Part shown: positions 1 to 64,000 of the stretch, one piece after another
Numbering within the stretch: the first letter of the stretch is position 1
How the letters are laid out: every line of letters starts with the position of its first letter
Source: Octopus bimaculoides
Lineage: Eukaryota
Assembly (NCBI RefSeq): GCF_001194135.2
Contig: NC_068985.1
Span: 16,352,275 to 16,416,274, forward strand
Reading direction: 5' to 3'
DNA: 64,000 nt
Notes under the pieces: generated by a model
Told to the model about the DNA's origin: nothing
The model's database searches: none
Seen by the model: only the letters and a program-made list of their open reading frames with translations
Program-made: the position numbers and the translations under genes

Positions 1-400
1 GGAGATTATCCTGGATAGTTTTGCCGGGAACGGCACACGTTTGTGCCTCCCCGATCAGACCGTCCGCGACACGCGCCAATCTTTTCGATAACACTTTGGC
101 CAAAATCTTCAACTGTGCGTTTAGCAGAGTGATGGGCCGAAAATTATCAATGGAATCCCCCTTGTTCGGGTCCTTTCTGACAAGCGTCACCACCCCACGG
201 CGCACAGATCTGGGTATAAACCCATTCTGCTGCCAGTTCGCGTAGACATTTGCCAGTAGGTGCCCGAACAAGTCTGGCATACTTTTGTACAACTCGTAGG
301 GTAAACCATCCAGTCCTGGCGGCTGCCTTAAGGGTGAAGGCATTACAGTAGTGATCATCCCGTTGTTTTCAGACATAGTGCAATCAGGACTTCATTATTT
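1..400 (-). mobile_element. Tx1/L1-clade LINE reverse transcriptase fragment (runs off left edge)
   Basis: Minus strand translates PYELYKSMPDLFGHLLANVY...DNFRPITLLNAQLKILAKVLSKRL...QTCAVPGKTIQDNL; paralogous to the RT at 2410-2750. Confidence 0.9.
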
Positions 401-811
401 CAACGTATCCCTCCTCCTTTCTGAAGACAGTATTGTGTGAAATTTGGTGGAAAATGTTCCTGCTATTTACAAACAGTATCGGTCAAGCGACCATATAGAG
501 GCTCTATTGTTAGTTGGTAGTACTGGGTATTATTCAGCGCAGTATGACAAAACAGGAATTTAAATGTGCTTTTTATTGTCTTTAAGTTTATGTGATTTGA
601 ATTAATGAATATAATGGAAATAGTGAGGACAAAAGATTTACATGCGACAGATGTCTGTAAAAAAAAAATATTGTTTATTTCCATATCCTTATTTTCTTAC
701 ATCGACACACGTATTAAATTTTGGGGAAAGAAACAGTCGATTATATATCGTCCCCAGTACTTGCTCATTAGTTTATATTATCAACTCCGGAAGGAGGAAC
801 AAGCAAAGTAG

Positions 812-900
812 ACATCGACGGGATTTGAACTCAGAACGTAATTTTATTAAATGTATTTCTGTCTGTTTCAACGATGAATGTTCCAACTGTTCGTTCAACA
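812..900 (-). mobile_element. SINE family A head fragment
   Basis: Contains ggatttgaactcagaacgta, the reverse complement of the tRNA B-box region shared with about 10 other copies in the window. Confidence 0.6.
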
Positions 901-1639
901 GATCGGTCGGCTTATTGAATTAGCATTTAAGTAGGAGGAAAATCAACGAAACACAACGTATGAAAAGACTGGCCCTTAGAATTACAAGTACAAAGCAACC
1001 GAAACAAATTCCAGCTGCTGAATTTCAGTCACGAAACTTGGATGATGAAATACTTTCCCACGTATCTTGGGTGGTAAATCTTAATCTATCACCAAGTTTA
1101 ACATCCCTCCTTGACATTTTGGGTATCGTTAGTGGAGTCCATTCTGTGGCAAACACTTGGGCCAGATCACCAGTTTGAGGATAGTTTTCTCTTTTCAACC
1201 AGGCTTCGAGTGGGGAGCAGTAAGAGGTCATAGAGACACTGCCTTTCTTCCCGACTAAAAGTTATATATATATCTAACGGTTGTGCTAAGGTGTTGGTTG
1301 CCAGTATGCAAGATGGAAGAAGAACAGTGATTGAAGTTACTTTGTATATATCCAAAACTACGACAGGTTGGTATGTATAACTAGTAAATGGAAAAATATG
1401 CGAGGTAAAAAGCGTTAAATTTCGACCGGTATGTGTGTACAGGTTCTCATAGAAGTATATATAGAGAGATGTGGTAATGTTACAGAGAAAAGAAAGGGTG
1501 TTAGTGAAAGTGATAGAGTCAAGGGAAGTTGTCTCGCATAGTCGCTGATTGTAATTTTCTTTTTCCCTCCGGCCGTTTGGTCTTTAGTGGCCATGACTCT
1601 AGTTGTCCGTTCACACTCACTGATGGTCGCTCTCACTAA

Positions 1640-1928
1640 CTGACTTAGGCTTACGGAGTTCTTGTTTTTATTGCTACCCAAAACCAGCCAGAAGGATAAA
1701 CATATTGTTGAGAACAATAGATTTCGTTGGTGGTACCTATTATCTCTATTTTAACTTTTAGTGAAATAACAAGGTTTGAAGGGTCAAGTGGCGAAAACAT
1801 TATTCCGACTCAGCGAAGGCCTCTGGTAAATGTAACTGCTGTCACTCACGTAAAAACTTTTGTTTTATCGCGAGAAAAATGCTGTTAAACTGTTAATTGA
1901 AATTTGGCTATCGAGGATCGAATCCACG
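1640..1928 (-). repeat. ~290-bp module duplicated at 5302-5587 (LINE 5' UTR-like)
   Basis: Colinear match, e.g. ggcttacggagttcttgtttttattgcta...aaatttggctatcgaggatcgaatccacg in both copies. Confidence 0.9.
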
Positions 1929-1939
1929 TTCCTGGTTAA

Positions 1940-4900
1940 CTTTTGCTCCTGCCACCAATTCATATCTTTTGATGGCGTCTTCTACACGAGGTAGCTACCC
2001 TTCATCAGACACGATGATGGTGACATCATCCGCATATGCCGTCACTCCTCTACCATAACATAGATCATGCGGATCTTCCCCCGCGGCCTCCAACCTCCGC
2101 AGCAGCAGCTCAAGAGCCAATACATACAGAAGCGGGGACAGGAGGTAGCCCTGGCGAACTGAACGCTCGATCGCGAACGGCTTCGAGAAGAAACCGTTCA
2201 TCCGGACGATGAGCCGATGTCGCTATACATACATTGATCCAACCACGAAAAGTCGGGCCCAGTCCGACCGCCCGGAGGACCGCCACCAGATACCGATGGC
2301 CAACCCTATCATGTGCCTTAGACTGGTCTAAATTCACCAGTGCCCCACCTTTGCCAGAAATGTTATCCACCCGTTCTATAGTGTAGCGTATGAGGTGAAA
2401 GTTGTCGTGTATTGTCCTTCCTAGGATGGCGCATGTCTGCACTTCTCCCACCAGACCACCCACGACAAGCTTCACTCTTTTGGCTAACATCTTGGCCAAA
2501 ATCTTTAACTCTGTGCTTAGCAGAGTTATGGGCCTGAAATTATTAATGTAATCCCCTTTGCTCGGGTCCCTCTTGATCAGTGTTACTACTCTCCGGCTCA
2601 CAGATTTGGGAATTCTCCCGTTCTGCTGCCAGTTTGCGTATACAGCGGCCAGTATGTTCCCGAACAAGTCTGGCATACTCTTATAAAATTCGTAAGGAAG
2701 ACCATCCAGTTCCGGCGACTTATCCCCGGGCACTCGGAAAGTACCTCTATGACCTCCGCAGCTGTGATCGGTTCTTCATAGTGCTACGCTTCACGTGCCG
2801 GGAGACACGGACCGCCGGCCAGGAAATCCCGAAGGGCATCCCCATGGTCCAGTGTCCCGCCCCTCTCGAACAACGCAGCGAAATGCACCTGAAAGGCCTT
2901 ACACATCTCTTCATGTCCTTAGATCTCCTGTCCTTGTTCGTTTACCACAGACCTTATCGTAGCATCTACGCCACGTTGGGTTTCTATCGAGCGAGCCCAA
3001 CTGACAACGTTGATACCCTTGCAACCCAGTGCACGTACTTTAGCCCGGACCCTGCAACCGTGTTTGGCATTGAGGTGTCGGTCCAAGGCCGATCTCGCCT
3101 AACGCCTTAACTAGAGACCCTTCTACTCTAGCCTGCTCTAGACTCAACTGTTTACTAAATCTAATAGACTCAAGTCGAATGGCTCTTTTGAGGGCATCCC
3201 ACCACCGGTTATTCAACACGGTGCCAGTGAGTGCCCTCATGACTAACTCCTTAATCTGGCTACGGTATGTTTCGCAAGCCAATAAGGTCTTGTTCAACTT
3301 CCAGTAGCCAGATCCCTATCTATGGACTTTATCTATATGTACCCTACATGTCACTAATTTGTGATCCGTGTAGGGTATATAAGTAAACTGTGGAAAGCTA
3401 AAGGAGGATTTATCTCTTCACTACTATCATGTCTATATAAAACCTGAGAAATCCGCTGTTATTACTCCAAGTCCACATTGGAACTCTTGGATTCGCAAGT
3501 CAGTATCGCTCTGCCAGCCTAATTCGGTTCAGCAGATCGATGAGGCGTGAGTTACTTTTGCTATCGGTCGAGTCAATGCTATCTGGGCGTGCATCAAGAA
3601 TAGCGTTAAAGTCTCTTAGCATCACTATTGTCTTTGACGTCACGAGTAAGTCCTCCAGGCGTCGATAGAACTCATTCCGTTTGTCTGTTGAATGAAGCGC
3701 GTAAATGCCGATCAACCTGAAGGTCTTACCACTGAATGTTAGATCCAGAACGACTGAGTCACCTTCTAGGTCTACAAAGATTGTACGTGTTTGCAGAGCC
3801 AAGCTTTTTCGGAGCAAAACCACAACGCCCCCTCCCCCGGTCCGACGAGGAGACATGATTTTCTTATAGTCATTCAGGAGGTTTGAGAAGACCTGCAGCT
3901 TGTCCAACTTGGTATCTGTAGCAACCATAATATCAATTTTATGTGAGCTGAGGTCGTCGAGGAAACAAGCTTGCTTCCACTACGAGCTCAGGCCACACAC
4001 ATTTACACAGCCTATACGTAGCGTAGCCATGTCATCAACGAGAAAAGATGGAAATCTACTTTAGTCAAAGGAGATCATTCTCAGTACTGATGAGGCCGGA
4101 ATTTCCCCTTTCATTTCTTCAATGGTCAGTTCTGCCGGCGGGTCGAACATTTTGTGTAAGTCTTTTAATTCTATAATTCCTTTTGCAAATCTACTTTTGA
4201 AGTCCTTGTAGAGTTCTCTTGGGATTTTAGCAATGCTGTTAGGATATTTACTATTACGCGTCCGATATATACTGCTTTGTAAATGGAGTTTGATTACCCC
4301 CCCTCATTGAATTGTTGGTGTTTTGAATACCACTGTGATCATTTCCTTTTGGACTTGGGTATGTCAATTTTTACCAAATTTAATGTTTTCTTTTTTTTTT
4401 ACCTTCAGGGTTATATTTTTTTCTTTCTTTAGTTCTCGGAGCCACCTCTTTGGTAGGCGACTCCACTACTTTCTTTCGCCTTTTTCGCGACACCGTCTCG
4501 AAGTTCATTTATTCTGCTGACAGTGTCACTTCGGCTGGTTTTACGATTGGTTCTGGTTCGGCGGTTGTCCTCTGCGTAACAGCCTCCGTGGTTGGGGGCG
4601 CTGCCTTTTCTTCATCTTCTTCCTGTCTTTTTCTCCTGTTCTTTTTCTCCTGTTCTTTTTCCTTTTGTGAGCATTTTGACCTCAGGTGCCCCTTCTTTCT
4701 ACAGTTGAAGCACCTGGGTTTCCTTTCTTCTACGTGCACAGTTAATATGGTGTCTTCGCCAATGTAAATCTTTTCTGGCAAATTTTCGAGGTCCATTGTT
4801 GTTGCCTGGGCCAAGATCTCCAGAGTTTGCCCTCGCCAGTTTTGTGGAGCGTCTCTGAAGATTAGTATTATGTTTATTTTCTCCTCTCTCTCGTATAGGA

Positions 4901-5587
4901 AGGTGGCGACTATCCATGCAATCTCAATTTCCGGTAGGATATTTCAAATTTTAATCCAGGACGTTCTACGTCCCAGATATAGCGGTAACAGCATAATGCT
5001 ACCACTTTGCAAGGTTCGAGTCGATAATTCTTTTGCCTTCTCGGCCGACTCGGACCTTGCTTCTACAGTTGCAAATCTTGTACCTCGGGTTAAGTATTTT
5101 AGCTGACCTAACACTAGCCCGGGGCACTTTTCTATTGTGCTTTCATCAAAATGTTAGAATTTCTTTTGTTCAGTCAAAAGTTTTGTAGACAATTGTACTC
5201 TCCTTTGTTCGATTCGAAATCTCGCTGGAGGCGGGGCGTAGTGCGGCTTTCGCCGTTTTCTTCGTGTATCATGCCGTATAAGGCTTGAATTTCCTCTTTC
5301 TTGACTTTGGCTTACGGAGTTCTTGTTTTTATTGCTATCCAAAACCAGCCAGAAGGATAGACATATTGTTGAGAACAATAGATTTTGTTGGTGCTGTTAT
5401 CTCTATTCTAACTTTTGGTGAAATAGAAGAGGTTAGAAGGGTCAAGTGGCGAAAACATTATTCCGGCTCAGCGAAGACCTCTGGTAAATGTAACTGGTGT
5501 CACTCACAGAAAAACTTTTGTTTTACTACGAGAAAAGTGCTGCTGGACTGTTTATTGAAATTTGGCTATCGAGGATCGAATCCACGC
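1940..5587 (-). mobile_element. Degraded, 3'-truncated Tx1/L1-clade LINE: 5' UTR, ORF1 (gag-like CCHC knuckle), ORF2 (APE endonuclease + RT)
   Basis: ORF1 ATG at 5272 with CFNCRKKGHLRSKC knuckle. ORF2 ATG at 4030 (MATLRIGCVNVCGL; GIYA, RDFNAILD APE motifs). RT motifs PELDGLPYEFY, FRPITLL, LDQSKAHDRV, VRQGYLLSPLLY, YADD. Multiple stops and frameshifts; ends just after YADD. Confidence 0.92.
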
Positions 5588-5606
5588 TATGCCTGCATGA
5601 AGCCAC

Positions 5607-5608
<2 letters not shown>

Positions 5609-5652
<44 letters not shown>
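5609..5652. repeat. (TG)n microsatellite
   Basis: Direct read. Confidence 0.95.
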
Positions 5653-5655
<3 letters not shown>

Positions 5656-5659
5656 ATAT

Positions 5660-5985
5660 ATATCATCATCATCATCATTTAACGTCTACTTTCCATGTTG
5701 GCATGGGTTAGACGATTTGACTGTAACCGGTAAGCCTGAAGCTGCACCAGATTGCAGTCTAATCTGGCATATTTTCTACGGCTAGATGCCCTCCCTAACG
5801 CCAACCACTCCGTGAGTGTAATGGGTGCTTTTTACGTGCTACCGGCACAGGTGCCATTTACATGACACCGGCAACGGTCATGAGTACGATTTCACGGCAG
5901 CCATTTACATGACATTGGTAACGGCCACGGCTGCGATTTCACTTGGCTTGACAAGTCTTCTCAAGCACAGCATATCGCCAACGGT
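5660..5985 (-). mobile_element. 3' end of an RTE-type LINE (or derived SINE) with (GAT)n tail
   Basis: (cat)n tail then tttaacgtctactttccatgttggcatggg. The distal part resembles the 3' UTR of the RTE copy at 62970-63110. Contains an internal ~46-bp duplication (gccatttacatgaca...cgatttcac). Confidence 0.55.
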
Positions 5986-5997
5986 ATATATACATAC

Positions 5998-6705
5998 ACA
6001 AAGTTGATCGAAAAGTTAACTTCGTTAACCGTTAATCCGTTAACCAAAAGGTTAACTTCGATACCCGTTAATCAGTTAATTCTTTTAAAATGTAACGGAA
6101 GTTATCGATAAACTGTTAACGTTAATTTTTATTGTAGGAAAAAACAAAATTCAGTTTTTGCTCTCAAACTACCTAAGACACCTTTAAAAAGTGCCGAATC
6201 AGCATTTTTTAAGGGCTTTAAAACCCCAAAACTATAAGTTTTTTTTTTTTTTGCTTTAGAATTTAAAAAGGCTGATTTTATAGTTTTAACTTTTAAAAGA
6301 CATTAAAAAGAGGCTGACCTCATAGTTTTGGCTTTTGTGAGGGTTTTAAGGGCTTTTAGAGCCAGAAAAGGGTTAAAAAAAAACTCAAATGAAACATAAT
6401 ATTAGCATTAAACTAAAAAAAAGTGGCCGTAAAAAATTTTTTTTAAATGAAAAACACGATATATACATAATCTAATTTTTCCTCTTCTCGTTCTCCATTT
6501 TGTTCATGAGATGCATGCTGCTCTTCATGGAAATTAGCATGTCAAAGTTTTCATCAGACAGGGATGATTCCTTGGCCCTGAAGATGTCGTTGCCCATAGA
6601 GAACAAATACTCCCCTGCAGCACTGGAGGGGATGGATGGCTGTGTTGAACTTGATGAACAAGTCCACCAACACTTGCTCACCCAAGAATGCAGCGGCATT
6701 TGGTC
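5998..6705 (-). mobile_element. hAT DNA transposon 3' remnant (dimerisation domain + terminus)
   Basis: PSSAAGEYLFSMGNDIFRAKESSLSDENFDMLISMK matches the hAT C-terminal dimerisation motif (SAxxERxFS...R..LS..NFE.L). Clustered gttaac subterminal repeats at 6000-6125. Confidence 0.75.
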
Positions 6706-6856
6706 CGTCTTTACGTTCTGAATTCAAATTCCACCGAGGTCGACTTTACCTGTCATCCTTTCGGGGACGATAAAATAAGTACCAGCTGAACATTGGGGTT
6801 GATGTAATCGACTTACCTCCCGCACACCGAAATTGCTGGCCTTGTGACAAAATGTG
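6705..6856 (+). mobile_element. SINE family A (tRNA-derived)
   Basis: gttctgaattcaaattccaccgaggtcgacttt...catcctttcgggg...aagtaccag core. Confidence 0.85.
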
Positions 6857-7654
6857 ACACCAGTGCATAAATAGTACATAGACATGTACATAAACACATG
6901 AATGTTATACATAGAAGTTAAATACAATGCCTACGAACTAAACAACAGGGCTACCGCAGCGTTTTTAGTACCTGCATTGGAAGCTTAACCCAAAGCCTAC
7001 CACATCAAGAAAACCGCGTTAGGTACTAAAAGTAAAAATAAACTCGTGTCGAGTTCTAAAAACACTACTTTATTTTCGTTTGATCTTGCTTTCTTTTCAT
7101 CTTGCTAAACAGGTTGTTTTAGATGGGTTCTACATACTGCACTTGTTGTTTGCCACTAGTCCTTTATGTAATAGCGTTTTTTTTTTGCTTTGTTATTTTT
7201 TTTTTTTTACTTTAATATTAATTAGAATAGAAGATATTCTCATCAACAACAAAAGATAAGTTAATTTAAGCAGATTAATAATTAAATAGTATAGTTGAGG
7301 ATAACAGAATACGGCCTCATACTTTTCTTGAGAAATGTAACAAAGCCTTTTTGCATTTTTTACCCTAGTACCGGTGTCTTTTTATTTCTTTATTTTCCTT
7401 GAGCCCTAGGACTCGGAAAACCGGTTACCCAGCTTCCACGACATACAAGTAACCGAGATCACGTCATTAGCCGTGAACGAGAGACCAGCAGTCACGCCCG
7501 TCGCTTAGGGAGGGCACTGGATGGCATTGTCCCTTTACTGTTCAATGGGGCTCTCTCAGATTTACTCCACTTCAGCATTATTTCAAATTAGTGCCCATCT
7601 AGAATATTCTGAGCACCCCAAGGCACTAGTCTGGTGACGGGTCTGCCGGCGATT

Positions 7655-7800
7655 TTGAAGTATCCCAGTGGTTATTTTTATCAACCCCGGAGGGATGAAA
7701 ACAAAGCTGGCCTAGTCGGGATTTGAACTCAGAACGCAAAGAGCCGGAAGAACTGTCGCTAAGCATTTTGTCCGGCATGCTAACGATTCTGCCAGCTTGC
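7655..7800 (-). mobile_element. SINE family A
   Basis: ggatttgaactcagaacg...taacgattctgccagcttgc (A/B box head in reverse). Confidence 0.8.
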
Positions 7801-8892
7801 ACCGGTGTTGCTTTCTGTAATATTAATTCTCTCCATTTCTTATTGGTCAGTAATTTTTATTGCAAGTAAAATAACGTCCTGTGAGTATCATTTTTTTGAG
7901 GCCAAAGTCGCGAAGAAGTTCGAATTAACAAAGATTTCCAGCGATAAAAATTGCTGAAACAATTACTTTGGAACATAAACATAATTGAAAATTATATAAT
8001 TCTTTTGAAGAACTTGTAGCAGAAGTGATTTACATTGTCATTATGTATGAGGTGTTTTCGTTGAGTTATCTAGGCTTAAATACTCGGATATGGGCTCCAC
8101 AAGCCTTTTCGTTCCAACAGGTCACATGACCTTGTGATTAGCTATTAACTGAAATTATTGTTTGTATTGGTCGGTTTCCAGCCGTCCAATCGTGTTGATG
8201 CAACAGTTTCTTTTTTCCTTACGCGGGAAATTAATCACCAGCTCTAGGAGCCTATTGATTTCTATAATAACGACAGTTCTCGACTGCTCTAGGTCTTTGG
8301 CACACGCCACTGACTACACGCAACTCGTCTCAGGCAATGATGTACCTGACACCAGTCAGTCACCGCTTTCATCTTCTCCACCAGACGTCTGCCTACATCG
8401 TTGCTGTATGAACACTACATGACCAATAGACCAACGGCTGCCTCTACACACCACCAAACAGTACGTCTACTATGTCTACAAGATCGACAGTCCAGCCTAA
8501 CCACGAAATCTCTCACACATCTTTGCGGTAACCTGTTATAGTTATTTTATTTCATTGTATGGCAATCATTGTATTTTATAATGGAGAATAAATCGTCGCT
8601 TGGATCTATTTTAAAACGGGGGCCACATTTTTCATTAATGTTTTACGTAGTGTTTTTGGTACCGAAAGACTTTCAAACTTCGTATACTTATCTATTTTGT
8701 GTTATAGAACAGAAAAATATTTTTGTATTCGAATTTATTTCATGTAAAAAATTGTCTTATTTCGATAATTTGAACCAATCACTGACAAGTATTCAGTTGT
8801 TTACATTTACTCCTTTGGCTGATTAAGCGGTGTAAAGCGTATTTAATCTCCATACCTTCGTTTTATTTGCTTTTTTCATTTTAAATTTGCTT

Positions 8893-8923
8893 TAACCCTA
8901 ACCCTACGGTTAGGGTTAGGGTT
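8893..8923. repeat. Telomere-like (CCCTAA)2/(TTAGGG)2 mini-palindrome abutting an assembly gap
   Basis: taaccctaaccctacggttagggttagggtt. Confidence 0.8.
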
Positions 8924-9638
8924 NNNNNNNNNNNNNNNNNNNNNNNNNNNNNNNNNNNNNNNNNNNNNNNNNNNNNNNNNNNNNNNNNNNNNNNNNNNNN
9001 NNNNNNNNNNNNNNNNNNNNNNNNNNNNNNNNNNNNNNNNNNNNNNNNNNNNNNNNNNNNNNNNNNNNNNNNNNNNNNNNNNNNNNNNNNNNNNNNNNNN
9101 NNNNNNNNNNNNNNNNNNNNNNNNNNNNNNNNNNNNNNNNNNNNNNNNNNNNNNNNNNNNNNNNNNNNNNNNNNNNNNNNNNNNNNNNNNNNNNNNNNNN
9201 NNNNNNNNNNNNNNNNNNNNNNNNNNNNNNNNNNNNNNNNNNNNNNNNNNNNNNNNNNNNNNNNNNNNNNNNNNNNNNNNNNNNNNNNNNNNNNNNNNNN
9301 NNNNNNNNNNNNNNNNNNNNNNNNNNNNNNNNNNNNNNNNNNNNNNNNNNNNNNNNNNNNNNNNNNNNNNNNNNNNNNNNNNNNNNNNNNNNNNNNNNNN
9401 NNNNNNNNNNNNNNNNNNNNNNNNNNNNNNNNNNNNNNNNNNNNNNNNNNNNNNNNNNNNNNNNNNNNNNNNNNNNNNNNNNNNNNNNNNNNNNNNNNNN
9501 NNNNNNNNNNNNNNNNNNNNNNNNNNNNNNNNNNNNNNNNNNNNNNNNNNNNNNNNNNNNNNNNNNNNNNNNNNNNNNNNNNNNNNNNNNNNNNNNNNNN
9601 NNNNNNNNNNNNNNNNNNNNNNNNNNNNNNNNNNNNNN

Positions 9639-9920
9639 GAAAGGCAAAGTCGACCTCGGCGGAATTTGAACTCAGAACGTAAAGACAGACGAAATACCGC
9701 TAAGCATTTCGCCCGGTGCGCTAGCGTTTCTGATTTCTTTATTGCCCGCAAGGGGCCAAACAGAAAGGGGACAAACAAGGACAGACAAAGGGATTAAGTC
9801 AATTATATCGACCCCAGTGAGTAACTGGTACTTACTTTATCGACCCCCGAAAGGATGAAAGGCAAAGTCGACCTCGGCGGAATTTGAACTCAGAACGTAG
9901 CAGCAGACGAAATACTGCCT
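9639..9920 (-). mobile_element. Two tandem SINE family A copies
   Basis: aaggcaaagtcgacctcggcggaatttgaactcagaacgta occurs twice. Confidence 0.9.
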
Positions 9921-10384
9921 TAGGGACATCAAATATTATTTCCATCATTAGCTACTTTACGAATATCATTATGATTTTTGTCTACGTGGGATCCACCAAA
10001 GTAAAACAGAAATAAAAGAGATTCATAAGTAAAAACAAAAAAATAAATAAAAACAAAGATGAGAGTCACTGCTTTAATGTTACAAGGAGAATACCGACGC
10101 TCAGTTAATGTGGATTATCTAAAGCTCAATTCAAACATGATTTACAGTACTAAATAAATTTAGACCTGATGGTAGGTTTCTCACGCCGCAAAGTATTTAA
10201 AGGTGGTTCAGATTGATAAATAACGAAGATAGTGACACAGATTCAGACAACGAACATTGCAAGCAAATAAACTTTCAACTCACTGGCTTTCCGAAATTTT
10301 TAATCAATATTAATATTGCTGCTAACATTGTATTTTAGAAACTTCTAGAAAGATAGTGTTCTAATATTCCTATCAAATTTTGGC

Positions 10385-10572
10385 ATAAAGTCGACAATTT
10401 CAGAGGTGGGGTAGTCGATTACATCGACTCCAGTGCTCAACTGGTACTTATTTTATTCACCCCGAAAGGATGAAAATCAACCTAGGCGGAATTTGAACTA
10501 AAAAAGGTACAGACGGACGAAACGCCGAAAAGCATTTTGCCCGGACTGCTAAGGATTCCGTCAGCTTGCCGC
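10385..10572 (-). mobile_element. SINE family A
   Basis: gtcgattacatcgactccagtgctcaactggtactt...ccgaaaggatgaaa core. Confidence 0.85.
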
Positions 10573-10599
10573 CCTATATACTGTTCTAATATTTATTTC

Positions 10600-10818
10600 T
10601 TTATTGCCCACAGGGGGCTAAACGTAGAGGGGACAAACAAGGACAGACAAAGAGATTAAGTCGATTACATCGACACCAGAGCGTAACTGGTACTTATTTA
10701 ATCGACACCGAAAGGATGAAAGGCAAAGTCGACTTCGGCGGAATTTAAACTCAGAAAGTAGCGGCAGACGAAATACTGCGAAGCATTTCGCCCGGCGTCC
10801 TAACGATTCTGCCATCTC
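10600..10818 (-). mobile_element. SINE family A (near full length)
   Basis: Core plus head ending taacgattctgccatctcg. Confidence 0.9.
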
Positions 10819-11560
10819 GGGAAAAATAATTCTCTTTATTTCTCAAATTTATCGAGATTATCACTGTTACAGCTTTGAAAAGAAAATACTACTTCATTTA
10901 CGTTCGGATTGNNNNNNNNNNNNNNNNNNNNNNNNNNNNNNNNNNNNNNNNNNNNNNNNNNNNNNNNNNNNNNNNNNNNNNNNNNNNNNNNNNNNNNNNN
11001 NNNNNNNNNNNNNNNNNNNNNNNNNNNNNNNNNNNNNNNNNNNNNNNNNNNNNNNNNNNNNNNNNNNNNNNNNNNNNNNNNNNNNNNNNNNNNNNNNNNN
11101 NNNNNNNNNNNNNNNNNNNNNNNNNNNNNNNNNNNNNNNNNNNNNNNNNNNNNNNNNNNNNNNNNNNNNNNNNNNNNNNNNNNNNNNNNNNNNNNNNNNN
11201 NNNNNNNNNNNNNNNNNNNNNNNNNNNNNNNNNNNNNNNNNNNNNNNNNNNNNNNNNNNNNNNNNNNNNNNNNNNNNNNNNNNNNNNNNNNNNNNNNNNN
11301 NNNNNNNNNNNNNNNNNNNNNNNNNNNNNNNNNNNNNNNNNNNNNNNNNNNNNNNNNNNNNNNNNNNNNNNNNNNNNNNNNNNNNNNNNNNNNNNNNNNN
11401 NNNNNNNNNNNNNNNNNNNNNNNNNNNNNNNNNNNNNNNNNNNNNNNNNNNNNNNNNNNNNNNNNNNNNNNNNNNNNNNNNNNNNNNNNNNNNNNNNNNN
11501 NNNNNNNNNNNNNNNNNNNNNNNNNNNNNNNNNNNNNNNNNNNNNNNNNNNNNNNNNNNN

Positions 11561-11620
<60 letters not shown>
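11561..11620. repeat. (GT)n microsatellite next to gap
   Basis: Direct read. Confidence 0.95.
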
Positions 11621-11629
<9 letters not shown>

Positions 11630-13396
11630 CGTGCGTGACTCGGGTGTATTTGTGCGCACATAAATACATATATACATGTATGTGAGTCTGTGCGCGTATG
11701 GATGGAGAGAGGTGTTTGTGTCTGTGTGTTTGAAATAAGGTCTTTATCTAGAAACAAATCTAGAAATATCGACAAGACAATATCTTGATCCTTCAAAGCC
11801 CTCCTAGTGTAGCAATATTGATGCTATTTATGTTCCACTTAAACATCAAGAAGTGAAAATCTACGGGAAAGACATGAACAGGGACAAAATCCCAGAGAGC
11901 TGATGTTCTGAAAGGGAGGGGATGGAAGTTGTGGTTAGCGTTGTGTCTTGAAGGTGGACACTACAAGGATGATGAAATGGAATCAACTCTTCCCTTCAAG
12001 TCCAATACGTCTTGAAACCGAAGTGTGGCAAAATTAACACAAACCATATAAGCAATCATATCCTCAGAAATGTAACTCATATTGAAACGGGTCAAGCTAT
12101 GCGATACATGCCTTGCAGAGAAGTATAACATCTTAAATCAATGTTTCAATAAGTTGAGTAAAAAGTAAAAAATATTGTCCGTAGGCAAGCTTATGAACAA
12201 ATTCCTCTTTAAACAATTTCAATTACAGACTGGATAACTATACCACCCCCACATTCACAGATAATTAGCTAAAAAAAATTTTTTTTTTCTCAGTAATACC
12301 ACACAGTAATAACTCTTATCAATACAGTACTGCAGTGATCACTTCACCGCTACCGTCTCCCTCGAAGTAGCACCCGAATCTTTTAGGAGACGGGTGAAAT
12401 GTACCCTGTATCTCCTCATTGGTTTTATTATTACACTCCATATTTTGAATCCTTGAGGAAAACCTGGCGTACTTACCACCAAGGTTATCTCAAGTCTCCT
12501 TCTTAATAGTCCAGACTTCGGCTTCGTGGAGTTTAACCTTGAGGTTTAAAAACCAATACCAGCTAACAAGTTTGCCTGCTCGTGCTCGCTCTATCTGCTA
12601 GAAATAGTAGCCTAGATCTCTCTCAAATCACACCATGCAATCTTAAAGCAAGAGAATTGCATTGAGGAATGCAGTTCGTAATATGGATAAAGAGAATAGA
12701 ATACAAACGGCTTGAACAGCTGTGACCATAGATCTGCTTGATCAAAAGTAACTTACTGCTTAACAATAACAATGTTCAAATAACTTCTCTTCGCGAAACG
12801 CTTAAAGACTCTTTCTATCTTTACAAACTGAACAAATATTAATTTGATCTATACGTATAAAGACATAGACAACTATATGGAATATATCTGTGTGTGTGTG
12901 TGTGTTATGTATATGTATATGTATATAAAATATGTGTTGTATATTTGTGTTTGTGTATATATAAGTAATTCAATGACTTGATAATGTACGACGAAACAAA
13001 GGGTGTCATTTGTGTGTCTAACACTCAGGATGCGACGTGTTTTCAACAGAGTTGCATTTACCGAAGGCAAAGTCGTTCCTAACTCATAGGTTAACATATT
13101 AACAATATATCTCTTCGATGTTTGCCTGACATTTTTCTGCGATGTGAATGCGCACACTTTTCAACTACGTTAAGAATACACTGAGGGAAGAGGAACACTC
13201 TATGTAAATTCAGACATAATGTAAATGTTAATGTGTGTGTGTGTGTTGCCCATCTTAATATATAATGCTGAAGTTCTGTACTTACTAACATTTTTTTATT
13301 TAGTGTGTATGTGTGTGTGTGTTGCCCATATATATATGCACTTAAGACTTAGTTGTGGTTTGGAAGTTTGATCTGCAGAGGTCATTATTATTATTA

Positions 13397-13496
13397 TTCA
13401 GATTAACACCCGCACGATTTTCACTAGGGTGTTAGGGTTACGATGAGGGTTAGTCTTAGGGTTAGGGTTACGTAATCGTGCGGGTGTTAATCTGAA
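13397..13496. mobile_element. 100-bp MITE-like foldback with internal degenerate TTAGGG repeats
   Basis: Perfect 23-bp inverted repeat ttcagattaacacccgcacgatt (13397-13419) / aatcgtgcgggtgttaatctgaa (13474-13496). Confidence 0.75.
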
Positions 13497-14054
13497 AAAT
13501 CACCGAAATGTGAAAACTACCGACCCTCCCATCTGTTATAACTTTTGTTGTTCTGTTTAATATGTACATAGATTATGCCTCCGTTTAAAAAGACAGCAAC
13601 AGACTGCAGCAATTCACCACATTCCAGAAGTTACTTTAAACATAATGCAAACGGTGCATCNNNNNNNNNNNNNNNNNNNNNNNNNNNNNNNNNNNNNNNN
13701 NNNNNNNNNNNNNNNNNNNNNNNNNNNNNNNNNNNNNNNNNNNNNNNNNNNNNNNNNNNNNNNNNNNNNNNNNNNNNNNNNNNNNNNNNNNNNNNNNNNN
13801 NNNNNNNNNNNNNNNNNNNNNNNNNNNNNNNNNNNNNNNNNNNNNNNNNNNNNNNNNNNNNNNNNNNNNNNNNNNNNNNNNNNNNNNNNNNNNNNNNNNN
13901 NNNNNNNNNNNNNNNNNNNNNNNNNNNNNNNNNNNNNNNNNNNNNNNNNNNNNNNNNNNNNNNNNNNNNNNNNNNNNNNNNNNNNNNNNNNNNNNNNNNN
14001 NNNNNNNNNNNNNNNNNNNNNNNNNNNNNNNNNNNNNNNNNNNNNNNNAGTCTT

Positions 14055-14177
14055 GAGTGGTCGATCCTAACCCTATCCCTAACCCTAACCCTAACCCTAA
14101 CCTTATCCCTAACCCTATCCCTAACCCGCGTGTGCAAATGAATACGTGTTTAGGGTTAGGGTTAGGATCGACCACTC
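14055..14177. mobile_element. Foldback element with (CCCTAA)n...(TTAGGG)n interior
   Basis: Inverted repeat gagtggtcgatcctaaccct / agggttaggatcgaccactc. Confidence 0.75.
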
Positions 14178-16344
14178 ACGACTAGCTAGCGCGGACGCGC
14201 GACTGCGCGTTCGGGTCCGCGCTGCTTTAGTAGTACCCTGCTAGTCTTTCGATAAAATAAGTACTAATTGAGCAATGGGGTCGATATAATCGATTTGCGC
14301 CCTTCTAAATTGTTGGCCTTGTGCCAAAATTTGAAATTAATGTATCACAGTGTATCAGAAATACACGATTATATTCCATTTTCATCATTATATGCAAGCA
14401 GCATAGCTGTCACTCGCAAATGAGTGACAGCTGGTAGCATGAGCAATGCTTTTCATTAACTGTTTTAGGCGTCTATGAAGTCACGAGCAGATATAGACGC
14501 CCTCTCGGATCGTCCCACTTTTGACTCAGTGGAACCTTGTGAATATGACAGTCGGTGAGTGAGAGAACTGCACCAGCACTAAGGAATACTCATTTTCAGC
14601 TGAGTAGAAAGGAGCAACGTGAAACGTAATAACGTAGCTGGGAGGGAGGAGCGGTCCACCGCAGGTGATACCATTATAGAGGCGGCACTTTAAGGTCTGC
14701 GGTACTGCTGTACAATCCTGCATAGGCAAGAGGTCCGGAGGGGACAGCAAACTCAAGAGTAGTCCCAGGTGGTACACACTCTAGCTATGCCATTGAGGAA
14801 CCGGTATGACAACACAACGTGTTACCTGGTCTAAGAATCAAACTCTTGGTTTTTGATCATTAACCAACATCCTAACCACTAAGCCACGCATCTTCACATG
14901 ATCAATATGTACAAAGCATATTTATACAAACCTGTGGTGTAGCGTAGGTTTTGGCTGCCTTGTGCTGTTGCCAAATTGCCTGCCATCTTTCTTAAACGCT
15001 ACAAAGTTTCGACTACAACCGCATAAATACATAAAGTGGTCGCTCTGTGCTGGCCGCACATCCACACACCCCATACACCACGATATGTCACTGCTGCAAA
15101 GCGTAAAGGCACTAACAACTTAAGCAGTCGTCCGGGCTATCATGTGTTTAGTGGTGTCACATCATGTGTTTAGAGTAATCACAGATAAGCAAATGGAAAA
15201 CACGAAAATAGAAAATGAAATAAAGTATCGTATTGGTATATTTAGTAGATTATAAAATCACTTTACTTCTACATTCGCAGTTTTCTCTTTGTAACAAATT
15301 AAATTTAACAAGTCAAGGAGCCGAAAGTTGCTTTATCCAGTACACCTATAACCCTAAGGTTAGTTATGCTTAGTGATAAATTCAATCACATGAGGGATAA
15401 AGTTACCAAATAACAGGGTTAAAATTTAAGTGAAATTTAATCCAGCCAATACTAACAGTGGATTTCTGTGTACACTAAATACTGTAACGATTGCGATGAG
15501 AAAGAGTATTTTAAACAGTTTCATCTAAACGAAGGTTCTTTTTTACTATTCAAGTGCTAGCTGTGCTTTCAGAACTCACAAAGCTCATAAACCAGTCACA
15601 TTAGTAGTTAAAAGTCACAAGTAAAGAGTATATGGAATTACTATAATGCAGGCTTAAATGTTATTTTGTCAGTTAATTGTTGTATGATACATTAGAGACA
15701 AATATATTTAAGCAAAATGAGTGCATATGAGAAACGGGTATGAATGGTAAAGGAAATTTGATTGAATTTGATCGTGACGCCCAAATGAAGTATTTTATGG
15801 AAATCTCCAGTTAATGAAATCCAATTAGTTTCTGTGATACGTCATAGATACACAATAATGAATAATGTTAGGGGGAAATAAAAGAAGCCTTAGGGGTGGC
15901 AGTGGGGAATCATTCGCCCGCATACACAAAATAAGCGTTACTCTAGCATGCCCTTCGATAGATTACTAAAACGATTTAAAGAACTATGGTTACACGTGCT
16001 ATGGGGAGAACGGTCGCATTGAGGTTCGAACCTTGATCTGTCATTAGAGTTGTAGGTTTAGCCCTAAGTCAACACTCACTTTGCAAATCTATTTGTACTC
16101 AACTCGATATTTTTAGATATCTAGGACTACATTATTTTATGTATACGACCTATTAAGGTAGTACGGTGTGATTAGAGAGTGAGAGAGAGAGAGAGATTTG
16201 GTTGATATTTCTAGCACCGCAATCGACCACAGCTCGTTTGCTTAGGGGAAGTAATTCATTCATAATTTTTCAGAGGCGTCATTTTCTGACAATATTTGAG
16301 GTGTTAAAAAGAGACAATGTATCAGGTGTGATTAATATATGTAG

Positions 16345-16500
16345 TAATTAAGGCGACGAGCTGCCAGACTCGTTAGCACGCCGGACAAAATGTTTAGCGG
16401 CATTTCATCTGTCTTTATGTTCTGAGTTAAAATTTCGCCGAGGTCAAAGTAATCCCTTAACCCTCCCCGAATTTGCTGGCCCTGCCAAAATTTGAACCCA
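16345..16500 (+). mobile_element. SINE family A
   Basis: ggcgacgagctgccagactcgttagcacgccgg...gttctgagttaaaatttcgccgaggtc. Confidence 0.85.
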
Positions 16501-16519
16501 ATATGTGCCATGACTGTGT

Positions 16520-16550
<31 letters not shown>

Positions 16551-17124
16551 NNNNNNNNNNNNNNNNNNNNNNNNNNNNNNNNNNNNNNNNNNNNNNNNNN
16601 NNNNNNNNNNNNNNNNNNNNNNNNNNNNNNNNNNNNNNNNNNNNNNNNNNATATATATAAGAAATGGAGTTAAATTCAGGTGTTCAAATCTTTAAAGTAA
16701 CTGTAATTAGTGAAACGTAATGACGCTTTTGATTTCACTCAAATTTAAATGTATACTCATCTCTTTAGATTCTAACTCTCCCACGAAAAAGAATTCTATA
16801 TGGAACTTCCTCTATTTACCCACCTCTTTACATTCTAACTCTTTTATGAAAAAAATTCTGTGTGGAACTTCTATTTGCTGCCGATAAAATATAATATAGT
16901 GAATGACGGTAAGGAGTTGGAGCACTCGTATAATTTGGAGTTAGGCTTATCTTTCAAAATTTTTAAATGTTCAGCTATCTTCGTCGTTTTTCTTTTTTCT
17001 AACTATAGCTGAGCTGACGCTTTAAGTTCAACTCGTTGTGAGGAAGAATGACTAGAATGTATTTCAAGTTACCTCGTAATAGACAAATAGGTAGCAATAT
17101 CCTGTCAACTCAGAAGCAATGGTT

Positions 17125-17400
17125 TCACAGTTTGGCACAAGGCCAGGAATTTTATGGAGTGTGGAAGTCAGTCGATTACATCAACCCCCAGTACTAGACA
17201 AGTACTTTATTTTATGAACTCAGAAAGTATGAAAGGCAAAGCTGACCTCGGCCGGCTTTTAAGAAATGCCGTTTAGTATTTTGTTTATCTGCTCATCGCC
17301 TTAACGGCAAATTGGTCCTGGTAGGCTTTGAACTCAGAACTTAAAGAACTGCAATTAAATACCATAAGGCATTTTGTCTGACGCTCTAACAATTCTGACA
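17125..17400 (-). mobile_element. Decayed SINE family A copies
   Basis: gtcgattacatcaaccccc...gaaaggcaaagctgacctcggc and a second tttgaactcagaac. Confidence 0.7.
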
Positions 17401-17879
17401 ACCCAACCACCCTTTTTCGTCAGCTCAGAAATAAGGACAAATGAAATAGCAATGATGGCTTCTTTTCCCCACTGAAAAATAAAAGTTCATCATCGCTAGA
17501 CACATTAGATTGGGAACCTTTGCCCATCAAGCTCTGGAAATCGATCGTTCTTGGGTTTTTAATCCCCTAAAACTCCCAACCCTGAAACTCATATCTTCTA
17601 TAATGCTGTCCCAAACCACCTTTCGTCTAAAGTGACAATATTTAACTTTTTACCCAGTATAAATCATTGGGTATGCTGTCAATTAGACAAGCAACTTTGT
17701 CCAATCTGAAAACCATATTGTGTATTATCTAAGAAGTTGTTTTTCTCAAAGTACGTATTTATTCTTTTTAGGACATTGCGTTCCACAATTTAAGATGCGT
17801 GAGATGTAAGAAAAACAGCTCTGTAATTTTTAGCTTCAGTCTTGCTACCTCTCTTAAGTATAGGTGTTACTATCGTTGT

Positions 17880-18480
17880 TTCTGAGAATATGCCGGTATC
17901 TAGCGACTTTTGAAATAGTATTTTTAATGGCTCGGCGAGGGTTTTTTTTTCTTCTTCTTTGTACGTTTTTAGTAATAAAAGGGGTGCACAAAGTATCGGG
18001 TTCTGAAGTACTTGAGTGTGCTGCTGTGGATGGAATTGAAACTGAAATTCATCAACACAGACTTCGCTGGACTGGCTTTCTTATAAAGGAACTTGATCAA
18101 CGCACGCCAAAGCGACAGTTATATAGTCAGATAAAGGAGCAGATAGCTCTCAATGCAAACCAAAATTGCATTTCAAAGATTTAATTAGTAGCTCTGTAAA
18201 GAGTGTCAATATGACGCATGAAAACTGGGAGAGTGATGCAATAGAATGACCAAGATGGAGGATCCGACAAGGTGCTACCTTGTCTGAAGATAATAAGCAG
18301 AAACATGCACTGATAAAAAGAGAGGCAATAAAGGGTTTGCTTGTGGCCAATGTTCCTTCTCTCCAAACTTATGATGCCTGCAACCGTAACTGTCTCTCCC
18401 AAGCTGGGCTAATAAGTCATAAACAGAAGCACATATACGGACCCTCTATACTCACTTTTCACAGTAACAGTCTGATGGAT
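17880..18480 (+). mobile_element. RTE-clade LINE 3' fragment
   Basis: HQHRLRWTGFLIK...RTPKRQLYSQIK, HENWES, and terminal CNRNCLSQAGLISHKQKH (C2H2-like), typical of RTE ORF C-termini. Confidence 0.75.
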
Positions 18481-19059
18481 TAGCTTGCTTTGTTTGCAAT
18501 AAGACCTGCAGAAGTAAATCTGGGTTGACAAAGCGCAAGAAATGCTACAAGAATTTCCGTCAGTCTTTACAACGAAACCAAGCAATTTCATGTCGTCTGT
18601 GCATAAAATTTTGTAAGTTTCTTGCTGGACTAAAGAGTTATTTTTGGTCACACAACAAGCAAACTGTCTCTAACCACCTTGTAATGTTAAATTGTAAACA
18701 TTCACTTCCATCCATATTGCTCGCGAGTTTATGTGTTGTTGGTTTTTAACTAGTTTGATGCTTATGTGTATGTACTCTGTCAGTGCTGGTGTTGAGAAGC
18801 TTCATACTCGACGAACGAGTCGATAGCCATCATATATATATATATATATATATCAGGCGCAAAGGATCTATCTGCATACCTTACTATCTTTCCGCGATAA
18901 ATAATTTTAGTGTAATATATAATTGATAACTTTCGCTAGATTCATTGTAGTCATACTTTCATTTCGCATTCCTTCATTTCTTAGTATAAAGTGGTCAACA
19001 GAAAGAAAAGGAAAGGGAAGTAATTTTTGTACTGCTTGCTTTCAGTCATAGTGATACTC

Positions 19060-19186
19060 TTTTACTCTTTTACTTGTTTCAGTTTTTTGACTGCGGCCAT
19101 GCTGGAGCCTTTAATCGAGAAAATCGACCCCAGGACTTAAACACACCACCATCGGTTGTCAAGCGATGTTGGGGGGACAAACATAT

Positions 19187-19254
<68 letters not shown>

Positions 19255-19300
19255 ATGTACGAAAAAACAACAACAGACGAGGACAGGTGGTGTAAATAAC
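19060..19300 (-). mobile_element. SINE family B 3' part with internal (TA)n
   Basis: ttactcttttacttgtttcag...tgactgcggccatgctggagc...aatcgaccccaggac; same family as 48405-48970. Confidence 0.8.
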
Positions 19301-19734
19301 AAAAGGATGTATTAATATATATATATATGCCAGTGCTTTAAAATTTGATTTTAAACATTCAAGATTATCTAAGAAAGGTTACGTAAAAAAGTAAGCTAGC
19401 ACCTAAATTACCTATTAGCATAAAGCTCCGATTCATTTACAAAGATTATGACCCAGTAGAATTTCTCAGGATAGCAAAATTAGTCCAGTTTTCTCTCCAT
19501 TTTCCCCAATTTTAAAACACATAAGAATATCATCATTCTCGAAAAAAAGAAACCAAAGAGAGTCAAAACTATTGAAAAAGTTGCAAGATGCAACGAAAAT
19601 TTTAGAAAAATAAAGAAGGAAATGAGTGGAAATTTTACTGGTGAGTGTGTTAAATTATCAGGCACTAAAAGAGACTGTCTCTCCCCAGACATAACAGAAA
19701 CCAAAGCTTAAGCTGAAAATCAAAACCGTGTGTG

Positions 19735-21030
19735 TGTAAGTCAAAAATTATCCACACTTTCGCCAAAACTTTCTTTAGACAGACCGTACTATCTTTCAGC
19801 GTTGACGTGCTAAAAGGTAGTACTCTTGCGGTTACGTGACCGACGTTTGATCTTGATCGCTCCAGTTTTCTTTCTTATGTTACAGAGTATGCATGGTCGC
19901 ATTACTGGCAGTGTGCACCGAGGAAGAACAGAGATCAGTGATCTGATTTCTCTAGTCTGAAGGTGTGCAAAGAGCTGAAATTCATAGCAAGCTTCTAATA
20001 CAATACATGAATAGCGCTCTACCATGTAGAAGTGTGTACGAGTGGATCAAGATGTTAAGGTATGACCGGACAAGCGGGAAGTCAGAAGAGGGAGCAGGAC
20101 GTCCATCTACCTTCACCACTGACGTGAAGATTCAACAAGCTTGAGAGGGGATCTTGGCGAACCGACAAATGACCGTCGATGAGGTGGCATGTTCTCTGCA
20201 AATTAATTATGGCTCTGCATACGGAATCATCCACGACAAGCTTTGCTTTCGGAAAGTCTGTGCAAGATGGGTGCCAAGAGAGCTTACCGAAGCGCTTAAG
20301 TGCAATCGTGTGGAGATCTGTCAACACTAACTCAACCGCTACAACGATGAAGGCGAAGTTTTTTTCGAGAGAATAGTCGCAAGAAATGTGACCTGGCTTC
20401 ATCACTTTGACCCAGAATCCAAAAGGCAGAGTATGGAGCGGAAACACCCGGAATTACAAGAGAAAAAAAATTCAAGCCTCTACCTTCCTCCGAAAAAGTG
20501 ATGCTAACCGTGATTTGGGACGCAAAAGGGCCTATACTGGAACGTTACCTGGAAAAGAAGTCTACAGTCACCAGTGTAGGCTACAGTGAAATGCTGGCCA
20601 GCAAAGTGAAACCAGCAATTCGCACAAAACGATGAGGTCTTTTGTCAAATCAAATGTTATTGTTGCACGACAATGCACGCCTACATACGGCCACTCACAA
20701 CGTTGAAACCATTGAAAAATTGGATTACGAGTGCCGGAACCCCCTGCATGCAGTCCATATCTCGTCCATTCTGTCTACAACCTCGTCCGACCATTCAAAC
20801 ATTCTTTAGAAGGTCGTTGATTTGCTACAGAAGTGCAGGAAGCAGTGCATAAATGGCCTCGTAACCAGCCGAAAACATTCTTCGCCGATGAAATAAGCAA
20901 GCTTGTGGACTGCTGAAAGAATTCCATCGTAAAACCAGGAGACTATGTAGAAAACTGATGTAACTGTTCAATCCTCAGGTTTTGTTTTAATAAATTACAG
21001 AAACAAAAGTGTGCATAATTTTTGATATTC
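19735..21030 (+). mobile_element. mariner transposon, decayed transposase
   Basis: TIRs aagtcaaaaattatccacact (19738) / agtgtgcataatttttgatatt (21008). RKVCARWVPRELT and HDNAR motifs, interrupted by stops and frameshifts. Confidence 0.88.
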
Positions 21031-22299
21031 ATTACATAGTGAAAGAGAGGGAGAGTGACAGAGAGACAGAGAATTTCTAAGTCGGTTCACAAACAAAAAT
21101 TAGAGTATTTAATACGTTAAGTGGATATATTTAATATAGCTGATGAATATGACAATTTTCCCATGATTTTAACGAAATTTTTGACACGAAGTATAATGAA
21201 TGAATATTATGGAGCATTAGTTTCCTTTATTTTAGCGCACAAAATAAATGCTAATATTTGTTCTGCAAAAATGTTGACATCTAAATTAATATTTAGAAAC
21301 AAGATTGTATTTCAAACAAAAATGAGAAAAGATGTTCACATATTTAAGCAAAAAAAAAAAAGCATACAAAAAAAGAAAGAAAACATTTGACTACTTTTGA
21401 ACATAACTTAAATAATATGACCTGAAATGAAATTTTGTAAGAAATGTATTGGTTTAAATTAATTACAAAATGAAATTTACTAGTATGTCTTTACAGTTTT
21501 AAATGGAAAAAGTTTTGTTCAAATTTGAGTCACAAAATATCTAAGAATTTGTGGCTTTTTTGGGTAACATGAGTAGATCAAATATGAAATTCCAATGTGT
21601 AAATGTTTGGAATGCGTAATTATGAATAAAATTTTTTTCAGACAATTACATTCTTCTAAAGAGATGAAAATTTGATTTACGGTATTTTCATCTAAACTAA
21701 TTTTCAAGTAATTTTATTGTTGATCGTCAACTGGTGTCTTATCTCTAGCCATGGTCTCTGACAGGATTCAAACTAAGAACCTCTTTTACTAAACTGAAGA
21801 AAGAAAGAATCCTTGTTCGAATGCAATCTGATTAATAGTCCCAAAAATTATAATTCTACCATATACTATGTGTTTATAGTTTCATTCATGTTTTAAAGTA
21901 TATTTTCATATAGGGTCCTTTGAATCATTCGCGGAAAAAGTGATGGTATCTAGTAGAAAAGACAGCATTCAGCTTCGTTGAAAAGTAGAGTTTTTCGATA
22001 GTTCAGAATCAACATACAAAATGTCCCACAACGTACGAACTTCTAAATTTCTTCACAAGTTTATATAATAAGACGGTGAAATGGTCATATTATCTGTAAC
22101 AGGGTTCAAATATCAGTGATGCCGTTATTTAGTTTCAGGTCAACCCTGATTGAGTAGTCATGATGAAAGGCGTTCCAGCGTTGATCATCTCATCAATTTA
22201 GATGCGTCTTGGACTTCTTTAGGTATATATAGTGTGTTTTGTTATTTTCTTTTTTCTTTTTCCACTTTTAAGCTGTTAGTGTGAGATTTGGGTGTTATT

Positions 22300-23144
22300 T
22301 CAATTTTGTCCAGGGATCACGTAAGGGCGTCGATGCTTGATCACATCATTAGCTGAAGATGTACTCGGTTGAACTCTCCTTCTCACTAATTTTTTCAATT
22401 CTTCTCTGAACAACCGACCGGTCAACATGTACAAAACAAAATGAAATGTATTGTCGAAATTTGAAAGTATTATCATCACGTATTTGATTGTCAAATCTTT
22501 GGCTACTTCCATTTCAAGTAAAGGAAATACGAAAGAAGGTGGAAGTGAACAAATCAGATACATTATATTTATGGCCAACACCAAGATAATATTGTCGTTA
22601 CTTTTCAGAGTTGACCATGATTTTGGACGGCGGCACAGAGTAATGATTATAGTAACAGTACATGTAATCCATGTCGGAAGTGAAAATATCTACTATGAAC
22701 GATATTAACAATTAAGAGAATAATAGCAATTCTAATAAGAGTAACAATTTGTGATTTCCAACCAAACTTTTTCATTCGGGCTGAGAACGGTCGTGATATA
22801 GCAAACATTCTCTGGGCGGAAATTGCAACGGTAATCCAAGAGCTGAGCTGACGTATGAAGAAAATTAAAAATTGAATATACTTGCACATTATTTCACTTA
22901 TTACTGATTCCTCCACAAGCATTTTTAATAGCATTTGGTGCGAACATGATACTACAATAATTAAGTCGTTTAAGCAGAACGCAATCAGAAAGATTCCGAT
23001 GTTTATGCTTCTTAGTCTTTTTCTGCAAAGCACTACCAACGATACTGTGTTACCAAAAATACCAATAACAAACATAACTATGGCACTGGTAACCGTCACA
23101 GGGTGCATTGATACCCTCATGTCGAGTGAAGAAACGTCATTCAT
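22300..23144 (-). pseudogene. Single-exon class A GPCR pseudogene (paralog 1), frameshifting deletion in ECL2/TM5
   Basis: ORF 22647-23144 gives TM1-TM4 (GIFGN, CLND, MC, AQRMF). A second frame gives TCTVTIIITLCRR...LAINIMYLICSLP...HFVLY..GRLFREELK. Against paralog 3, about 79 nt (most of TM5) is missing near 22655. Confidence 0.85.
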
Positions 23145-23452
23145 CTTTCACGGTTCGTATCCGGGTCTGGCACTAAATACTACTTTGTCGATATTTATAT
23201 ACCAAGAAACCGAAATTACTGAATGAAGAGCATCAGTCCATCTCGTGTGTGTGTGTGTGTGTGTGTATTTATATGTAAATATATATACACAAAAACGCAC
23301 ACGCACGTATGTAAATGTATATAAATATATATGTACAAAGTTATAATATTATACATAAATATACGTATGTGTATGTATGTGTGTATATACACACACAGAC
23401 ACAAATATGCATATATGTATGTTTATATTTATACATATAAATATATACAGTG

Positions 23453-23454
<2 letters not shown>

Positions 23455-23528
<74 letters not shown>
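23455..23528. repeat. (TA)n microsatellite within a TA/TG-rich low-complexity block
   Basis: Direct read. Confidence 0.95.
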
Positions 23529-23535
<7 letters not shown>

Positions 23536-24536
23536 TTATATATATGTATGAGCATGTAAGAACGACCGTGCGAACCAAAAGGAGAAATGGTGACGAATGG
23601 AAAAACAGGCTCCTTTATTAAACGCGTCACACGGTCGCCACAAAAATATCAAAAATGATAAATATGTTATAATTCTATAACATAGAGAACTTAGAAATGT
23701 GCCAGTAAGATACAAGATAGGACTCAACCGATAGAGATGTATAACTGTAAGATTTATTGGAGCATTAAACTGTATGTCTGTGTGTGAGTGAATATGCGAC
23801 ATAATAAAACACAGTATAAGACTGGCCGTCATGTAAACAAAAGAGTGTGTGCGAGTAATACACGTATGTGAATGTGAGAGATACAAGTATTGAAGTATTG
23901 ATAAGAGCCAGTAACACGTATTGCAATTTACCAGTTCTTAGTTAGAGTACACAGTGGTAAGTGTCTGTATATAAGAAGTTAAAGCGTTAGGGCAGAGCGA
24001 TCACTCGTCGTGATGGTAGGGCTTCAATGCCGGGCCGGGTTCTTGAATACAGATGTTCTTCGCAGGCTGGGTTCTTGTCTGTTAATTTTGTGGTGAGGCG
24101 ATTCACACAAACAGGGCTGAAAAGCTGCGGTTAGCTGTTGGTAGCTTGTGTACGTGTAGANNNNNNNNNNNNNNNNNNNNNNNNNNNNNNNNNNNNNNNN
24201 NNNNNNNNNNNNNNNNNNNNNNNNNNNNNNNNNNNNNNNNNNNNNNNNNNNNNNNNNNNNNNNNNNNNNNNNNNNNNNNNNNNNNNNNNNNNNNNNNNNN
24301 NNNNNNNNNNNNNNNNNNNNNNNNNNNNNNNNNNNNNNNNNNNNNNNNNNNNNNNNNNNNNNNNNNNNNNNNNNNNNNNNNNNNNNNNNNNNNNNNNNNN
24401 NNNNNNNNNNNNNNNNNNNNNNNNNNNNNNNNNNNNNNNNNNNNNNNNNNNNNNNNNNNNNNNNNNNNNNNNNNNNNNNNNNNNNNNNNNNNNNNNNNNN
24501 NNNNNNNNNNNNNNNNNNNNNNNNNNNNNNNNNNNN

Positions 24537-24591
<55 letters not shown>

Positions 24592-24634
24592 TACAAATAT
24601 ATGTAAATACATACGTATTTGAATGACTTGCGTG

Positions 24635-24667
<33 letters not shown>

Positions 24668-25034
24668 GCATGCATACACGTATGTGTGGTCGGGGAGTGT
24701 TTAAATACATGAAACTTCAAAAGGTAAAATGTTAGATTACTTAAACCCTATGGTCTGTAAAATATTATCGGATTATATATTCCTGCTTGATAATGATGTT
24801 GAAGAAAAATCAAGACTGTTTCTCAGTAAGTCATAAGCAGGATTAACGGCTTCCTTGGTGCCGCTAAATCCTTCCTTTCTTCGGACAAACATTCTATTAT
24901 TTAGATCTTGAATACGACTAATTATCAAATACATCTACATTTGCATTTGTGCAATAGATTTTATTTTATATTTAGATAAATTAATATCTTCAACTGTCCA
25001 ATGATACTTTAATAATAATAATAATAATAATAAT

Positions 25035-25185
25035 AAAATTGCACTACTGAGCACTGCACACATCCTACGCAAAACACTTTCAATACAGTAACCATAAGAG
25101 CACCACAGCAAACCACAGCACATACCCAAGGCGCACAGAGCTGCGCTCGGTAGTGAAGTGAAAGCACGTTATAAAAATAAAACTA

Positions 25186-25188
<3 letters not shown>
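25035..25188 (+). mobile_element. Very short 5'-truncated R4/Dong-clade insertion in (TAA)n
   Basis: Near-identical to the 3' end of 25381-26160 (KIALLSTAHILRKTLSIQ* + 3' UTR); (TAA)n on both sides. Confidence 0.85.
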
Positions 25189-25234
<46 letters not shown>

Positions 25235-25322
25235 GCAAAAACAGAAGTGTGCCATTGTTATCAATGGCACTTTTCTTTTTTTGCTTCTATACTTTCTGGG
25301 GGGTAACCTCAATCCTATTAAT

Positions 25323-25365
<43 letters not shown>

Positions 25366-25380
25366 TAATAATAATAATAA

Positions 25381-26160
25381 TAACAAGTAACTGTAGAATA
25401 TAACAAGTAACTGTAGAATATAACAAGTAACTGTAGAATATAACAAGTAACTGTAGAATAATAACAAGTAACTGTAGAATTATAACAAGTAACTGTAGAA
25501 TATGTGGAGATGGACAAGAAACAATAAATCATATTATCTCTGGCTGCCCAGTTTTGGCTAAGAAGGAATATAGTCACAGACACGACAGAGCTGGGACCTA
25601 TATACACTGGAAGCTATGCCAACACTATGGAATAACAACAGAAAAAAGATGGTATAAACACACGCCAGAAAAGGTCACAGAAAACGAGAAAGCAACCATA
25701 CTCTGGGATATGCCAATACACACAGATAGAGAAATTAAGGCAAATAGACCAGATATAGTTGTCAAAGATCATGAAGAAAAAAAATGCTTTCTAATTGATG
25801 TATCAATACCAGCAGATGACAACGTTTCCCTAAAAGAAATGGAAAAACTTTCAAAATACAAAGACCTGGAAATAGAGGTAACTCGAATGTGGAATCTAAA
25901 AACAGAAACAATTCCTATCATAGTAGGTGCTTTAGGTATAATAAAAAAATATTCAGACAAATGCATAACAAAAACACCAGGACTTAAAAATATATATAAC
26001 ATACAGAAAATTGCACTACTGGGCACTGCACACATCCTACGCAAAACACTTTCAATACAGTAACCATAAGAGCATCACAGCAAACCACAGCACATACCCA
26101 AGGCACACAGAGCTGCGCTCGGTAGTCAAGTGAAAGCACGTTATAAAAATAAAACTACTG
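25381..26160 (+). mobile_element. 5'-truncated R4/Dong-clade non-LTR element (CCHC finger + restriction-like endonuclease) in (TAA)n
   Basis: CRICGDGQETINHIISGC, RHD, RPDIVV...LIDVSIP...KLSKY (PD-D/ExK RLE). Open frame to the stop at 26063; flanked by TAA repeats. Confidence 0.92.
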
Positions 26161-26179
26161 AAGAATAATAATAATAATC

Positions 26180-26392
26180 CTTTCTGCTAGAGGCACAAGG
26201 CCTCAAATTTGTGGGGGAGGAGACTAGTCGATTACATCGATCCCAGTGTTTCACTGGTACTTTATCTATCGACCCCGAAAGGATGAAAGGCAAAGTCGAT
26301 CTCGGCGGAATTTGAACTCAGAACGAGGCGGCAGACGAAATACCGCCAAGCATTTCGCCCAGCGTTCTAACGATTCTGCCAGCTCGCTGCCT
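26180..26392 (-). mobile_element. SINE family A, full length, (TAA)n on both flanks
   Basis: Head ggcagcgagctggcagaatcgttag (A box) ... gagttcaaattcc (B box) on the minus strand. Confidence 0.9.
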
Positions 26393-26439
26393 TAATAATA
26401 ATAAGAAGAAGAAGACTGAAAGAGGAGGAAAAGTAACTA

Positions 26440-27960
26440 GCCATGTCATGGATCGGCTATCGTAATGCGTCCGATATGATCCCACATTCTTGGATTATGG
26501 AGTATATGAAACTGTTTGGGATTGCATCGAATGTTGAGCGATTGCTCGGAAAAAGTATGGCGAATTGAGGGACAAACCTGACAGCATACGGAAGATGTTT
26601 AGGGACAGTAGAAATTAGGAGGGGCATCTTCCAAGGGCACTGCCTGTCCCCACTGATCTTTGTACTGTACTTGATACCACTAACACTGAGTCTGAGGAAA
26701 GCAAAAGCTGGGTATGTATTCAAAAGCCGCCAACAAAAAGTTATTATAACAAACCATTTGTTATCCATGGATGACCTCGAACTTTATGGTAAAGATGAAG
26801 CCCAAGTCAGTTCCCTCGTTGATACGGTGTATACCTTCAGTGCTGATATCAGAATGGAGTTCGGACTGAGAAAGTGTGGTGTGTTAGTCTTGGAGAGAAG
26901 TAAAATCAAATGTATAGACAGGCTAACGATACCGTCGGGGGAGGTTATGAAGCAGATAGAAGAGACGGGCTATAAATACTTGGAGATTTAGGAAATGGAT
27001 AAATTGATGGAGAAAGAAATGAGAGAAAAATTTAAGGTGGAGTACTTGCGCAGACTGAGACTGATCCTTAAGTCGAAATTAAACGGATGGAATAAGATCG
27101 AAGCTATCAACACCTGGGCGGTTTCACTCCTTAGATATGGAGCAGGGGTAATCGCATGGACAGTAGACGAACTAAACAGCTTAGACAGAAAGACAAAGAA
27201 GTTACAAACTAGATATGGGTCATCCCACCCAAAAAGTGACACAGACAGACTGTATGGACCACGAAAAAGAGGGGGAAGAGGACTTATTGGATGCAAACAC
27301 AGCATTAGAGCAGAAGAAAACAACATCGCTTGGTAGGTAAAAAATGCCACAGAACCGCTATAATTAGAAGTAAGAAGGATTTGTTGTGGGACTTTAACAT
27401 TCAGATTGACATAGTAATAGAAGCTAGAAGGCCTGATTTAGTAGTAGTAGATAAAGAGAATAGAAAGTGCCAGATAATTGACTTTACAAACCCAAATGAT
27501 GAAAAAATCAATATGAGAGGTATAGAAAAAATAACAAAGTACTAGGACTTAGCTATTGAATTACAGAGACTATGGAGAGTGCGGGTAAAATGTATCTCAA
27601 TAGTTATAGGTGCATTGAGAACTATCCCTAAAGATCTGAACAGATGGATAGAGAAAATAGGCATAAAACCCAGTTTAGTACAGCTCCAGAAAACAGTGTT
27701 ATTAGGGACAGCTAAGATACTTAGAGAGAAAAGAGCAGATTGTAGGGGCGTAGAATTTCCAAACGAAGAGAGAATGGAAGATCCGGATGATAATGAGTAC
27801 CTTGGGATACTGGAGCTGGTCAATATCTTGCATAGAGAAATGAAAGACAAGCTCATCACTGCATATTTCAAGCGCCTCAAACTTCACTTGAAATCAAAAC
27901 TCAACTCAAGGAACTTTGTGACTGTCATCAACATATGGGCTATTGTTGTAGTCCGCTACT
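26440..27960 (+). mobile_element. Older, internally deleted/chimeric R4/Dong-clade element (RT + RLE fragments)
   Basis: GIFQGHCLSPL, NHLLSMDDLELY, YKYL, RRLRLILKSKLNGWNKIEAINTWAV, HPKSDTDRLY, then WDFNIQ..RPDLVV..IIDF, followed by a second RT piece (YLGIL...LKSKLNSRN). Confidence 0.85.
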
Positions 27961-28339
27961 GTGCATTTACTAAAATGAGCTCCGGTCTTAGAGACTGTGT
28001 GACAAGTACTAAATGGCAATCAAAACCAGCTCCACATGATGAAAGGGAGACAGTCTCAAGAAGCAAGAGTTTTCCAAAGTTGACATGCCTTAAATGAAAA
28101 GGACAGACATAGTGTCGAGAGATAAGAAGACAGTGGTGAACATGTTTCTACTACAATAGGTGTCGTTAGCGCGACGATTGTCCTTCCCTAGCTCCAGCAG
28201 CCAAGGAACATGGTAATATACATAAAGAATAGAACATATTTATGGCCTAGAAAATTTTCATAAATTAAACAAAAAATGGAGCTAAAAGAAATAATTACAC
28301 ATAAAACAAATATATACACATATGTGTGTGTGTATGGAT

Positions 28340-28340
28340 A

Positions 28341-28432
<92 letters not shown>

Positions 28433-28506
28433 TACATACATACATATATATGTATATATACATACATACATACATATATGCATATATATACATACATATT
28501 TATATA

Positions 28507-28555
<49 letters not shown>

Positions 28556-28660
28556 GTATATATATATATATATATATACATATATATACGCATACATATA
28601 TATATGCATGTATATACGTGTGTGTATGTATGTATACATGTATCTATGTATATATGTATG
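28340..28660. repeat. Compound (TA)n/(GATA)n/(TACA)n microsatellite
   Basis: Direct read. Confidence 0.95.
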
Positions 28661-29085
28661 TATGTATGTATGCACATTAATGTTTGCCTATATGCTAAGT
28701 TACATGTCAATACAATTTGAAGCAACATCTGGATTCATCAGATTATGTTCAAAGACTGCAATATGCAGTGGGACTTCATGACTTTTGGTTCACTCTATAC
28801 ATAAACGGAGATTATAAAACAGAATAAGAAACAATGACAACAAATCTATGAACAATCTATCAATCACAAAGAGAGAGAGAGAGGGGGAGGGAGGGAGTGA
28901 GGTGGGTGGTAGTAAAGATATGTGCATAAGGATAAAATTAATGAAAAATAGAAAAGGTGCAGATAATTACAATGATAACAGTAATGAGATTATAAGTGTA
29001 GATTCTATGATGGTGGGGAAATACAATATATGTAAAAATACGAATAAAATAAAACTGAATTCAAAAGAAAACAGACCCTAGTGAT

Positions 29086-29149
<64 letters not shown>

Positions 29150-29820
29150 NNNNNNNNNNNNNNNNNNNNNNNNNNNNNNNNNNNNNNNNNNNNNNNNNNN
29201 NNNNNNNNNNNNNNNNNNNNNNNNNNNNNNNNNNNNNNNNNNNNNNNNNNNNNNNNNNNNNNNNNNNNNNNNNNNNNNNNNNNNNNNNNNNNNNNNNNNN
29301 NNNNNNNNNNNNNNNNNNNNNNNNNNNNNNNNNNNNNNNNNNNNNNNNNNNNNNNNNNNNNNNNNNNNNNNNNNNNNNNNNNNNNNNNNNNNNNNNNNNN
29401 NNNNNNNNNNNNNNNNNNNNNNNNNNNNNNNNNNNNNNNNNNNNNNNNNNNNNNNNNNNNNNNNNNNNNNNNNNNNNNNNNNNNNNNNNNNNNNNNNNNN
29501 NNNNNNNNNNNNNNNNNNNNNNNNNNNNTATCAGCTTTGTTTGGAAAATGAAGGAAGGTAGTTTGAACATTTGCGAACACGCAGGAATGAGAGAGAACAT
29601 TAAATAATTCTAAATGAGAATAAATAATCGTTTCTACAACAATTTATTTTCCTGAATTTACTTTAACTTTTTAGGATTGTATGTATATCAATAAACATCT
29701 ACTTGAACACAAAATGCATGAGTACTGAGAAGTCAAAGAGTGAGTACATCTTTTTGGGACACCCTGTATATATATATATATATATGTGTAGAAATACTCC
29801 TTGCAAGCACGTAAGGTGTA

Positions 29821-32440
29821 CCGTATTTTACTCGGCTATAAGTCGCACTTTTTTCCCCTGAAATTTTCACCTAAAGTTGGAGATGCGACTTATTAGCACA
29901 TCCTATAAAAAAAAAATGTTCACATATTTTCTAGGTACAAGCCACGTCTGAAGTTCCGACACTTAGAATAACCAAAAACACCCGATTCGCTAATTCCGAA
30001 GCCGAGAAGTATACGGAAGACGATCTTTAGATATTTCTTTATATATTTCTTGGTGGAGATGGAGTATATGTAATCTGGGTATACCCCCACTTTTAAATTT
30101 TGTTTTTTTTTACGGAATCCTATGTTTCAGACCATGGAGAATCCGATTCTGGAAAAAAATTTTCAAAAATCTCAATTTCAAAATTTCGATCCCCCCCCCC
30201 CGGTTTTTATATAGATCCACAGGGTAAACCTAACCCTAACTCAAACCCTAACCCTAACCCTAACCCTGACCCTAACCCTAACCCTAACCCTAAACCTAAA
30301 CCTAACCCTAACACTAGTTTTGTGAGATTTGGCTGTTATTTCTAGCATGTAAATAGCCTGCTTGGTGGGGGGAGGGGAATTGAAATTTTTCAAAAATTTT
30401 TTTTTCAGAATCGGAATCTCCATAGCCTAAAACGTGGGATTCCGTAAAAAAAATTAATAAATAAGGGGGGGGGAGGTTCAGATTACATATAGTCCATCTC
30501 TACCTATTCCTTTACTTCTATTAATATGAAATAAACGATTTAATTTTTAAAAAGTTTAATGCTTGTTTGTTTTTGCACTGTGCCTTTTATTTGCTAACAT
30601 GAAGAGATGCCGTGTTATTTGTTAACATGAGGCGAAAGAGAAAGTCGTATGATATCACTTTCAAGCTGAAAGTTGCTGAATACTCGAAATTGCATTCGAA
30701 TCGAGCTGCAGAAAGCGAATTCGGAGTCTCGGGGAAAATGGTCAGGGATTGGCGTTCGAAAGAGGAGAAAATGAAATCAGTTGACATCAAATTGTTACAG
30801 AAAATTGGGATAGGAATGAGTCCCAAGGAGGAGATGGAGACTATTTTGAGAGACTGGGTGACTGAACTACGCACTTGGCGTCACAAGAAACCTCATTAGA
30901 TTTCGGGCTCTCCAAGTGACTAAAGAACATGGTATATCCGACTTTAAAGCATCTCCTGGCTGGTGTACGAGGTTTATGAAACGCCACAATCTTACGCTGA
31001 GACAGCGGACTCATATTGCATAGAAATTACCCGCCGACGTAGAGAACAAAGCTGATTCCTTCCAACGGTATGTAATAAGACCTACGAAAAAGTCACGAGT
31101 TTGCCTTGGAAGCAATCGGTAATATGGACAAGACATCCCATTATTTCGATATGGTTGTATATCGGACAGTCGACGTTAAAGGGAAAAACTACGGGGAGTG
31201 ACAAGGCTCACTTCACCGCAATTTTGGCTTGTGTAGCTGACAGTACGAAACTTACCCCGGCTATTGTTTTCAAAAGAAGGACTTTCCCGATAGTGAAGTT
31301 TCCGAAGGGCATGATGGTGTACGTTCATGAGAAAGGGTGGGTGGATGAAACCGTATTGATGAACTGGTTAAACAACGTGTGGTTCAAGTGCCCAGGGGCT
31401 ATGCTAAAAGTCGCTTCTTATATGGGATATATTCAGGGCTCATCTGATCGACAGCATAAAAAATAGATTAAAAGAGTATCGTACCTACCAGGCTGTGATT
31501 CCAGGTGGATGTACATCTGTGCTTCAGCCACTCGACGTGTCGGTGAACAAGCCTTTTAAGGTGAACATGCGTGCCAAGTGGAATGAATAGATGATTAATG
31601 GTGACAAGGAAATGACAACGGTTGTAAACTTAAAACGCCCTGACCTCAAGATTGTTTGCCAGTGGGTGATAGATTCATGGGCTGAAATACCGTGTGAACT
31701 TGTGGTGAAATTATTTTTGCAGTGCAGGATCTCAAATTCCATGGATGGTACGGAAGACGATGAGCTATATAATGACATCGTCTGTGCTAGAAATGTTAGC
31801 CCCAGTGCTTCATCAGTTAAGGAAGATTAGACAAGTGAAGACGCAGATTAGGGTGTATACGACGAGACCATCACAACCGAGGAGTTTTACCAGTTATTTG
31901 GTGAAAGTGATGATGAAAATGATGATTAGTATAACTCGATTTTTCCTTCATTTAATCTTCGATTTTTGTCACAATATTTTATACACTTCCTTACAATTTA
32001 AAACAGTTTATTGTATTTTTTTCCAACCGGAGCACGTATGACTGCATGGTTTTGTGTGTCAGATGCTGCAAAAGTGTCCTAATAATGAAAGGGCATAAAT
32101 CAAAAAGTAAAGGGAAAGTATCGAGGCAATTAAGTTTCAATACGATAAACAAATCAACTAGAGTTATCAAGGATAAAATTTTACATTATAAACAACGGTT
32201 TCTAAAATGCATGGACTTAATGGGATAACAGTTGTTGTAAGTCATCTTCAGCTTACTGAAAGCTCGCTTACCGAACAACAACTATGTCAGCACGATTCCT
32301 AATCAAACTTTGCTCTCCAACATCAGAAAAGTTGCTGCAACATCAGAAAAGTCGGGTCAATGATAAAATTCCCGATTTGAACCTTGTAATTCAGGGGTGC
32401 GTCTTGTAGACAAGGGTGTTTTATAGTCGAGTATATACGG
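29821..32440 (+). mobile_element. pogo/Tc2-type (POGK-like) DNA transposon, decayed
   Basis: TA|ccgtattttactcggctataag ... tatagtcgagtatatacgg|TA termini. Brinker-type DBD KRKSYDITFKLKVAEY...VRDWR, CENP-B-like HTH and DDE_1 fragments (GNMDKT, KGWVD, QPLDVSVNKPFK). Confidence 0.88.
30053..30502. mobile_element. ~450-bp foldback with ~150-bp arms enclosing a (CCCTAA)n array, inside the pogo element
   Basis: gagatggagtatatgtaatctg...tttacggaatcc...ggagaatccgattctg mirrored by cagaatcggaatctcc...ggattccgtaaa...cagattacatatagtccatctc; array at ~30228-30311. Confidence 0.8.
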
Positions 32441-33303
32441 TACTCTCGCATAAGATGCCCTCTTATTTTACAAGTATATTTGGTGGGGGAGGGAACAAAT
32501 TTCGTATGTTTCATCACACACCTATTGAAAGGTATTTTAAAGTAGTTTTGTAGGGAAAATGCACGATTTTGTGAATATAAACAAAATACTGTAAGAGTAT
32601 TCTGGAATACAGTATGAAACTGTAAATGCATCATATATAAACTACATTATACGAGTATTGTAGTTCAACCTTATCTTTATTCAGATCATTTGTGTAATTG
32701 TTTATATTTGGCCAAAAACTGCCATACAAAATCTAAAACACGTTTTTTTTTTTAATTATTATAATGCTTTGAGTTACTGCGAAGGGCCACCAGGGTAGCA
32801 GACCATCACTATGATTTTGTCATCTAGTCACTACAAATAGCTGACAGGCGGATGAAAGTTTAACATTCCTTATATCTTTCTTGGAGAACTTTTTTTTTTT
32901 ATTTAGGTAATTAAAAAATGTTTCTTAAAGGTAAAGCAGTCATTAAATAATGTAATAAGGTGTAGGTTATGTAAAATGAGATAATGTGACCTCTTCACAT
33001 AACTGCTAACGTTTTGTGCCAACGTATTGCAGGCGATTGTTCTTAAATTTGTGTTCACAGATTGTGAAAGTTGGGCTTGTTTTCAATATTGCATTATCAG
33101 TAATAATAATTAAGTCTGGCGAATTTATGCACATCCTGCTCCCTACAAAACTCGCCTTCCGTGCCTAAAATGGCCGCATTAGACGCAGAACAATTTTTTG
33201 ATACATTCAAAATTTAAAGGGCGCATCTTATAAACCGGCGAATACAGTAGGTATGTATTTATGTATGTGGACAGATAGATAGATAGATAGATAGACAGGA
33301 AGG

Positions 33304-33334
<31 letters not shown>

Positions 33335-34105
33335 GGATGTTGATATAATTTCAATTGCTGAAATATCGTTATAAACTAAGCGTGTACAAAACGATAGCAT
33401 CATATCGTTCTCTCGTTACATAAATGTGTATAGAAAGGTAAGTATTCAGAAATGATGGCAATATTGTTCATGTTCAAGTGTTCGGTATTATCAATTTACG
33501 TGAGAAGTGAATAATCTCCGCTCTTTGTCCTTTAAGAGTGACAAACAAACAGTTTTGTTGTTTATGGTTTGTTTGTTTTTTACCGTATCGTAGTACTTAT
33601 GTTGCTTCTTTGTGTTTTTGAGTTCGAATCCTGCTAAAATTGGCTTTGCTTTTCATCCTTCCGTGGTCGATAATTCAAAGTATCAGTTCAGTATTCAAAT
33701 TGATATAATCGATTGTTCTCTTCTCTAAAGATGTCTGGTGCGTATGTAAGAAATCGTTATTTCTTTTGACAATTCTTCCAAAATATATATATATATTTTT
33801 TTTTTTGCTTCATTTATTTCTGGTTGTCTCAACGATTTCAAAATATATCAGAAAGGTTAAATATTTTCAATTGTTAAATCTCACAATTTGGTGAATTAAT
33901 TTTTTTTTTTTTTTTTTTTTCGAAATCATGAACACAAAAATGTTTTTACATGAACTTTTTAATAAACCTATTAAGAAATTTTTTCCAGATAAAATTAATT
34001 AAAATATGTAACTGATTTTCCAAACTTATTGAATGTAATTTTATCTCCTTGCAGTAAGTGATTCAAAAAGATAAAAGGTAAATTAGTTGTCTTGGAATTA
34101 AAATT

Positions 34106-34972
34106 TCATGCGTTTATATTAACTGCAAAAATATTTATTTTATCTTTTCTTTTTAGTAAAAGTTTCATTTCTTCTCTGAATAAACGACCAGCCACCATGT
34201 ACAAAACGAAATTAAATGCGTTGTTAAAGCCAGATATTAGAACATAAATATTGTGTGAATTTTCAAACTTTATTTTACTGGCGAAGGAAAATATGATTGA
34301 AGGCGGAAGAGTACAAATTAGAAACATTATATTTATTGCCAACACCAAATAAACCGTGTTATGTTGGGGTGATGTGTCTCTGGAAATGGGACGGTGGTAT
34401 ATAGTGTTGATGATGATAATGTTACATATAACCAATATTATAGCTGGTAAAAAACTATAGATCGTACTATTAAGTATGAGGTTTATCAGATTGTTCGAAT
34501 TAATATATATCTCGTGTTTCATGAAGACAAAGCTGTTATAAACAATGCTAATGATTATTAGAACCCCAGCCATTATAATGAGACTGATGATTTGGGGTTT
34601 ATAACCCTTAGGAAGTATCCTGAGAACTGAAAATGGTCGGGACAAAGCAAACATCCTGTGGACTGTAATCATAACTGTAATCCATGAAGAAAACGCCCGG
34701 GAAAAGTTAGCAATGATCCAAATGACTATGTTTAAGTTTTTATTTATATTTTCTCTTCGTATGTTGAATGTTCCAAGCATTATGTCGAGGAGTGTGGTAT
34801 GAAGTACGATTAGATCATTGAAACAGAGTACAATTAAATAGAGTCCAATATTCATACTTCTTAGTTTTTTTCTACAAAGCACTACCAGAGAAAAAATGTT
34901 GCCAAGTGTACCGATGACAATCATAACTGCTGCAATAACGATTGACGCTTGATTTAGCCGAGAACTATCCAT
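34106..34972 (-). CDS. Single-exon class A GPCR (paralog 2), FMRFamide-receptor/srw-like, candidate chemoreceptor
   Basis: 288-aa intact ORF with seven hydrophobic segments; GTLGN (TM1), CFND (TM2), VHRMF (TM3), YSFLP (TM5), FLICTLP (TM6), NFVLY (TM7), GRLFREEMK (helix 8). Confidence 0.9.
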   Translation of the reverse strand: MDSSRLNQASIVIAAVMIVIGTLGNIFSLVVLCRKKLRSMNIGLYLIVLCFNDLIVLHTTLLDIMLGTFNIRRENINKNLNIVIWIIANFSRAFSSWITVMITVHRMFALSRPFSVLRILPKGYKPQIISLIIMAGVLIIISIVYNSFVFMKHEIYINSNNLINLILNSTIYSFLPAIILVICNIIIINTIYHRPISRDTSPQHNTVYLVLAINIMFLICTLPPSIIFSFASKIKFENSHNIYVLISGFNNAFNFVLYMVAGRLFREEMKLLLKRKDKINIFAVNINA

Positions 34973-37319
34973 AACTATCAGATATAATGAACAGAGTTGT
35001 TCTTTTCTGCTCAGTTTTTGTGTTAACGCTTTCTTTTGATCCGTATGATTGCAGAAATTTTACTATGCTTGTTGGTATTTATACGGAAGTAAAACGAAAA
35101 TAGGAAAACAATTATAGACTGGAAAAATTAATTAAAATTCGATATGATATTATTAGCAATCGTATATCATACAACACAAAATACATCCTAATACATAAGT
35201 AGTTTCAGGAAAACTTTTTGTTAGAGATCAGAAGATATACATGGAGAGGTATCTTCATTTACTAGTTCTTTACTAGGTCTTTATTTTTACTTCGTTTTTT
35301 TTTTTTTCTTAAGGATAATTAGAAGAATTATGCTTATACCAATTCATTATTATCTTCAAAGGAACAGGCAGTATTTTTTCTTCCTAATTTCTTTTTAATA
35401 CTCTCAGTATTTTTTCTTTTCTTAACTACAATACCTAACTTATTGAATGAGACATCTGCTCGTCTAATCGATGACAATTCGTATTAAAAATCTTTTTCTT
35501 TCTATGATACAAACATAAAGAACTGTTTTAGCATATATGTGGTGACTTTATGGCATTGTCTTTGTTCCGTTTATAATGACTAAGTTATTAATTTCCCCTG
35601 CGTTATTAAGAGCCATTTTTTATCAATGTGCTCAGGGTACTAACATGCTATCTTAAAAATATCGCTTTGTCAGTGGCATGAGATTTGCTATATAGGTATT
35701 ATTCAGAGTGTATTTATGCATTTATGCGTAGAACTAAAAAGGTAAATGGCAAAGTACATGAAACTGAGAAAGTCCAATGACTGTTAAAAGTAAAAAATAA
35801 AAAATAAAAGACAGTGTCATCATCTGTAGCGGATGAAAAAATGGAGTCAGGTCCTTTCTCCAAGAATCTAAATTTAGCCAACTTTCATGCAAACGGATTA
35901 GTACATAACCTATTGCCACAATAATAATAATAATGAGTATAGGCCCTTATTTAATGATCCATAAATGCTTTCCTCCCCCTGTGCTTTCTTTAACACATTC
36001 TTGGTCAAGTGGACAGTTGACTTACAAAACTAAGCAAGTTTTTCCTTTTGTAGTCCTTTTATTTGGTTGTTTTATCCTTGCGCATGTTTATATATATCTG
36101 TATATATATGTATGTAAGCATCTATGCATGTGTGTATATATGTATATTCCTAGTATTTTGTAGGAATTAGCAATTATGTTTTCTACCCAATGGAAATTTC
36201 AAAATATTAGAATGAAATATTTAGACAGCCAGAACACATCGTTACAATATAGAAAATTAGTTAAGAATTAATTGAAAGATAGGTAGGGAACCAACTTTGC
36301 CAAATGCCAAAAATTTGTCGCCGTCAATTCACGTTGCTTATTTATAACTTTTTTTGCTTGAGTTACACCGTTCTAGCATATATATATATATATANNNNNN
36401 NNNNNNNNNNNNNNNNNNNNNNNNNNNNNNNNNNNNNNNNNNNNNNNNNNNNNNNNNNNNNNNNNNNNNNNNNNNNNNNNNNNNNNNNNNNNNNNNNNNN
36501 NNNNNNNNNNNNNNNNNNNNNNNNNNNNNNNNNNNNNNNNNNNNNNNNNNNNNNNNNNNNNNNNNNNNNNNNNNNNNNNNNNNNNNNNNNNNNNNNNNNN
36601 NNNNNNNNNNNNNNNNNNNNNNNNNNNNNNNNNNNNNNNNNNNNNNNNNNNNNNNNNNNNNNNNNNNNNNNNNNNNNNNNNNNNNNNNNNNNNNNNNNNN
36701 NNNNNNNNNNNNNNNNNNNNNNNNNNNNNAAAAATAAGGTACTCAGATATCTGGATGGTTGTACATTTACAGATTTTTATTAATATGTCACATGTTTTTA
36801 TAAATTAGCGCTTGCATCTATTCTTGTAGATTCTCCAGATTTAATTTTTCTTCAGAGGATTTGTCTCTTTTTATAGTAATATTGAATGTGTAGGGGTGGA
36901 GAGAGATATATGGGATAGTAAAAGAGGGTGAGGAATGGGGGGAAAGTGAGAGAGTGTGTGTGTGTGTGTATCTGAAAGGAGTGTCAATGGGAAAGAGAAG
37001 GAAAGGTGAAAGAAGAAAATTGCGTTTACAGCTGGTCAGTTCTTTCAATGACAAGTTGATTCTTGGCGTATTGCTATCTCATGTACAATAATTTTTTACG
37101 TTTTTTTTTTTTATCTACTTACATGAATGTTTACTTTCACCGGGTCTCATTTTGTGTATGTTCCGAATTTAGATTGTTCCTAGTTTTTCATTAGCTCTTC
37201 TCCTCTAAATTAAATGAATTGTACTATATGAACCAAACCTGTAGCTATTTTCTAATTCACAGTAAATAACACTTTTTTATTTCTACCCGGTTTCGCTTGG
37301 GTATGTCCTTAATTTATAT

Positions 37320-37560
37320 GGTATGTCCTTCTTCAGCCAGCTGGTCATGCTACTTCAGGCTGATGACGAGCAAAAACTCAGAAACATGTCCCTGAATGCA
37401 AGCTAGGCTGGGTGGAGGAGCTTGTCTCCCCCTCGTAAACGTAAGGACACAGGAAATGTGTCAAGGCCGACAGGAAGCGGTCCAGCTTCCTAGGGCTAAA
37501 TAGCAGTAGTATATTCCCTTATTGGGACTGTCACATTAAGTTGACAGTATACAACTACTT
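37320..37560 (+). mobile_element. Penelope-like/retrozyme-type terminal repeat remnant
   Basis: Carries a minimal hammerhead motif. Its distal part (cttcctagggctaaatagcagtagt...gacagtatacaactac) recurs as the arm of the 47841-47996 palindrome. Confidence 0.55.
37354..37396 (+). ncRNA. Minimal type I hammerhead ribozyme motif
   Basis: ttcagg-CTGATGA-c-gag(caaaaa)ctc-a-GAAA-CATG-TC-cctgaa: 6-bp helix I, full catalytic core, short helix II, palindromic ACATGT helix III, GUC cleavage triplet at 37388-37390. Confidence 0.7.
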
Positions 37561-37795
37561 TATCGCATCACTACTGCTTAAGTCTCTCTGAGAGATTTAG
37601 AAATGTATTATTTCTAATATTTATGTGTGTGTATCCATGTATTTTTTCATTGTGTACAAATAACACGGAAAAATAAATAAATATTTACCAGGGTAGCAAA
37701 AATTCATATAAGTACGAAGGGCGTAACGGCCTACTTATAAAGGTAGAAATTCCAGGGTTTAGTGAAATGTTTTTGTATAACATATATAAATAAAT

Positions 37796-37893
37796 AAATG
37801 GAGTTAAACGCAGGTGTTATTCAAACCTTTATACTTCCGACATATGTCCCGAAAGTATAAAGATTTGAATAGCACCCGCGTTTAACTCCATTT
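37796..37893. mobile_element. 98-bp palindromic MITE
   Basis: aaatggagttaaacgcaggtgttattcaaacctttatactt mirrored with 3 mismatches around gacatatgtc; partial copy near 16661. Confidence 0.75.
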
Positions 37894-39711
37894 ATATATA
37901 TAGCTGAAGGATTAAAATTAATCAAAGGACATACTAAGTATATCTACCTGCTGGAAATAACAATCAAAACTCTTATTTAAATCGCTGAAAAAAATTTTAT
38001 CCTTCAGTTATTTAATGCTTTTTTTTTTTTTGAGCCTGCAGTCGCCTATGTTATTGATTCTGTTATTATCATTTTTAATTGTTACACTAGATAATAACAG
38101 AATCAATAATATCTTCGCAAATATTTTCTCCTGAATTATTTGTTCCGTATTGAAATATATATATACATACATACNNNNNNNNNNNNNNNNNNNNNNNNNN
38201 NNNNNNNNNNNNNNNNNNNNNNNNNNNNNNNNNNNNNNNNNNNNNNNNNNNNNNNNNNNNNNNNNNNNNNNNNNNNNNNNNNNNNNNNNNNNNNNNNNNN
38301 NNNNNNNNNNNNNNNNNNNNNNNNNNNNNNNNNNNNNNNNNNNNNNNNNNNNNNNNNNNNNNNNNNNNNNNNNNNNNNNNNNNNNNNNNNNNNNNNNNNN
38401 NNNNNCTTTGACAATCCCGGAGCGTATTGAACTTATTTTGTGCGTGACTTTTTGCCAATCCTGTATTAATTGAAAAAAGTTCGAAATAGCCACTACTCCT
38501 AGTTTCAAAGACCTTACAAGCTTCATTAACGATTAACAGTTCTTAATGGTGTGTGTCTCAAAGAGTTCTGACGGATTCGGAACCAAGCTGCCAATATAGA
38601 CCTTTCCGAGAACTTCTTACTCGTTGGCGTTCGCTTCAGAAAGTTATATTACCATTTGTAAACTGAAATTCAGAAAATAATCTGCTATTCTTGATTAAGT
38701 TTCTTTACATCTCATTTGTTAAACTCTTTCTTCGAATATAACACTTCAATTTTTTTTTTATGTATATAGTATCTCTGGGTAATTTCCTCACTGTCTTATA
38801 TTCTAAACATTGCTAATTTTTTACACTTATACGTGTACATTGTTACACATATACTTTAAAATCTTCTCAACACTAATTTGGATAGTACATGGGAGTATGT
38901 GCTTTCTTGAAATCTAATAATAATTAAACATGTCCAGAATTATCTCCTGTATTTGAAGAAATGGTTAAACTATTAGCCGTTGAACAGATGCTGTATTTTC
39001 TCTTTCGCAGATGAACAAATAATTCATGTTCACTTCTAAATAGGCGTAATATTCTTTCCAAACACACCTTCCGACTGGTATAACATGGCAGACGGACGAA
39101 GCATACACTACATCGAGAACTTTGAGTATTTGGACATAGTCCTAAAGAAACTCATATTCGTAAAACAAATAACGTCGTTTACTGACCTTTTGACATGTCC
39201 AAATCAACATCAATTTTTTTTTATCAACAGAAGACAAATATTCCATTTTGAAATGCGTTTCTCCACTGGAGATATTTGTCTTTTGTGCCACCGGTGTTTT
39301 GTTTTGCTTTGTTTTTTGCGTGTTGTTTTTTCTTTTGTTTTCTTTTCTTTTTCTCTTTGCCGGCTTGGTTAAGATGAAATGACCATTTGATGGGCAATGG
39401 AACTGTAGTAAGACTTGCCGGGGGATTATTTCTTAAATAAAATTATTTTTAAAATATACGATGGTGAAACATTTCATTTGACCTTTAGACGATTATTCAA
39501 ACGCAAAATAATTTGAAAATAAATTTCAGAACATTCTAAATTGTATTCATATTATGTTTTTATTAAAATTCCTTCCATAAAAGAATAATTTACTACATCT
39601 GATAGATTTACACATCCATATTAAATAGATATTTCACATTATCCAATTATTTACTTGTTCAAAAACGAATGCAATAATAAAGGGTTAACAGCGAAATCAT
39701 AGGATTCTCAA

Positions 39712-40590
39712 TTAACTGGTCATAATTGTAAAAGTACTTGGGCGTCGTTTTCTTTTCAGCATTGTTTTCATTTCGTCCCTAAATAGACGCCCTGCCAAAA
39801 TGTACAAGATGAAATTGAACACATTATTGAAGCTACATAGTAAGATTAAAAAGGATTTTGCTGAATTTGCCATGTTTGATCCATTAGATAAGGCTAATGC
39901 GACAGAAGAAGGAAGAGTGCAAATCAAAAACAATATGTTTATTGCCAGTATCATATAAACTGTGTGGTTATTTACTTGTGAAGTTGACTGTGATGCGTTT
40001 CCAGCGATAGAACGGCGACAGAGTGTAAATACAATAATAATGTTACATGAAATCAAAATTGCAGCCGGAAAAAAGCTGTACATGACGCTTGCAAAAAACA
40101 CAGTCACCGTTTGGCTCGGAGTAACACAACGTCCATTCTCGAAGTAAAAATATCTGCTGTAAACTATGTTAACGCTTGCTAGAATAGCAAGCATTATAAT
40201 GATATTTATAATCTGGGGTTTATAACCAGTCAAAATTCTCGCCCTGGTTGACAACGGTCGAAACACCGCAAACATCCTGTGGACTGTAATAATGACGGTA
40301 ATCCAAGAGGAAATTTCCCTGAAAAAATGAATAAAATAACGGGAAAAACTACAGTTATTTTCAAACATATACACTAAGCTTATATCCAATGGCACAACAT
40401 GGTTATTGAATAATGATGTGTAGAGGACGAGTAAATCGTTTAAACACAGTGCAATCATGTATAGTCCTATATTCATAGTTCTCAGTCTTTTCCTGCAAAG
40501 TACTACCAGAGAAAATATGTTACCTATTGTACCAATAACCAACATTATTATTGCAGCGTAGGTGGTAGTTAAATTGTAAGAAGCCTGCAT
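39712..40590 (-). CDS. Single-exon class A GPCR (paralog 3), FMRFamide-receptor/srw-like, candidate chemoreceptor
   Basis: 292-aa intact ORF with 7 TM segments; N-terminal NLT sequon, GTIGN, CLND, NNC (C3.25), VHRMF, ENGRC (ECL2 Cys), YSFFP, FLICTLP, NFILY, GRLFRDEMK. Confidence 0.92.
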   Translation of the reverse strand: MQASYNLTTTYAAIIMLVIGTIGNIFSLVVLCRKRLRTMNIGLYMIALCLNDLLVLYTSLFNNHVVPLDISLVYMFENNCSFSRYFIHFFREISSWITVIITVHRMFAVFRPLSTRARILTGYKPQIINIIIMLAILASVNIVYSRYFYFENGRCVTPSQTVTVFFASVMYSFFPAAILISCNIIIVFTLCRRSIAGNASQSTSQVNNHTVYMILAINILFLICTLPSSVALALSNGSNMANSAKSFLILLCSFNNVFNFILYILAGRLFRDEMKTMLKRKRRPSTFTIMTS

Positions 40591-41559
40591 TGTTGTTGTT
40601 ATTTGTCAGGAACAAATTGTTTTTTTCTTGTATAACAACTACGAAAAAATAAAATTCGAATTCAGAGTGAACTTATATTTATATGAATTTTAATAGCTAA
40701 AATCATTTTATAATTAGCTCGTTAATTCTTAATTAAAACGTAATACCCTGCTTTGGATTTCTTTGAATTTATTTTATTCTTTATATACTTACATGATATT
40801 TTTTCCTGTAACTTAAATAATGAAATCACGTACATATACTTTCATGATATATGAAGTAGATATCAATTTATCCCATTTCTAGAGAATGAATTCAATTTCA
40901 GCAATTCAAAACTATTTGGATTTTATCTTCAAAGAAATATTTATAGATTAATATTTTTGCTAATTAGTTTCCATAACTAATCAATACATTTTATTGTGTG
41001 ACTTTCCATGAACTATTCCTCGTAATCTTCAATTCAATTACCTTTTTAATTATTCTGTATTTTTGTTATTTATGTTGAAATTTTTTTTCGATTGGCTTAA
41101 CGAGTATCATTCTGAATCATTATAAAACTTGGATATTGACGAACAAAAAAGAACCTCTGGAGCAAGGATGGGAAATCTCCTGACCCACGGGCAAAATATC
41201 TCCCGCATTCAAATATATTATATTTACATATCACCCGTTGTTTCTGAAACTAGGCCATCAAGACGTAACAGATATTTATAAAGTCAGATATTCAACTTAT
41301 TTTAAGATCTCCGAATAGTAATCTGCGAAGTTTGCACCACCTAGAAAGAGCGGTATGTTGATACTTGAATTGCTAAATGCCAATTTTATGTGGAATGTTC
41401 AGATGTTGAGAGCTCCACCCCGGCAATTCCCCCCGCCATAACTGACTCTCTTCACACGACGTAATATAATTTATAGTGTATAACTGCTCACTGCAAACGT
41501 AATTGTATAACTGCATAACTACAGTTTATGAAATTGCCTTCTGCACTAAATTTATAGGA

Positions 41560-44500
41560 CTAGCAAACTTACCCGTCTACGATGGGTGATAAGAGCAGGG
41601 TGCAAATCGAAACAATATTTTTATTCATTATATTTGATAGTGCCAAACTATATAGTGTACCTTACAAAAATATAAATGCGCCCTTATAAAGTCTAGTCAG
41701 GCTCATGGGCCCAGTTTCCCGGTTTCAATGGTGTATGTATTCCCCAGCTGAACGGGACGCCAGTCCATCGCAGCGTTACTTATTTTTGGCAGCCGAGTAG
41801 ACTGGAGCAACGTGAAATGAAGTGTTTTGCTCAAGAACACAACGCGTCGCCCAGTCCAGGAATCGAAACCACAATCTCCCGATCATGATGCTGACACCCT
41901 AACCACTAAGTCACGCGCCTCCACATATAGTGTACCTTATTAAACAATATATATGTAAACATTTACATAACACATTCACGGTACTATCTTTACAAAACCT
42001 CTTTGTAAGCAATATTCTCCGTTTGTCCACAACAAAGTTTCAAATTAGATGAATCCGTTGCCCTACTCATCGCAACATACAGCTAGCCGTGTGTGAACAT
42101 GGCGTGATCCAAAGTCTGGCCCTGAGACTTGTTGGCCGTATAGGAGAAGGCTAATTTGATAGGAAACTGCCTGCGTGGTAATTGAAATGGAAATTGATTA
42201 TCAGAAGGCATCAGAGATATCCAAGGTATAAACAGACATTTGCCAGTGTGAGGACCAGTTGCTAACACTGCTTCGATGACGTGAGAGTTAAGTTCCGTAA
42301 CAGTGTATCTTGTTCCGTTGCAATGTCCATTAGTTGGGTCAAAATTCCGAAGCAGCATAATCGGACAACCCTTCTTCAAAGTTATTTTGTATACTTGTAG
42401 TCCCGATGGATTTAAGTTGTTCAGGAAATCTTGCGGATATTGATGGTAATTTTCATCGTCTACAGTGTCTGAACTTAGATATTCCCGACTTTCTCCTGGG
42501 AAGCACCTGATCACATGTTCATTCACGCTGTTGGCGACATAATTGGTTGAAGTAATAACAGCTCATGAACATAATCATGACGAATTCGTATGCTCTTCGC
42601 CTAACCCATCAAAGACAAATTTGCACATTTCAGAAATAGAAGGGGTTTCTTGGACAAACTCAGGCCAGATTTGAATTGTGTTTTTATGACGTTCAATATA
42701 CATACAGTTTCCAGATCCGATGTCGCTTAGGTAGGAAGCGAATGCCACATCAGAGGAATTCGAACTCTCATGGTTATTGATAGTTTCAATTTTGTGGCAG
42801 ACGTCCAGATGTATGATGTCTTCAAGGTTGCGTTGACTATCTGAGGTCGACTTACACGCTTGACAACTGGAAGAATTTGCTTCCAGTCGCCAACAAACGG
42901 AACGTATATTCCTCCAAACAGATCTTTACACCTCTTGATATTGCGAAAGGAACGATCCAAGCATTCAAATAGAAGTTTATCACCTTGGCTGACTTCATCG
43001 ACTATCAACAGGTCAGTCATCCTGAATAGCTTTGCGGTTGCAATCATGTTCGGATATTTGGCAAGCAGATACTAGTGTGATGTTGATAGAAATTTTGCAG
43101 CTAGAGTGGAGGGTTCGACCATTGTGTAGCAGGGTAGCTGAAATTCCTGAAAGAGCAGTAGCGAGTACGATTTTTTCCTCCGATCGTAGAAAATCTACAA
43201 TCGCATTCATGATATATGTTTTCTCGGGGCAAAAATCTTGTTTTCAGTGTTTTTACTGATAACCGCATTTACTACCGTATCCATACACATGTCTTTGCTC
43301 TATGTTCAACGTATCGTACACCTCGGCAGACGATCTTCTCAGACTATCAGTATCGAAGTCAACTTCTTCGGAAATAATTTTTGACATCGGATCGTGCGAC
43401 ACGCCATAATCAGGTTTTGGTAGCTGGAAATTTTTCATCTCTCTGACGACGCTCTTGCAGACGAATCAATACTTCATTTTCAATGCGAGGATTAAGCTAG
43501 TTGACATTATTCTGATGCATGAGATCACGTGCTAATTCAAGTTTCCACTCTTCCCAAAAGGATCGAGCATCGGGCAGCCTGCACTATATCAACATGGTGG
43601 CAAAAAAACTCTCTAAGTGAATCACCAAAACAAATACTTGCAGCTTCTTCCATTGCACAATGTATTTCTCGATCATCGGATATGAGCCGACGTCTTAGGC
43701 ATGCTTCTTGAAATGTTGGACAAACATTTCCATCTACCGATTTCAAGTCATCAAAGCTAGTTGCACCTGTTACATTGTGGAGTAATATTCGGAGATGAAA
43801 GAGTTCAGACTGGTGTGCGCCCAGTGAAATGGTTTGGATTCGTCCAATGGTATCAGTTTTTACATCTGCATCATCTCTCTTGCCTCGCTTTCTCCTTTAC
43901 CAAGACTTGTTTTTACTGTTCCATGTGTAGAATTTCGGAGAGTCTTGGTATAATATCTGTCAAGCCTTTTCATCTTGTCTATTGGTATCAAAGAAAGCCA
44001 TCAGTTCTGCTGTCGGTGGTCCTTTTTGCACAACCTGGTTCACAGAATCATCGTCAAATAGTACCAACTGCTCACCAGGCAAATGACAGGGAAGCTTCGC
44101 AACTGTAGAATGCCGTCGGTGTATGAAGAATCCATACAACTTCCAAAATGCCTCCAAATTGCAGAGATGTATCGAGCATTCACGAAGTTTTCAATTTCAT
44201 TAATGACTATGATTTGCTGACCACCATCAGTAGTAAAGACGACTCTGTCTTGACCTTTCGTTATGCATTTGTATGAATACTTAACTGCCTGGACGGGGTG
44301 CACGACTTCTATGTTGATGTGAGCATCGTATTTCAACGTCAAGTAGAGATTATATGGTACTATCCACGAATTATCAGCCTGAAGATTAAATGGAGATCTT
44401 AAGTAAATTCAACATATAAGTTGATTTCCTATCGTCAATTTATTGGTATTCGCATACTGGTAGTGACGAAATCTGTGATAAAAAATGATACTCACCACGA

Positions 44501-45410
44501 AATCTATCTGTTCACCCTGACGTGTGAGCAGCTTCTGTTGTGTCAGCTCGCCGTCTGATGGACTTCTTCTTCGATACGTGGGGTAGCTGTCTTTCGAGGA
44601 TGACTGAATGCTGGAACGGCTTCGGGAAATCCTTTGTAGAATGTGCTCCATCCTTACCAACTTCCATACATGGACTTGATTTGTTAGTAGAACCACAAGG
44701 ATCATGTATATTGTGCGCCATTACGGCCTTGAATAACTGTGGATTCTTATTTTTATCAGGAATTTCTGCACTAACTACTTTGTCGATGATTTCTGGCACG
44801 GCAGGCTTGTGTTGAGGAGCCATTATAAGCAGTATATGCGCATGTGTAAGTCCACGTTTCTGCCATTCAATGGTGAGTGTGTGGGCAATAACTTTCCCCA
44901 ATACATGTTTTTTTCAGAAGATCGTCAAGAAGTGCGTCGAGCTTCATTTTAAACACTAGCTAAAATGTCGGGACGGTCCTCGGGGCGCTCACCTGGAAAT
45001 AACTCACTCTGAATCTCTGGCCACTTTGGCTTTGTCATGAAAGTAATAAAGTAGTCGAGCTTTCCCATGGCACTTTGAAAGGATTCATTGTAAAATCTTG
45101 GACTACCTGTGATGGTCGGTGGGAGAATGATTCTTCTTCCAGGTGTCACTGAATCATTTTGATGCATGTCATTAAGCAATCCTGAATACTTTTCTGCTCT
45201 TATCGTAGTTTGATTTCATTCAACCCACTGAAGCCTGCTTCGTTCAACTTTCGTTCATTGATCTACTGCATATTGCTGCAAGAGCCTTCTATTTCGCATT
45301 ACATGGTTATCCGAATTTATTCTCACTTGAAGCTGATAAGCATAGAAATCCATTGCTGTCAATGTCTGTCCATTTGTTTTCTTCAAATTCAGTTGCCAGC
45401 CATAATTTTT
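41560..45410 (-). mobile_element. Helitron (Rep HUH + PIF1 helicase), coding region decayed, 3' terminus intact
   Basis: GRRIILPPTITGSPR, EWQKRGLTHAHILL, AHINIEV..AVKY, ALSGISATLL..GRTLHS, LLIVDEVS, GDWKQILPV, GCPIMLLRN...NGTRY, RQFPIKLAF..TANKSQGQTL. The 3' end is a hairpin cccatc-gta-gacggg, then 8 nt, then CTAG|T (41560-41586). 5' boundary not located. Confidence 0.92.
41665..41924 (-). mobile_element. tRNA-derived SINE family C nested in the Helitron
   Basis: Head gtggaggcgcgtgacttagtggttagg...ttcgattcc; central gtgttcttgagcaaaacac; 15-bp TSD atatagtgtacctta at 41650-41664 and 41925-41939. Confidence 0.9.
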
Positions 45411-45949
45411 TTACACCCCACTCCCTCATCATCCCACTCCGAACCTATTTTGGCCAATTTTTTTGCACTTCAAAACCATGGATAGAGCATTTTCGGTAAA
45501 AAAATTTTTTTTAATTGTTAATATTTTCAGAGGGAAAAGTGAGTGACTTAAAGGTGTTTTGGCTGTTGTTTCTAGCATATCTAAAGACAACCCTCCTCGT
45601 TTCTTTATCACTCTAACATGTATTGATGTTTTTCGATATTTTCCCCCATAAATACATTTATATGCTATAAAAAAGAAAATTTGAGAAATTATAAATTTTT
45701 TGCAACCCCACTCCCTGCCCCCGATTGTTTCTGTTTAGAAATTAAAATATTGGAGTTCATTGCTGGCATTTATCCACAAAATTACGGAGATGTACTTGCA
45801 CAGCAAGTGACTTGATCTGAGATCGTGTGCTGAAACGAAAATAATTGCAGCGTAGATGTTTGTAAGCCATTCTAGAACACACAGAAACCGTTACTCTATA
45901 TTTACTACTTAAATACAGAGGTCCCGATACATCCACGTAACAATATGAA

Positions 45950-46002
45950 GGGGAGGGTTAGATTTAGGGTTAGTTAGGGTTAAGGTTAGGGTGTCATTAC
46001 AC
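45950..46002. repeat. Degenerate interstitial TTAGGG repeats
   Basis: gagggttagatttagggttagttagggttaaggttaggg. Confidence 0.7.
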
Positions 46003-46219
46003 GTCTACACAGTGTACATTTAAAATTAACTCTACAGGCAGTAGTAGAGGAATGCAAGAGGATAATAAATTTAAGACATGACGCGGATAAAATTGAAGGA
46101 AAAGATTGGTCATGCGATAACTGATAAGAAAAAGTAATAATAAATGTCAAGACCCAATCCATGCTATGGGTGCAGAGGCTTACATTTTAAATGTAACTGT
46201 CCTTTTAAAAATCTGAAAT

Positions 46220-46656
46220 GTTTTGATCGTAGAAAAATCGGACATAAAAGCTCACATTGTAGAGCGAAACAATAAAAATGGTCGAACAAAAAGAATTCTG
46301 GCAAGAAAGTATTGTCAATTAAAAAAAAATCTAATCAAGGCTCAGAAAAGAAAACTTGTGTTCATAAAATTGAATAATGTGAATATCAAGTTACGATTGG
46401 ATACGGACAATGATATTGCGATAATTAACGCAGTTACGTGGAGAAAAATCAGAAAACCTAGGTGGAAAGAAACTTCGAAAATTGCACTTGAGGAAAAAAA
46501 ATTGCATTTTAAGGGCGAAATGATACGTGATGTTACATTTCGTGAGAAAAAAAAATTAAAAGTCGAAGTTTTTGTACTGAATGATATGACAAATTTACTT
46601 GGAACAGACTGGATGGAATCACTTAACTTACGGGACCATCCCATAATTTTGTTAAT

Positions 46657-46687
<31 letters not shown>

Positions 46688-46920
46688 TTGTAAAAATGTG
46701 AATGGTTTTTCCTCCAATACAAATAATGCTTTAGAGGAATTTTAAAAAAATTTTTTCCTGAAGTTTTTTCTGATGAACTAGGTCTTTGCACCAAAAACAA
46801 AGGCCAAGTTTCAGGTAAAAGAAAATTCTATACCGGTATTTAAACCAAAAATGACTGTACCTTTCACAGCACTGAAACAAGTTAACGAAAATTTGAAAAG
46901 CTTCGGTGGAGGTGGAAATG
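46220..46920 (+). mobile_element. Ty3/Gypsy (K02A2.6-like) protease-RT junction relic
   Basis: IKLRLDTDND (LDTG-like), VFVL..TNLLGTDWM, then FPEVFSDELGLC...IPVFKPKMTVPF in another frame. Confidence 0.7.
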
Positions 46921-47492
46921 GTCCAAAAGTTTGTTTTTTTTTAAATAGGTGTGTGAAATTAGTAAAAACAATGAAAAGAATTTATTCCGTAGGAAAATTA
47001 GGAAAATATTTATGGTTAAGTGGAGATAGTAACTAAGGCAAATGGCCTAAATTGGAGACTGCTGGTCTACCATCCAGTGCATCTAATCAGTAAGCTGACT
47101 AGCCCATCAGACAGCTAATTTCACAGCTAATTGGCTAAACAATCTAGGAATCAGTCAGCCTAGTGGTCAATTAAATAAGTAAAAGTAAATATCCCTAATT
47201 AAATTAATGATTAGACTTTAACATTGAAAATTAAAATTTAAATAATTGCGAATTATTTTTACAGATGCAAGCTTTTACTAGAATTTGCTCATGCATTCAT
47301 ACACAAAAAGAAAATTTAACATGCATATACTTGCGTATAGACACATATAAAAATATATATGTATATACATATACACCTGTGTACACTCACAACATCCATA
47401 CATTCAAGTACACATGCGCCTATGTACCCAATCAATTTTAAGATATACATCATATTGTTATATTAACCCATACATGGGTACATACATATGTA

Positions 47493-47699
47493 GGGAGGTC
47501 ATTGCTCCCATCTCTAGCCTTACGTGATACACACAAACCCGAATTTCTGGGTAGTTACCCGTCTTCAGCTTCTGTTAATCACCAGCTAGCGATGAAGAAC
47601 TCATTCCACTCGCAAAATACTATATCCTTTTTCTAGCGACACACTGTCGCTGATCTCGTGTACATCACGTAAGGCTAGAGGTGGGAGCGATGACATCCC
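47493..47699. mobile_element. ~207-bp element with ~40-bp inverted termini
   Basis: gggaggtcattgctcccatctctagccttacgtgat / atcacgtaaggctagaggtgggagcgatgacatccc. Confidence 0.75.
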
Positions 47700-47840
47700 T
47701 CGCAAATACTAATCGGACACAGACTGTGCATCGTTGACCAGCTGGAAGAGATGTCTTTCTGGGGATAAAAACAACAGTAACATCGTCCTCTATAGGACCG
47801 CCACATATAGTTGGCAAATATATTTTACGATTCCGATGAA

Positions 47841-47996
47841 GTAGTTGTATGCTGTCAACTTTATGTTACAGTCCCCTGAAGGGAATAATACTACTGTTGG
47901 TTAGACCTAGGAAGCTGCACCACTTCCTAGGTCTAACCAACAGTAGTATTATTCCCTTCAGGGGACTATCACATTAAGCTGACAGCATACAACTAC
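47841..47996. repeat. 156-bp near-perfect palindrome
   Basis: Perfect 44-bp inner arms gtcccctgaagggaataatactactgttggttagacctaggaag around loop ctgcacca, with imperfect outer arms. Confidence 0.9.
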
Positions 47997-48018
47997 TGTA
48001 ACATAGCCTGTTATGTAT

Positions 48019-48049
<31 letters not shown>

Positions 48050-48404
48050 GTCAGTATATCATATATTCGAAAAAGAAGCACACTCTCAAGCATAGAGAGA
48101 TGGTGATGGCAGTGGTGGTCCGATTTGAACACAAGACATGGTGCAGTAGTGAACTTAATCCTAAATTTTGCCTATTCTTTCAACTTGCCACTGTATGAGT
48201 AACGAGGGAGCCTCTACCCAGTCGTTCTATCTACTAGAAATGGTTGTCAAAATCCCTCAAATCAAAACTTTAAGGAAGAATGCCTCCGATAGTGTGGACC
48301 AGTGGTTCTCAACCCCGGTCCATATGACCATTGGGGGTCCACATAAGATTTTGTTGTTAAAATTCATGTGCAATAAATTGATTACACTTCTGCTACATAC
48401 AAAA

Positions 48405-48970
48405 TACTTACTCCTTTACTTGTTTCAGTCATTTGACTGCGGCCATGCTGGAGCACCGCCTTTAGTCGAGAAAATCGACCCCAGGACGTATTCTTTGTAA
48501 GCCTAGTACTTATTCTATTGGTCTCTTTTTGCCGAACCGCTAAGTTACGGGGATGTAAACACACCAGCATCGGTTGTCAAGCGATGGTGGGGGCACAAAC
48601 ACAGACACACAAACACACACACAGATATATATATATATATANNNNNNNNNNNNNNNNNNNNNNNNNNNNNNNNNNNNNNNNNNNNNNNNNNNNNNNNNNN
48701 NNNNNNNNNNNNNNNNNNNNNNNNNNNNNNNNNNNNNNNNNNNNNNNNNNNNNNNNNNNNNNNNNNNNNNNNNNNNNNNNNNNNNNNNNNNNNNNNNNNN
48801 NNNNNNNNNNNNNNNNNNNNNNNNNNNNNNNNNNNNNNNNNNNNNNNNNNNNNNNNNNNNNNNNNNNNNNNNNNNNNNNNNNNNNNNNNNNNNNNNCCAA
48901 GGTGCCACGCAGTGGGACTGAACCCAGAACCATGTGGTTGGTAAGCAAGCTACTTACCACACAACCACTC
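48405..48970 (-). mobile_element. SINE family B spanning a gap at its internal microsatellite
   Basis: 3' part at 48405-48640; tRNA-like head ccaaggtgccacgcagtgggactgaacccagaaccatgtggttggtaagc at 48896-48965. Confidence 0.85.
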
Positions 48971-50150
48971 GATTTTTTTAAATACAATTTCTAATGATAT
49001 TTAATTATAAAAATATAATTTTTAAACATCGAATGGTTATGAGAGTCCCATCCCTTGAGTAAAATAGAAACCAAAGGGATCTATAGGTAAAAAAAAAATA
49101 GTTGAGAAAAACTGGTGTAGACTCTATGAACCTAAGATGATGGGTTGGTCTCTGCTAGAATACTTTTGATCATTGATCTGATGAGCAACAACAGAAGTAC
49201 AAGCAACAGTAGCGGCAAAAAAAAAGGAGAAACAACAGCATTAGTGCTAGCATCAACATTAACGACAACAACACCACAAACTGCAGCAGAGACTGTTGAA
49301 ACGGCAACAGTAGTGGCACCGACAACACCTTTGATCAGGACTGACTTGAAGTTAAGCAACACCGAAGGATGGTATTGTATTAGTCTCTCTTGAATAAGTA
49401 TCTGGAAGATTAGTTCATAGAATCGATTCCTTTACAAATGAATAATAATTCCAAAGTAATCCGAGTTAAGTCAGTATCAATGCAGTAATTAATATCTATA
49501 TCCATATAAGACACAAATAATAATAAAAAGTCAGTGGGGAACAAAAAGACACAAAATCAACGAACAAGAATATTCAGTCAATGTAATTGCGCTGTGTGGA
49601 AATAAAACGGAAAATAAATTGATGTATCAAAAAGAAAGAAAAGAGAGAGGAAAGGAAAATATGGAAAAAATACGACGTTACATCAAAATACAACATGGAC
49701 CAGTGGAGTAAAGAAGTTGGTTTTGAAAAAAGAGTGTAGTGGGAGCACTTAATGAAATGAAGTGAAGTTAGTGTGAAGATGCGTGATGAATGGGCAGCGA
49801 AGTGTAGTAGGAGCTTAGACGGGTATTAATACCAATAAGGTCAGTTATGTTTAAAACTAAGTGTTGCTCCTGAAAATTTAGCTGCAACTCTAGAAGGACT
49901 GCGTGGGTTTAACAACTCGTAAACCTGAAGACGTTCACGAACGCAGAAGTAAAAAGAGCTCTCCACCATGTATGGCAGGATATCCAACAACTTGATTGAC
50001 GATACATATCGACTGAATTTCATGAATGCGTCAATGTGGTCATGGGCAAGCAATGCCAGGCCATGATCACATCTAGACAGAGTATTCTTTAGATAGGGAC
50101 AGCGTAGGGCATCTACAATTCAAATTATTCGACCATAAATTTGTAATTTA

Positions 50151-51029
50151 CAAGGTCTGATCAATAAGTATCCGGACTATTGCCATATAACGATGCTAAA
50201 GAATAGAGTAAAACCGCTAGGTAAAGATTGACCTTGAAATTGGTTGTGCATGAGCACTAAGTTTTAACGTTCTAACTCACTTCCGCTGTTTACAGCAGTG
50301 CTTGGAAGGAAGGTGTGTAGCTGTAATCATCTCATTGACCATGACAGAGAAAGTTCTCATGGCGATACCTGCTCAAGCAATGTTACTGAAAGTATATGGA
50401 GAAGAGTGTATGAGCCACACACAAGAGTACGAGTGGTTCAGACGTTTCCAAGATGACCGAAAAATGTCGATATTGACGAACATTCTGGGAGACCCGCAAC
50501 CAGCAGAACTGAGAAAAACATCGCAGATGTGCGTCAGGCTGAGAGGGGAAATCGTCGAATCACCATCCGTAAGTTATAAGATGTGCAGATTAGTTACGGT
50601 TCAGTTCAGTCTGTTATCACTGAAGATTTGGGTATGAGACGCGTGTCTGCCAAGTTTGTGTCAAAACTGCTTTCAGCTAATCAAAAACATACTCGGGTTT
50701 CAGTTGCATAAGATCTCCTTGATTGTGTCGACAACGATGAAAACTTTTTGAAAACTTTGTGTAGGCCTCTGAGCAGGTATCACCAAGCTTTTGGCAAAAT
50801 TTGATGCAAATTCTCTGCTCAACTTTCTCTGTCATGGTCAATGCGAGAATCACACGCTACACACCTTCCTTCCGAACACTGTTGTAAACAGGAAAAGTGA
50901 GGTAGAACTTTAAAACTTAGTACGCATGCACTGCAGAGTTCAAGGTCAATTTGTGCCAAGCAGCTTCACTCTGCGCGCTTTAGCTTCGTTACTATGGCAA
51001 CGATCCTTGTACTTATTGATCAGATCACA
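50151..51029 (+). mobile_element. Internally deleted mariner derivative with ~205-bp TIRs
   Basis: Termini tctgatcaataagt on both sides. MTEK...LLKVYGEECMSHTQEYEWFRRF (HTH) and RRVSAKFVSKLL. 50151-50355 is mirrored by 50821-51029. Confidence 0.85.
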
Positions 51030-51399
51030 TATACGATCGATCTAGATAGGCTACAGAGGCAGGAACCAATTACTGGTAACTGAACGCATCTTCCACGGCG
51101 CACCAGGCTTACAGAGATCGAGTTAGAGAATTTGTTAAGTCGGAATTAATGGAGTCAATTGTCAACAATCGAAGATGATTAGCCCTTGAAATAGGCTATT
51201 AGATTAGAGCTGATAAGGTTTTATGAAGAAGTAGCGATAGAGAATTCTGAAGTAGAGGGAAAGCTAACTAGGAACCTAGAAGAGATACTTATGAAAGGCG
51301 TTGCGACTGACATGCTGGTGCTAAGATTGGTCTTTCACTAATTCTTCAACATTAAGCATGAAAGTTGTGTTGTCAGAAATAGGGCACGTGCTCTAAGAT

Positions 51400-52950
51400 A
51401 AGGAAACGAAAGCTGTCCTATGGGCTCGGGTGACAGAGGTGCAACGTAGCATCATAATAATTTATTTTTTGACTGGGGTCGGGAGAGGCGCATACTACTC
51501 GATTCCAAAAAGATATGAAAACAGTGACACTTTGCTCAACTGTTTGAGGCGGACGGCAACCGAGAGATAGGGTTGGACTTGACCGCCTGCCTCGATGGCC
51601 AACTGCGGCTCTCGACTGTGGTTGCAGAATTCTGCAATAGGCCGATAACAGTTGATGAAATCCAGGAAACGATAACTGACTGCATGAGAGAGGAGTCGCT
51701 GGTGTAGGATGGTCTGTCTTATGGGTTTTATCTTCATATGCCTGACTTGTTGGGAGCTTCTTGGCAGATGTCAACTACAACTGACAATAGAACGGGAGGT
51801 TTTCCAGTCCTACGAAATGAGATATGGTGGTACAGCTTTGAAAGAACTAGAACAAGGGGGATAACTTTGACAACTTCAATCCCGTAAATCTGCTAAATGC
51901 AGAATTGAAGATTTTAACTAAGGCGTTAGCGAAGAGACTGGCGGTTGTCTGAAGGAGTGAGGCACAGACATGCGCCATAGCAAGCAGATTTATCCATGAC
52001 AAACTCCACCTCATATGATGTATCATAGAAAAGATGGGTAAATAACCTGGCATAGGTGAGGCTCTGATCAATTTCGATCTGACGAAAGCTTTCGATAGGG
52101 TTGACCGTCAATCAGAGGTTGGATTACAATAATGTACAGCAACATCAGCTCGGTAGGCAGAGTGAAAGGCCGTCTATCCAGACTGTTCAGTATCACGCAT
52201 TTGGTTCGACAAGGCTGCTTCCTTTCACTCTTATCTGTACGAGCTGGCACTCAGTTACTATTGCAGAATTTAGAGGTTTTGAGAGGGCATTTGTGCGAAC
52301 TAGGATGTGGGGAGAGCTGTGCCAGCGGATGCGGACGACATCATCTAAAAGTATCAGACACTCAACTCATTGACACGATCAGTATTACTCACTGAGGATG
52401 TACTAAGTGTGAAAGGAGCGAAAATTAACCAGGAAATGCTGGAGGGTCCACCGCTCAGTACCTTGGGTGGTAGATCCGTGCCATCCGACAGCGTCATAGG
52501 GCACTGGACAGATAAAGCGGTTAAATTGCTCAGAGTTTGGTTTTGTTTAGTCCAGACCTCTAGGTGGACAAGAACTGATAAGCGGAGGCGAGCAGGATGG
52601 CTAGTCTCACCCAGAAATGGACTGAGAGGAAATTATCCTAAAAGGGGATGGCAGGAGGTTGCAAGTCACGCCCAGAAATGTTTCCGAATGGTCCGGCAGA
52701 GGCAGTGAAAGCCTACATCGCATCTGTCATCTACTACCACTTGACTTTCGCACCTTACTCTGGCTTCATGGTTAACCATACTGGGGCACTTGTGCTTCTA
52801 CTTTCTGTAGAGGGGGATGGACAGACAGTACATTTGCTGTCAGCATCTGCTGTGTAGAAGATTGTATAGGCTTTGGCTAATGATGTGCTGATATGCACTG
52901 AGGCTACTGTATTTTAGGTGCATTCTAGAGTGAGAGCAAGTGTGGTCACT
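51400..52950 (+). mobile_element. Old Tx1/L1-clade LINE RT relic
   Basis: NFNPVNLLNAELKILTKALAKRL, LINFDLTKAFDRVD and VRQGC motifs, heavily disrupted. Confidence 0.8.
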
Positions 52951-53149
52951 GTTTGTCAGACATGCAGTTCATCTCTAGAACAGTTCTGGATCAAGTGTAA
53001 AGAGAGACAGGGCACAGAGGAAATTAAGAGTAGCTGAATGACTTCTGCAGATAGTTCAAGTTATATACTAGGCTGCAGAAAGCAAAATGAGAGTTAGTAA
53101 TGACTTCAGAGATTAATTTAGCAGGAAGGTAAGAATTCATCAAAATAGT

Positions 53150-53480
53150 TTAAGACTGGCTATCCATGGGGACTCCTATATGCTGATGAACTAGTTCTCA
53201 TAGCTGAATCCTTAGGCAAATTAAAGAAGAAATTCCAGGCATGGAAGCTAAACTTGGAATTAAGAGGCCTTAAGGTAAACTTAGCAAAGATGAAAGTTTT
53301 AGTAAGAAAGAGAGGACCCTGGTACCTTCCGGGAAACGGCTTTGCTTGACGTGCAGTAAAGAAGTAGAATAATCTCCATGTGCTGTACTTAATGTAAGCT
53401 ATGGACACACAGTTGACACACAGACAGACTATTCAAGTAGATGCACTGGAATAGTTTGTACACCAGAAATTCAAACTCTT
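53150..53480 (+). mobile_element. RTE-type LINE RT fragment
   Basis: PWGLLYADELVLIAES...GLKVNLAKMKVL followed by a decayed Cys-rich segment (CLTC...CKLWTH). Confidence 0.8.
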
Positions 53481-53746
53481 AGATGTTCAGATGGTTCACT
53501 AGAAGTAAATAATTTCAACAGGAATATAGTAACAAAAGGATTAAAGAAACATGAAAAGATACGTTTCAAGCATTCTAAAAACACACATTGATCAGGAGTT
53601 TGTAAGCTTCTTTGAGAGATACAAAACTATTGGTAATTTACTATACAGCCCCATATATGGCTTACTAATAATACCAGAGTAAGGGCTGTAAATTTATTTT
53701 CTGATTGTAAATTAGGATCAGAAAAAAAAAAAGAAAAAGGTAAATA

Positions 53747-53920
53747 CAGTAATCCCTCACCATATTGTGGTTCATTATTTAAGCTTATGTTGATTCCTCT
53801 GTGGTATTGTCTGGCATTTATAATAAAATAAATATATACAAATCATAGAAATTTTTTAAAAGATATTCAGTATAGTACAGTTTCTACTTAGCGGATTTTC
53901 ACCTAGTCGAGGGATTACTG
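53747..53920. mobile_element. Tigger/pogo-type MITE
   Basis: TA|cagtaatccctc ... gagggattactg|TA. Confidence 0.8.
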
Positions 53921-53953
53921 TACAAAGCAAATCAGAGCATGAAAACTGTTTAA

Positions 53954-54151
53954 CCCTTTAGCTTTTAAGCCAGCCATATCTGGTCCAAAGCTATTTTATG
54001 CTCAGATCAGCCAGATCTGGCCGCTCGTTTTTATCCTATAGCTTTATTCTAAAAATATACAATCATATCATCAAAATTTTGAAGCTATGAGATAATGTAT
54101 GATTAATAAAAAACAATGTGAAATTGGCAGAATAATCTGAATGCTAAAGGG
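53954..54151. mobile_element. piggyBac-type MITE
   Basis: TTAA|ccctttagc ... gctaaaggg|TTAA. Confidence 0.8.
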
Positions 54152-56171
54152 TTAAAACAATTTAGAAGAAACAATAATTCAAAGACATAATTTATTTATC
54201 GTAGAATTTATTGAAGGAAAAAATGTTAAATACAAAACAAGATAAAATAAAAGATGTTTCTATAATACATTGATATGTCTTGATACATGGTGGCTCAAAG
54301 TGTGAAGCCAGGAGCTTACATGATTTCATAGAAGGCACTTGAAATATATTTCATATTGATTATAAAATGAGAAGAGAATATACAATACAAATTTTACATT
54401 CGGCTAATTATTTAAAAATTATATTTTCATATTTATTTACAGTTGTTATTTTAACTTAAGATAACAAACATGATAATTAAACCTAAATTGTTGCCAGCTA
54501 CAACAATAACTTAAATCAGAACCATATCAGAAGTGTTTAATGAACGTCGAAGGTCAAATTTCCTCATACAAGAATATCATTATTTATTCATTACAAAATA
54601 AGAGATAGAAGAGAATCAACAAGTAACAATATTAATCCACATACTGTTGTTACAGCTAATCCTAGTTAATCATATGTTTAAAAAATAAAATCTGTGGAAT
54701 GTTGCTGAATATGTTAATAATATTTTATAAGAGCAATTATAAAATTGAATTTTGAAGTTCCTTTTGATGATTCAAACAAATTTATGTGTGTGTGTGTGTG
54801 TGTAAAGAAGAGATACAATACATATAATGCAAAACAATAAAAACAATTTTTCTACTTCAATGTATATAAATGATGCAAGCCCATATATATAAATTTTGAA
54901 AATATTTTCAAAACTAAAGAAAGAAATGTGTCGTTAAAAAACAGACAAACCAAAATATTGAAATGCCTACAAAACATCAGAGCATAATAAACGAAAGCGT
55001 ATGTATTGACATTTTAAAGAATACAAATACTTTGTTTAACTTTACATGTATTAATGAAATAACCAAGATTGTTTTGCATTCTATGATGCCAAACAGTTTT
55101 GTATCATTAATGAAAAATAAAATTCACATAACAGCCAAATTCTATTACTAATGGTGAAAAATTGATCACAGAATTTTAGTTGGAAATTATCTAAAGTTTA
55201 CCAAAAAAAGCTTCAAAGAAACAGGAAGAATATAATCAAAGAAACTTTCATTAGACTATAAAGAAGAAATTTTAAGGATATATTAATGTCATAGTTGCTT
55301 TTATTCTGATATTCATTTCAGAATGGATCCCAATTCACTGAATAATACAGCATTCATTCAGTAACTGTTTCTAGTGTGACAAGACACCGAGTCAGTACAG
55401 TTACTAAAATACACAAAAGCATAAAAAATAGGGCAATATGAATATCATAGCACAACCTCTTGAAAGACAAATTAGTTGTCATTAATGTATATAACAATCA
55501 AATTTAACAAATACAGGGTAAAGATATTTAACAATTTTTCATCTAAACTCCAGTAGCAGTTTGATAACAGTCAGCACACACACACAGAATAATTATCTGG
55601 TATAGGAAATAGAAAAGAGAAATATGGTAAAACCTTTACAATACATTTCAATGTCATGAAATAGTTTTAATAAACTGCAACTAGTTGAATAGAAACTCTG
55701 GTTATGATATGAAGTAGATACGTGTGTGCTTGTTATATATATAAATACATATATATATATATAATTACATTTATATTATTAATTAATAAATGAATGACAA
55801 AAGAACTGGAGATATGCAATCAAATAGCTCTGAGGAAATTATGTTACACTGGCACTCAACTTGAGGTGCAGAGTTCCTTATAGTAGGAAAAAAACCTGTA
55901 AGCTAATGAAAACAGTCATGTTATTTTGTCATTCATTTATAACTTGATATTATGCTTTGTACTAACTTGCAGGTTTATATAAGTGTCTGGAAAGGAGAAT
56001 CTCTAATAATCCACACCTTCTCACTGCCAAACCTTACAAACACTGTGAAGTATATTGAGTTCTAACAACTTGTTATTGGTACTTCTGTGACTAAGCAAAA
56101 TCAAATAAATATATATATATATACATACACACATATATATGTACACATACATGCACAGATATATATATATA

Positions 56172-56207
<36 letters not shown>

Positions 56208-56380
56208 ATGATAATAATAATACCAGGATGAAATTTACAAATATTTAATACATCGCTACATACATTTCCACAGATCAGATGATTTTGACATCTTGTCAGT
56301 ATCATTAAACAGTAGCTGGCATAATGAAATAGGAACTTTATTTGCATATCCCTAACGTTACCTAAATGAATTTCAAAAAT

Positions 56381-56430
<50 letters not shown>

Positions 56431-56644
56431 TAATTTAGGTTAGTTGAAATATGTGACAAACATTTCAACTAACCTAAATTGTGATTATACGTAAACACTG
56501 CTTAGCGCCATTACTCCAATATATATATATATTGAAATCCGTGTTGCTTATTATTTGATTTTAATCACCCATCCTTTTGGGATGTGAAATTCGGGTGCCT
56601 TCGCATAAGTACCATATTCAAGCCTTGAATCTATATCTAAACCG

Positions 56645-56677
<33 letters not shown>

Positions 56678-56799
56678 TTATATAAACTTAATTTTTTTTC
56701 TTGAGATTGAAGTTTATGTCACTGCAATCTTTCAGAAGGATCGCAGTGACATGAAACTAGAATCCCAAGAAAAGAATTAAGTTTACAAACCCTAATATT

Positions 56800-57450
56800 T
56801 GAATGTGCCTGCTTGTATGTATGTGCATATACTTGACCAAGAAGCATCAACTTTTAATAAAATACATATGTATATAAGATATATAAGTTGATATTGAAAT
56901 AGATAAAAAGTCGATATTGAAATAGATAAAAAGTCTGGAATCATTCCGTATAAAATATTTACAATGAAAATATCAAATACTACATTTTGGCTCAAAGCCA
57001 CAAATTTATAAGGGAGGGAAGTTAATTATATTGATTTAGCTCGTGCCTGATTTAGCTCAGGCAGGATTTGAATTCAGAACAAATAAGCATAGAAAACAGA
57101 ACTAAATAATATAATATAGTGTACTCTGTCTAAAAGATTAAATAAGCCCTTTCTATGTAGACAAAAATAGCCGTAACATAATTGAGAGAGTTTATTTCTC
57201 CAATATTCGTTTTCCGTTTAAAGATAAATAATCGGGTAATATTTTTCAACTGAGTTGCGTCCCTTGTTAGATGTTAACGCAGAAGGTAATCTTCATAACC
57301 AGTCAAATTGAATATAAACATTGCCTGTTGATATTGACAATGCTTCCGCCGTCTCTAATATTTAAGATGTTGATAGTCTTTTATCCGATATAATTCATTG
57401 GTCTGAAGCACAAACGAAAGCATAACATCAAGTGAAGTTTATCGTGGAAT
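56800..57450 (-). mobile_element. Possible highly decayed Penelope-like RT relic
   Basis: Weak similarity: TRLFIFKRKTNIGEIN (cf. CRLINPxKSEIGKIS) and VFDIFIVNILY (cf. FDIVxFYPSI). Confidence 0.3.
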
Positions 57451-57884
57451 GTTTTTCTGTAGCTTTCTTCAGCTACCATGCGACACTTTCAAACACTTGC
57501 CGAGTTTACAGGGCTTCTACTGATTACAGTCGTATGTGGTAGCAATTGATAACCAGGTATAATAACCTTGAAATTGCATATAAACAATTGACTTTGAAAC
57601 AAACTCAATTCGCATTTTCACAGCACAATTCAGAACAACTTCATCCTTCGTCTCTGAGTTTCCATTTGTTTATTGTTGTATGTAAAACTTAATAATTTAA
57701 TGCTTTAACTCATAAGTAAAACTCTAGTCCTAAATCTGTTATACTAGATGATAGCCTATGGTCAGCTCTAACTAAGCAGACCTATGATCGAAGATGTTCT
57801 AGCCAAAGCCATCCTATTGAAGTTATTTATTTATTTATTTAGGCTGTCAGATGGAAGGATGGATAAGAAAGGTAGGTAAGTAAG

Positions 57885-57945
<61 letters not shown>
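57885..57945. repeat. (GATA)n microsatellite
   Basis: Direct read. Confidence 0.95.
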
Positions 57946-59867
57946 GACAACATCATCCATTATGTCCTTTCCTTTTTTGTTTTGTCATTTTTAAGATGGT
58001 GGTTTGCAATTGGAGATAATTTGGCTGTTATTTCTAGTAGGTCAAAATACCATTAAGAGGCCCACACATTGACTCAAATTCAAAATCTAATAACTTGATG
58101 GCAGAACAGAAAAGTAATAAAAATTTTTTTTTAAAAGCTGTGTTTGTTTAAAGTTTGAACAAGTAGAGTTGATGTATAGATGGAAAACTGCCAAAAATAT
58201 GTAAAATAAGAAAATGGAAACAAAAACTGGCAATTAACTAGAAATTATCAATAACTGTACAGAAATTAATTGTGGGGTCATCAGTTAAAGATAATGAGAT
58301 CCCTAAAATATACAAGAGATTCAGCATTGCAATTAACTTTCAGTGTTAAACCAAAATGATGAAACACTGTAGTTTCAAAATATATTTCTAATTTTTATCT
58401 TATATACAATATAAATCCATCCAAGTTTTCAAAAATTATCTCACTCAAGCTAGCACAGTTGAGTTTTTCCTTAATTTACAAACGGCTATATGTAAAAAAA
58501 TGTTTTTTAATAATAAGTAATGATGCACTGAAAATAATATTTTCACATTAAAGAGATATAGTGTTAAGTGTTGGCAAGTATCAGTCAAAAATGAATATAT
58601 AAAAAGCATTGTAGAGCACTAACTGAGTAGAAGGGAAAAAAATCAAGCAGTACTTTTCATTAGAAAGAAAATATGAAAGACTTTATAAATCAGACTATAT
58701 TTATATTCAATATCTGTATATTATTGACTGAATGGCTAGAATAGTGTTTTAGTTGTAACACAGCTGTTCAACATTATTTATATCAAAGATATTTACATGG
58801 TACTTTTGCTCAAAGTTTGTACAAGATTTTCATGGGAAGCAGGTTACATACTAGTTTAGATGGATATTAAATAAAGAAAATGAAATAAGTGTATCACTGG
58901 ATAGCTTTCGATTGGTAAGAAGGGATGTGCAAGAATAACAGCTGGCTGAACCCAGTGGAGGAAGATTACTGCCCAATGTGCTGAGCAGTGCAGAAGAATC
59001 TAATGCTAAGAGCTAAGGTAACTCTTTATAAAGTGAAAAGGGACATATCTTCTTTAAACTAGAAACATTGTGGCAAGTGCAATAATAAACTGTCTTGATA
59101 TATGAAAAAAAAACAATGGCAAGAAGTTAAGTATTTTATTCATTGTTAGGAATCTTAGCCATATCTCTATCAATAGTGTAAGAGAGAGAAAGATAATGAG
59201 CAATGAAAATTTTTAATCAAAAGATGTTAACAATTATAAAAAAACTAGCCATATAAAATATTATCACAACCTCTACAAATCTTTGTGAAAGAGAAGAATC
59301 AAAGAAAACTAGTGATAGTCTACACCAGAAACTATCAAGTATAAAATGTTACAGAGTGAAGCAAACTATTTTGCCATATTGAGCAGAAGGGTTATGCCTA
59401 AAACAAATGAGTTCTCCTCTACCTCATGGCAAATTCTCTGGTGAAGGATTCTGCTCAAAACACTAGACATATTCCACAGCAAAATAATTTATTCAAGTTT
59501 GAAATTTATTGTAAAGTCATGGAAACTATGAAATGAGTTTAGAACCTATAGTAAGCCATACAGACTACGACAAGAGCTGTGTGCTCTACAATAGAAGAAA
59601 GCATAAAGATTTTAATTCATAACCATATTGCCACTGGTCAGTCACCTTAACTCACAACCATACCTAGAGGAGATGTTTTAATGAAGAATCAGTTGCATAT
59701 GGATATCTAAGAGTACATAAAAAAGACTTTTGTTTTTCGTTTTGACATTTGGCAGCAATAATAAGAATGGGCCATGACAACCTAAATAACGTCACAGAAG
59801 TTTGTCAGTTTACTATTTGAGAGAGTTAATTTGTAAAGCAATACAATTAATCCTTAATGCACACTCA

Positions 59868-59926
<59 letters not shown>

Positions 59927-59989
59927 AGAGAGAGAGATGGAATTTTAGGCTTTGAAAGCAGCATATTAAATTTTGATATTGGTTTCAAA

Positions 59990-60192
59990 TTTTTGCACAA
60001 GGCCAGTGATTTCTAGGGGTGGGGTAAGTCGATTACATCAACCCCAGTGCTCAACTGGTACTTATTTTATCAACCCCAAAAAGATGAAAGGCTAAGTCAA
60101 CCTTGGCGGAATTTGAACTCAGAATGTAAAAAACAGACAAAATACTGCAAAGCAGTTTGCTCGACAATAACGATTCTCCCGGCTTGCCGCCT
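59990..60192 (-). mobile_element. SINE family A downstream of the Ly6-like stop codon
   Basis: aagtcgattacatcaaccccagtgctcaactggtactt...ggcggaatttgaactcagaa. Confidence 0.85.
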
Positions 60193-60549
60193 TATATTAA
60201 ACTATAATAGTAAAATCTAGCAAAATGAAAATGCTATGAATAAAGCATACTGTATCTGAATAGTTACAAAATAGTATATGTTTTATGCTACAATATATTT
60301 ACACAACAATCTAACATATAATATTTAATACATGTGAAAAAAATAAAATTATAAACTTTATAAAATTAAAAATAAAATGTAAGTATGGATAAGGAATTAT
60401 GAAAATATAATCCCATCATGGGAATTGTATAAAAAAATCTTCATGTAATATATGAAAATACAATCAATTTCTGGTGACTTTATGGATATGTTTTGGAAGG
60501 ATATGTTAGCACCCTACTGAAGAAGGATACAGCTTCATTCAGTAGATAC

Positions 60550-60707
60550 CTAAATGTTAAAAATCACAAACATCAGTGCTAATACTAATAACACATAATT
60601 GATTACTGCACTAGATGGAGCAGTATTACAGCCATCTTGGTCACAATAACACGTCTCTGTGAACACACCAGCTTCATCCCAAACCCACTGGCAACCCCAA
60701 GCAACAC
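60550..60707 (-). CDS. Terminal coding exon of a GPI-anchored Ly6/uPAR (quiver-like three-finger) protein
   Basis: Acceptor tctcttatttcatttag|GT. Reads (G)VAWGCQWVWDEAGVFTETCYCDQDGCNTAPSSAVINYVLLVLALMFVIFNI*, with an LU-domain-closing CYCxxDGCN and a hydrophobic GPI signal. Confidence 0.88.
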
Positions 60708-62169
60708 CTAAATGAAATAAGAGAAAAATGCTTTTAAATCAATTCTTGAATTTACAAATTTTTAAAAACGAAAATTGCAAAATACATTTATTGATGGTAT
60801 TTACAAAAACATTTACAAAAAAAATTAATAATTCTGATACAGTGAGAATGAAAACTGTATCTCTAGCATAAAAGTGTACTTCCATTTTCAATGTATTTAC
60901 AAACTTAATTATAAGATAATTAACAATCAATCTAAAAATGCCCAGTCTACTTTTATAAATGTGTTTATTAAATATATCCTTAAATACCATATTAAATTTT
61001 TATACTTTATTTGGAGAGAGAAGTGGGGACAGCTACAGAGAAATCTAACTCAAAATGATGTTTTCAAAGTTTCTCTCAACCATTATACACTATGTAAATA
61101 CTCTGAATAAAAGTCAGACGGGTCCTAAGTCCATAGGTTTGTTCAGTCAGGGTGGGCTTGGGGCCTGAACAACATTTTCAGACAGTTAATCTGGTTGTCT
61201 TTGTTTTGATTTCTTTCTTCCATTACAGATCATCTTGAAATCATTAATCTTGGTTTTCCTTTATTTGATAAACAACTTTAGCAATTGATACTAATCAGAT
61301 ATTAATTACACTGGTCAACAAAATGAAACTTTTTTTTAATCATCAGAGTTGCTGAATGACTTTTCTGGGTTAATTTTTGATGCTGATTACGAATCTGAAG
61401 TCCGATTTCCTCTATCGGGTCACATTTTCATGTTAATGATACCTGCTATTTTAACTTATAATTATAAGAGTAATGGATATGGAAGATATTTAGTTTGGTT
61501 TTTCATTTCCATGTTGATTTGAAGATTTTATTTTAATGAACACGGGAGTAACATATCAAATTAACTTCAATCATATCAAGATTAGTAGAATTGCTAGCAC
61601 AGTGGACAAATAAAGCAAACTGAAGAAAGAATTTTTTTACAAAGCTCAACAGAGAAATGATGTGCCTGAGAAGAAAAGTAGGCGACACATTTAAAGGTTT
61701 TGATAGACTAAATTGATCTTAGGATGGCATTGCAATGATATTTTATTTACACATTTGTTTTGACTTTAAAACAAGGTTAACAGTATTAGTCAAGTAGTGG
61801 TATTGATTTAGTGACTGTATTCACCCAATGATTTATGACCTTTAGCCAATCATAGCAATGTACTAATATCAACTAGCCAGGAATGAATTGCAAGAAGTAC
61901 CTATATATAATCACTCCCTGATAACTGATGAATATATCAAAAACAGTTTCAAAGTCTGCTATATACTTGAATATAGAAAAAACAGTGATTCAAGATGGAC
62001 AGTACATTTTATTTAAAAACTCTCAAATTGCTTCTAATTACTAGCCAGTAAATTTTTCCTACTGCTGACTGAAAAGGAAGTTTAAAGCGTATGTGTAACT
62101 ACAGTAAACTATCAGCCCATTCAAAGAGTCAATACCATTTCTGAATAATCACTATATTGGTTGCTTATA

Positions 62170-63110
62170 GATATTAGATGAACTGCTCAATCTTTAGAAA
62201 AGGTGTAGGTAGAAACTCCATAAGATGTACCCAGTGTAAGCTATGGGCACATAAGAGGTACAGTAACATCAAAGAAAGATTAACTGGGACGATAGTTTTC
62301 ATGTGCAGCAGATGCACAGGGGCAATAAACACTACAGATGCTCAGAAAACAGATTCCAACACATGCCAAGGGAAGAAACTAGAAGTAGTTGATAGCTTCT
62401 GCTACCTAGGTGACCAAGTCTGTAGTGGGGGTGGATGCTCAGAGAGTGTTACCACTAGAATAAGAATAGTCTGGGCAAAGATCAGAAAGCTCCTACCTCT
62501 ACTGGTGACAAAGGGCCTCTTTCTCAGAGTGAAAGATAGATTGTACAATGCATGTGTGTGAACTGCCATGCTTCATGGCAATGAAACATGGGCCATGACT
62601 GCTGAAGACATGCGTAGGCTCGAAAAAAAATGAAGCTAGCATGACCTGCTGGATGTGTAATGTCAGTGTACACACATGACAGATTGTAAGCGCCCTGAGA
62701 GAAATGTTGAACATAAGAAGCATCAGATGTGGTGTACAAGAGAGACGTTTGCATTGGTATGGCCATGTACTACGGATAGATGAGGAGATCTGTGTGAAGA
62801 AGTGCCACTCTCAAACAGTGGAAGAAATCCAGGGTAGAGGGAGACCCAGGAAGACATGGGATGAGATGGTGAAGCATGACCTTCGAACGTTGGGCCTCAC
62901 AGAGGCAATGACAAAAGACCAAGACCTCTGGAGATATGCTGTGATTAAGAAGACCCGACAAATAAAGTGAGTTCACAGCTGTAACCTACACCAGTGTTGC
63001 AAACCAGCCCACTCAAAAGTACCTTGGATCGTAGGGTGACATGCCATGCTTGAGGAGAACTATTGAGTCAAGTACATCAAAACCAAATGGAAATTGCAGT
63101 TGTGATCCCC
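62170..63110 (+). mobile_element. RTE-type LINE 3' part in the Ly6-like intron (antisense to the gene)
   Basis: CSIFRKGVGRNSIRCTQCKLWAH...CSRC, LEVVDSFCYLGD, LHGNETW, RRLHWYGHVLR...RGRPRKTW, then 3' UTR. Confidence 0.9.
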
Positions 63111-63114
63111 ATGC

Positions 63115-63270
63115 CAGTGGTCCCAGTTCATAACTGGTACTTATTTAATTGACCCCGAAAGGATGAAAAGCAAAGTCGACTTCGGCAGAATTTGAACACA
63201 GAACGTAGCAGTACACAAAATACTACTAAACATTTTGTTTTGCATGCTAACGACTCTGCCAGCTCACTGC
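63115..63270 (-). mobile_element. SINE family A
   Basis: aactggtacttatttaattgaccccgaaaggatgaaaagcaaagtcgacttcggcagaatttgaac. Confidence 0.85.
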
Positions 63271-63487
63271 TTTGCATGCATGCAATAATATTGATCAAAT
63301 GTAAAAAACTCCTTGCAGTTCATTCAAGCTTTAAATATTGTTGTTTTCTTCCCATAAGAGCACTGTGTTTGAAGGTTCAAGATTCATTAATCTACATTCT
63401 AGACTTTTTGAATGAAATACAAAATTCACCCCTTTTAATTCAGAGATAATACAGATTGATAAAATGGTAATGTAGGAAATAACTTAC

Positions 63488-63538
63488 CAGAAGATGTTCT
63501 GCTGGCACACCTGCGGGTTATCTTGATCCAACCATTCC
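63488..63538 (-). CDS. 51-nt penultimate coding exon of the Ly6/uPAR-like gene
   Basis: Acceptor ctctttctctctcaag|, donor |gtaagt, phase 1-1. Encodes NGWIKITRRCASRTSS(G) and splices in frame onto the exon at 60550-60707. Confidence 0.85.
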
Positions 63539-63659
63539 CTTGAGAGAGAAAGAGGTTCTTAGATTAAAATGTGTCAGATGAGAAATATTTTAAAATTACC
63601 GTCTTAATACTGAAAAGAATCTTTATTGCATGAAGACAGAGCATAAAATAGAAAAGGAC

Positions 63660-63900
63660 ATGGTTTAATGCTTAGGGTGTTCAGCCTGCAATCACAGGTC
63701 ATGAGTTTGATTCCTGACAGCATGTTGTGTCCTTGAGCAAGACACTTTATCACTTATTGCTACAGTCAACTCAGCTGGTAAAAATGAGTTGTACCTGTAC
63801 TTCAAAGGACCATCCTTGTCCTGCTGAATCTCCCTGAGAGCTATGTTAAGGATATATGTGTCTGTGAGGTGGTCAGCCACTTTCATGTTCATTTCATGAG
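63660..63900 (+). mobile_element. SINE family C-like copy
   Basis: tRNA-like head, then gttgtgtccttgagcaagacacttt...actcagctgg central domain. Confidence 0.75.
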
Positions 63901-64000
63901 CAGGCTATTTTAGTTGATCATAATTGATGGAGAGTCAGGCCAGTGCATCTACAACTGATAACATTAAGTAATTTAAACAGTATGTCTTGCAAACAACTCG

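Follow-up and report, generated by a model that had tools for sequence, protein, structure and literature searches.

A tandem cluster of short intronless class-A GPCR genes in Octopus bimaculoides, with a possible role in chemoreception

We describe three paralogous intronless class-A GPCR genes that lie within 18.3 kb, all on the minus strand, of a 64-kb window of the Octopus bimaculoides genome (the whole stretch of DNA that was analysed). It is very probable that they form a functional, fast-diversifying cluster of orphan receptors in birth-and-death. The fuller explanation that we consider best, a lineage-specific cluster of minimal-size intronless class-A GPCRs that serves chemoreception, is put forward tentatively.

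Gene models, assembly and spacers

A sequence-only reading of the window had described three same-strand paralogs of about 290 residues without coding introns, two intact and one dead, and the ORFs and tblastn searches confirm this description. Paralog A (39712–40590, minus strand) and paralog B (34106–34972, minus strand) are intact single-exon ORFs of 292 and 288 residues, with 47% identity to each other (E 2e-75). Paralog C (22300–23144, minus strand) is a pseudogene, present as two ORF pieces (22647–23144 and 22300–22584). Each ORF is one exon without interruption, and an in-frame stop lies within the 30 codons ahead of its ATG. The stretch ahead of TM1 is ∼6 residues in A and longer in C. 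The intracellular motifs quoted as retained in that reading (LCRK[RK]LR..NIG, RMFA..RP and GRLFR[DE]E) are all found in A, B and C alike. No fourth copy was detected in the whole window by tblastn with A and B as queries.

The assembly contains four runs of N, all in spacers and at least 1 kb away from every ORF. Three of the four directly adjoin a microsatellite: 24161–24536, located 1017 bp upstream of the ATG of C, has (AT)n at its right edge; 29150–29528, in the C-B spacer, has (AC)n at its left edge; and 36395–36729, 1.4 kb upstream of the ATG of B, has (AT)n at its left edge. The fourth, 38175–38405, follows AT-rich simple sequence at its left edge and lies 1.3 kb downstream of the stop codon of A. 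No reading frame is crossed by a gap, and the uncertainty is confined to spacer lengths. Colinearity with contigs from a related species extends over A (window 41075–39134) and B (36107–33311), including the flanks. The Logan contigs look genomic, since their ends are microsatellites and they run colinearly with intergenic DNA.

The description of the spacers as rich in transposable elements applies to the C-B spacer, which contains two decayed remnants along with numerous microsatellites. The first is a reverse-transcriptase fragment of a non-LTR retrotransposon (26437–27333, plus strand), whose stop-masked translation matches RVT_1 (8.3e-08) at about 26464–26910, and which has related retroelement C-terminal ORFs on both sides (25554–26063 and 27579–28097). 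The second is a pogo/Tigger-type DNA transposon with HTH and DDE portions (30612–31466, plus strand; BrkDBD 7.1e-07, DDE_1 2.4e-07). The description does not extend to the B-A spacer, which contains two of the gaps and no recognisable TE protein.

Receptor fold and divergence of the outer half

The products of A and B are complete 7TM receptors, and profile searches uphold their earlier assignment to the rhodopsin-type GPCRs. The best Pfam match is Srw (PF10324; gathering cut-off 22.2 bits), which is exceeded by A (52.7 bits, 5.2e-14), B (46.3 bits, 4.7e-12) and the first half of C (39.0 bits); its best stretch covers profile positions 3–152 of 319, mainly the N-terminal half. Srsx is also above its gathering score in A (3.3e-07) and B (4.8e-06; 26.6 bits versus 24.1). 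The 7tm_1 cut-off of 30.5 bits is exceeded by A (39.3 bits, 6.6e-10) and the first half of C (38.1 bits), whereas B, at 22.5 bits, falls below it and could therefore be missed by 7tm_1-based pipelines. The AlphaFold2 model of A (pLDDT 90.2, pTM 0.88) consists of seven helices and H8. A Foldseek search with this model gave 1235 PDB matches at E≤0.001; the best 50 of these 1235 are all class-A receptors, and the best matches are class-A peptide receptors with a TM-score of ∼0.75.

The class-A core is retained, with several of the canonical microswitches variant. D52, R105 and P227 are invariant in a 12-sequence family alignment, and the latter two also across 104 relatives. In A, HRM occupies the DRY position (40273–40281), CTLP lies in TM6 (39910–39921), NFILY in TM7 (39802–39816) and GRLFRDE in helix 8 (39772–39792), all on the minus strand. 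The DRY position is likewise HRM in B and is QRM in C; the acidic residue is lost only in A/B/C and the D copies of a more distant species (see below), and more distant members have ER. The CWxP position reads C[T/S]LP, without the Trp, and at NPxxY the copies have NF.LY, except for HFVLY in C. Family-wide, distant intact members included, the Trp of TM6 is absent and NF..Y present, NF..Y being nearly invariant in the 104-sequence set. NF..Y takes the place of NP..Y in the Srw/FMRFamide-type receptor group. Both cysteines of the TM3-ECL2 disulfide are missing in B and in its ortholog.

Divergence is greatest on the extracellular side, as the sequence-only reading had noticed. A and B share 25% identity in the outer (extracellular) half versus 66% in the inner (intracellular) half (Fisher p 1e-11), and B is 70% and 90% identical to its ortholog in the respective halves (p 6e-5). 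The conserved half faces the G protein and includes R3.50, ICL1, the inner halves of TM3 and TM7, and helix 8. The extracellular, pocket-forming half diverges rapidly from paralog to paralog and, in the case of B, from species to species. We do not observe in the loops the strong purifying selection that had been named as evidence against an odorant or taste receptor cluster: omega in the outer half of B ranges from 1.23 (NG86) to 1.95 (ML), which is not significantly greater than 1 (bootstrap CI 0.65–3.1), so that relaxed constraint fits this half as well as positive selection. Omega is 0.18–0.27 in the inner half of B. In A, omega is uniform at ∼0.4 and does not rise in the outer half.

Selection, turnover and lineage

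Intact one-to-one orthologs of all three genes are present in a related species: P0001 for A (87% amino-acid identity, no CDS indels), P0003 for B (79% identity) and P0006 at locus L006 for C (333 residues). Whole-gene omega relative to these orthologs is 0.4–0.5 for A, 0.6–0.8 for B and 0.72–0.91 for C. Relative to the related species, the flanks show a divergence K of 0.12–0.20 and 6–12 indels each, compared to no indels and no stops in the coding sequences of A and B; in simulations at K=0.16, the probability that an open frame survives neutrally was 0.01 or less. Selection thus keeps the reading frames of A and B open. C differs from its intact ortholog in the DNA alignment by one frameshifting deletion of 82 bp (junction between 22669 and 22668), which eliminates most of TM5 and the last part of ECL2. 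This single deletion inactivated C; both halves are otherwise open, and coding divergence equals that of the flanks.

These data also bear on whether the cluster as a whole is decaying, with A and B strongly relaxed, on their way to becoming pseudogenes like C, and without a current specific function. Such a course would accord with the whole-gene omega of 0.4–0.8, with the loss of the disulfide pair in B and of the DRY acid and toggle-switch Trp, and with the one copy already dead. We nevertheless consider it improbable, given the intact frames of A and B beside their indel-bearing flanks and the low inner-half omega of B. Furthermore, the missing TM6 Trp and NF..Y do not indicate decay, because they are common to the whole family, including its distant intact members.

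The lineage-specific expansion proposed earlier is supported by the phylogeny. A, B and C group together with a bootstrap of 98, and join with 98 a second group, D1 and D2 (bootstrap 100), a same-strand tandem pair ∼9 kb apart that was duplicated independently in the more distant species. One other species has at least four family members on three contigs. At E≤1e-30, the family has 11 representatives in 1.84 billion proteins, and those members of the subfamily with a known source organism are from octopus only. The tandem array is thus supported as a product of lineage-specific duplication. Birth-and-death, also proposed earlier, is seen on a small scale, as lineage-specific duplications and one pseudogene with an intact ortholog. 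Turnover is slow, since the A/B/C duplications are old (dS >1).

One-to-one orthologs were found only in one closely related species, and the search of the 1.84 billion proteins gave none outside cephalopod-type sequences; orthology of this kind across molluscs had been named beforehand as counter-evidence. The next matches beyond the family are uncharacterised proteins of Owenia and Paralvinella and inconsistently auto-named proteins of Haliotis. These annelid and gastropod matches reach at most 28% identity and 118 bits, compared to 126–265 bits within the family. That the genes are simply orthologous to some conserved neuropeptide receptor of bilaterians or molluscs (e.g. FMRFamide, neuromedin-U or opioid-like) and happen to be duplicated in tandem is accordingly very improbable in our view, even though the best Pfam and PDB matches are peptide-receptor-like and “neuromedin-U receptor 2-like” is the automatic name of one Haliotis relative. 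The same Haliotis cluster also carries the auto-name “kappa-type opioid receptor-like”, and these names therefore do not imply orthology; omega is also high. Membership of a conserved neuropeptide-receptor orthogroup is largely refuted, since the nearest non-cephalopod relatives are uncharacterised and so remote, with orthologs confined to a close relative and omega at 0.4–0.8.

The subfamily is best explained as part of the large stock of orphan, peptide-receptor-like (Srw/GPR139-like) receptors in lophotrochozoans. Srw is a nematode chemoreceptor family regarded as a derivative of FMRFamide/peptide-type receptors. As the nearest relatives with names come from annelids and molluscs, the likeness to Srw more likely reflects shared peptide-receptor-like ancestry than membership of the nematode expansion. 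The vertebrate orphan receptor GPR139 (PDB 7vug and 9m42) is the solved structure that the family profile matches best (E 4.8e-26), with a Foldseek TM-score of 0.75 and 21% identity; this similarity is remote, other class-A peptide receptors are nearly equal by fold, and orthology is not implied.

Known receptor systems and candidate roles

Tandem, cephalopod-specific expansions of class-A GPCRs (groups 1 and 2) were described by Ritschard et al. in 2019 (PMC6408891). Nath et al. catalogued lineage-specific class-A expansions (LSEs) across 19 cephalopod genomes in 2025, grouping the genes as full-length, truncated or pseudogene, and proposed them as candidate chemoreceptors (PMC11886862). To call the present genes a candidate new family, as was done at first, is therefore an overstatement; the cluster is a real, ordinary and modest addition to the lineage-specific cephalopod tandem class-A clusters already described. 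Like A, B and C, the published expansions are rhodopsin-type, cephalopod-restricted, of peptide-receptor-like ancestry, arranged in small tandem clusters, and marked by raised omega or signals of positive selection (PMC6408891; PMC11886862). Group 1 also includes single-exon genes of 825–924 bp that are arrayed along one strand of O. bimaculoides Scaffold18646 (PMC6408891). Two O. bimaculoides relatives of our genes, A0A0L8HN02 and A0A0L8ICK4, are both missing from Table S2 of that study, and the examined portion of its O. bimaculoides sheet contains no matching gene pair (PMC6408891). Expression of these expansions is mostly outside the brain (testes, gills, and a mixture of nervous with non-nervous tissues) and is not specific to sensory organs (PMC6408891).

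The candidate chemoreceptors AcCRb and AcCRc of Aplysia californica (Cummins et al. 2009, PMC2700072) provide a second comparison. They are likewise intronless and rhodopsin-like, their N-terminus is short and the Arg of the DRY position is conserved, and their genes are clustered 9–13 kb apart, with pseudogenes and, between one pair, a non-LTR retrotransposon. The AcCRb signature at the TM3/ICL2 border, WITAFVTFERCLCIA (PMC2700072), is similar to SSWITVIITVHRMFAVFRP of the octopus family, a partial resemblance of motif only (WITV.IT.(H/E)R...), compared by motif rather than by tree. With 38 and 24 full-length genes, the families of Aplysia are larger, and their proteins are longer (319–433 residues) (PMC2700072). 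The working criteria of the same study were 7TM topology, clustering, fast evolution, a multigene family and expression in chemosensory organs. The octopus genes are clustered by this standard, with three copies in 18.3 kb and a tandem pair in another species, and they evolve rapidly, with ortholog omega of 0.4–0.9 and non-cephalopod identity of at most 28%.

The most likely single role of these receptors is perhaps, by analogy, broad-sense chemoreception, in which they would detect external chemical cues or those of conspecifics, although we place our confidence in it somewhat below even. A ligand would bind in the outer pocket and the conserved inner half would activate a heterotrimeric G protein; duplication followed by divergence of the pocket would give each copy a different ligand specificity. 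By the same analogy, the odorant or taste receptors proposed in the sequence-only reading are a candidate identity.

Several observations speak against a chemoreceptor role. The subfamily is small compared to the tens to hundreds of genes usual in odorant receptor repertoires; one-to-one orthologs of all three genes are kept in a related species, with slow turnover; omega is uniform along A; and the outer-half omega of B does not significantly exceed 1. Testes, gills and mixed tissues dominate the expression published for cephalopod-specific class-A expansions (PMC6408891), cephalopod class-A LSEs are reduced, and the known contact chemoreceptors are ionotropic (PMC11886862).

A competing reading, which we rate as possible at about one chance in three, is that the genes encode receptors for endogenous, fast-evolving signals, such as reproductive or other lineage-specific peptides, acting through the same GPCR mechanism without environmental cues. 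Divergence of the pocket would then result from co-evolution with a genome-encoded ligand or from subfunctionalisation of paralogs. Descent from peptide-receptor-like class-A GPCRs is consistent with such receptors, and a small family with retained one-to-one orthologs suits dedicated ligand-receptor pairs. Conserved neuropeptide receptors, however, generally have omega far below the 0.4–0.8 seen here, the protein search gave no ortholog outside cephalopod-type sequences, and the ORFs of the window include no candidate ligand gene. Also in favour of such receptors, the published expansions fall within a clade of neuropeptide receptors from molluscs, and one group, in tandem clusters, is almost testis-specific (PMC6408891); a place of our genes in group 1 or 2 would be hypothetical, as the two named relatives are missing from the table.

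Chemoreception remains our preferred, tentative reading, and it has a more specific and unlikely form, in which A, B and their relatives are a cephalopod-restricted minimal (∼290 residues) subfamily of metabotropic receptors for odorants or pheromones in the olfactory organ or lips of octopus, with a positively selected pocket half. This form stresses the losses: those of the toggle-switch Trp and the TM7 Pro throughout the family, of the DRY acid in A/B/C and D, and of the disulfide in B. The chemotactile receptors of octopus (van Giesen 2020 and Allard 2023, as cited in PMC11886862) are, like the present candidates, lineage-specific cephalopod expansions with a proposed or demonstrated chemosensory role. 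As nAChR-derived pentameric ligand-gated channels, they differ in fold and mechanism from A, B and C, which Pfam and the AlphaFold2 model identify as 7TM GPCRs, in keeping with the distinction drawn from the start. If the specific form were true, the cluster would represent a system running alongside the suckers' ionotropic chemotactile receptors, and would include the long-sought metabotropic receptors of octopus.

Three intronless receptor genes and their surroundings

The ORF listing and tblastn agree that the window holds exactly three related genes, as the sequence-only reading had proposed, and place all of them on the minus strand. Paralogs A (39712–40590, 292 aa) and B (34106–34972, 288 aa) are intact and share 47% protein identity (E 2e-75), and paralog C (22300–23144) consists of two open pieces, 22647–23144 and 22300–22584. 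Each ORF is a single uninterrupted exon whose ATG has a stop codon in the same frame a short way upstream, in keeping with the claimed lack of coding introns. The motifs singled out in that reading, LCRK.LR..NIG, RMFA..RP and GRLFR.E, were found at the expected places in all three copies. Canonical polyadenylation hexamers lie on the minus strand at 39564–39569 for A and 33958–33963 for B, ∼145 nt past the stop codons (+148 and +143, respectively); these fit short 3′ UTRs but are weak evidence in AT-rich DNA. A public protein of 205 aa (P0002) is identical to residues 1–205 of A and ends exactly before a splice-donor-like GTAAAT (window 39976, codon 205); thus, one gene model on record for A has probably been cut short or mis-spliced.

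Four assembly gaps (N runs at 24161–24536, 29150–29528, 36395–36729 and 38175–38405) are all 1 kb or more away from the nearest ORF. A microsatellite directly adjoins three of them and AT-rich simple sequence precedes the fourth, so that these gaps are ordinary breaks of the assembly in simple repeats. None of them interrupts a reading frame, and independent contigs of a related species run colinear with both intact genes together with their flanks (window 41075–39134 for A, 36107–33311 for B). The possibility that a gap conceals a piece of a gene or fuses two frames was rejected, since no ORF touches one, and the uncertainty from the gaps is confined to spacer lengths and gap contents. Four more gaps are found in the first 20 kb of the window (8924–9638, 10912–11560, 13661–14048 and 16551–16650).

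The description of the spacers as rich in transposable elements holds for C–B; B–A is mostly unannotatable and contains two gaps. The C–B spacer is rich in microsatellites and contains a reverse-transcriptase fragment (∼26464–26910, RVT_1 8.3e-08) and a pogo-like transposase remnant (30612–31466, BrkDBD and DDE_1). Two plus-strand ORFs, 25554–26063 and 27579–28097, are diverged copies of one retroelement C-terminal ORF that bracket the reverse-transcriptase fragment (here 26437–27333). They share the motif ...ILWD..I.TD..I...RPD.VV.D... and neither has a Pfam match; the arrangement suggests nested or duplicated LINE pieces. The same spacer contains a 20-bp minisatellite, ATAACAAGTAACTGTAGAAT, at 25380–25503 (6 copies, 96% match), adjoining (TAA)n and (AAT)n, and an interstitial telomere-type repeat, (TAACCC)n, or (TTAGGG)n on the other strand, at 30225–30316 (15 copies, 88% match), ∼300 bp upstream of the pogo-like remnant. 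Just beyond A, at 42083–43047 on the minus strand, are two adjacent PIF1-like helicase ORF fragments (PIF1 2.2e-24, Pif1_2B 8.7e-15), a kind of helicase found in Helitron-type elements. A further reverse-transcriptase fragment (2110–2733, minus strand, RVT_1 8.9e-10) is far from the cluster. Scanning the window for Rfam families and tRNAs gave no matches.

Relatives and independent tandem duplications

Word-indexed homolog searches, even with a profile, recovered few members of the family, and an exhaustive HMMER search was needed. Among 1.84 billion representatives, 4980 matched at E≤0.001 and only 11 at E≤1e-30, so the specific subfamily is small. Intact orthologs of A, B and C (87%, 79% and 71% aa identity, respectively) are present on contigs of the sequencing runs SRR11869384, -390, -391 and -394. 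The flanks on these contigs are colinear with the window at 82–89% nucleotide identity and the contigs end in microsatellites; they therefore look like genomic DNA of a closely related species. Two further members from O. bimaculoides are both uncharacterised: XP_014770947.1 (P0009), a single exon on a 96.9-Mb chromosome whose interspersed repeats match those of the window at 88–94% identity, and A0A0L8ICK4 (P0154).

A second tandem pair, D1 and D2, was identified in the long-read assembly ENA ERZ21867824 (locus L010, ctg117151l, 695–1624 and 9995–10909). Both copies are intact and intronless, lie ∼9 kb apart on the same strand, and share 62% identity with each other and ∼43% with A. No repeats are shared between this locus and the window at blastn E<1e-10, which argues that the species is distant. 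The assembly also contains more distant singletons (P0011 and P0012) on separate contigs. In a bootstrapped NJ tree, each of the three paralogs groups with its own ortholog at 100%. The A+B+C group (98%) and the D1+D2 group (100%) are sisters at 98%; as these are separate sister clades, tandem duplication occurred independently in the two lineages. The duplications that produced A, B and C are old (dS>1, compared with ∼0.14–0.24 for the split from the related species). Together with the loss of C described below, the independent duplications lend substance to the proposed birth-and-death evolution, albeit only on a small scale.

The next-best named matches are annelid (Owenia, Paralvinella) and gastropod (Haliotis) proteins, which are either unnamed or carry conflicting automatic names within one 90% cluster (“neuromedin-U receptor 2-like” versus “kappa-type opioid receptor-like”). 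Such names would point to a conserved neuropeptide receptor, as would the structural neighbors of A described in the next section; we consider this identity very improbable.

Receptor fold, selection and the loss of paralog C

The best Pfam family for these proteins is 7TM_GPCR_Srw (A 5.2e-14, B 4.7e-12, first half of C 7.5e-10), followed by 7tm_1 and Srsx; B scores under the 7tm_1 gathering threshold and over the Srw and Srsx cut-offs. AlphaFold2, given a 104-sequence alignment, modelled A with high confidence (pLDDT 90.2, pTM 0.88); the model consists of TM1 (residues 7–31), TM2 (42–68), TM3 (77–110), TM4 (124–145), an ECL2 hairpin, TM5 (160–195), TM6 (201–235), TM7 (242–266) and helix 8 (268–278). 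Foldseek places the model among class-A peptide receptors (CCK1R, orexin and opioid receptors) with a TM-score of ∼0.75, and the best solved structure for the family profile is GPR139 (4.8e-26).

The family alignment shows no variation at D2.50, R3.50 and P6.50. The DRY triplet is HRM in A and B, QRM in C and QRT in D1 and D2; the CWxP position reads C[T/S]LP and the NPxxY position NF.LY. The TM6 tryptophan is absent throughout the family alignment and NF..Y is nearly invariant among the 104 relatives, so that both are family traits rather than damage, and decay was rejected as the origin of these variants. The HRM, QRM and QRT triplets were likewise rejected as signs of decay, since the copies that carry them have intact frames in at least two species. 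Both cysteines of the TM3–ECL2 disulfide are retained in A, the ortholog of C and the D copies, and are absent from B and its ortholog (locus L003). This looks like coordinated loss in a working receptor.

Selection was compared between an outer half (the N-terminus, extracellular loops and outer half of each helix) and an inner half, split according to the model topology. For A versus its ortholog, whole-gene omega (dN/dS) is 0.40 by NG86 and 0.53 by ML, with 0.42–0.61 for the outer and 0.36–0.46 for the inner half. The corresponding values for B are 0.58 and 0.78, with 1.23–1.95 (bootstrap CI 0.65–3.1) and 0.18–0.27, and those for C are 0.72 and 0.91, with 0.68–0.86 and 0.64–0.87. The intracellular half of B is thus still under purifying selection (omega ∼0.2) despite the loss of the disulfide. 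Between A and B, amino acid identity is 25% in the outer half versus 66% in the inner half (Fisher p 1e-11), which substantiates the suggested extracellular divergence with intracellular conservation. The same asymmetry is seen in all paralog pairs and in the B and C ortholog pairs, and is absent from the A ortholog pair. These receptors combine a conserved signalling half with a fast-diverging ligand half.

The flanks of A and B have each accumulated 6–12 indels (K 0.12–0.20), while both coding sequences have no indels and no stops; the simulated neutral survival of an open frame is ≤0.01 at K=0.16. A and B are clearly under constraint. An origin of the ORFs by chance or from transposable elements was rejected on the basis of the Pfam matches, the AlphaFold2 fold and frame conservation against the neutral expectation.

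Paralog C differs from its intact ortholog locus by a single 82-bp deletion in the DNA alignment (window junction 22669/22668), which takes out the last part of ECL2 together with most of TM5 and causes a frameshift. The halves on either side are otherwise open, and the intact ortholog (P0006, 333 aa) is present in four sequencing runs. C is thus a young pseudogene, provided that the assembly is right, and the count of two intact genes and one dead one stands. Its coding sequence and its flanks diverge at the same rate. Even before its death, the C lineage was the most divergent of the copies. In both C and its ortholog (locus L006), His replaces Asn of the NP..Y-equivalent motif (HFVLY, window 22429–22443), and the residue preceding R3.50 is Q in one of the two species and H in the other. 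Decay of the cluster as a whole would account for C but has the open frames of A and B against it, and we regard it as unlikely. Overall, the cluster is lineage specific and arranged in tandem; its functional members are orphan class-A GPCRs, and one copy is a recent pseudogene.

Possible role and place among cephalopod receptors

The receptors would act through ordinary GPCR signalling, each paralog with its own ligands. Chemoreception in the broad sense, as the sequence-only reading had suggested, is a plausible role for the cluster, although we put it forward tentatively and at somewhat less than an even chance. Lineage restriction, clustering, intronless structure and high omega speak for it, as does analogy with the AcCRb and AcCRc genes of Aplysia, which are close analogues of this cluster and are expressed in chemosensory organs (PMC2700072). 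The small size of the subfamily and the stable retention of orthologs speak against it. So does the fact that those cephalopod-specific class-A expansions examined to date are expressed chiefly in testes, gills and mixed tissues (PMC6408891). Class-A lineage-specific expansions are also generally reduced in cephalopods, and the known contact chemoreceptors of these animals are ionotropic (PMC11886862), which counts further against chemoreception. That the genes encode receptors for endogenous, fast-evolving ligands is only somewhat less likely than chemoreception; the fast-diverging ligand half would suit such ligands as it would external ones.

Clusters of this kind are already known. In 2019, Ritschard et al. 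reported class-A expansions specific to cephalopods that include tandem clusters and show positive selection; among them are same-strand arrays of single-exon genes of 825–924 bp (PMC6408891). Across 19 cephalopod genomes, Nath et al. (2025) reported class-A lineage-specific expansions with tandem arrangement and pseudogenes, and proposed them as chemoreceptors (PMC11886862). The UniProt identifiers of two named relatives are absent from the expression table of Ritschard et al. Within their Table S2, part 1 has E. scolopes rows only, and in part 3, which belongs to the O. bimaculoides sheet, no two genes match the expected sizes and spacing. Since B is sub-threshold for 7tm_1 and the two named relatives are missing from the expression table, existing catalogues may have overlooked part of this subfamily.

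The octopus genome study of Albertin (2015) reportedly counted “Aplysia-like” candidate chemoreceptors among the octopus GPCRs. We know of no receptor identified so far for distance chemoreception in cephalopods (olfactory organ, lips). In the literature covered here, nAChR-derived contact receptors are the only deorphanised cephalopod chemoreceptors cited. The cluster by itself changes nothing yet, as it is small and its kind has been catalogued before; its worth lies in clonable candidates rather than in a discovery. A and B, both intact, fast evolving and restricted to cephalopods, make a short list of candidates whose expression could be mapped and which could be screened for ligands, and as single exons of ∼870 bp both are easily cloned. 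Of the two, B deserves more interest for its sharp contrast in omega between outer and inner halves and its loss of the disulfide.

Follow-up and report, generated by a model that had tools for sequence, protein, structure and literature searches.

A class A receptor gene in a tandem octopus cluster lacks both cysteines of the TM3-ECL2 disulfide and is intact in three species

Results

The window, by which we mean the whole 64-kb stretch of DNA analysed here, is AT-rich, contains assembly gaps (3,428 N) and carries numerous microsatellites; matches at the protein and DNA level assign it to Octopus, and its non-coding DNA is 94% identical to O. sinensis chromosome CM016863.1. With tblastn, three intronless GPCR paralogs were located in it, all on the minus strand, and they are called P1 (~22300..23144), P2 (34106..34972) and P3 (39712..40590) below. 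Together they span ~18 kb of one strand, an arrangement that counts as tandem clustering by the definition of Nath et al. (2025). P2 and P3 are sister genes, 48% identical and with ~5 kb between them, and in O. sinensis P2 and P1 are likewise neighbours. Since all three paralogs are also present in a third species (species C, from Logan runs), the cluster is older than the split of the three species. P2 is an intact, intronless gene for a class A (Srw-like) GPCR of 288 aa, as judged from its ORF, Pfam match, AlphaFold2 model and orthologs. P3 is intact as well, at 292 aa and with both cysteines of the TM3-ECL2 disulfide (ORF, Pfam, alignment and AlphaFold2 model), and so is its ortholog on L004.

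The decayed copy in the window is P1, and an earlier account of the cluster is corrected on this point. Its reading frame changes in the tblastn match, and alignment to the O. sinensis gene (P0004) reveals three lesions: a 15-nt deletion at the N-terminus, a frameshifting deletion of 79 nt with its junction at 22670/22669, which took out the top of TM5 together with the stretch holding the ECL2 Cys, and, toward the 3' end, one inserted nucleotide. Both O. sinensis (P0004) and species C (P0006) have an intact P1.

Transposable element remnants lie in the same window, namely a reverse transcriptase fragment (RVT_1; 2110-2733, minus strand) and a pogo/Tigger-like transposase remnant in two frames, with a Brinker DNA-binding domain and DDE_1 (30612-31466, plus strand). 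Interspersed short repeats occur at 48409-48641, 10413-10819, 26226-26394 and 60025-60194, and two inverted copies of the element seen at 48.4 kb flank the P2 region in O. sinensis (L006:31-256 and 8645-8879). Another cephalopod contig (L007; ENA ERZ21867824) carries two Cys-bearing paralogs of the type represented by P0005, at 224-1738 and 10001-10954, ~9 kb apart; the call for the first of them has in-frame stops 5' of the receptor part.

The disulfide between TM3 and ECL2 is among the most conserved features of class A receptors, and folding or ligand binding usually suffers when it is removed. The first-pass annotation of this DNA held that P2 has lost both cysteines of this bond and yet keeps an open reading frame, and on both counts it was right. 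When P2 is aligned to its paralogs and relatives, the Cys3.25 column at the top of TM3 is occupied by Asn81 (codon AAC, 34730..34732, minus strand) and the ECL2 Cys column by Tyr156 (codon TAT, 34505..34507, minus strand), and the frame runs uninterrupted through 288 codons. Asn and Tyr stand at these positions in all 3 species. The Tyr156 codon is a single transition away from TGT. An assembly or alignment artefact was considered and is excluded, since three independent assemblies are concordant. Four cysteines remain in P2, of which the AlphaFold2 model puts C33 on the border between TM1 and ICL1, C50 in TM2, C183 in TM5 and C220 in TM6; going by that model, no extracellular Cys is left. By alignment, the P2 ECL2 is as long as that of its Cys-bearing sisters.

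The contrast drawn earlier with the two neighbours is also correct: P3 has both cysteines, C80 in ENNCSF (Cys3.25; codon at 40351-40353, minus strand) and C155 in ENGRCV (the ECL2 Cys; codon at 40126-40128, minus strand), and the P1 remnant retains C3.25 in the motif EIMCKY. P2 does lack an N-terminal glycosylation sequon, as had been noted, although this is uninformative in a protein whose TM1 begins at residue 3 of the AlphaFold2 model. We have set the N-glycosylation argument aside, since in most of the P2/P3 clade the N-terminal tail amounts to a few residues. The sequon of P3, at N6, is as near the membrane as the P2 N-terminus, and a sequon so near a membrane helix is poorly used.

The best Pfam match of P1, P2 and P3 alike is Srw (PF10324), in each case above the curated cut-off; P2 scores 46.3 bits against a cut-off of 22.2, with the best stretch at residues 15-158. 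Against the general class A profile, 7tm_1 (PF00001), P2 falls short (22.5 bits, cut-off 30.5), and P3 (39.3) and P1 (38.1) pass. The class A relationship of P2 is not in doubt, because the family profile matches PDB class A chains to E=1e-22. PF10324 describes nematode Srw chemoreceptors, which are peptide-receptor-like, whereas the present genes are molluscan and the P2 match covers the N-terminal half only; as a sequence match, it indicates a family relationship, not a shared function. Six anchor residues of P2 (N25, D53, R106, P176, P223 and Y258) are invariant or nearly so in an alignment of 150 sequences, and we take them to be N1.50, D2.50, R3.50, P5.50, P6.50 and Y7.53. Several canonical motifs are altered: P2 reads H-R-M (VHRMF) at the end of TM3, C-T-L-P with no W6.48 in TM6, and N-F-V-L-Y in TM7. 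However, H or Q at 3.49 (H/Q-R-M) is common to the clade of P1, P2, P3 and P0005, with E-R-x in the wider family, and NFxxY replaces NPxxY in nearly all of the 150 closest relatives; hence, these deviations are not specific to P2.

An exhaustive HMM search returned 743 cluster representatives of the family with E<=1e-30; at 1e-10 their number exceeds 10,000. A Cys occupies the C3.25 column in 135 of the 150 best family representatives, and thus its loss from P2 is no effect of chance or alignment. When the same 150 were scanned for Cys within residue windows, 11 were found to lack both cysteines and 1 to lack the ECL2 Cys only. Since 11 of these 12 deficient members lack both, the two cysteines are kept or lost together. 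The neighbour-joining tree places P2 inside a set of receptors that have the cysteines (P1, P3 and the P0005/cuttlefish type), and a second Cys-less branch holds the members of the Cys-less set other than P2 and its ortholog: P0009, P0015, P0017, P0019, P0026, P0034, P0073, P0085 and P0103. This second clade resembles P2 in having lost both cysteines, in belonging to the Srw-like family and in being short (244-334 aa), but it branches separately and its ECL2 is shortened, and P0009 is only 29% identical to P2. From the nesting of P2 among Cys-bearing receptors and the separateness of the other branch, it follows that paired loss has occurred independently at least 2 times; the second clade is the older one. 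P0017, at 274 aa, has the length of the 825-nt genes in the Scaffold18646 cluster (group 1) of Table S2 in Ritschard et al. (2019), although the match is one of length only. P2-type orthologs turned up in octopus-derived data only, among 5.8 billion proteins in which cephalopod genomes are sparse, and the next relatives are 45-49% identical.

To ask whether a receptor gene without its disulfide is maintained or decaying, three species were compared: A is the window, B is O. sinensis (L006:1200-2066) and C is the species of Logan SRR11869390 (L001:1148-2014). The O. sinensis ortholog, which is missing from the genome annotation, is an intact gene of 288 codons on CM016863.1, ~8 kb upstream of LOC115211734. 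In species C, P2 is called as a protein of 312 aa (P0002, on L001; Logan assemblies of SRR11869390, -91 and -94), its 24 additional residues being due to an in-frame upstream ATG (L001:1076-1147). Neither the window nor O. sinensis has an ATG at that position, and the shared Met is therefore the likely P2 start. Counted from it, P2 has 288 codons, the identical stop and zero indels in all 3 species, and a search for disabling lesions across the three Octopus species found none, including in the two close relatives, where the earlier account had asked whether disabled orthologs exist.

The flanking DNA shows how much change such a sequence could have accumulated. Non-coding divergence in the flanks is 6% for A-B and 14% for A-C, with 13 and 22 indel events, respectively. 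At these rates, 6.5 (A-B) and 11.7 (A-C) indels would be expected in 867 nt, against 0 observed; for the A-C pair, the probability of zero indels is 8e-6. When 104 random substitutions drawn from the flank mutation spectrum were simulated, the ORF stayed open in 2.7% of cases (P=0.027). The amino acid sequence itself is less strictly guarded. Overall pN/pS is 0.52-0.61 (Nei-Gojobori; one-sided Fisher p = 0.0003-0.04) and pairwise omega is 0.65-0.86 (YN00 and ML), but measured against the flank mutation spectrum the value for the whole protein is ~0.80, which does not fall significantly below 1 (p=0.12), and thus amino acid constraint averaged over the whole protein is weak.

It might accordingly be argued that P2 is under relaxed constraint and drifting toward loss. 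Ligand binding by its outer face would already be gone, and the gene would be either weakly maintained, in a ligand-independent or partner role, or simply not yet disabled. The weak average fits this notion, as does the fate of the neighbour P1, already a pseudogene in the window and, where its copies are intact, at an omega of ~0.85 with 16 gapped codons. P2 is also unmatched in the published table of O. bimaculoides GPCR expression. Three same-strand genes with the spacing seen in the window have no match in the O. bimaculoides sheet of Table S2 of Ritschard et al. 2019 (PMC6408891), and no gene record was retrieved when the exact P2 protein sequence was looked up. Ocbimv22023137m (Scaffold3495:29071-29946, minus strand, 876 nt), which is expressed in skin only, is at most a length match for P3: its CDS length is equal but its coordinates are incompatible with the window. 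Similarly, the Logan contigs were considered as possible transcripts and rejected as such, in view of their microsatellite ends and their collinearity with the genomic flanks over 2.7 kb.

What the averages conceal is that change in P2 is unevenly distributed. Variable sites fall in ECL1 with the adjoining end of TM3, in ECL2 with the tops of TM4 and TM5 on either side of it, and in the neighbourhood of ECL3, and the motif-bearing residues 84-118, 194-230 and 249-267 are nearly invariant. For a formal comparison, layers were set by rule from the AlphaFold2 helices, by assigning the loops and dividing every helix into an outer, a middle and an inner third; a first partition had been drawn by hand after the variability map, and the rule-based one gave the same result. 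The outer layer has N/S=4.34 and an omega of ~1.66, compared with ~0.76 in the middle and ~0.41 in the inner layer, and the outer layer differs from the rest (Fisher p=0.002). With the flank-derived mutation spectrum, the non-outer part of P2 is constrained (omega ~0.49, p=0.0015), while the excess of outer omega over 1 is borderline (p=0.06), with estimates of ~1.2-1.7 across tests, all of which rest on three close species. In P3, for the same species pair, no layer gradient was found (outer vs rest p=0.61). Non-synonymous changes in the outer layer number 15 in P3 and 36.8 in P2, at 8.0 and 8.2 synonymous changes, respectively, so that the P2 outer layer has 2.5x the non-synonymous change of P3 at equal synonymous change.

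An outer omega at or above 1 is what relaxation would produce, but a gene drifting toward loss sits poorly with an inner omega of ~0.41, with the near invariance of the three motif-bearing segments, and with the absence of indels and premature stops in three species. We therefore regard relaxation toward loss as unlikely. The earlier claim that P2 is not decaying is upheld by its constant length, start and stop, by the missing indels and by purifying selection on its inner and middle parts; the dN/dS comparison proposed as a check speaks for it in the non-outer part and, with the flank spectrum, not in the protein as a whole, where omega is not significantly lower than 1.

The predicted structures differ in the same region. 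AlphaFold2 models P2 with 7 TM helices and helix 8 (pLDDT 89.2, pTM 0.87), TM1 starting at residue 3, and gives P3 a confident 7TM fold (pLDDT 90.7). In the P3 model, ECL2 forms a two-stranded hairpin (149-151 and 154-156), C155 lying in its latter strand, at a local pLDDT of 92. In the P2 model, the TM4 helix extends to residue 155, leaving an ECL2 of ~5 residues without strands, at a local pLDDT of 72. The models were compared by secondary structure and pLDDT, and the ECL2 difference should be read as qualitative and predicted.

These observations bring up adaptive neofunctionalisation; the paired loss had been read as neofunctionalisation at the outset. In the adaptive version, removal of the tether would have opened the vestibule, and positive selection would have retuned the outer face to a new class of ligand. 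An outer-third omega of ~1.2-1.7, the 2.5-fold outer non-synonymous change relative to P3 and the predicted loss of the ECL2 hairpin are all in keeping with this, and positive selection has been inferred in the pockets of other lineage-specific receptors (PMC11886862; PMC6408891). Yet the excess over 1 is borderline, site and branch-site tests would need more than three taxa, and the relative-rate test is flat: since the duplication, P2 has acquired 33 unique residues and P3 36 (Tajima test p=0.7), by which a faster P2 branch after duplication is rejected. Adaptive retuning of this kind is, in our estimation, quite unlikely. Of the original proposal, the remodelled pocket fares better, in that the outer-third excess of non-synonymous change and the hairpin missing from the model both point to it, albeit indirectly, whereas nothing here tells neofunctionalisation apart from a plain relaxation on the extracellular side. 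The original interpretation is partly supported, the extracellular face of P2 being remodelled or at least released from constraint.

With regard to ligand class, a Foldseek search of the P2 model against the PDB gave 1043 matches at E<=0.001. The best are class A receptors with TM-scores of 0.64-0.77 and 13-20% identity, namely the ghrelin receptor, GPR30, the mu- and delta-opioid receptors, C3aR, the alpha1A adrenoceptor and V1aR. Searched against the PDB, the family profile first matches GPR139, H2R, NTSR1, GALR2 and GHSR. A few lipid-type receptors (CysLT2, GPR174, PAFR) are present lower in the match lists. Melanocortin receptors also do without the TM3-ECL2 disulfide, and the first-pass annotation had suggested, by analogy with these and with cannabinoid and S1P/LPA receptors, that P2 might take lipid or membrane-entering ligands. 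The one point in favour of the analogy is the common absence of the bond. It is true that S1P1/3, LPA1 and CB1/2 are functional vertebrate receptors without a C3.25-ECL2 bridge, but they bind lipids, and P2 has no special similarity to them in sequence or fold; among solved structures, it is closest to receptors for peptides or amines. Moreover, most lipid GPCRs keep the bond, its absence being a feature of S1P1/3, LPA1 and CB1/2, and the S1P1 structure has intraloop disulfides in ECL2 and ECL3 and a helical N-terminal cap (PMC8779880). P2, as modelled, has no extracellular Cys from which intraloop bonds could be made and practically no N-terminal tail that could serve as a cap. The lipid suggestion finds no support in the comparisons made here, and a lipid receptor seems to us very improbable.

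Discussion

Taken together, these results make it probable that P2 is a selectively maintained orphan class A GPCR, specific to the octopus lineage, in which the disulfide has been lost, the outer face is free to vary and the core is constrained. The sequence of events that we envisage begins with intronless Srw-like receptors that are arrayed in tandem and subject to birth and death. The P2 ancestor would have lost both partners of the bond before the three sampled Octopus species diverged, Cys3.25 becoming Asn and the ECL2 Cys becoming Tyr, and, if the models are right, also the ECL2 beta-hairpin that P3 retains. From then on, the extracellular third of P2 would have changed at the neutral rate or faster, and purifying selection would have acted on the TM core and the G-protein-facing side, with R3.50, ICL2, TM6 with its Pro, the N..NFxxY of TM7 and helix 8. 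The product would be a receptor with an untethered, more flexible and fast-evolving ligand vestibule, as in receptors of the chemosensory type.

The components of this scheme are not of equal strength. The residues, the conservation of the ORF in three species, the gradient of selection, the place of P2 in the tree and the predicted folds are observed. Most likely, P2 still signals via a G protein as a 7TM receptor; we infer its competence to signal and, given the family-wide departures from the class A motifs, assume its coupling. Loss of the disulfide may have led to the fast evolution of the outer face, and the role of P2 may be of the chemosensory type. A stronger version would hold that loss of the tether enabled adaptive retuning of the outer face, that the vestibule without disulfide or hairpin is under positive selection, and that P2 and P3 differ in ligand class; we think this improbable.

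The general phenomenon, that is, lineage-specific expansions in lophotrochozoans without the TM3-ECL2 disulfide, is already published. Nath et al. (Mol Biol Evol 2025) analysed, across 238 genomes of lophotrochozoans, class A expansions that are specific to single lineages, and those that they modelled have no conserved TM-ECL disulfide, the typical TM3-ECL2 link included (PMC11886862). In gastropods, cephalopods and other molluscs, compensating intraloop bridges are absent too, which was read as greater ECL2 flexibility (PMC11886862). P2 matches this account of the disulfides exactly and, like these receptors, is a tandem, fast-evolving class A gene with variable extracellular loops and pocket. 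The P2 cluster differs in that the loss is visible within a single small cluster, both cysteines persisting in the sisters P1 and P3 and in the P0005 type, which is found across cephalopods, and P2 itself in that its loss is conserved in three species and accompanied by a selection gradient of its own.

An earlier study by Ritschard et al. (Proc R Soc B 2019) reported cephalopod-specific class A expansions, groups 1 and 2, that form tandem clusters (PMC6408891). Their relatives are of the neuropeptide type, their expression is tissue-specific and outside the brain, and some branches have omega > 1 (PMC6408891). Clusters of short group-1 genes of single-exon size, 825-924 nt, are given in Table S2, and the paper makes no mention of disulfide or cysteine status (PMC6408891). 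P1, P2 and P3 are like these groups in being octopus class A receptors in tandem clusters.

What is gained here is incremental, because the pattern has been reported in lophotrochozoan expansions and because the family itself holds an older Cys-less clade. The locus nevertheless adds a resolved case, with sisters side by side, a loss that has become fixed and has been kept in three species, and a gradient of selection specific to the untethered copy. If the stronger version is true, P2 and P3 would be a natural matched pair for learning what the class A disulfide constrains. One sister is tethered and the other is not, and the untethered copy, intact in three species, alone has the fast outer face. 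This makes the pair convenient for asking what constraint the bridge imposes on chemosensory-type GPCRs of invertebrates.
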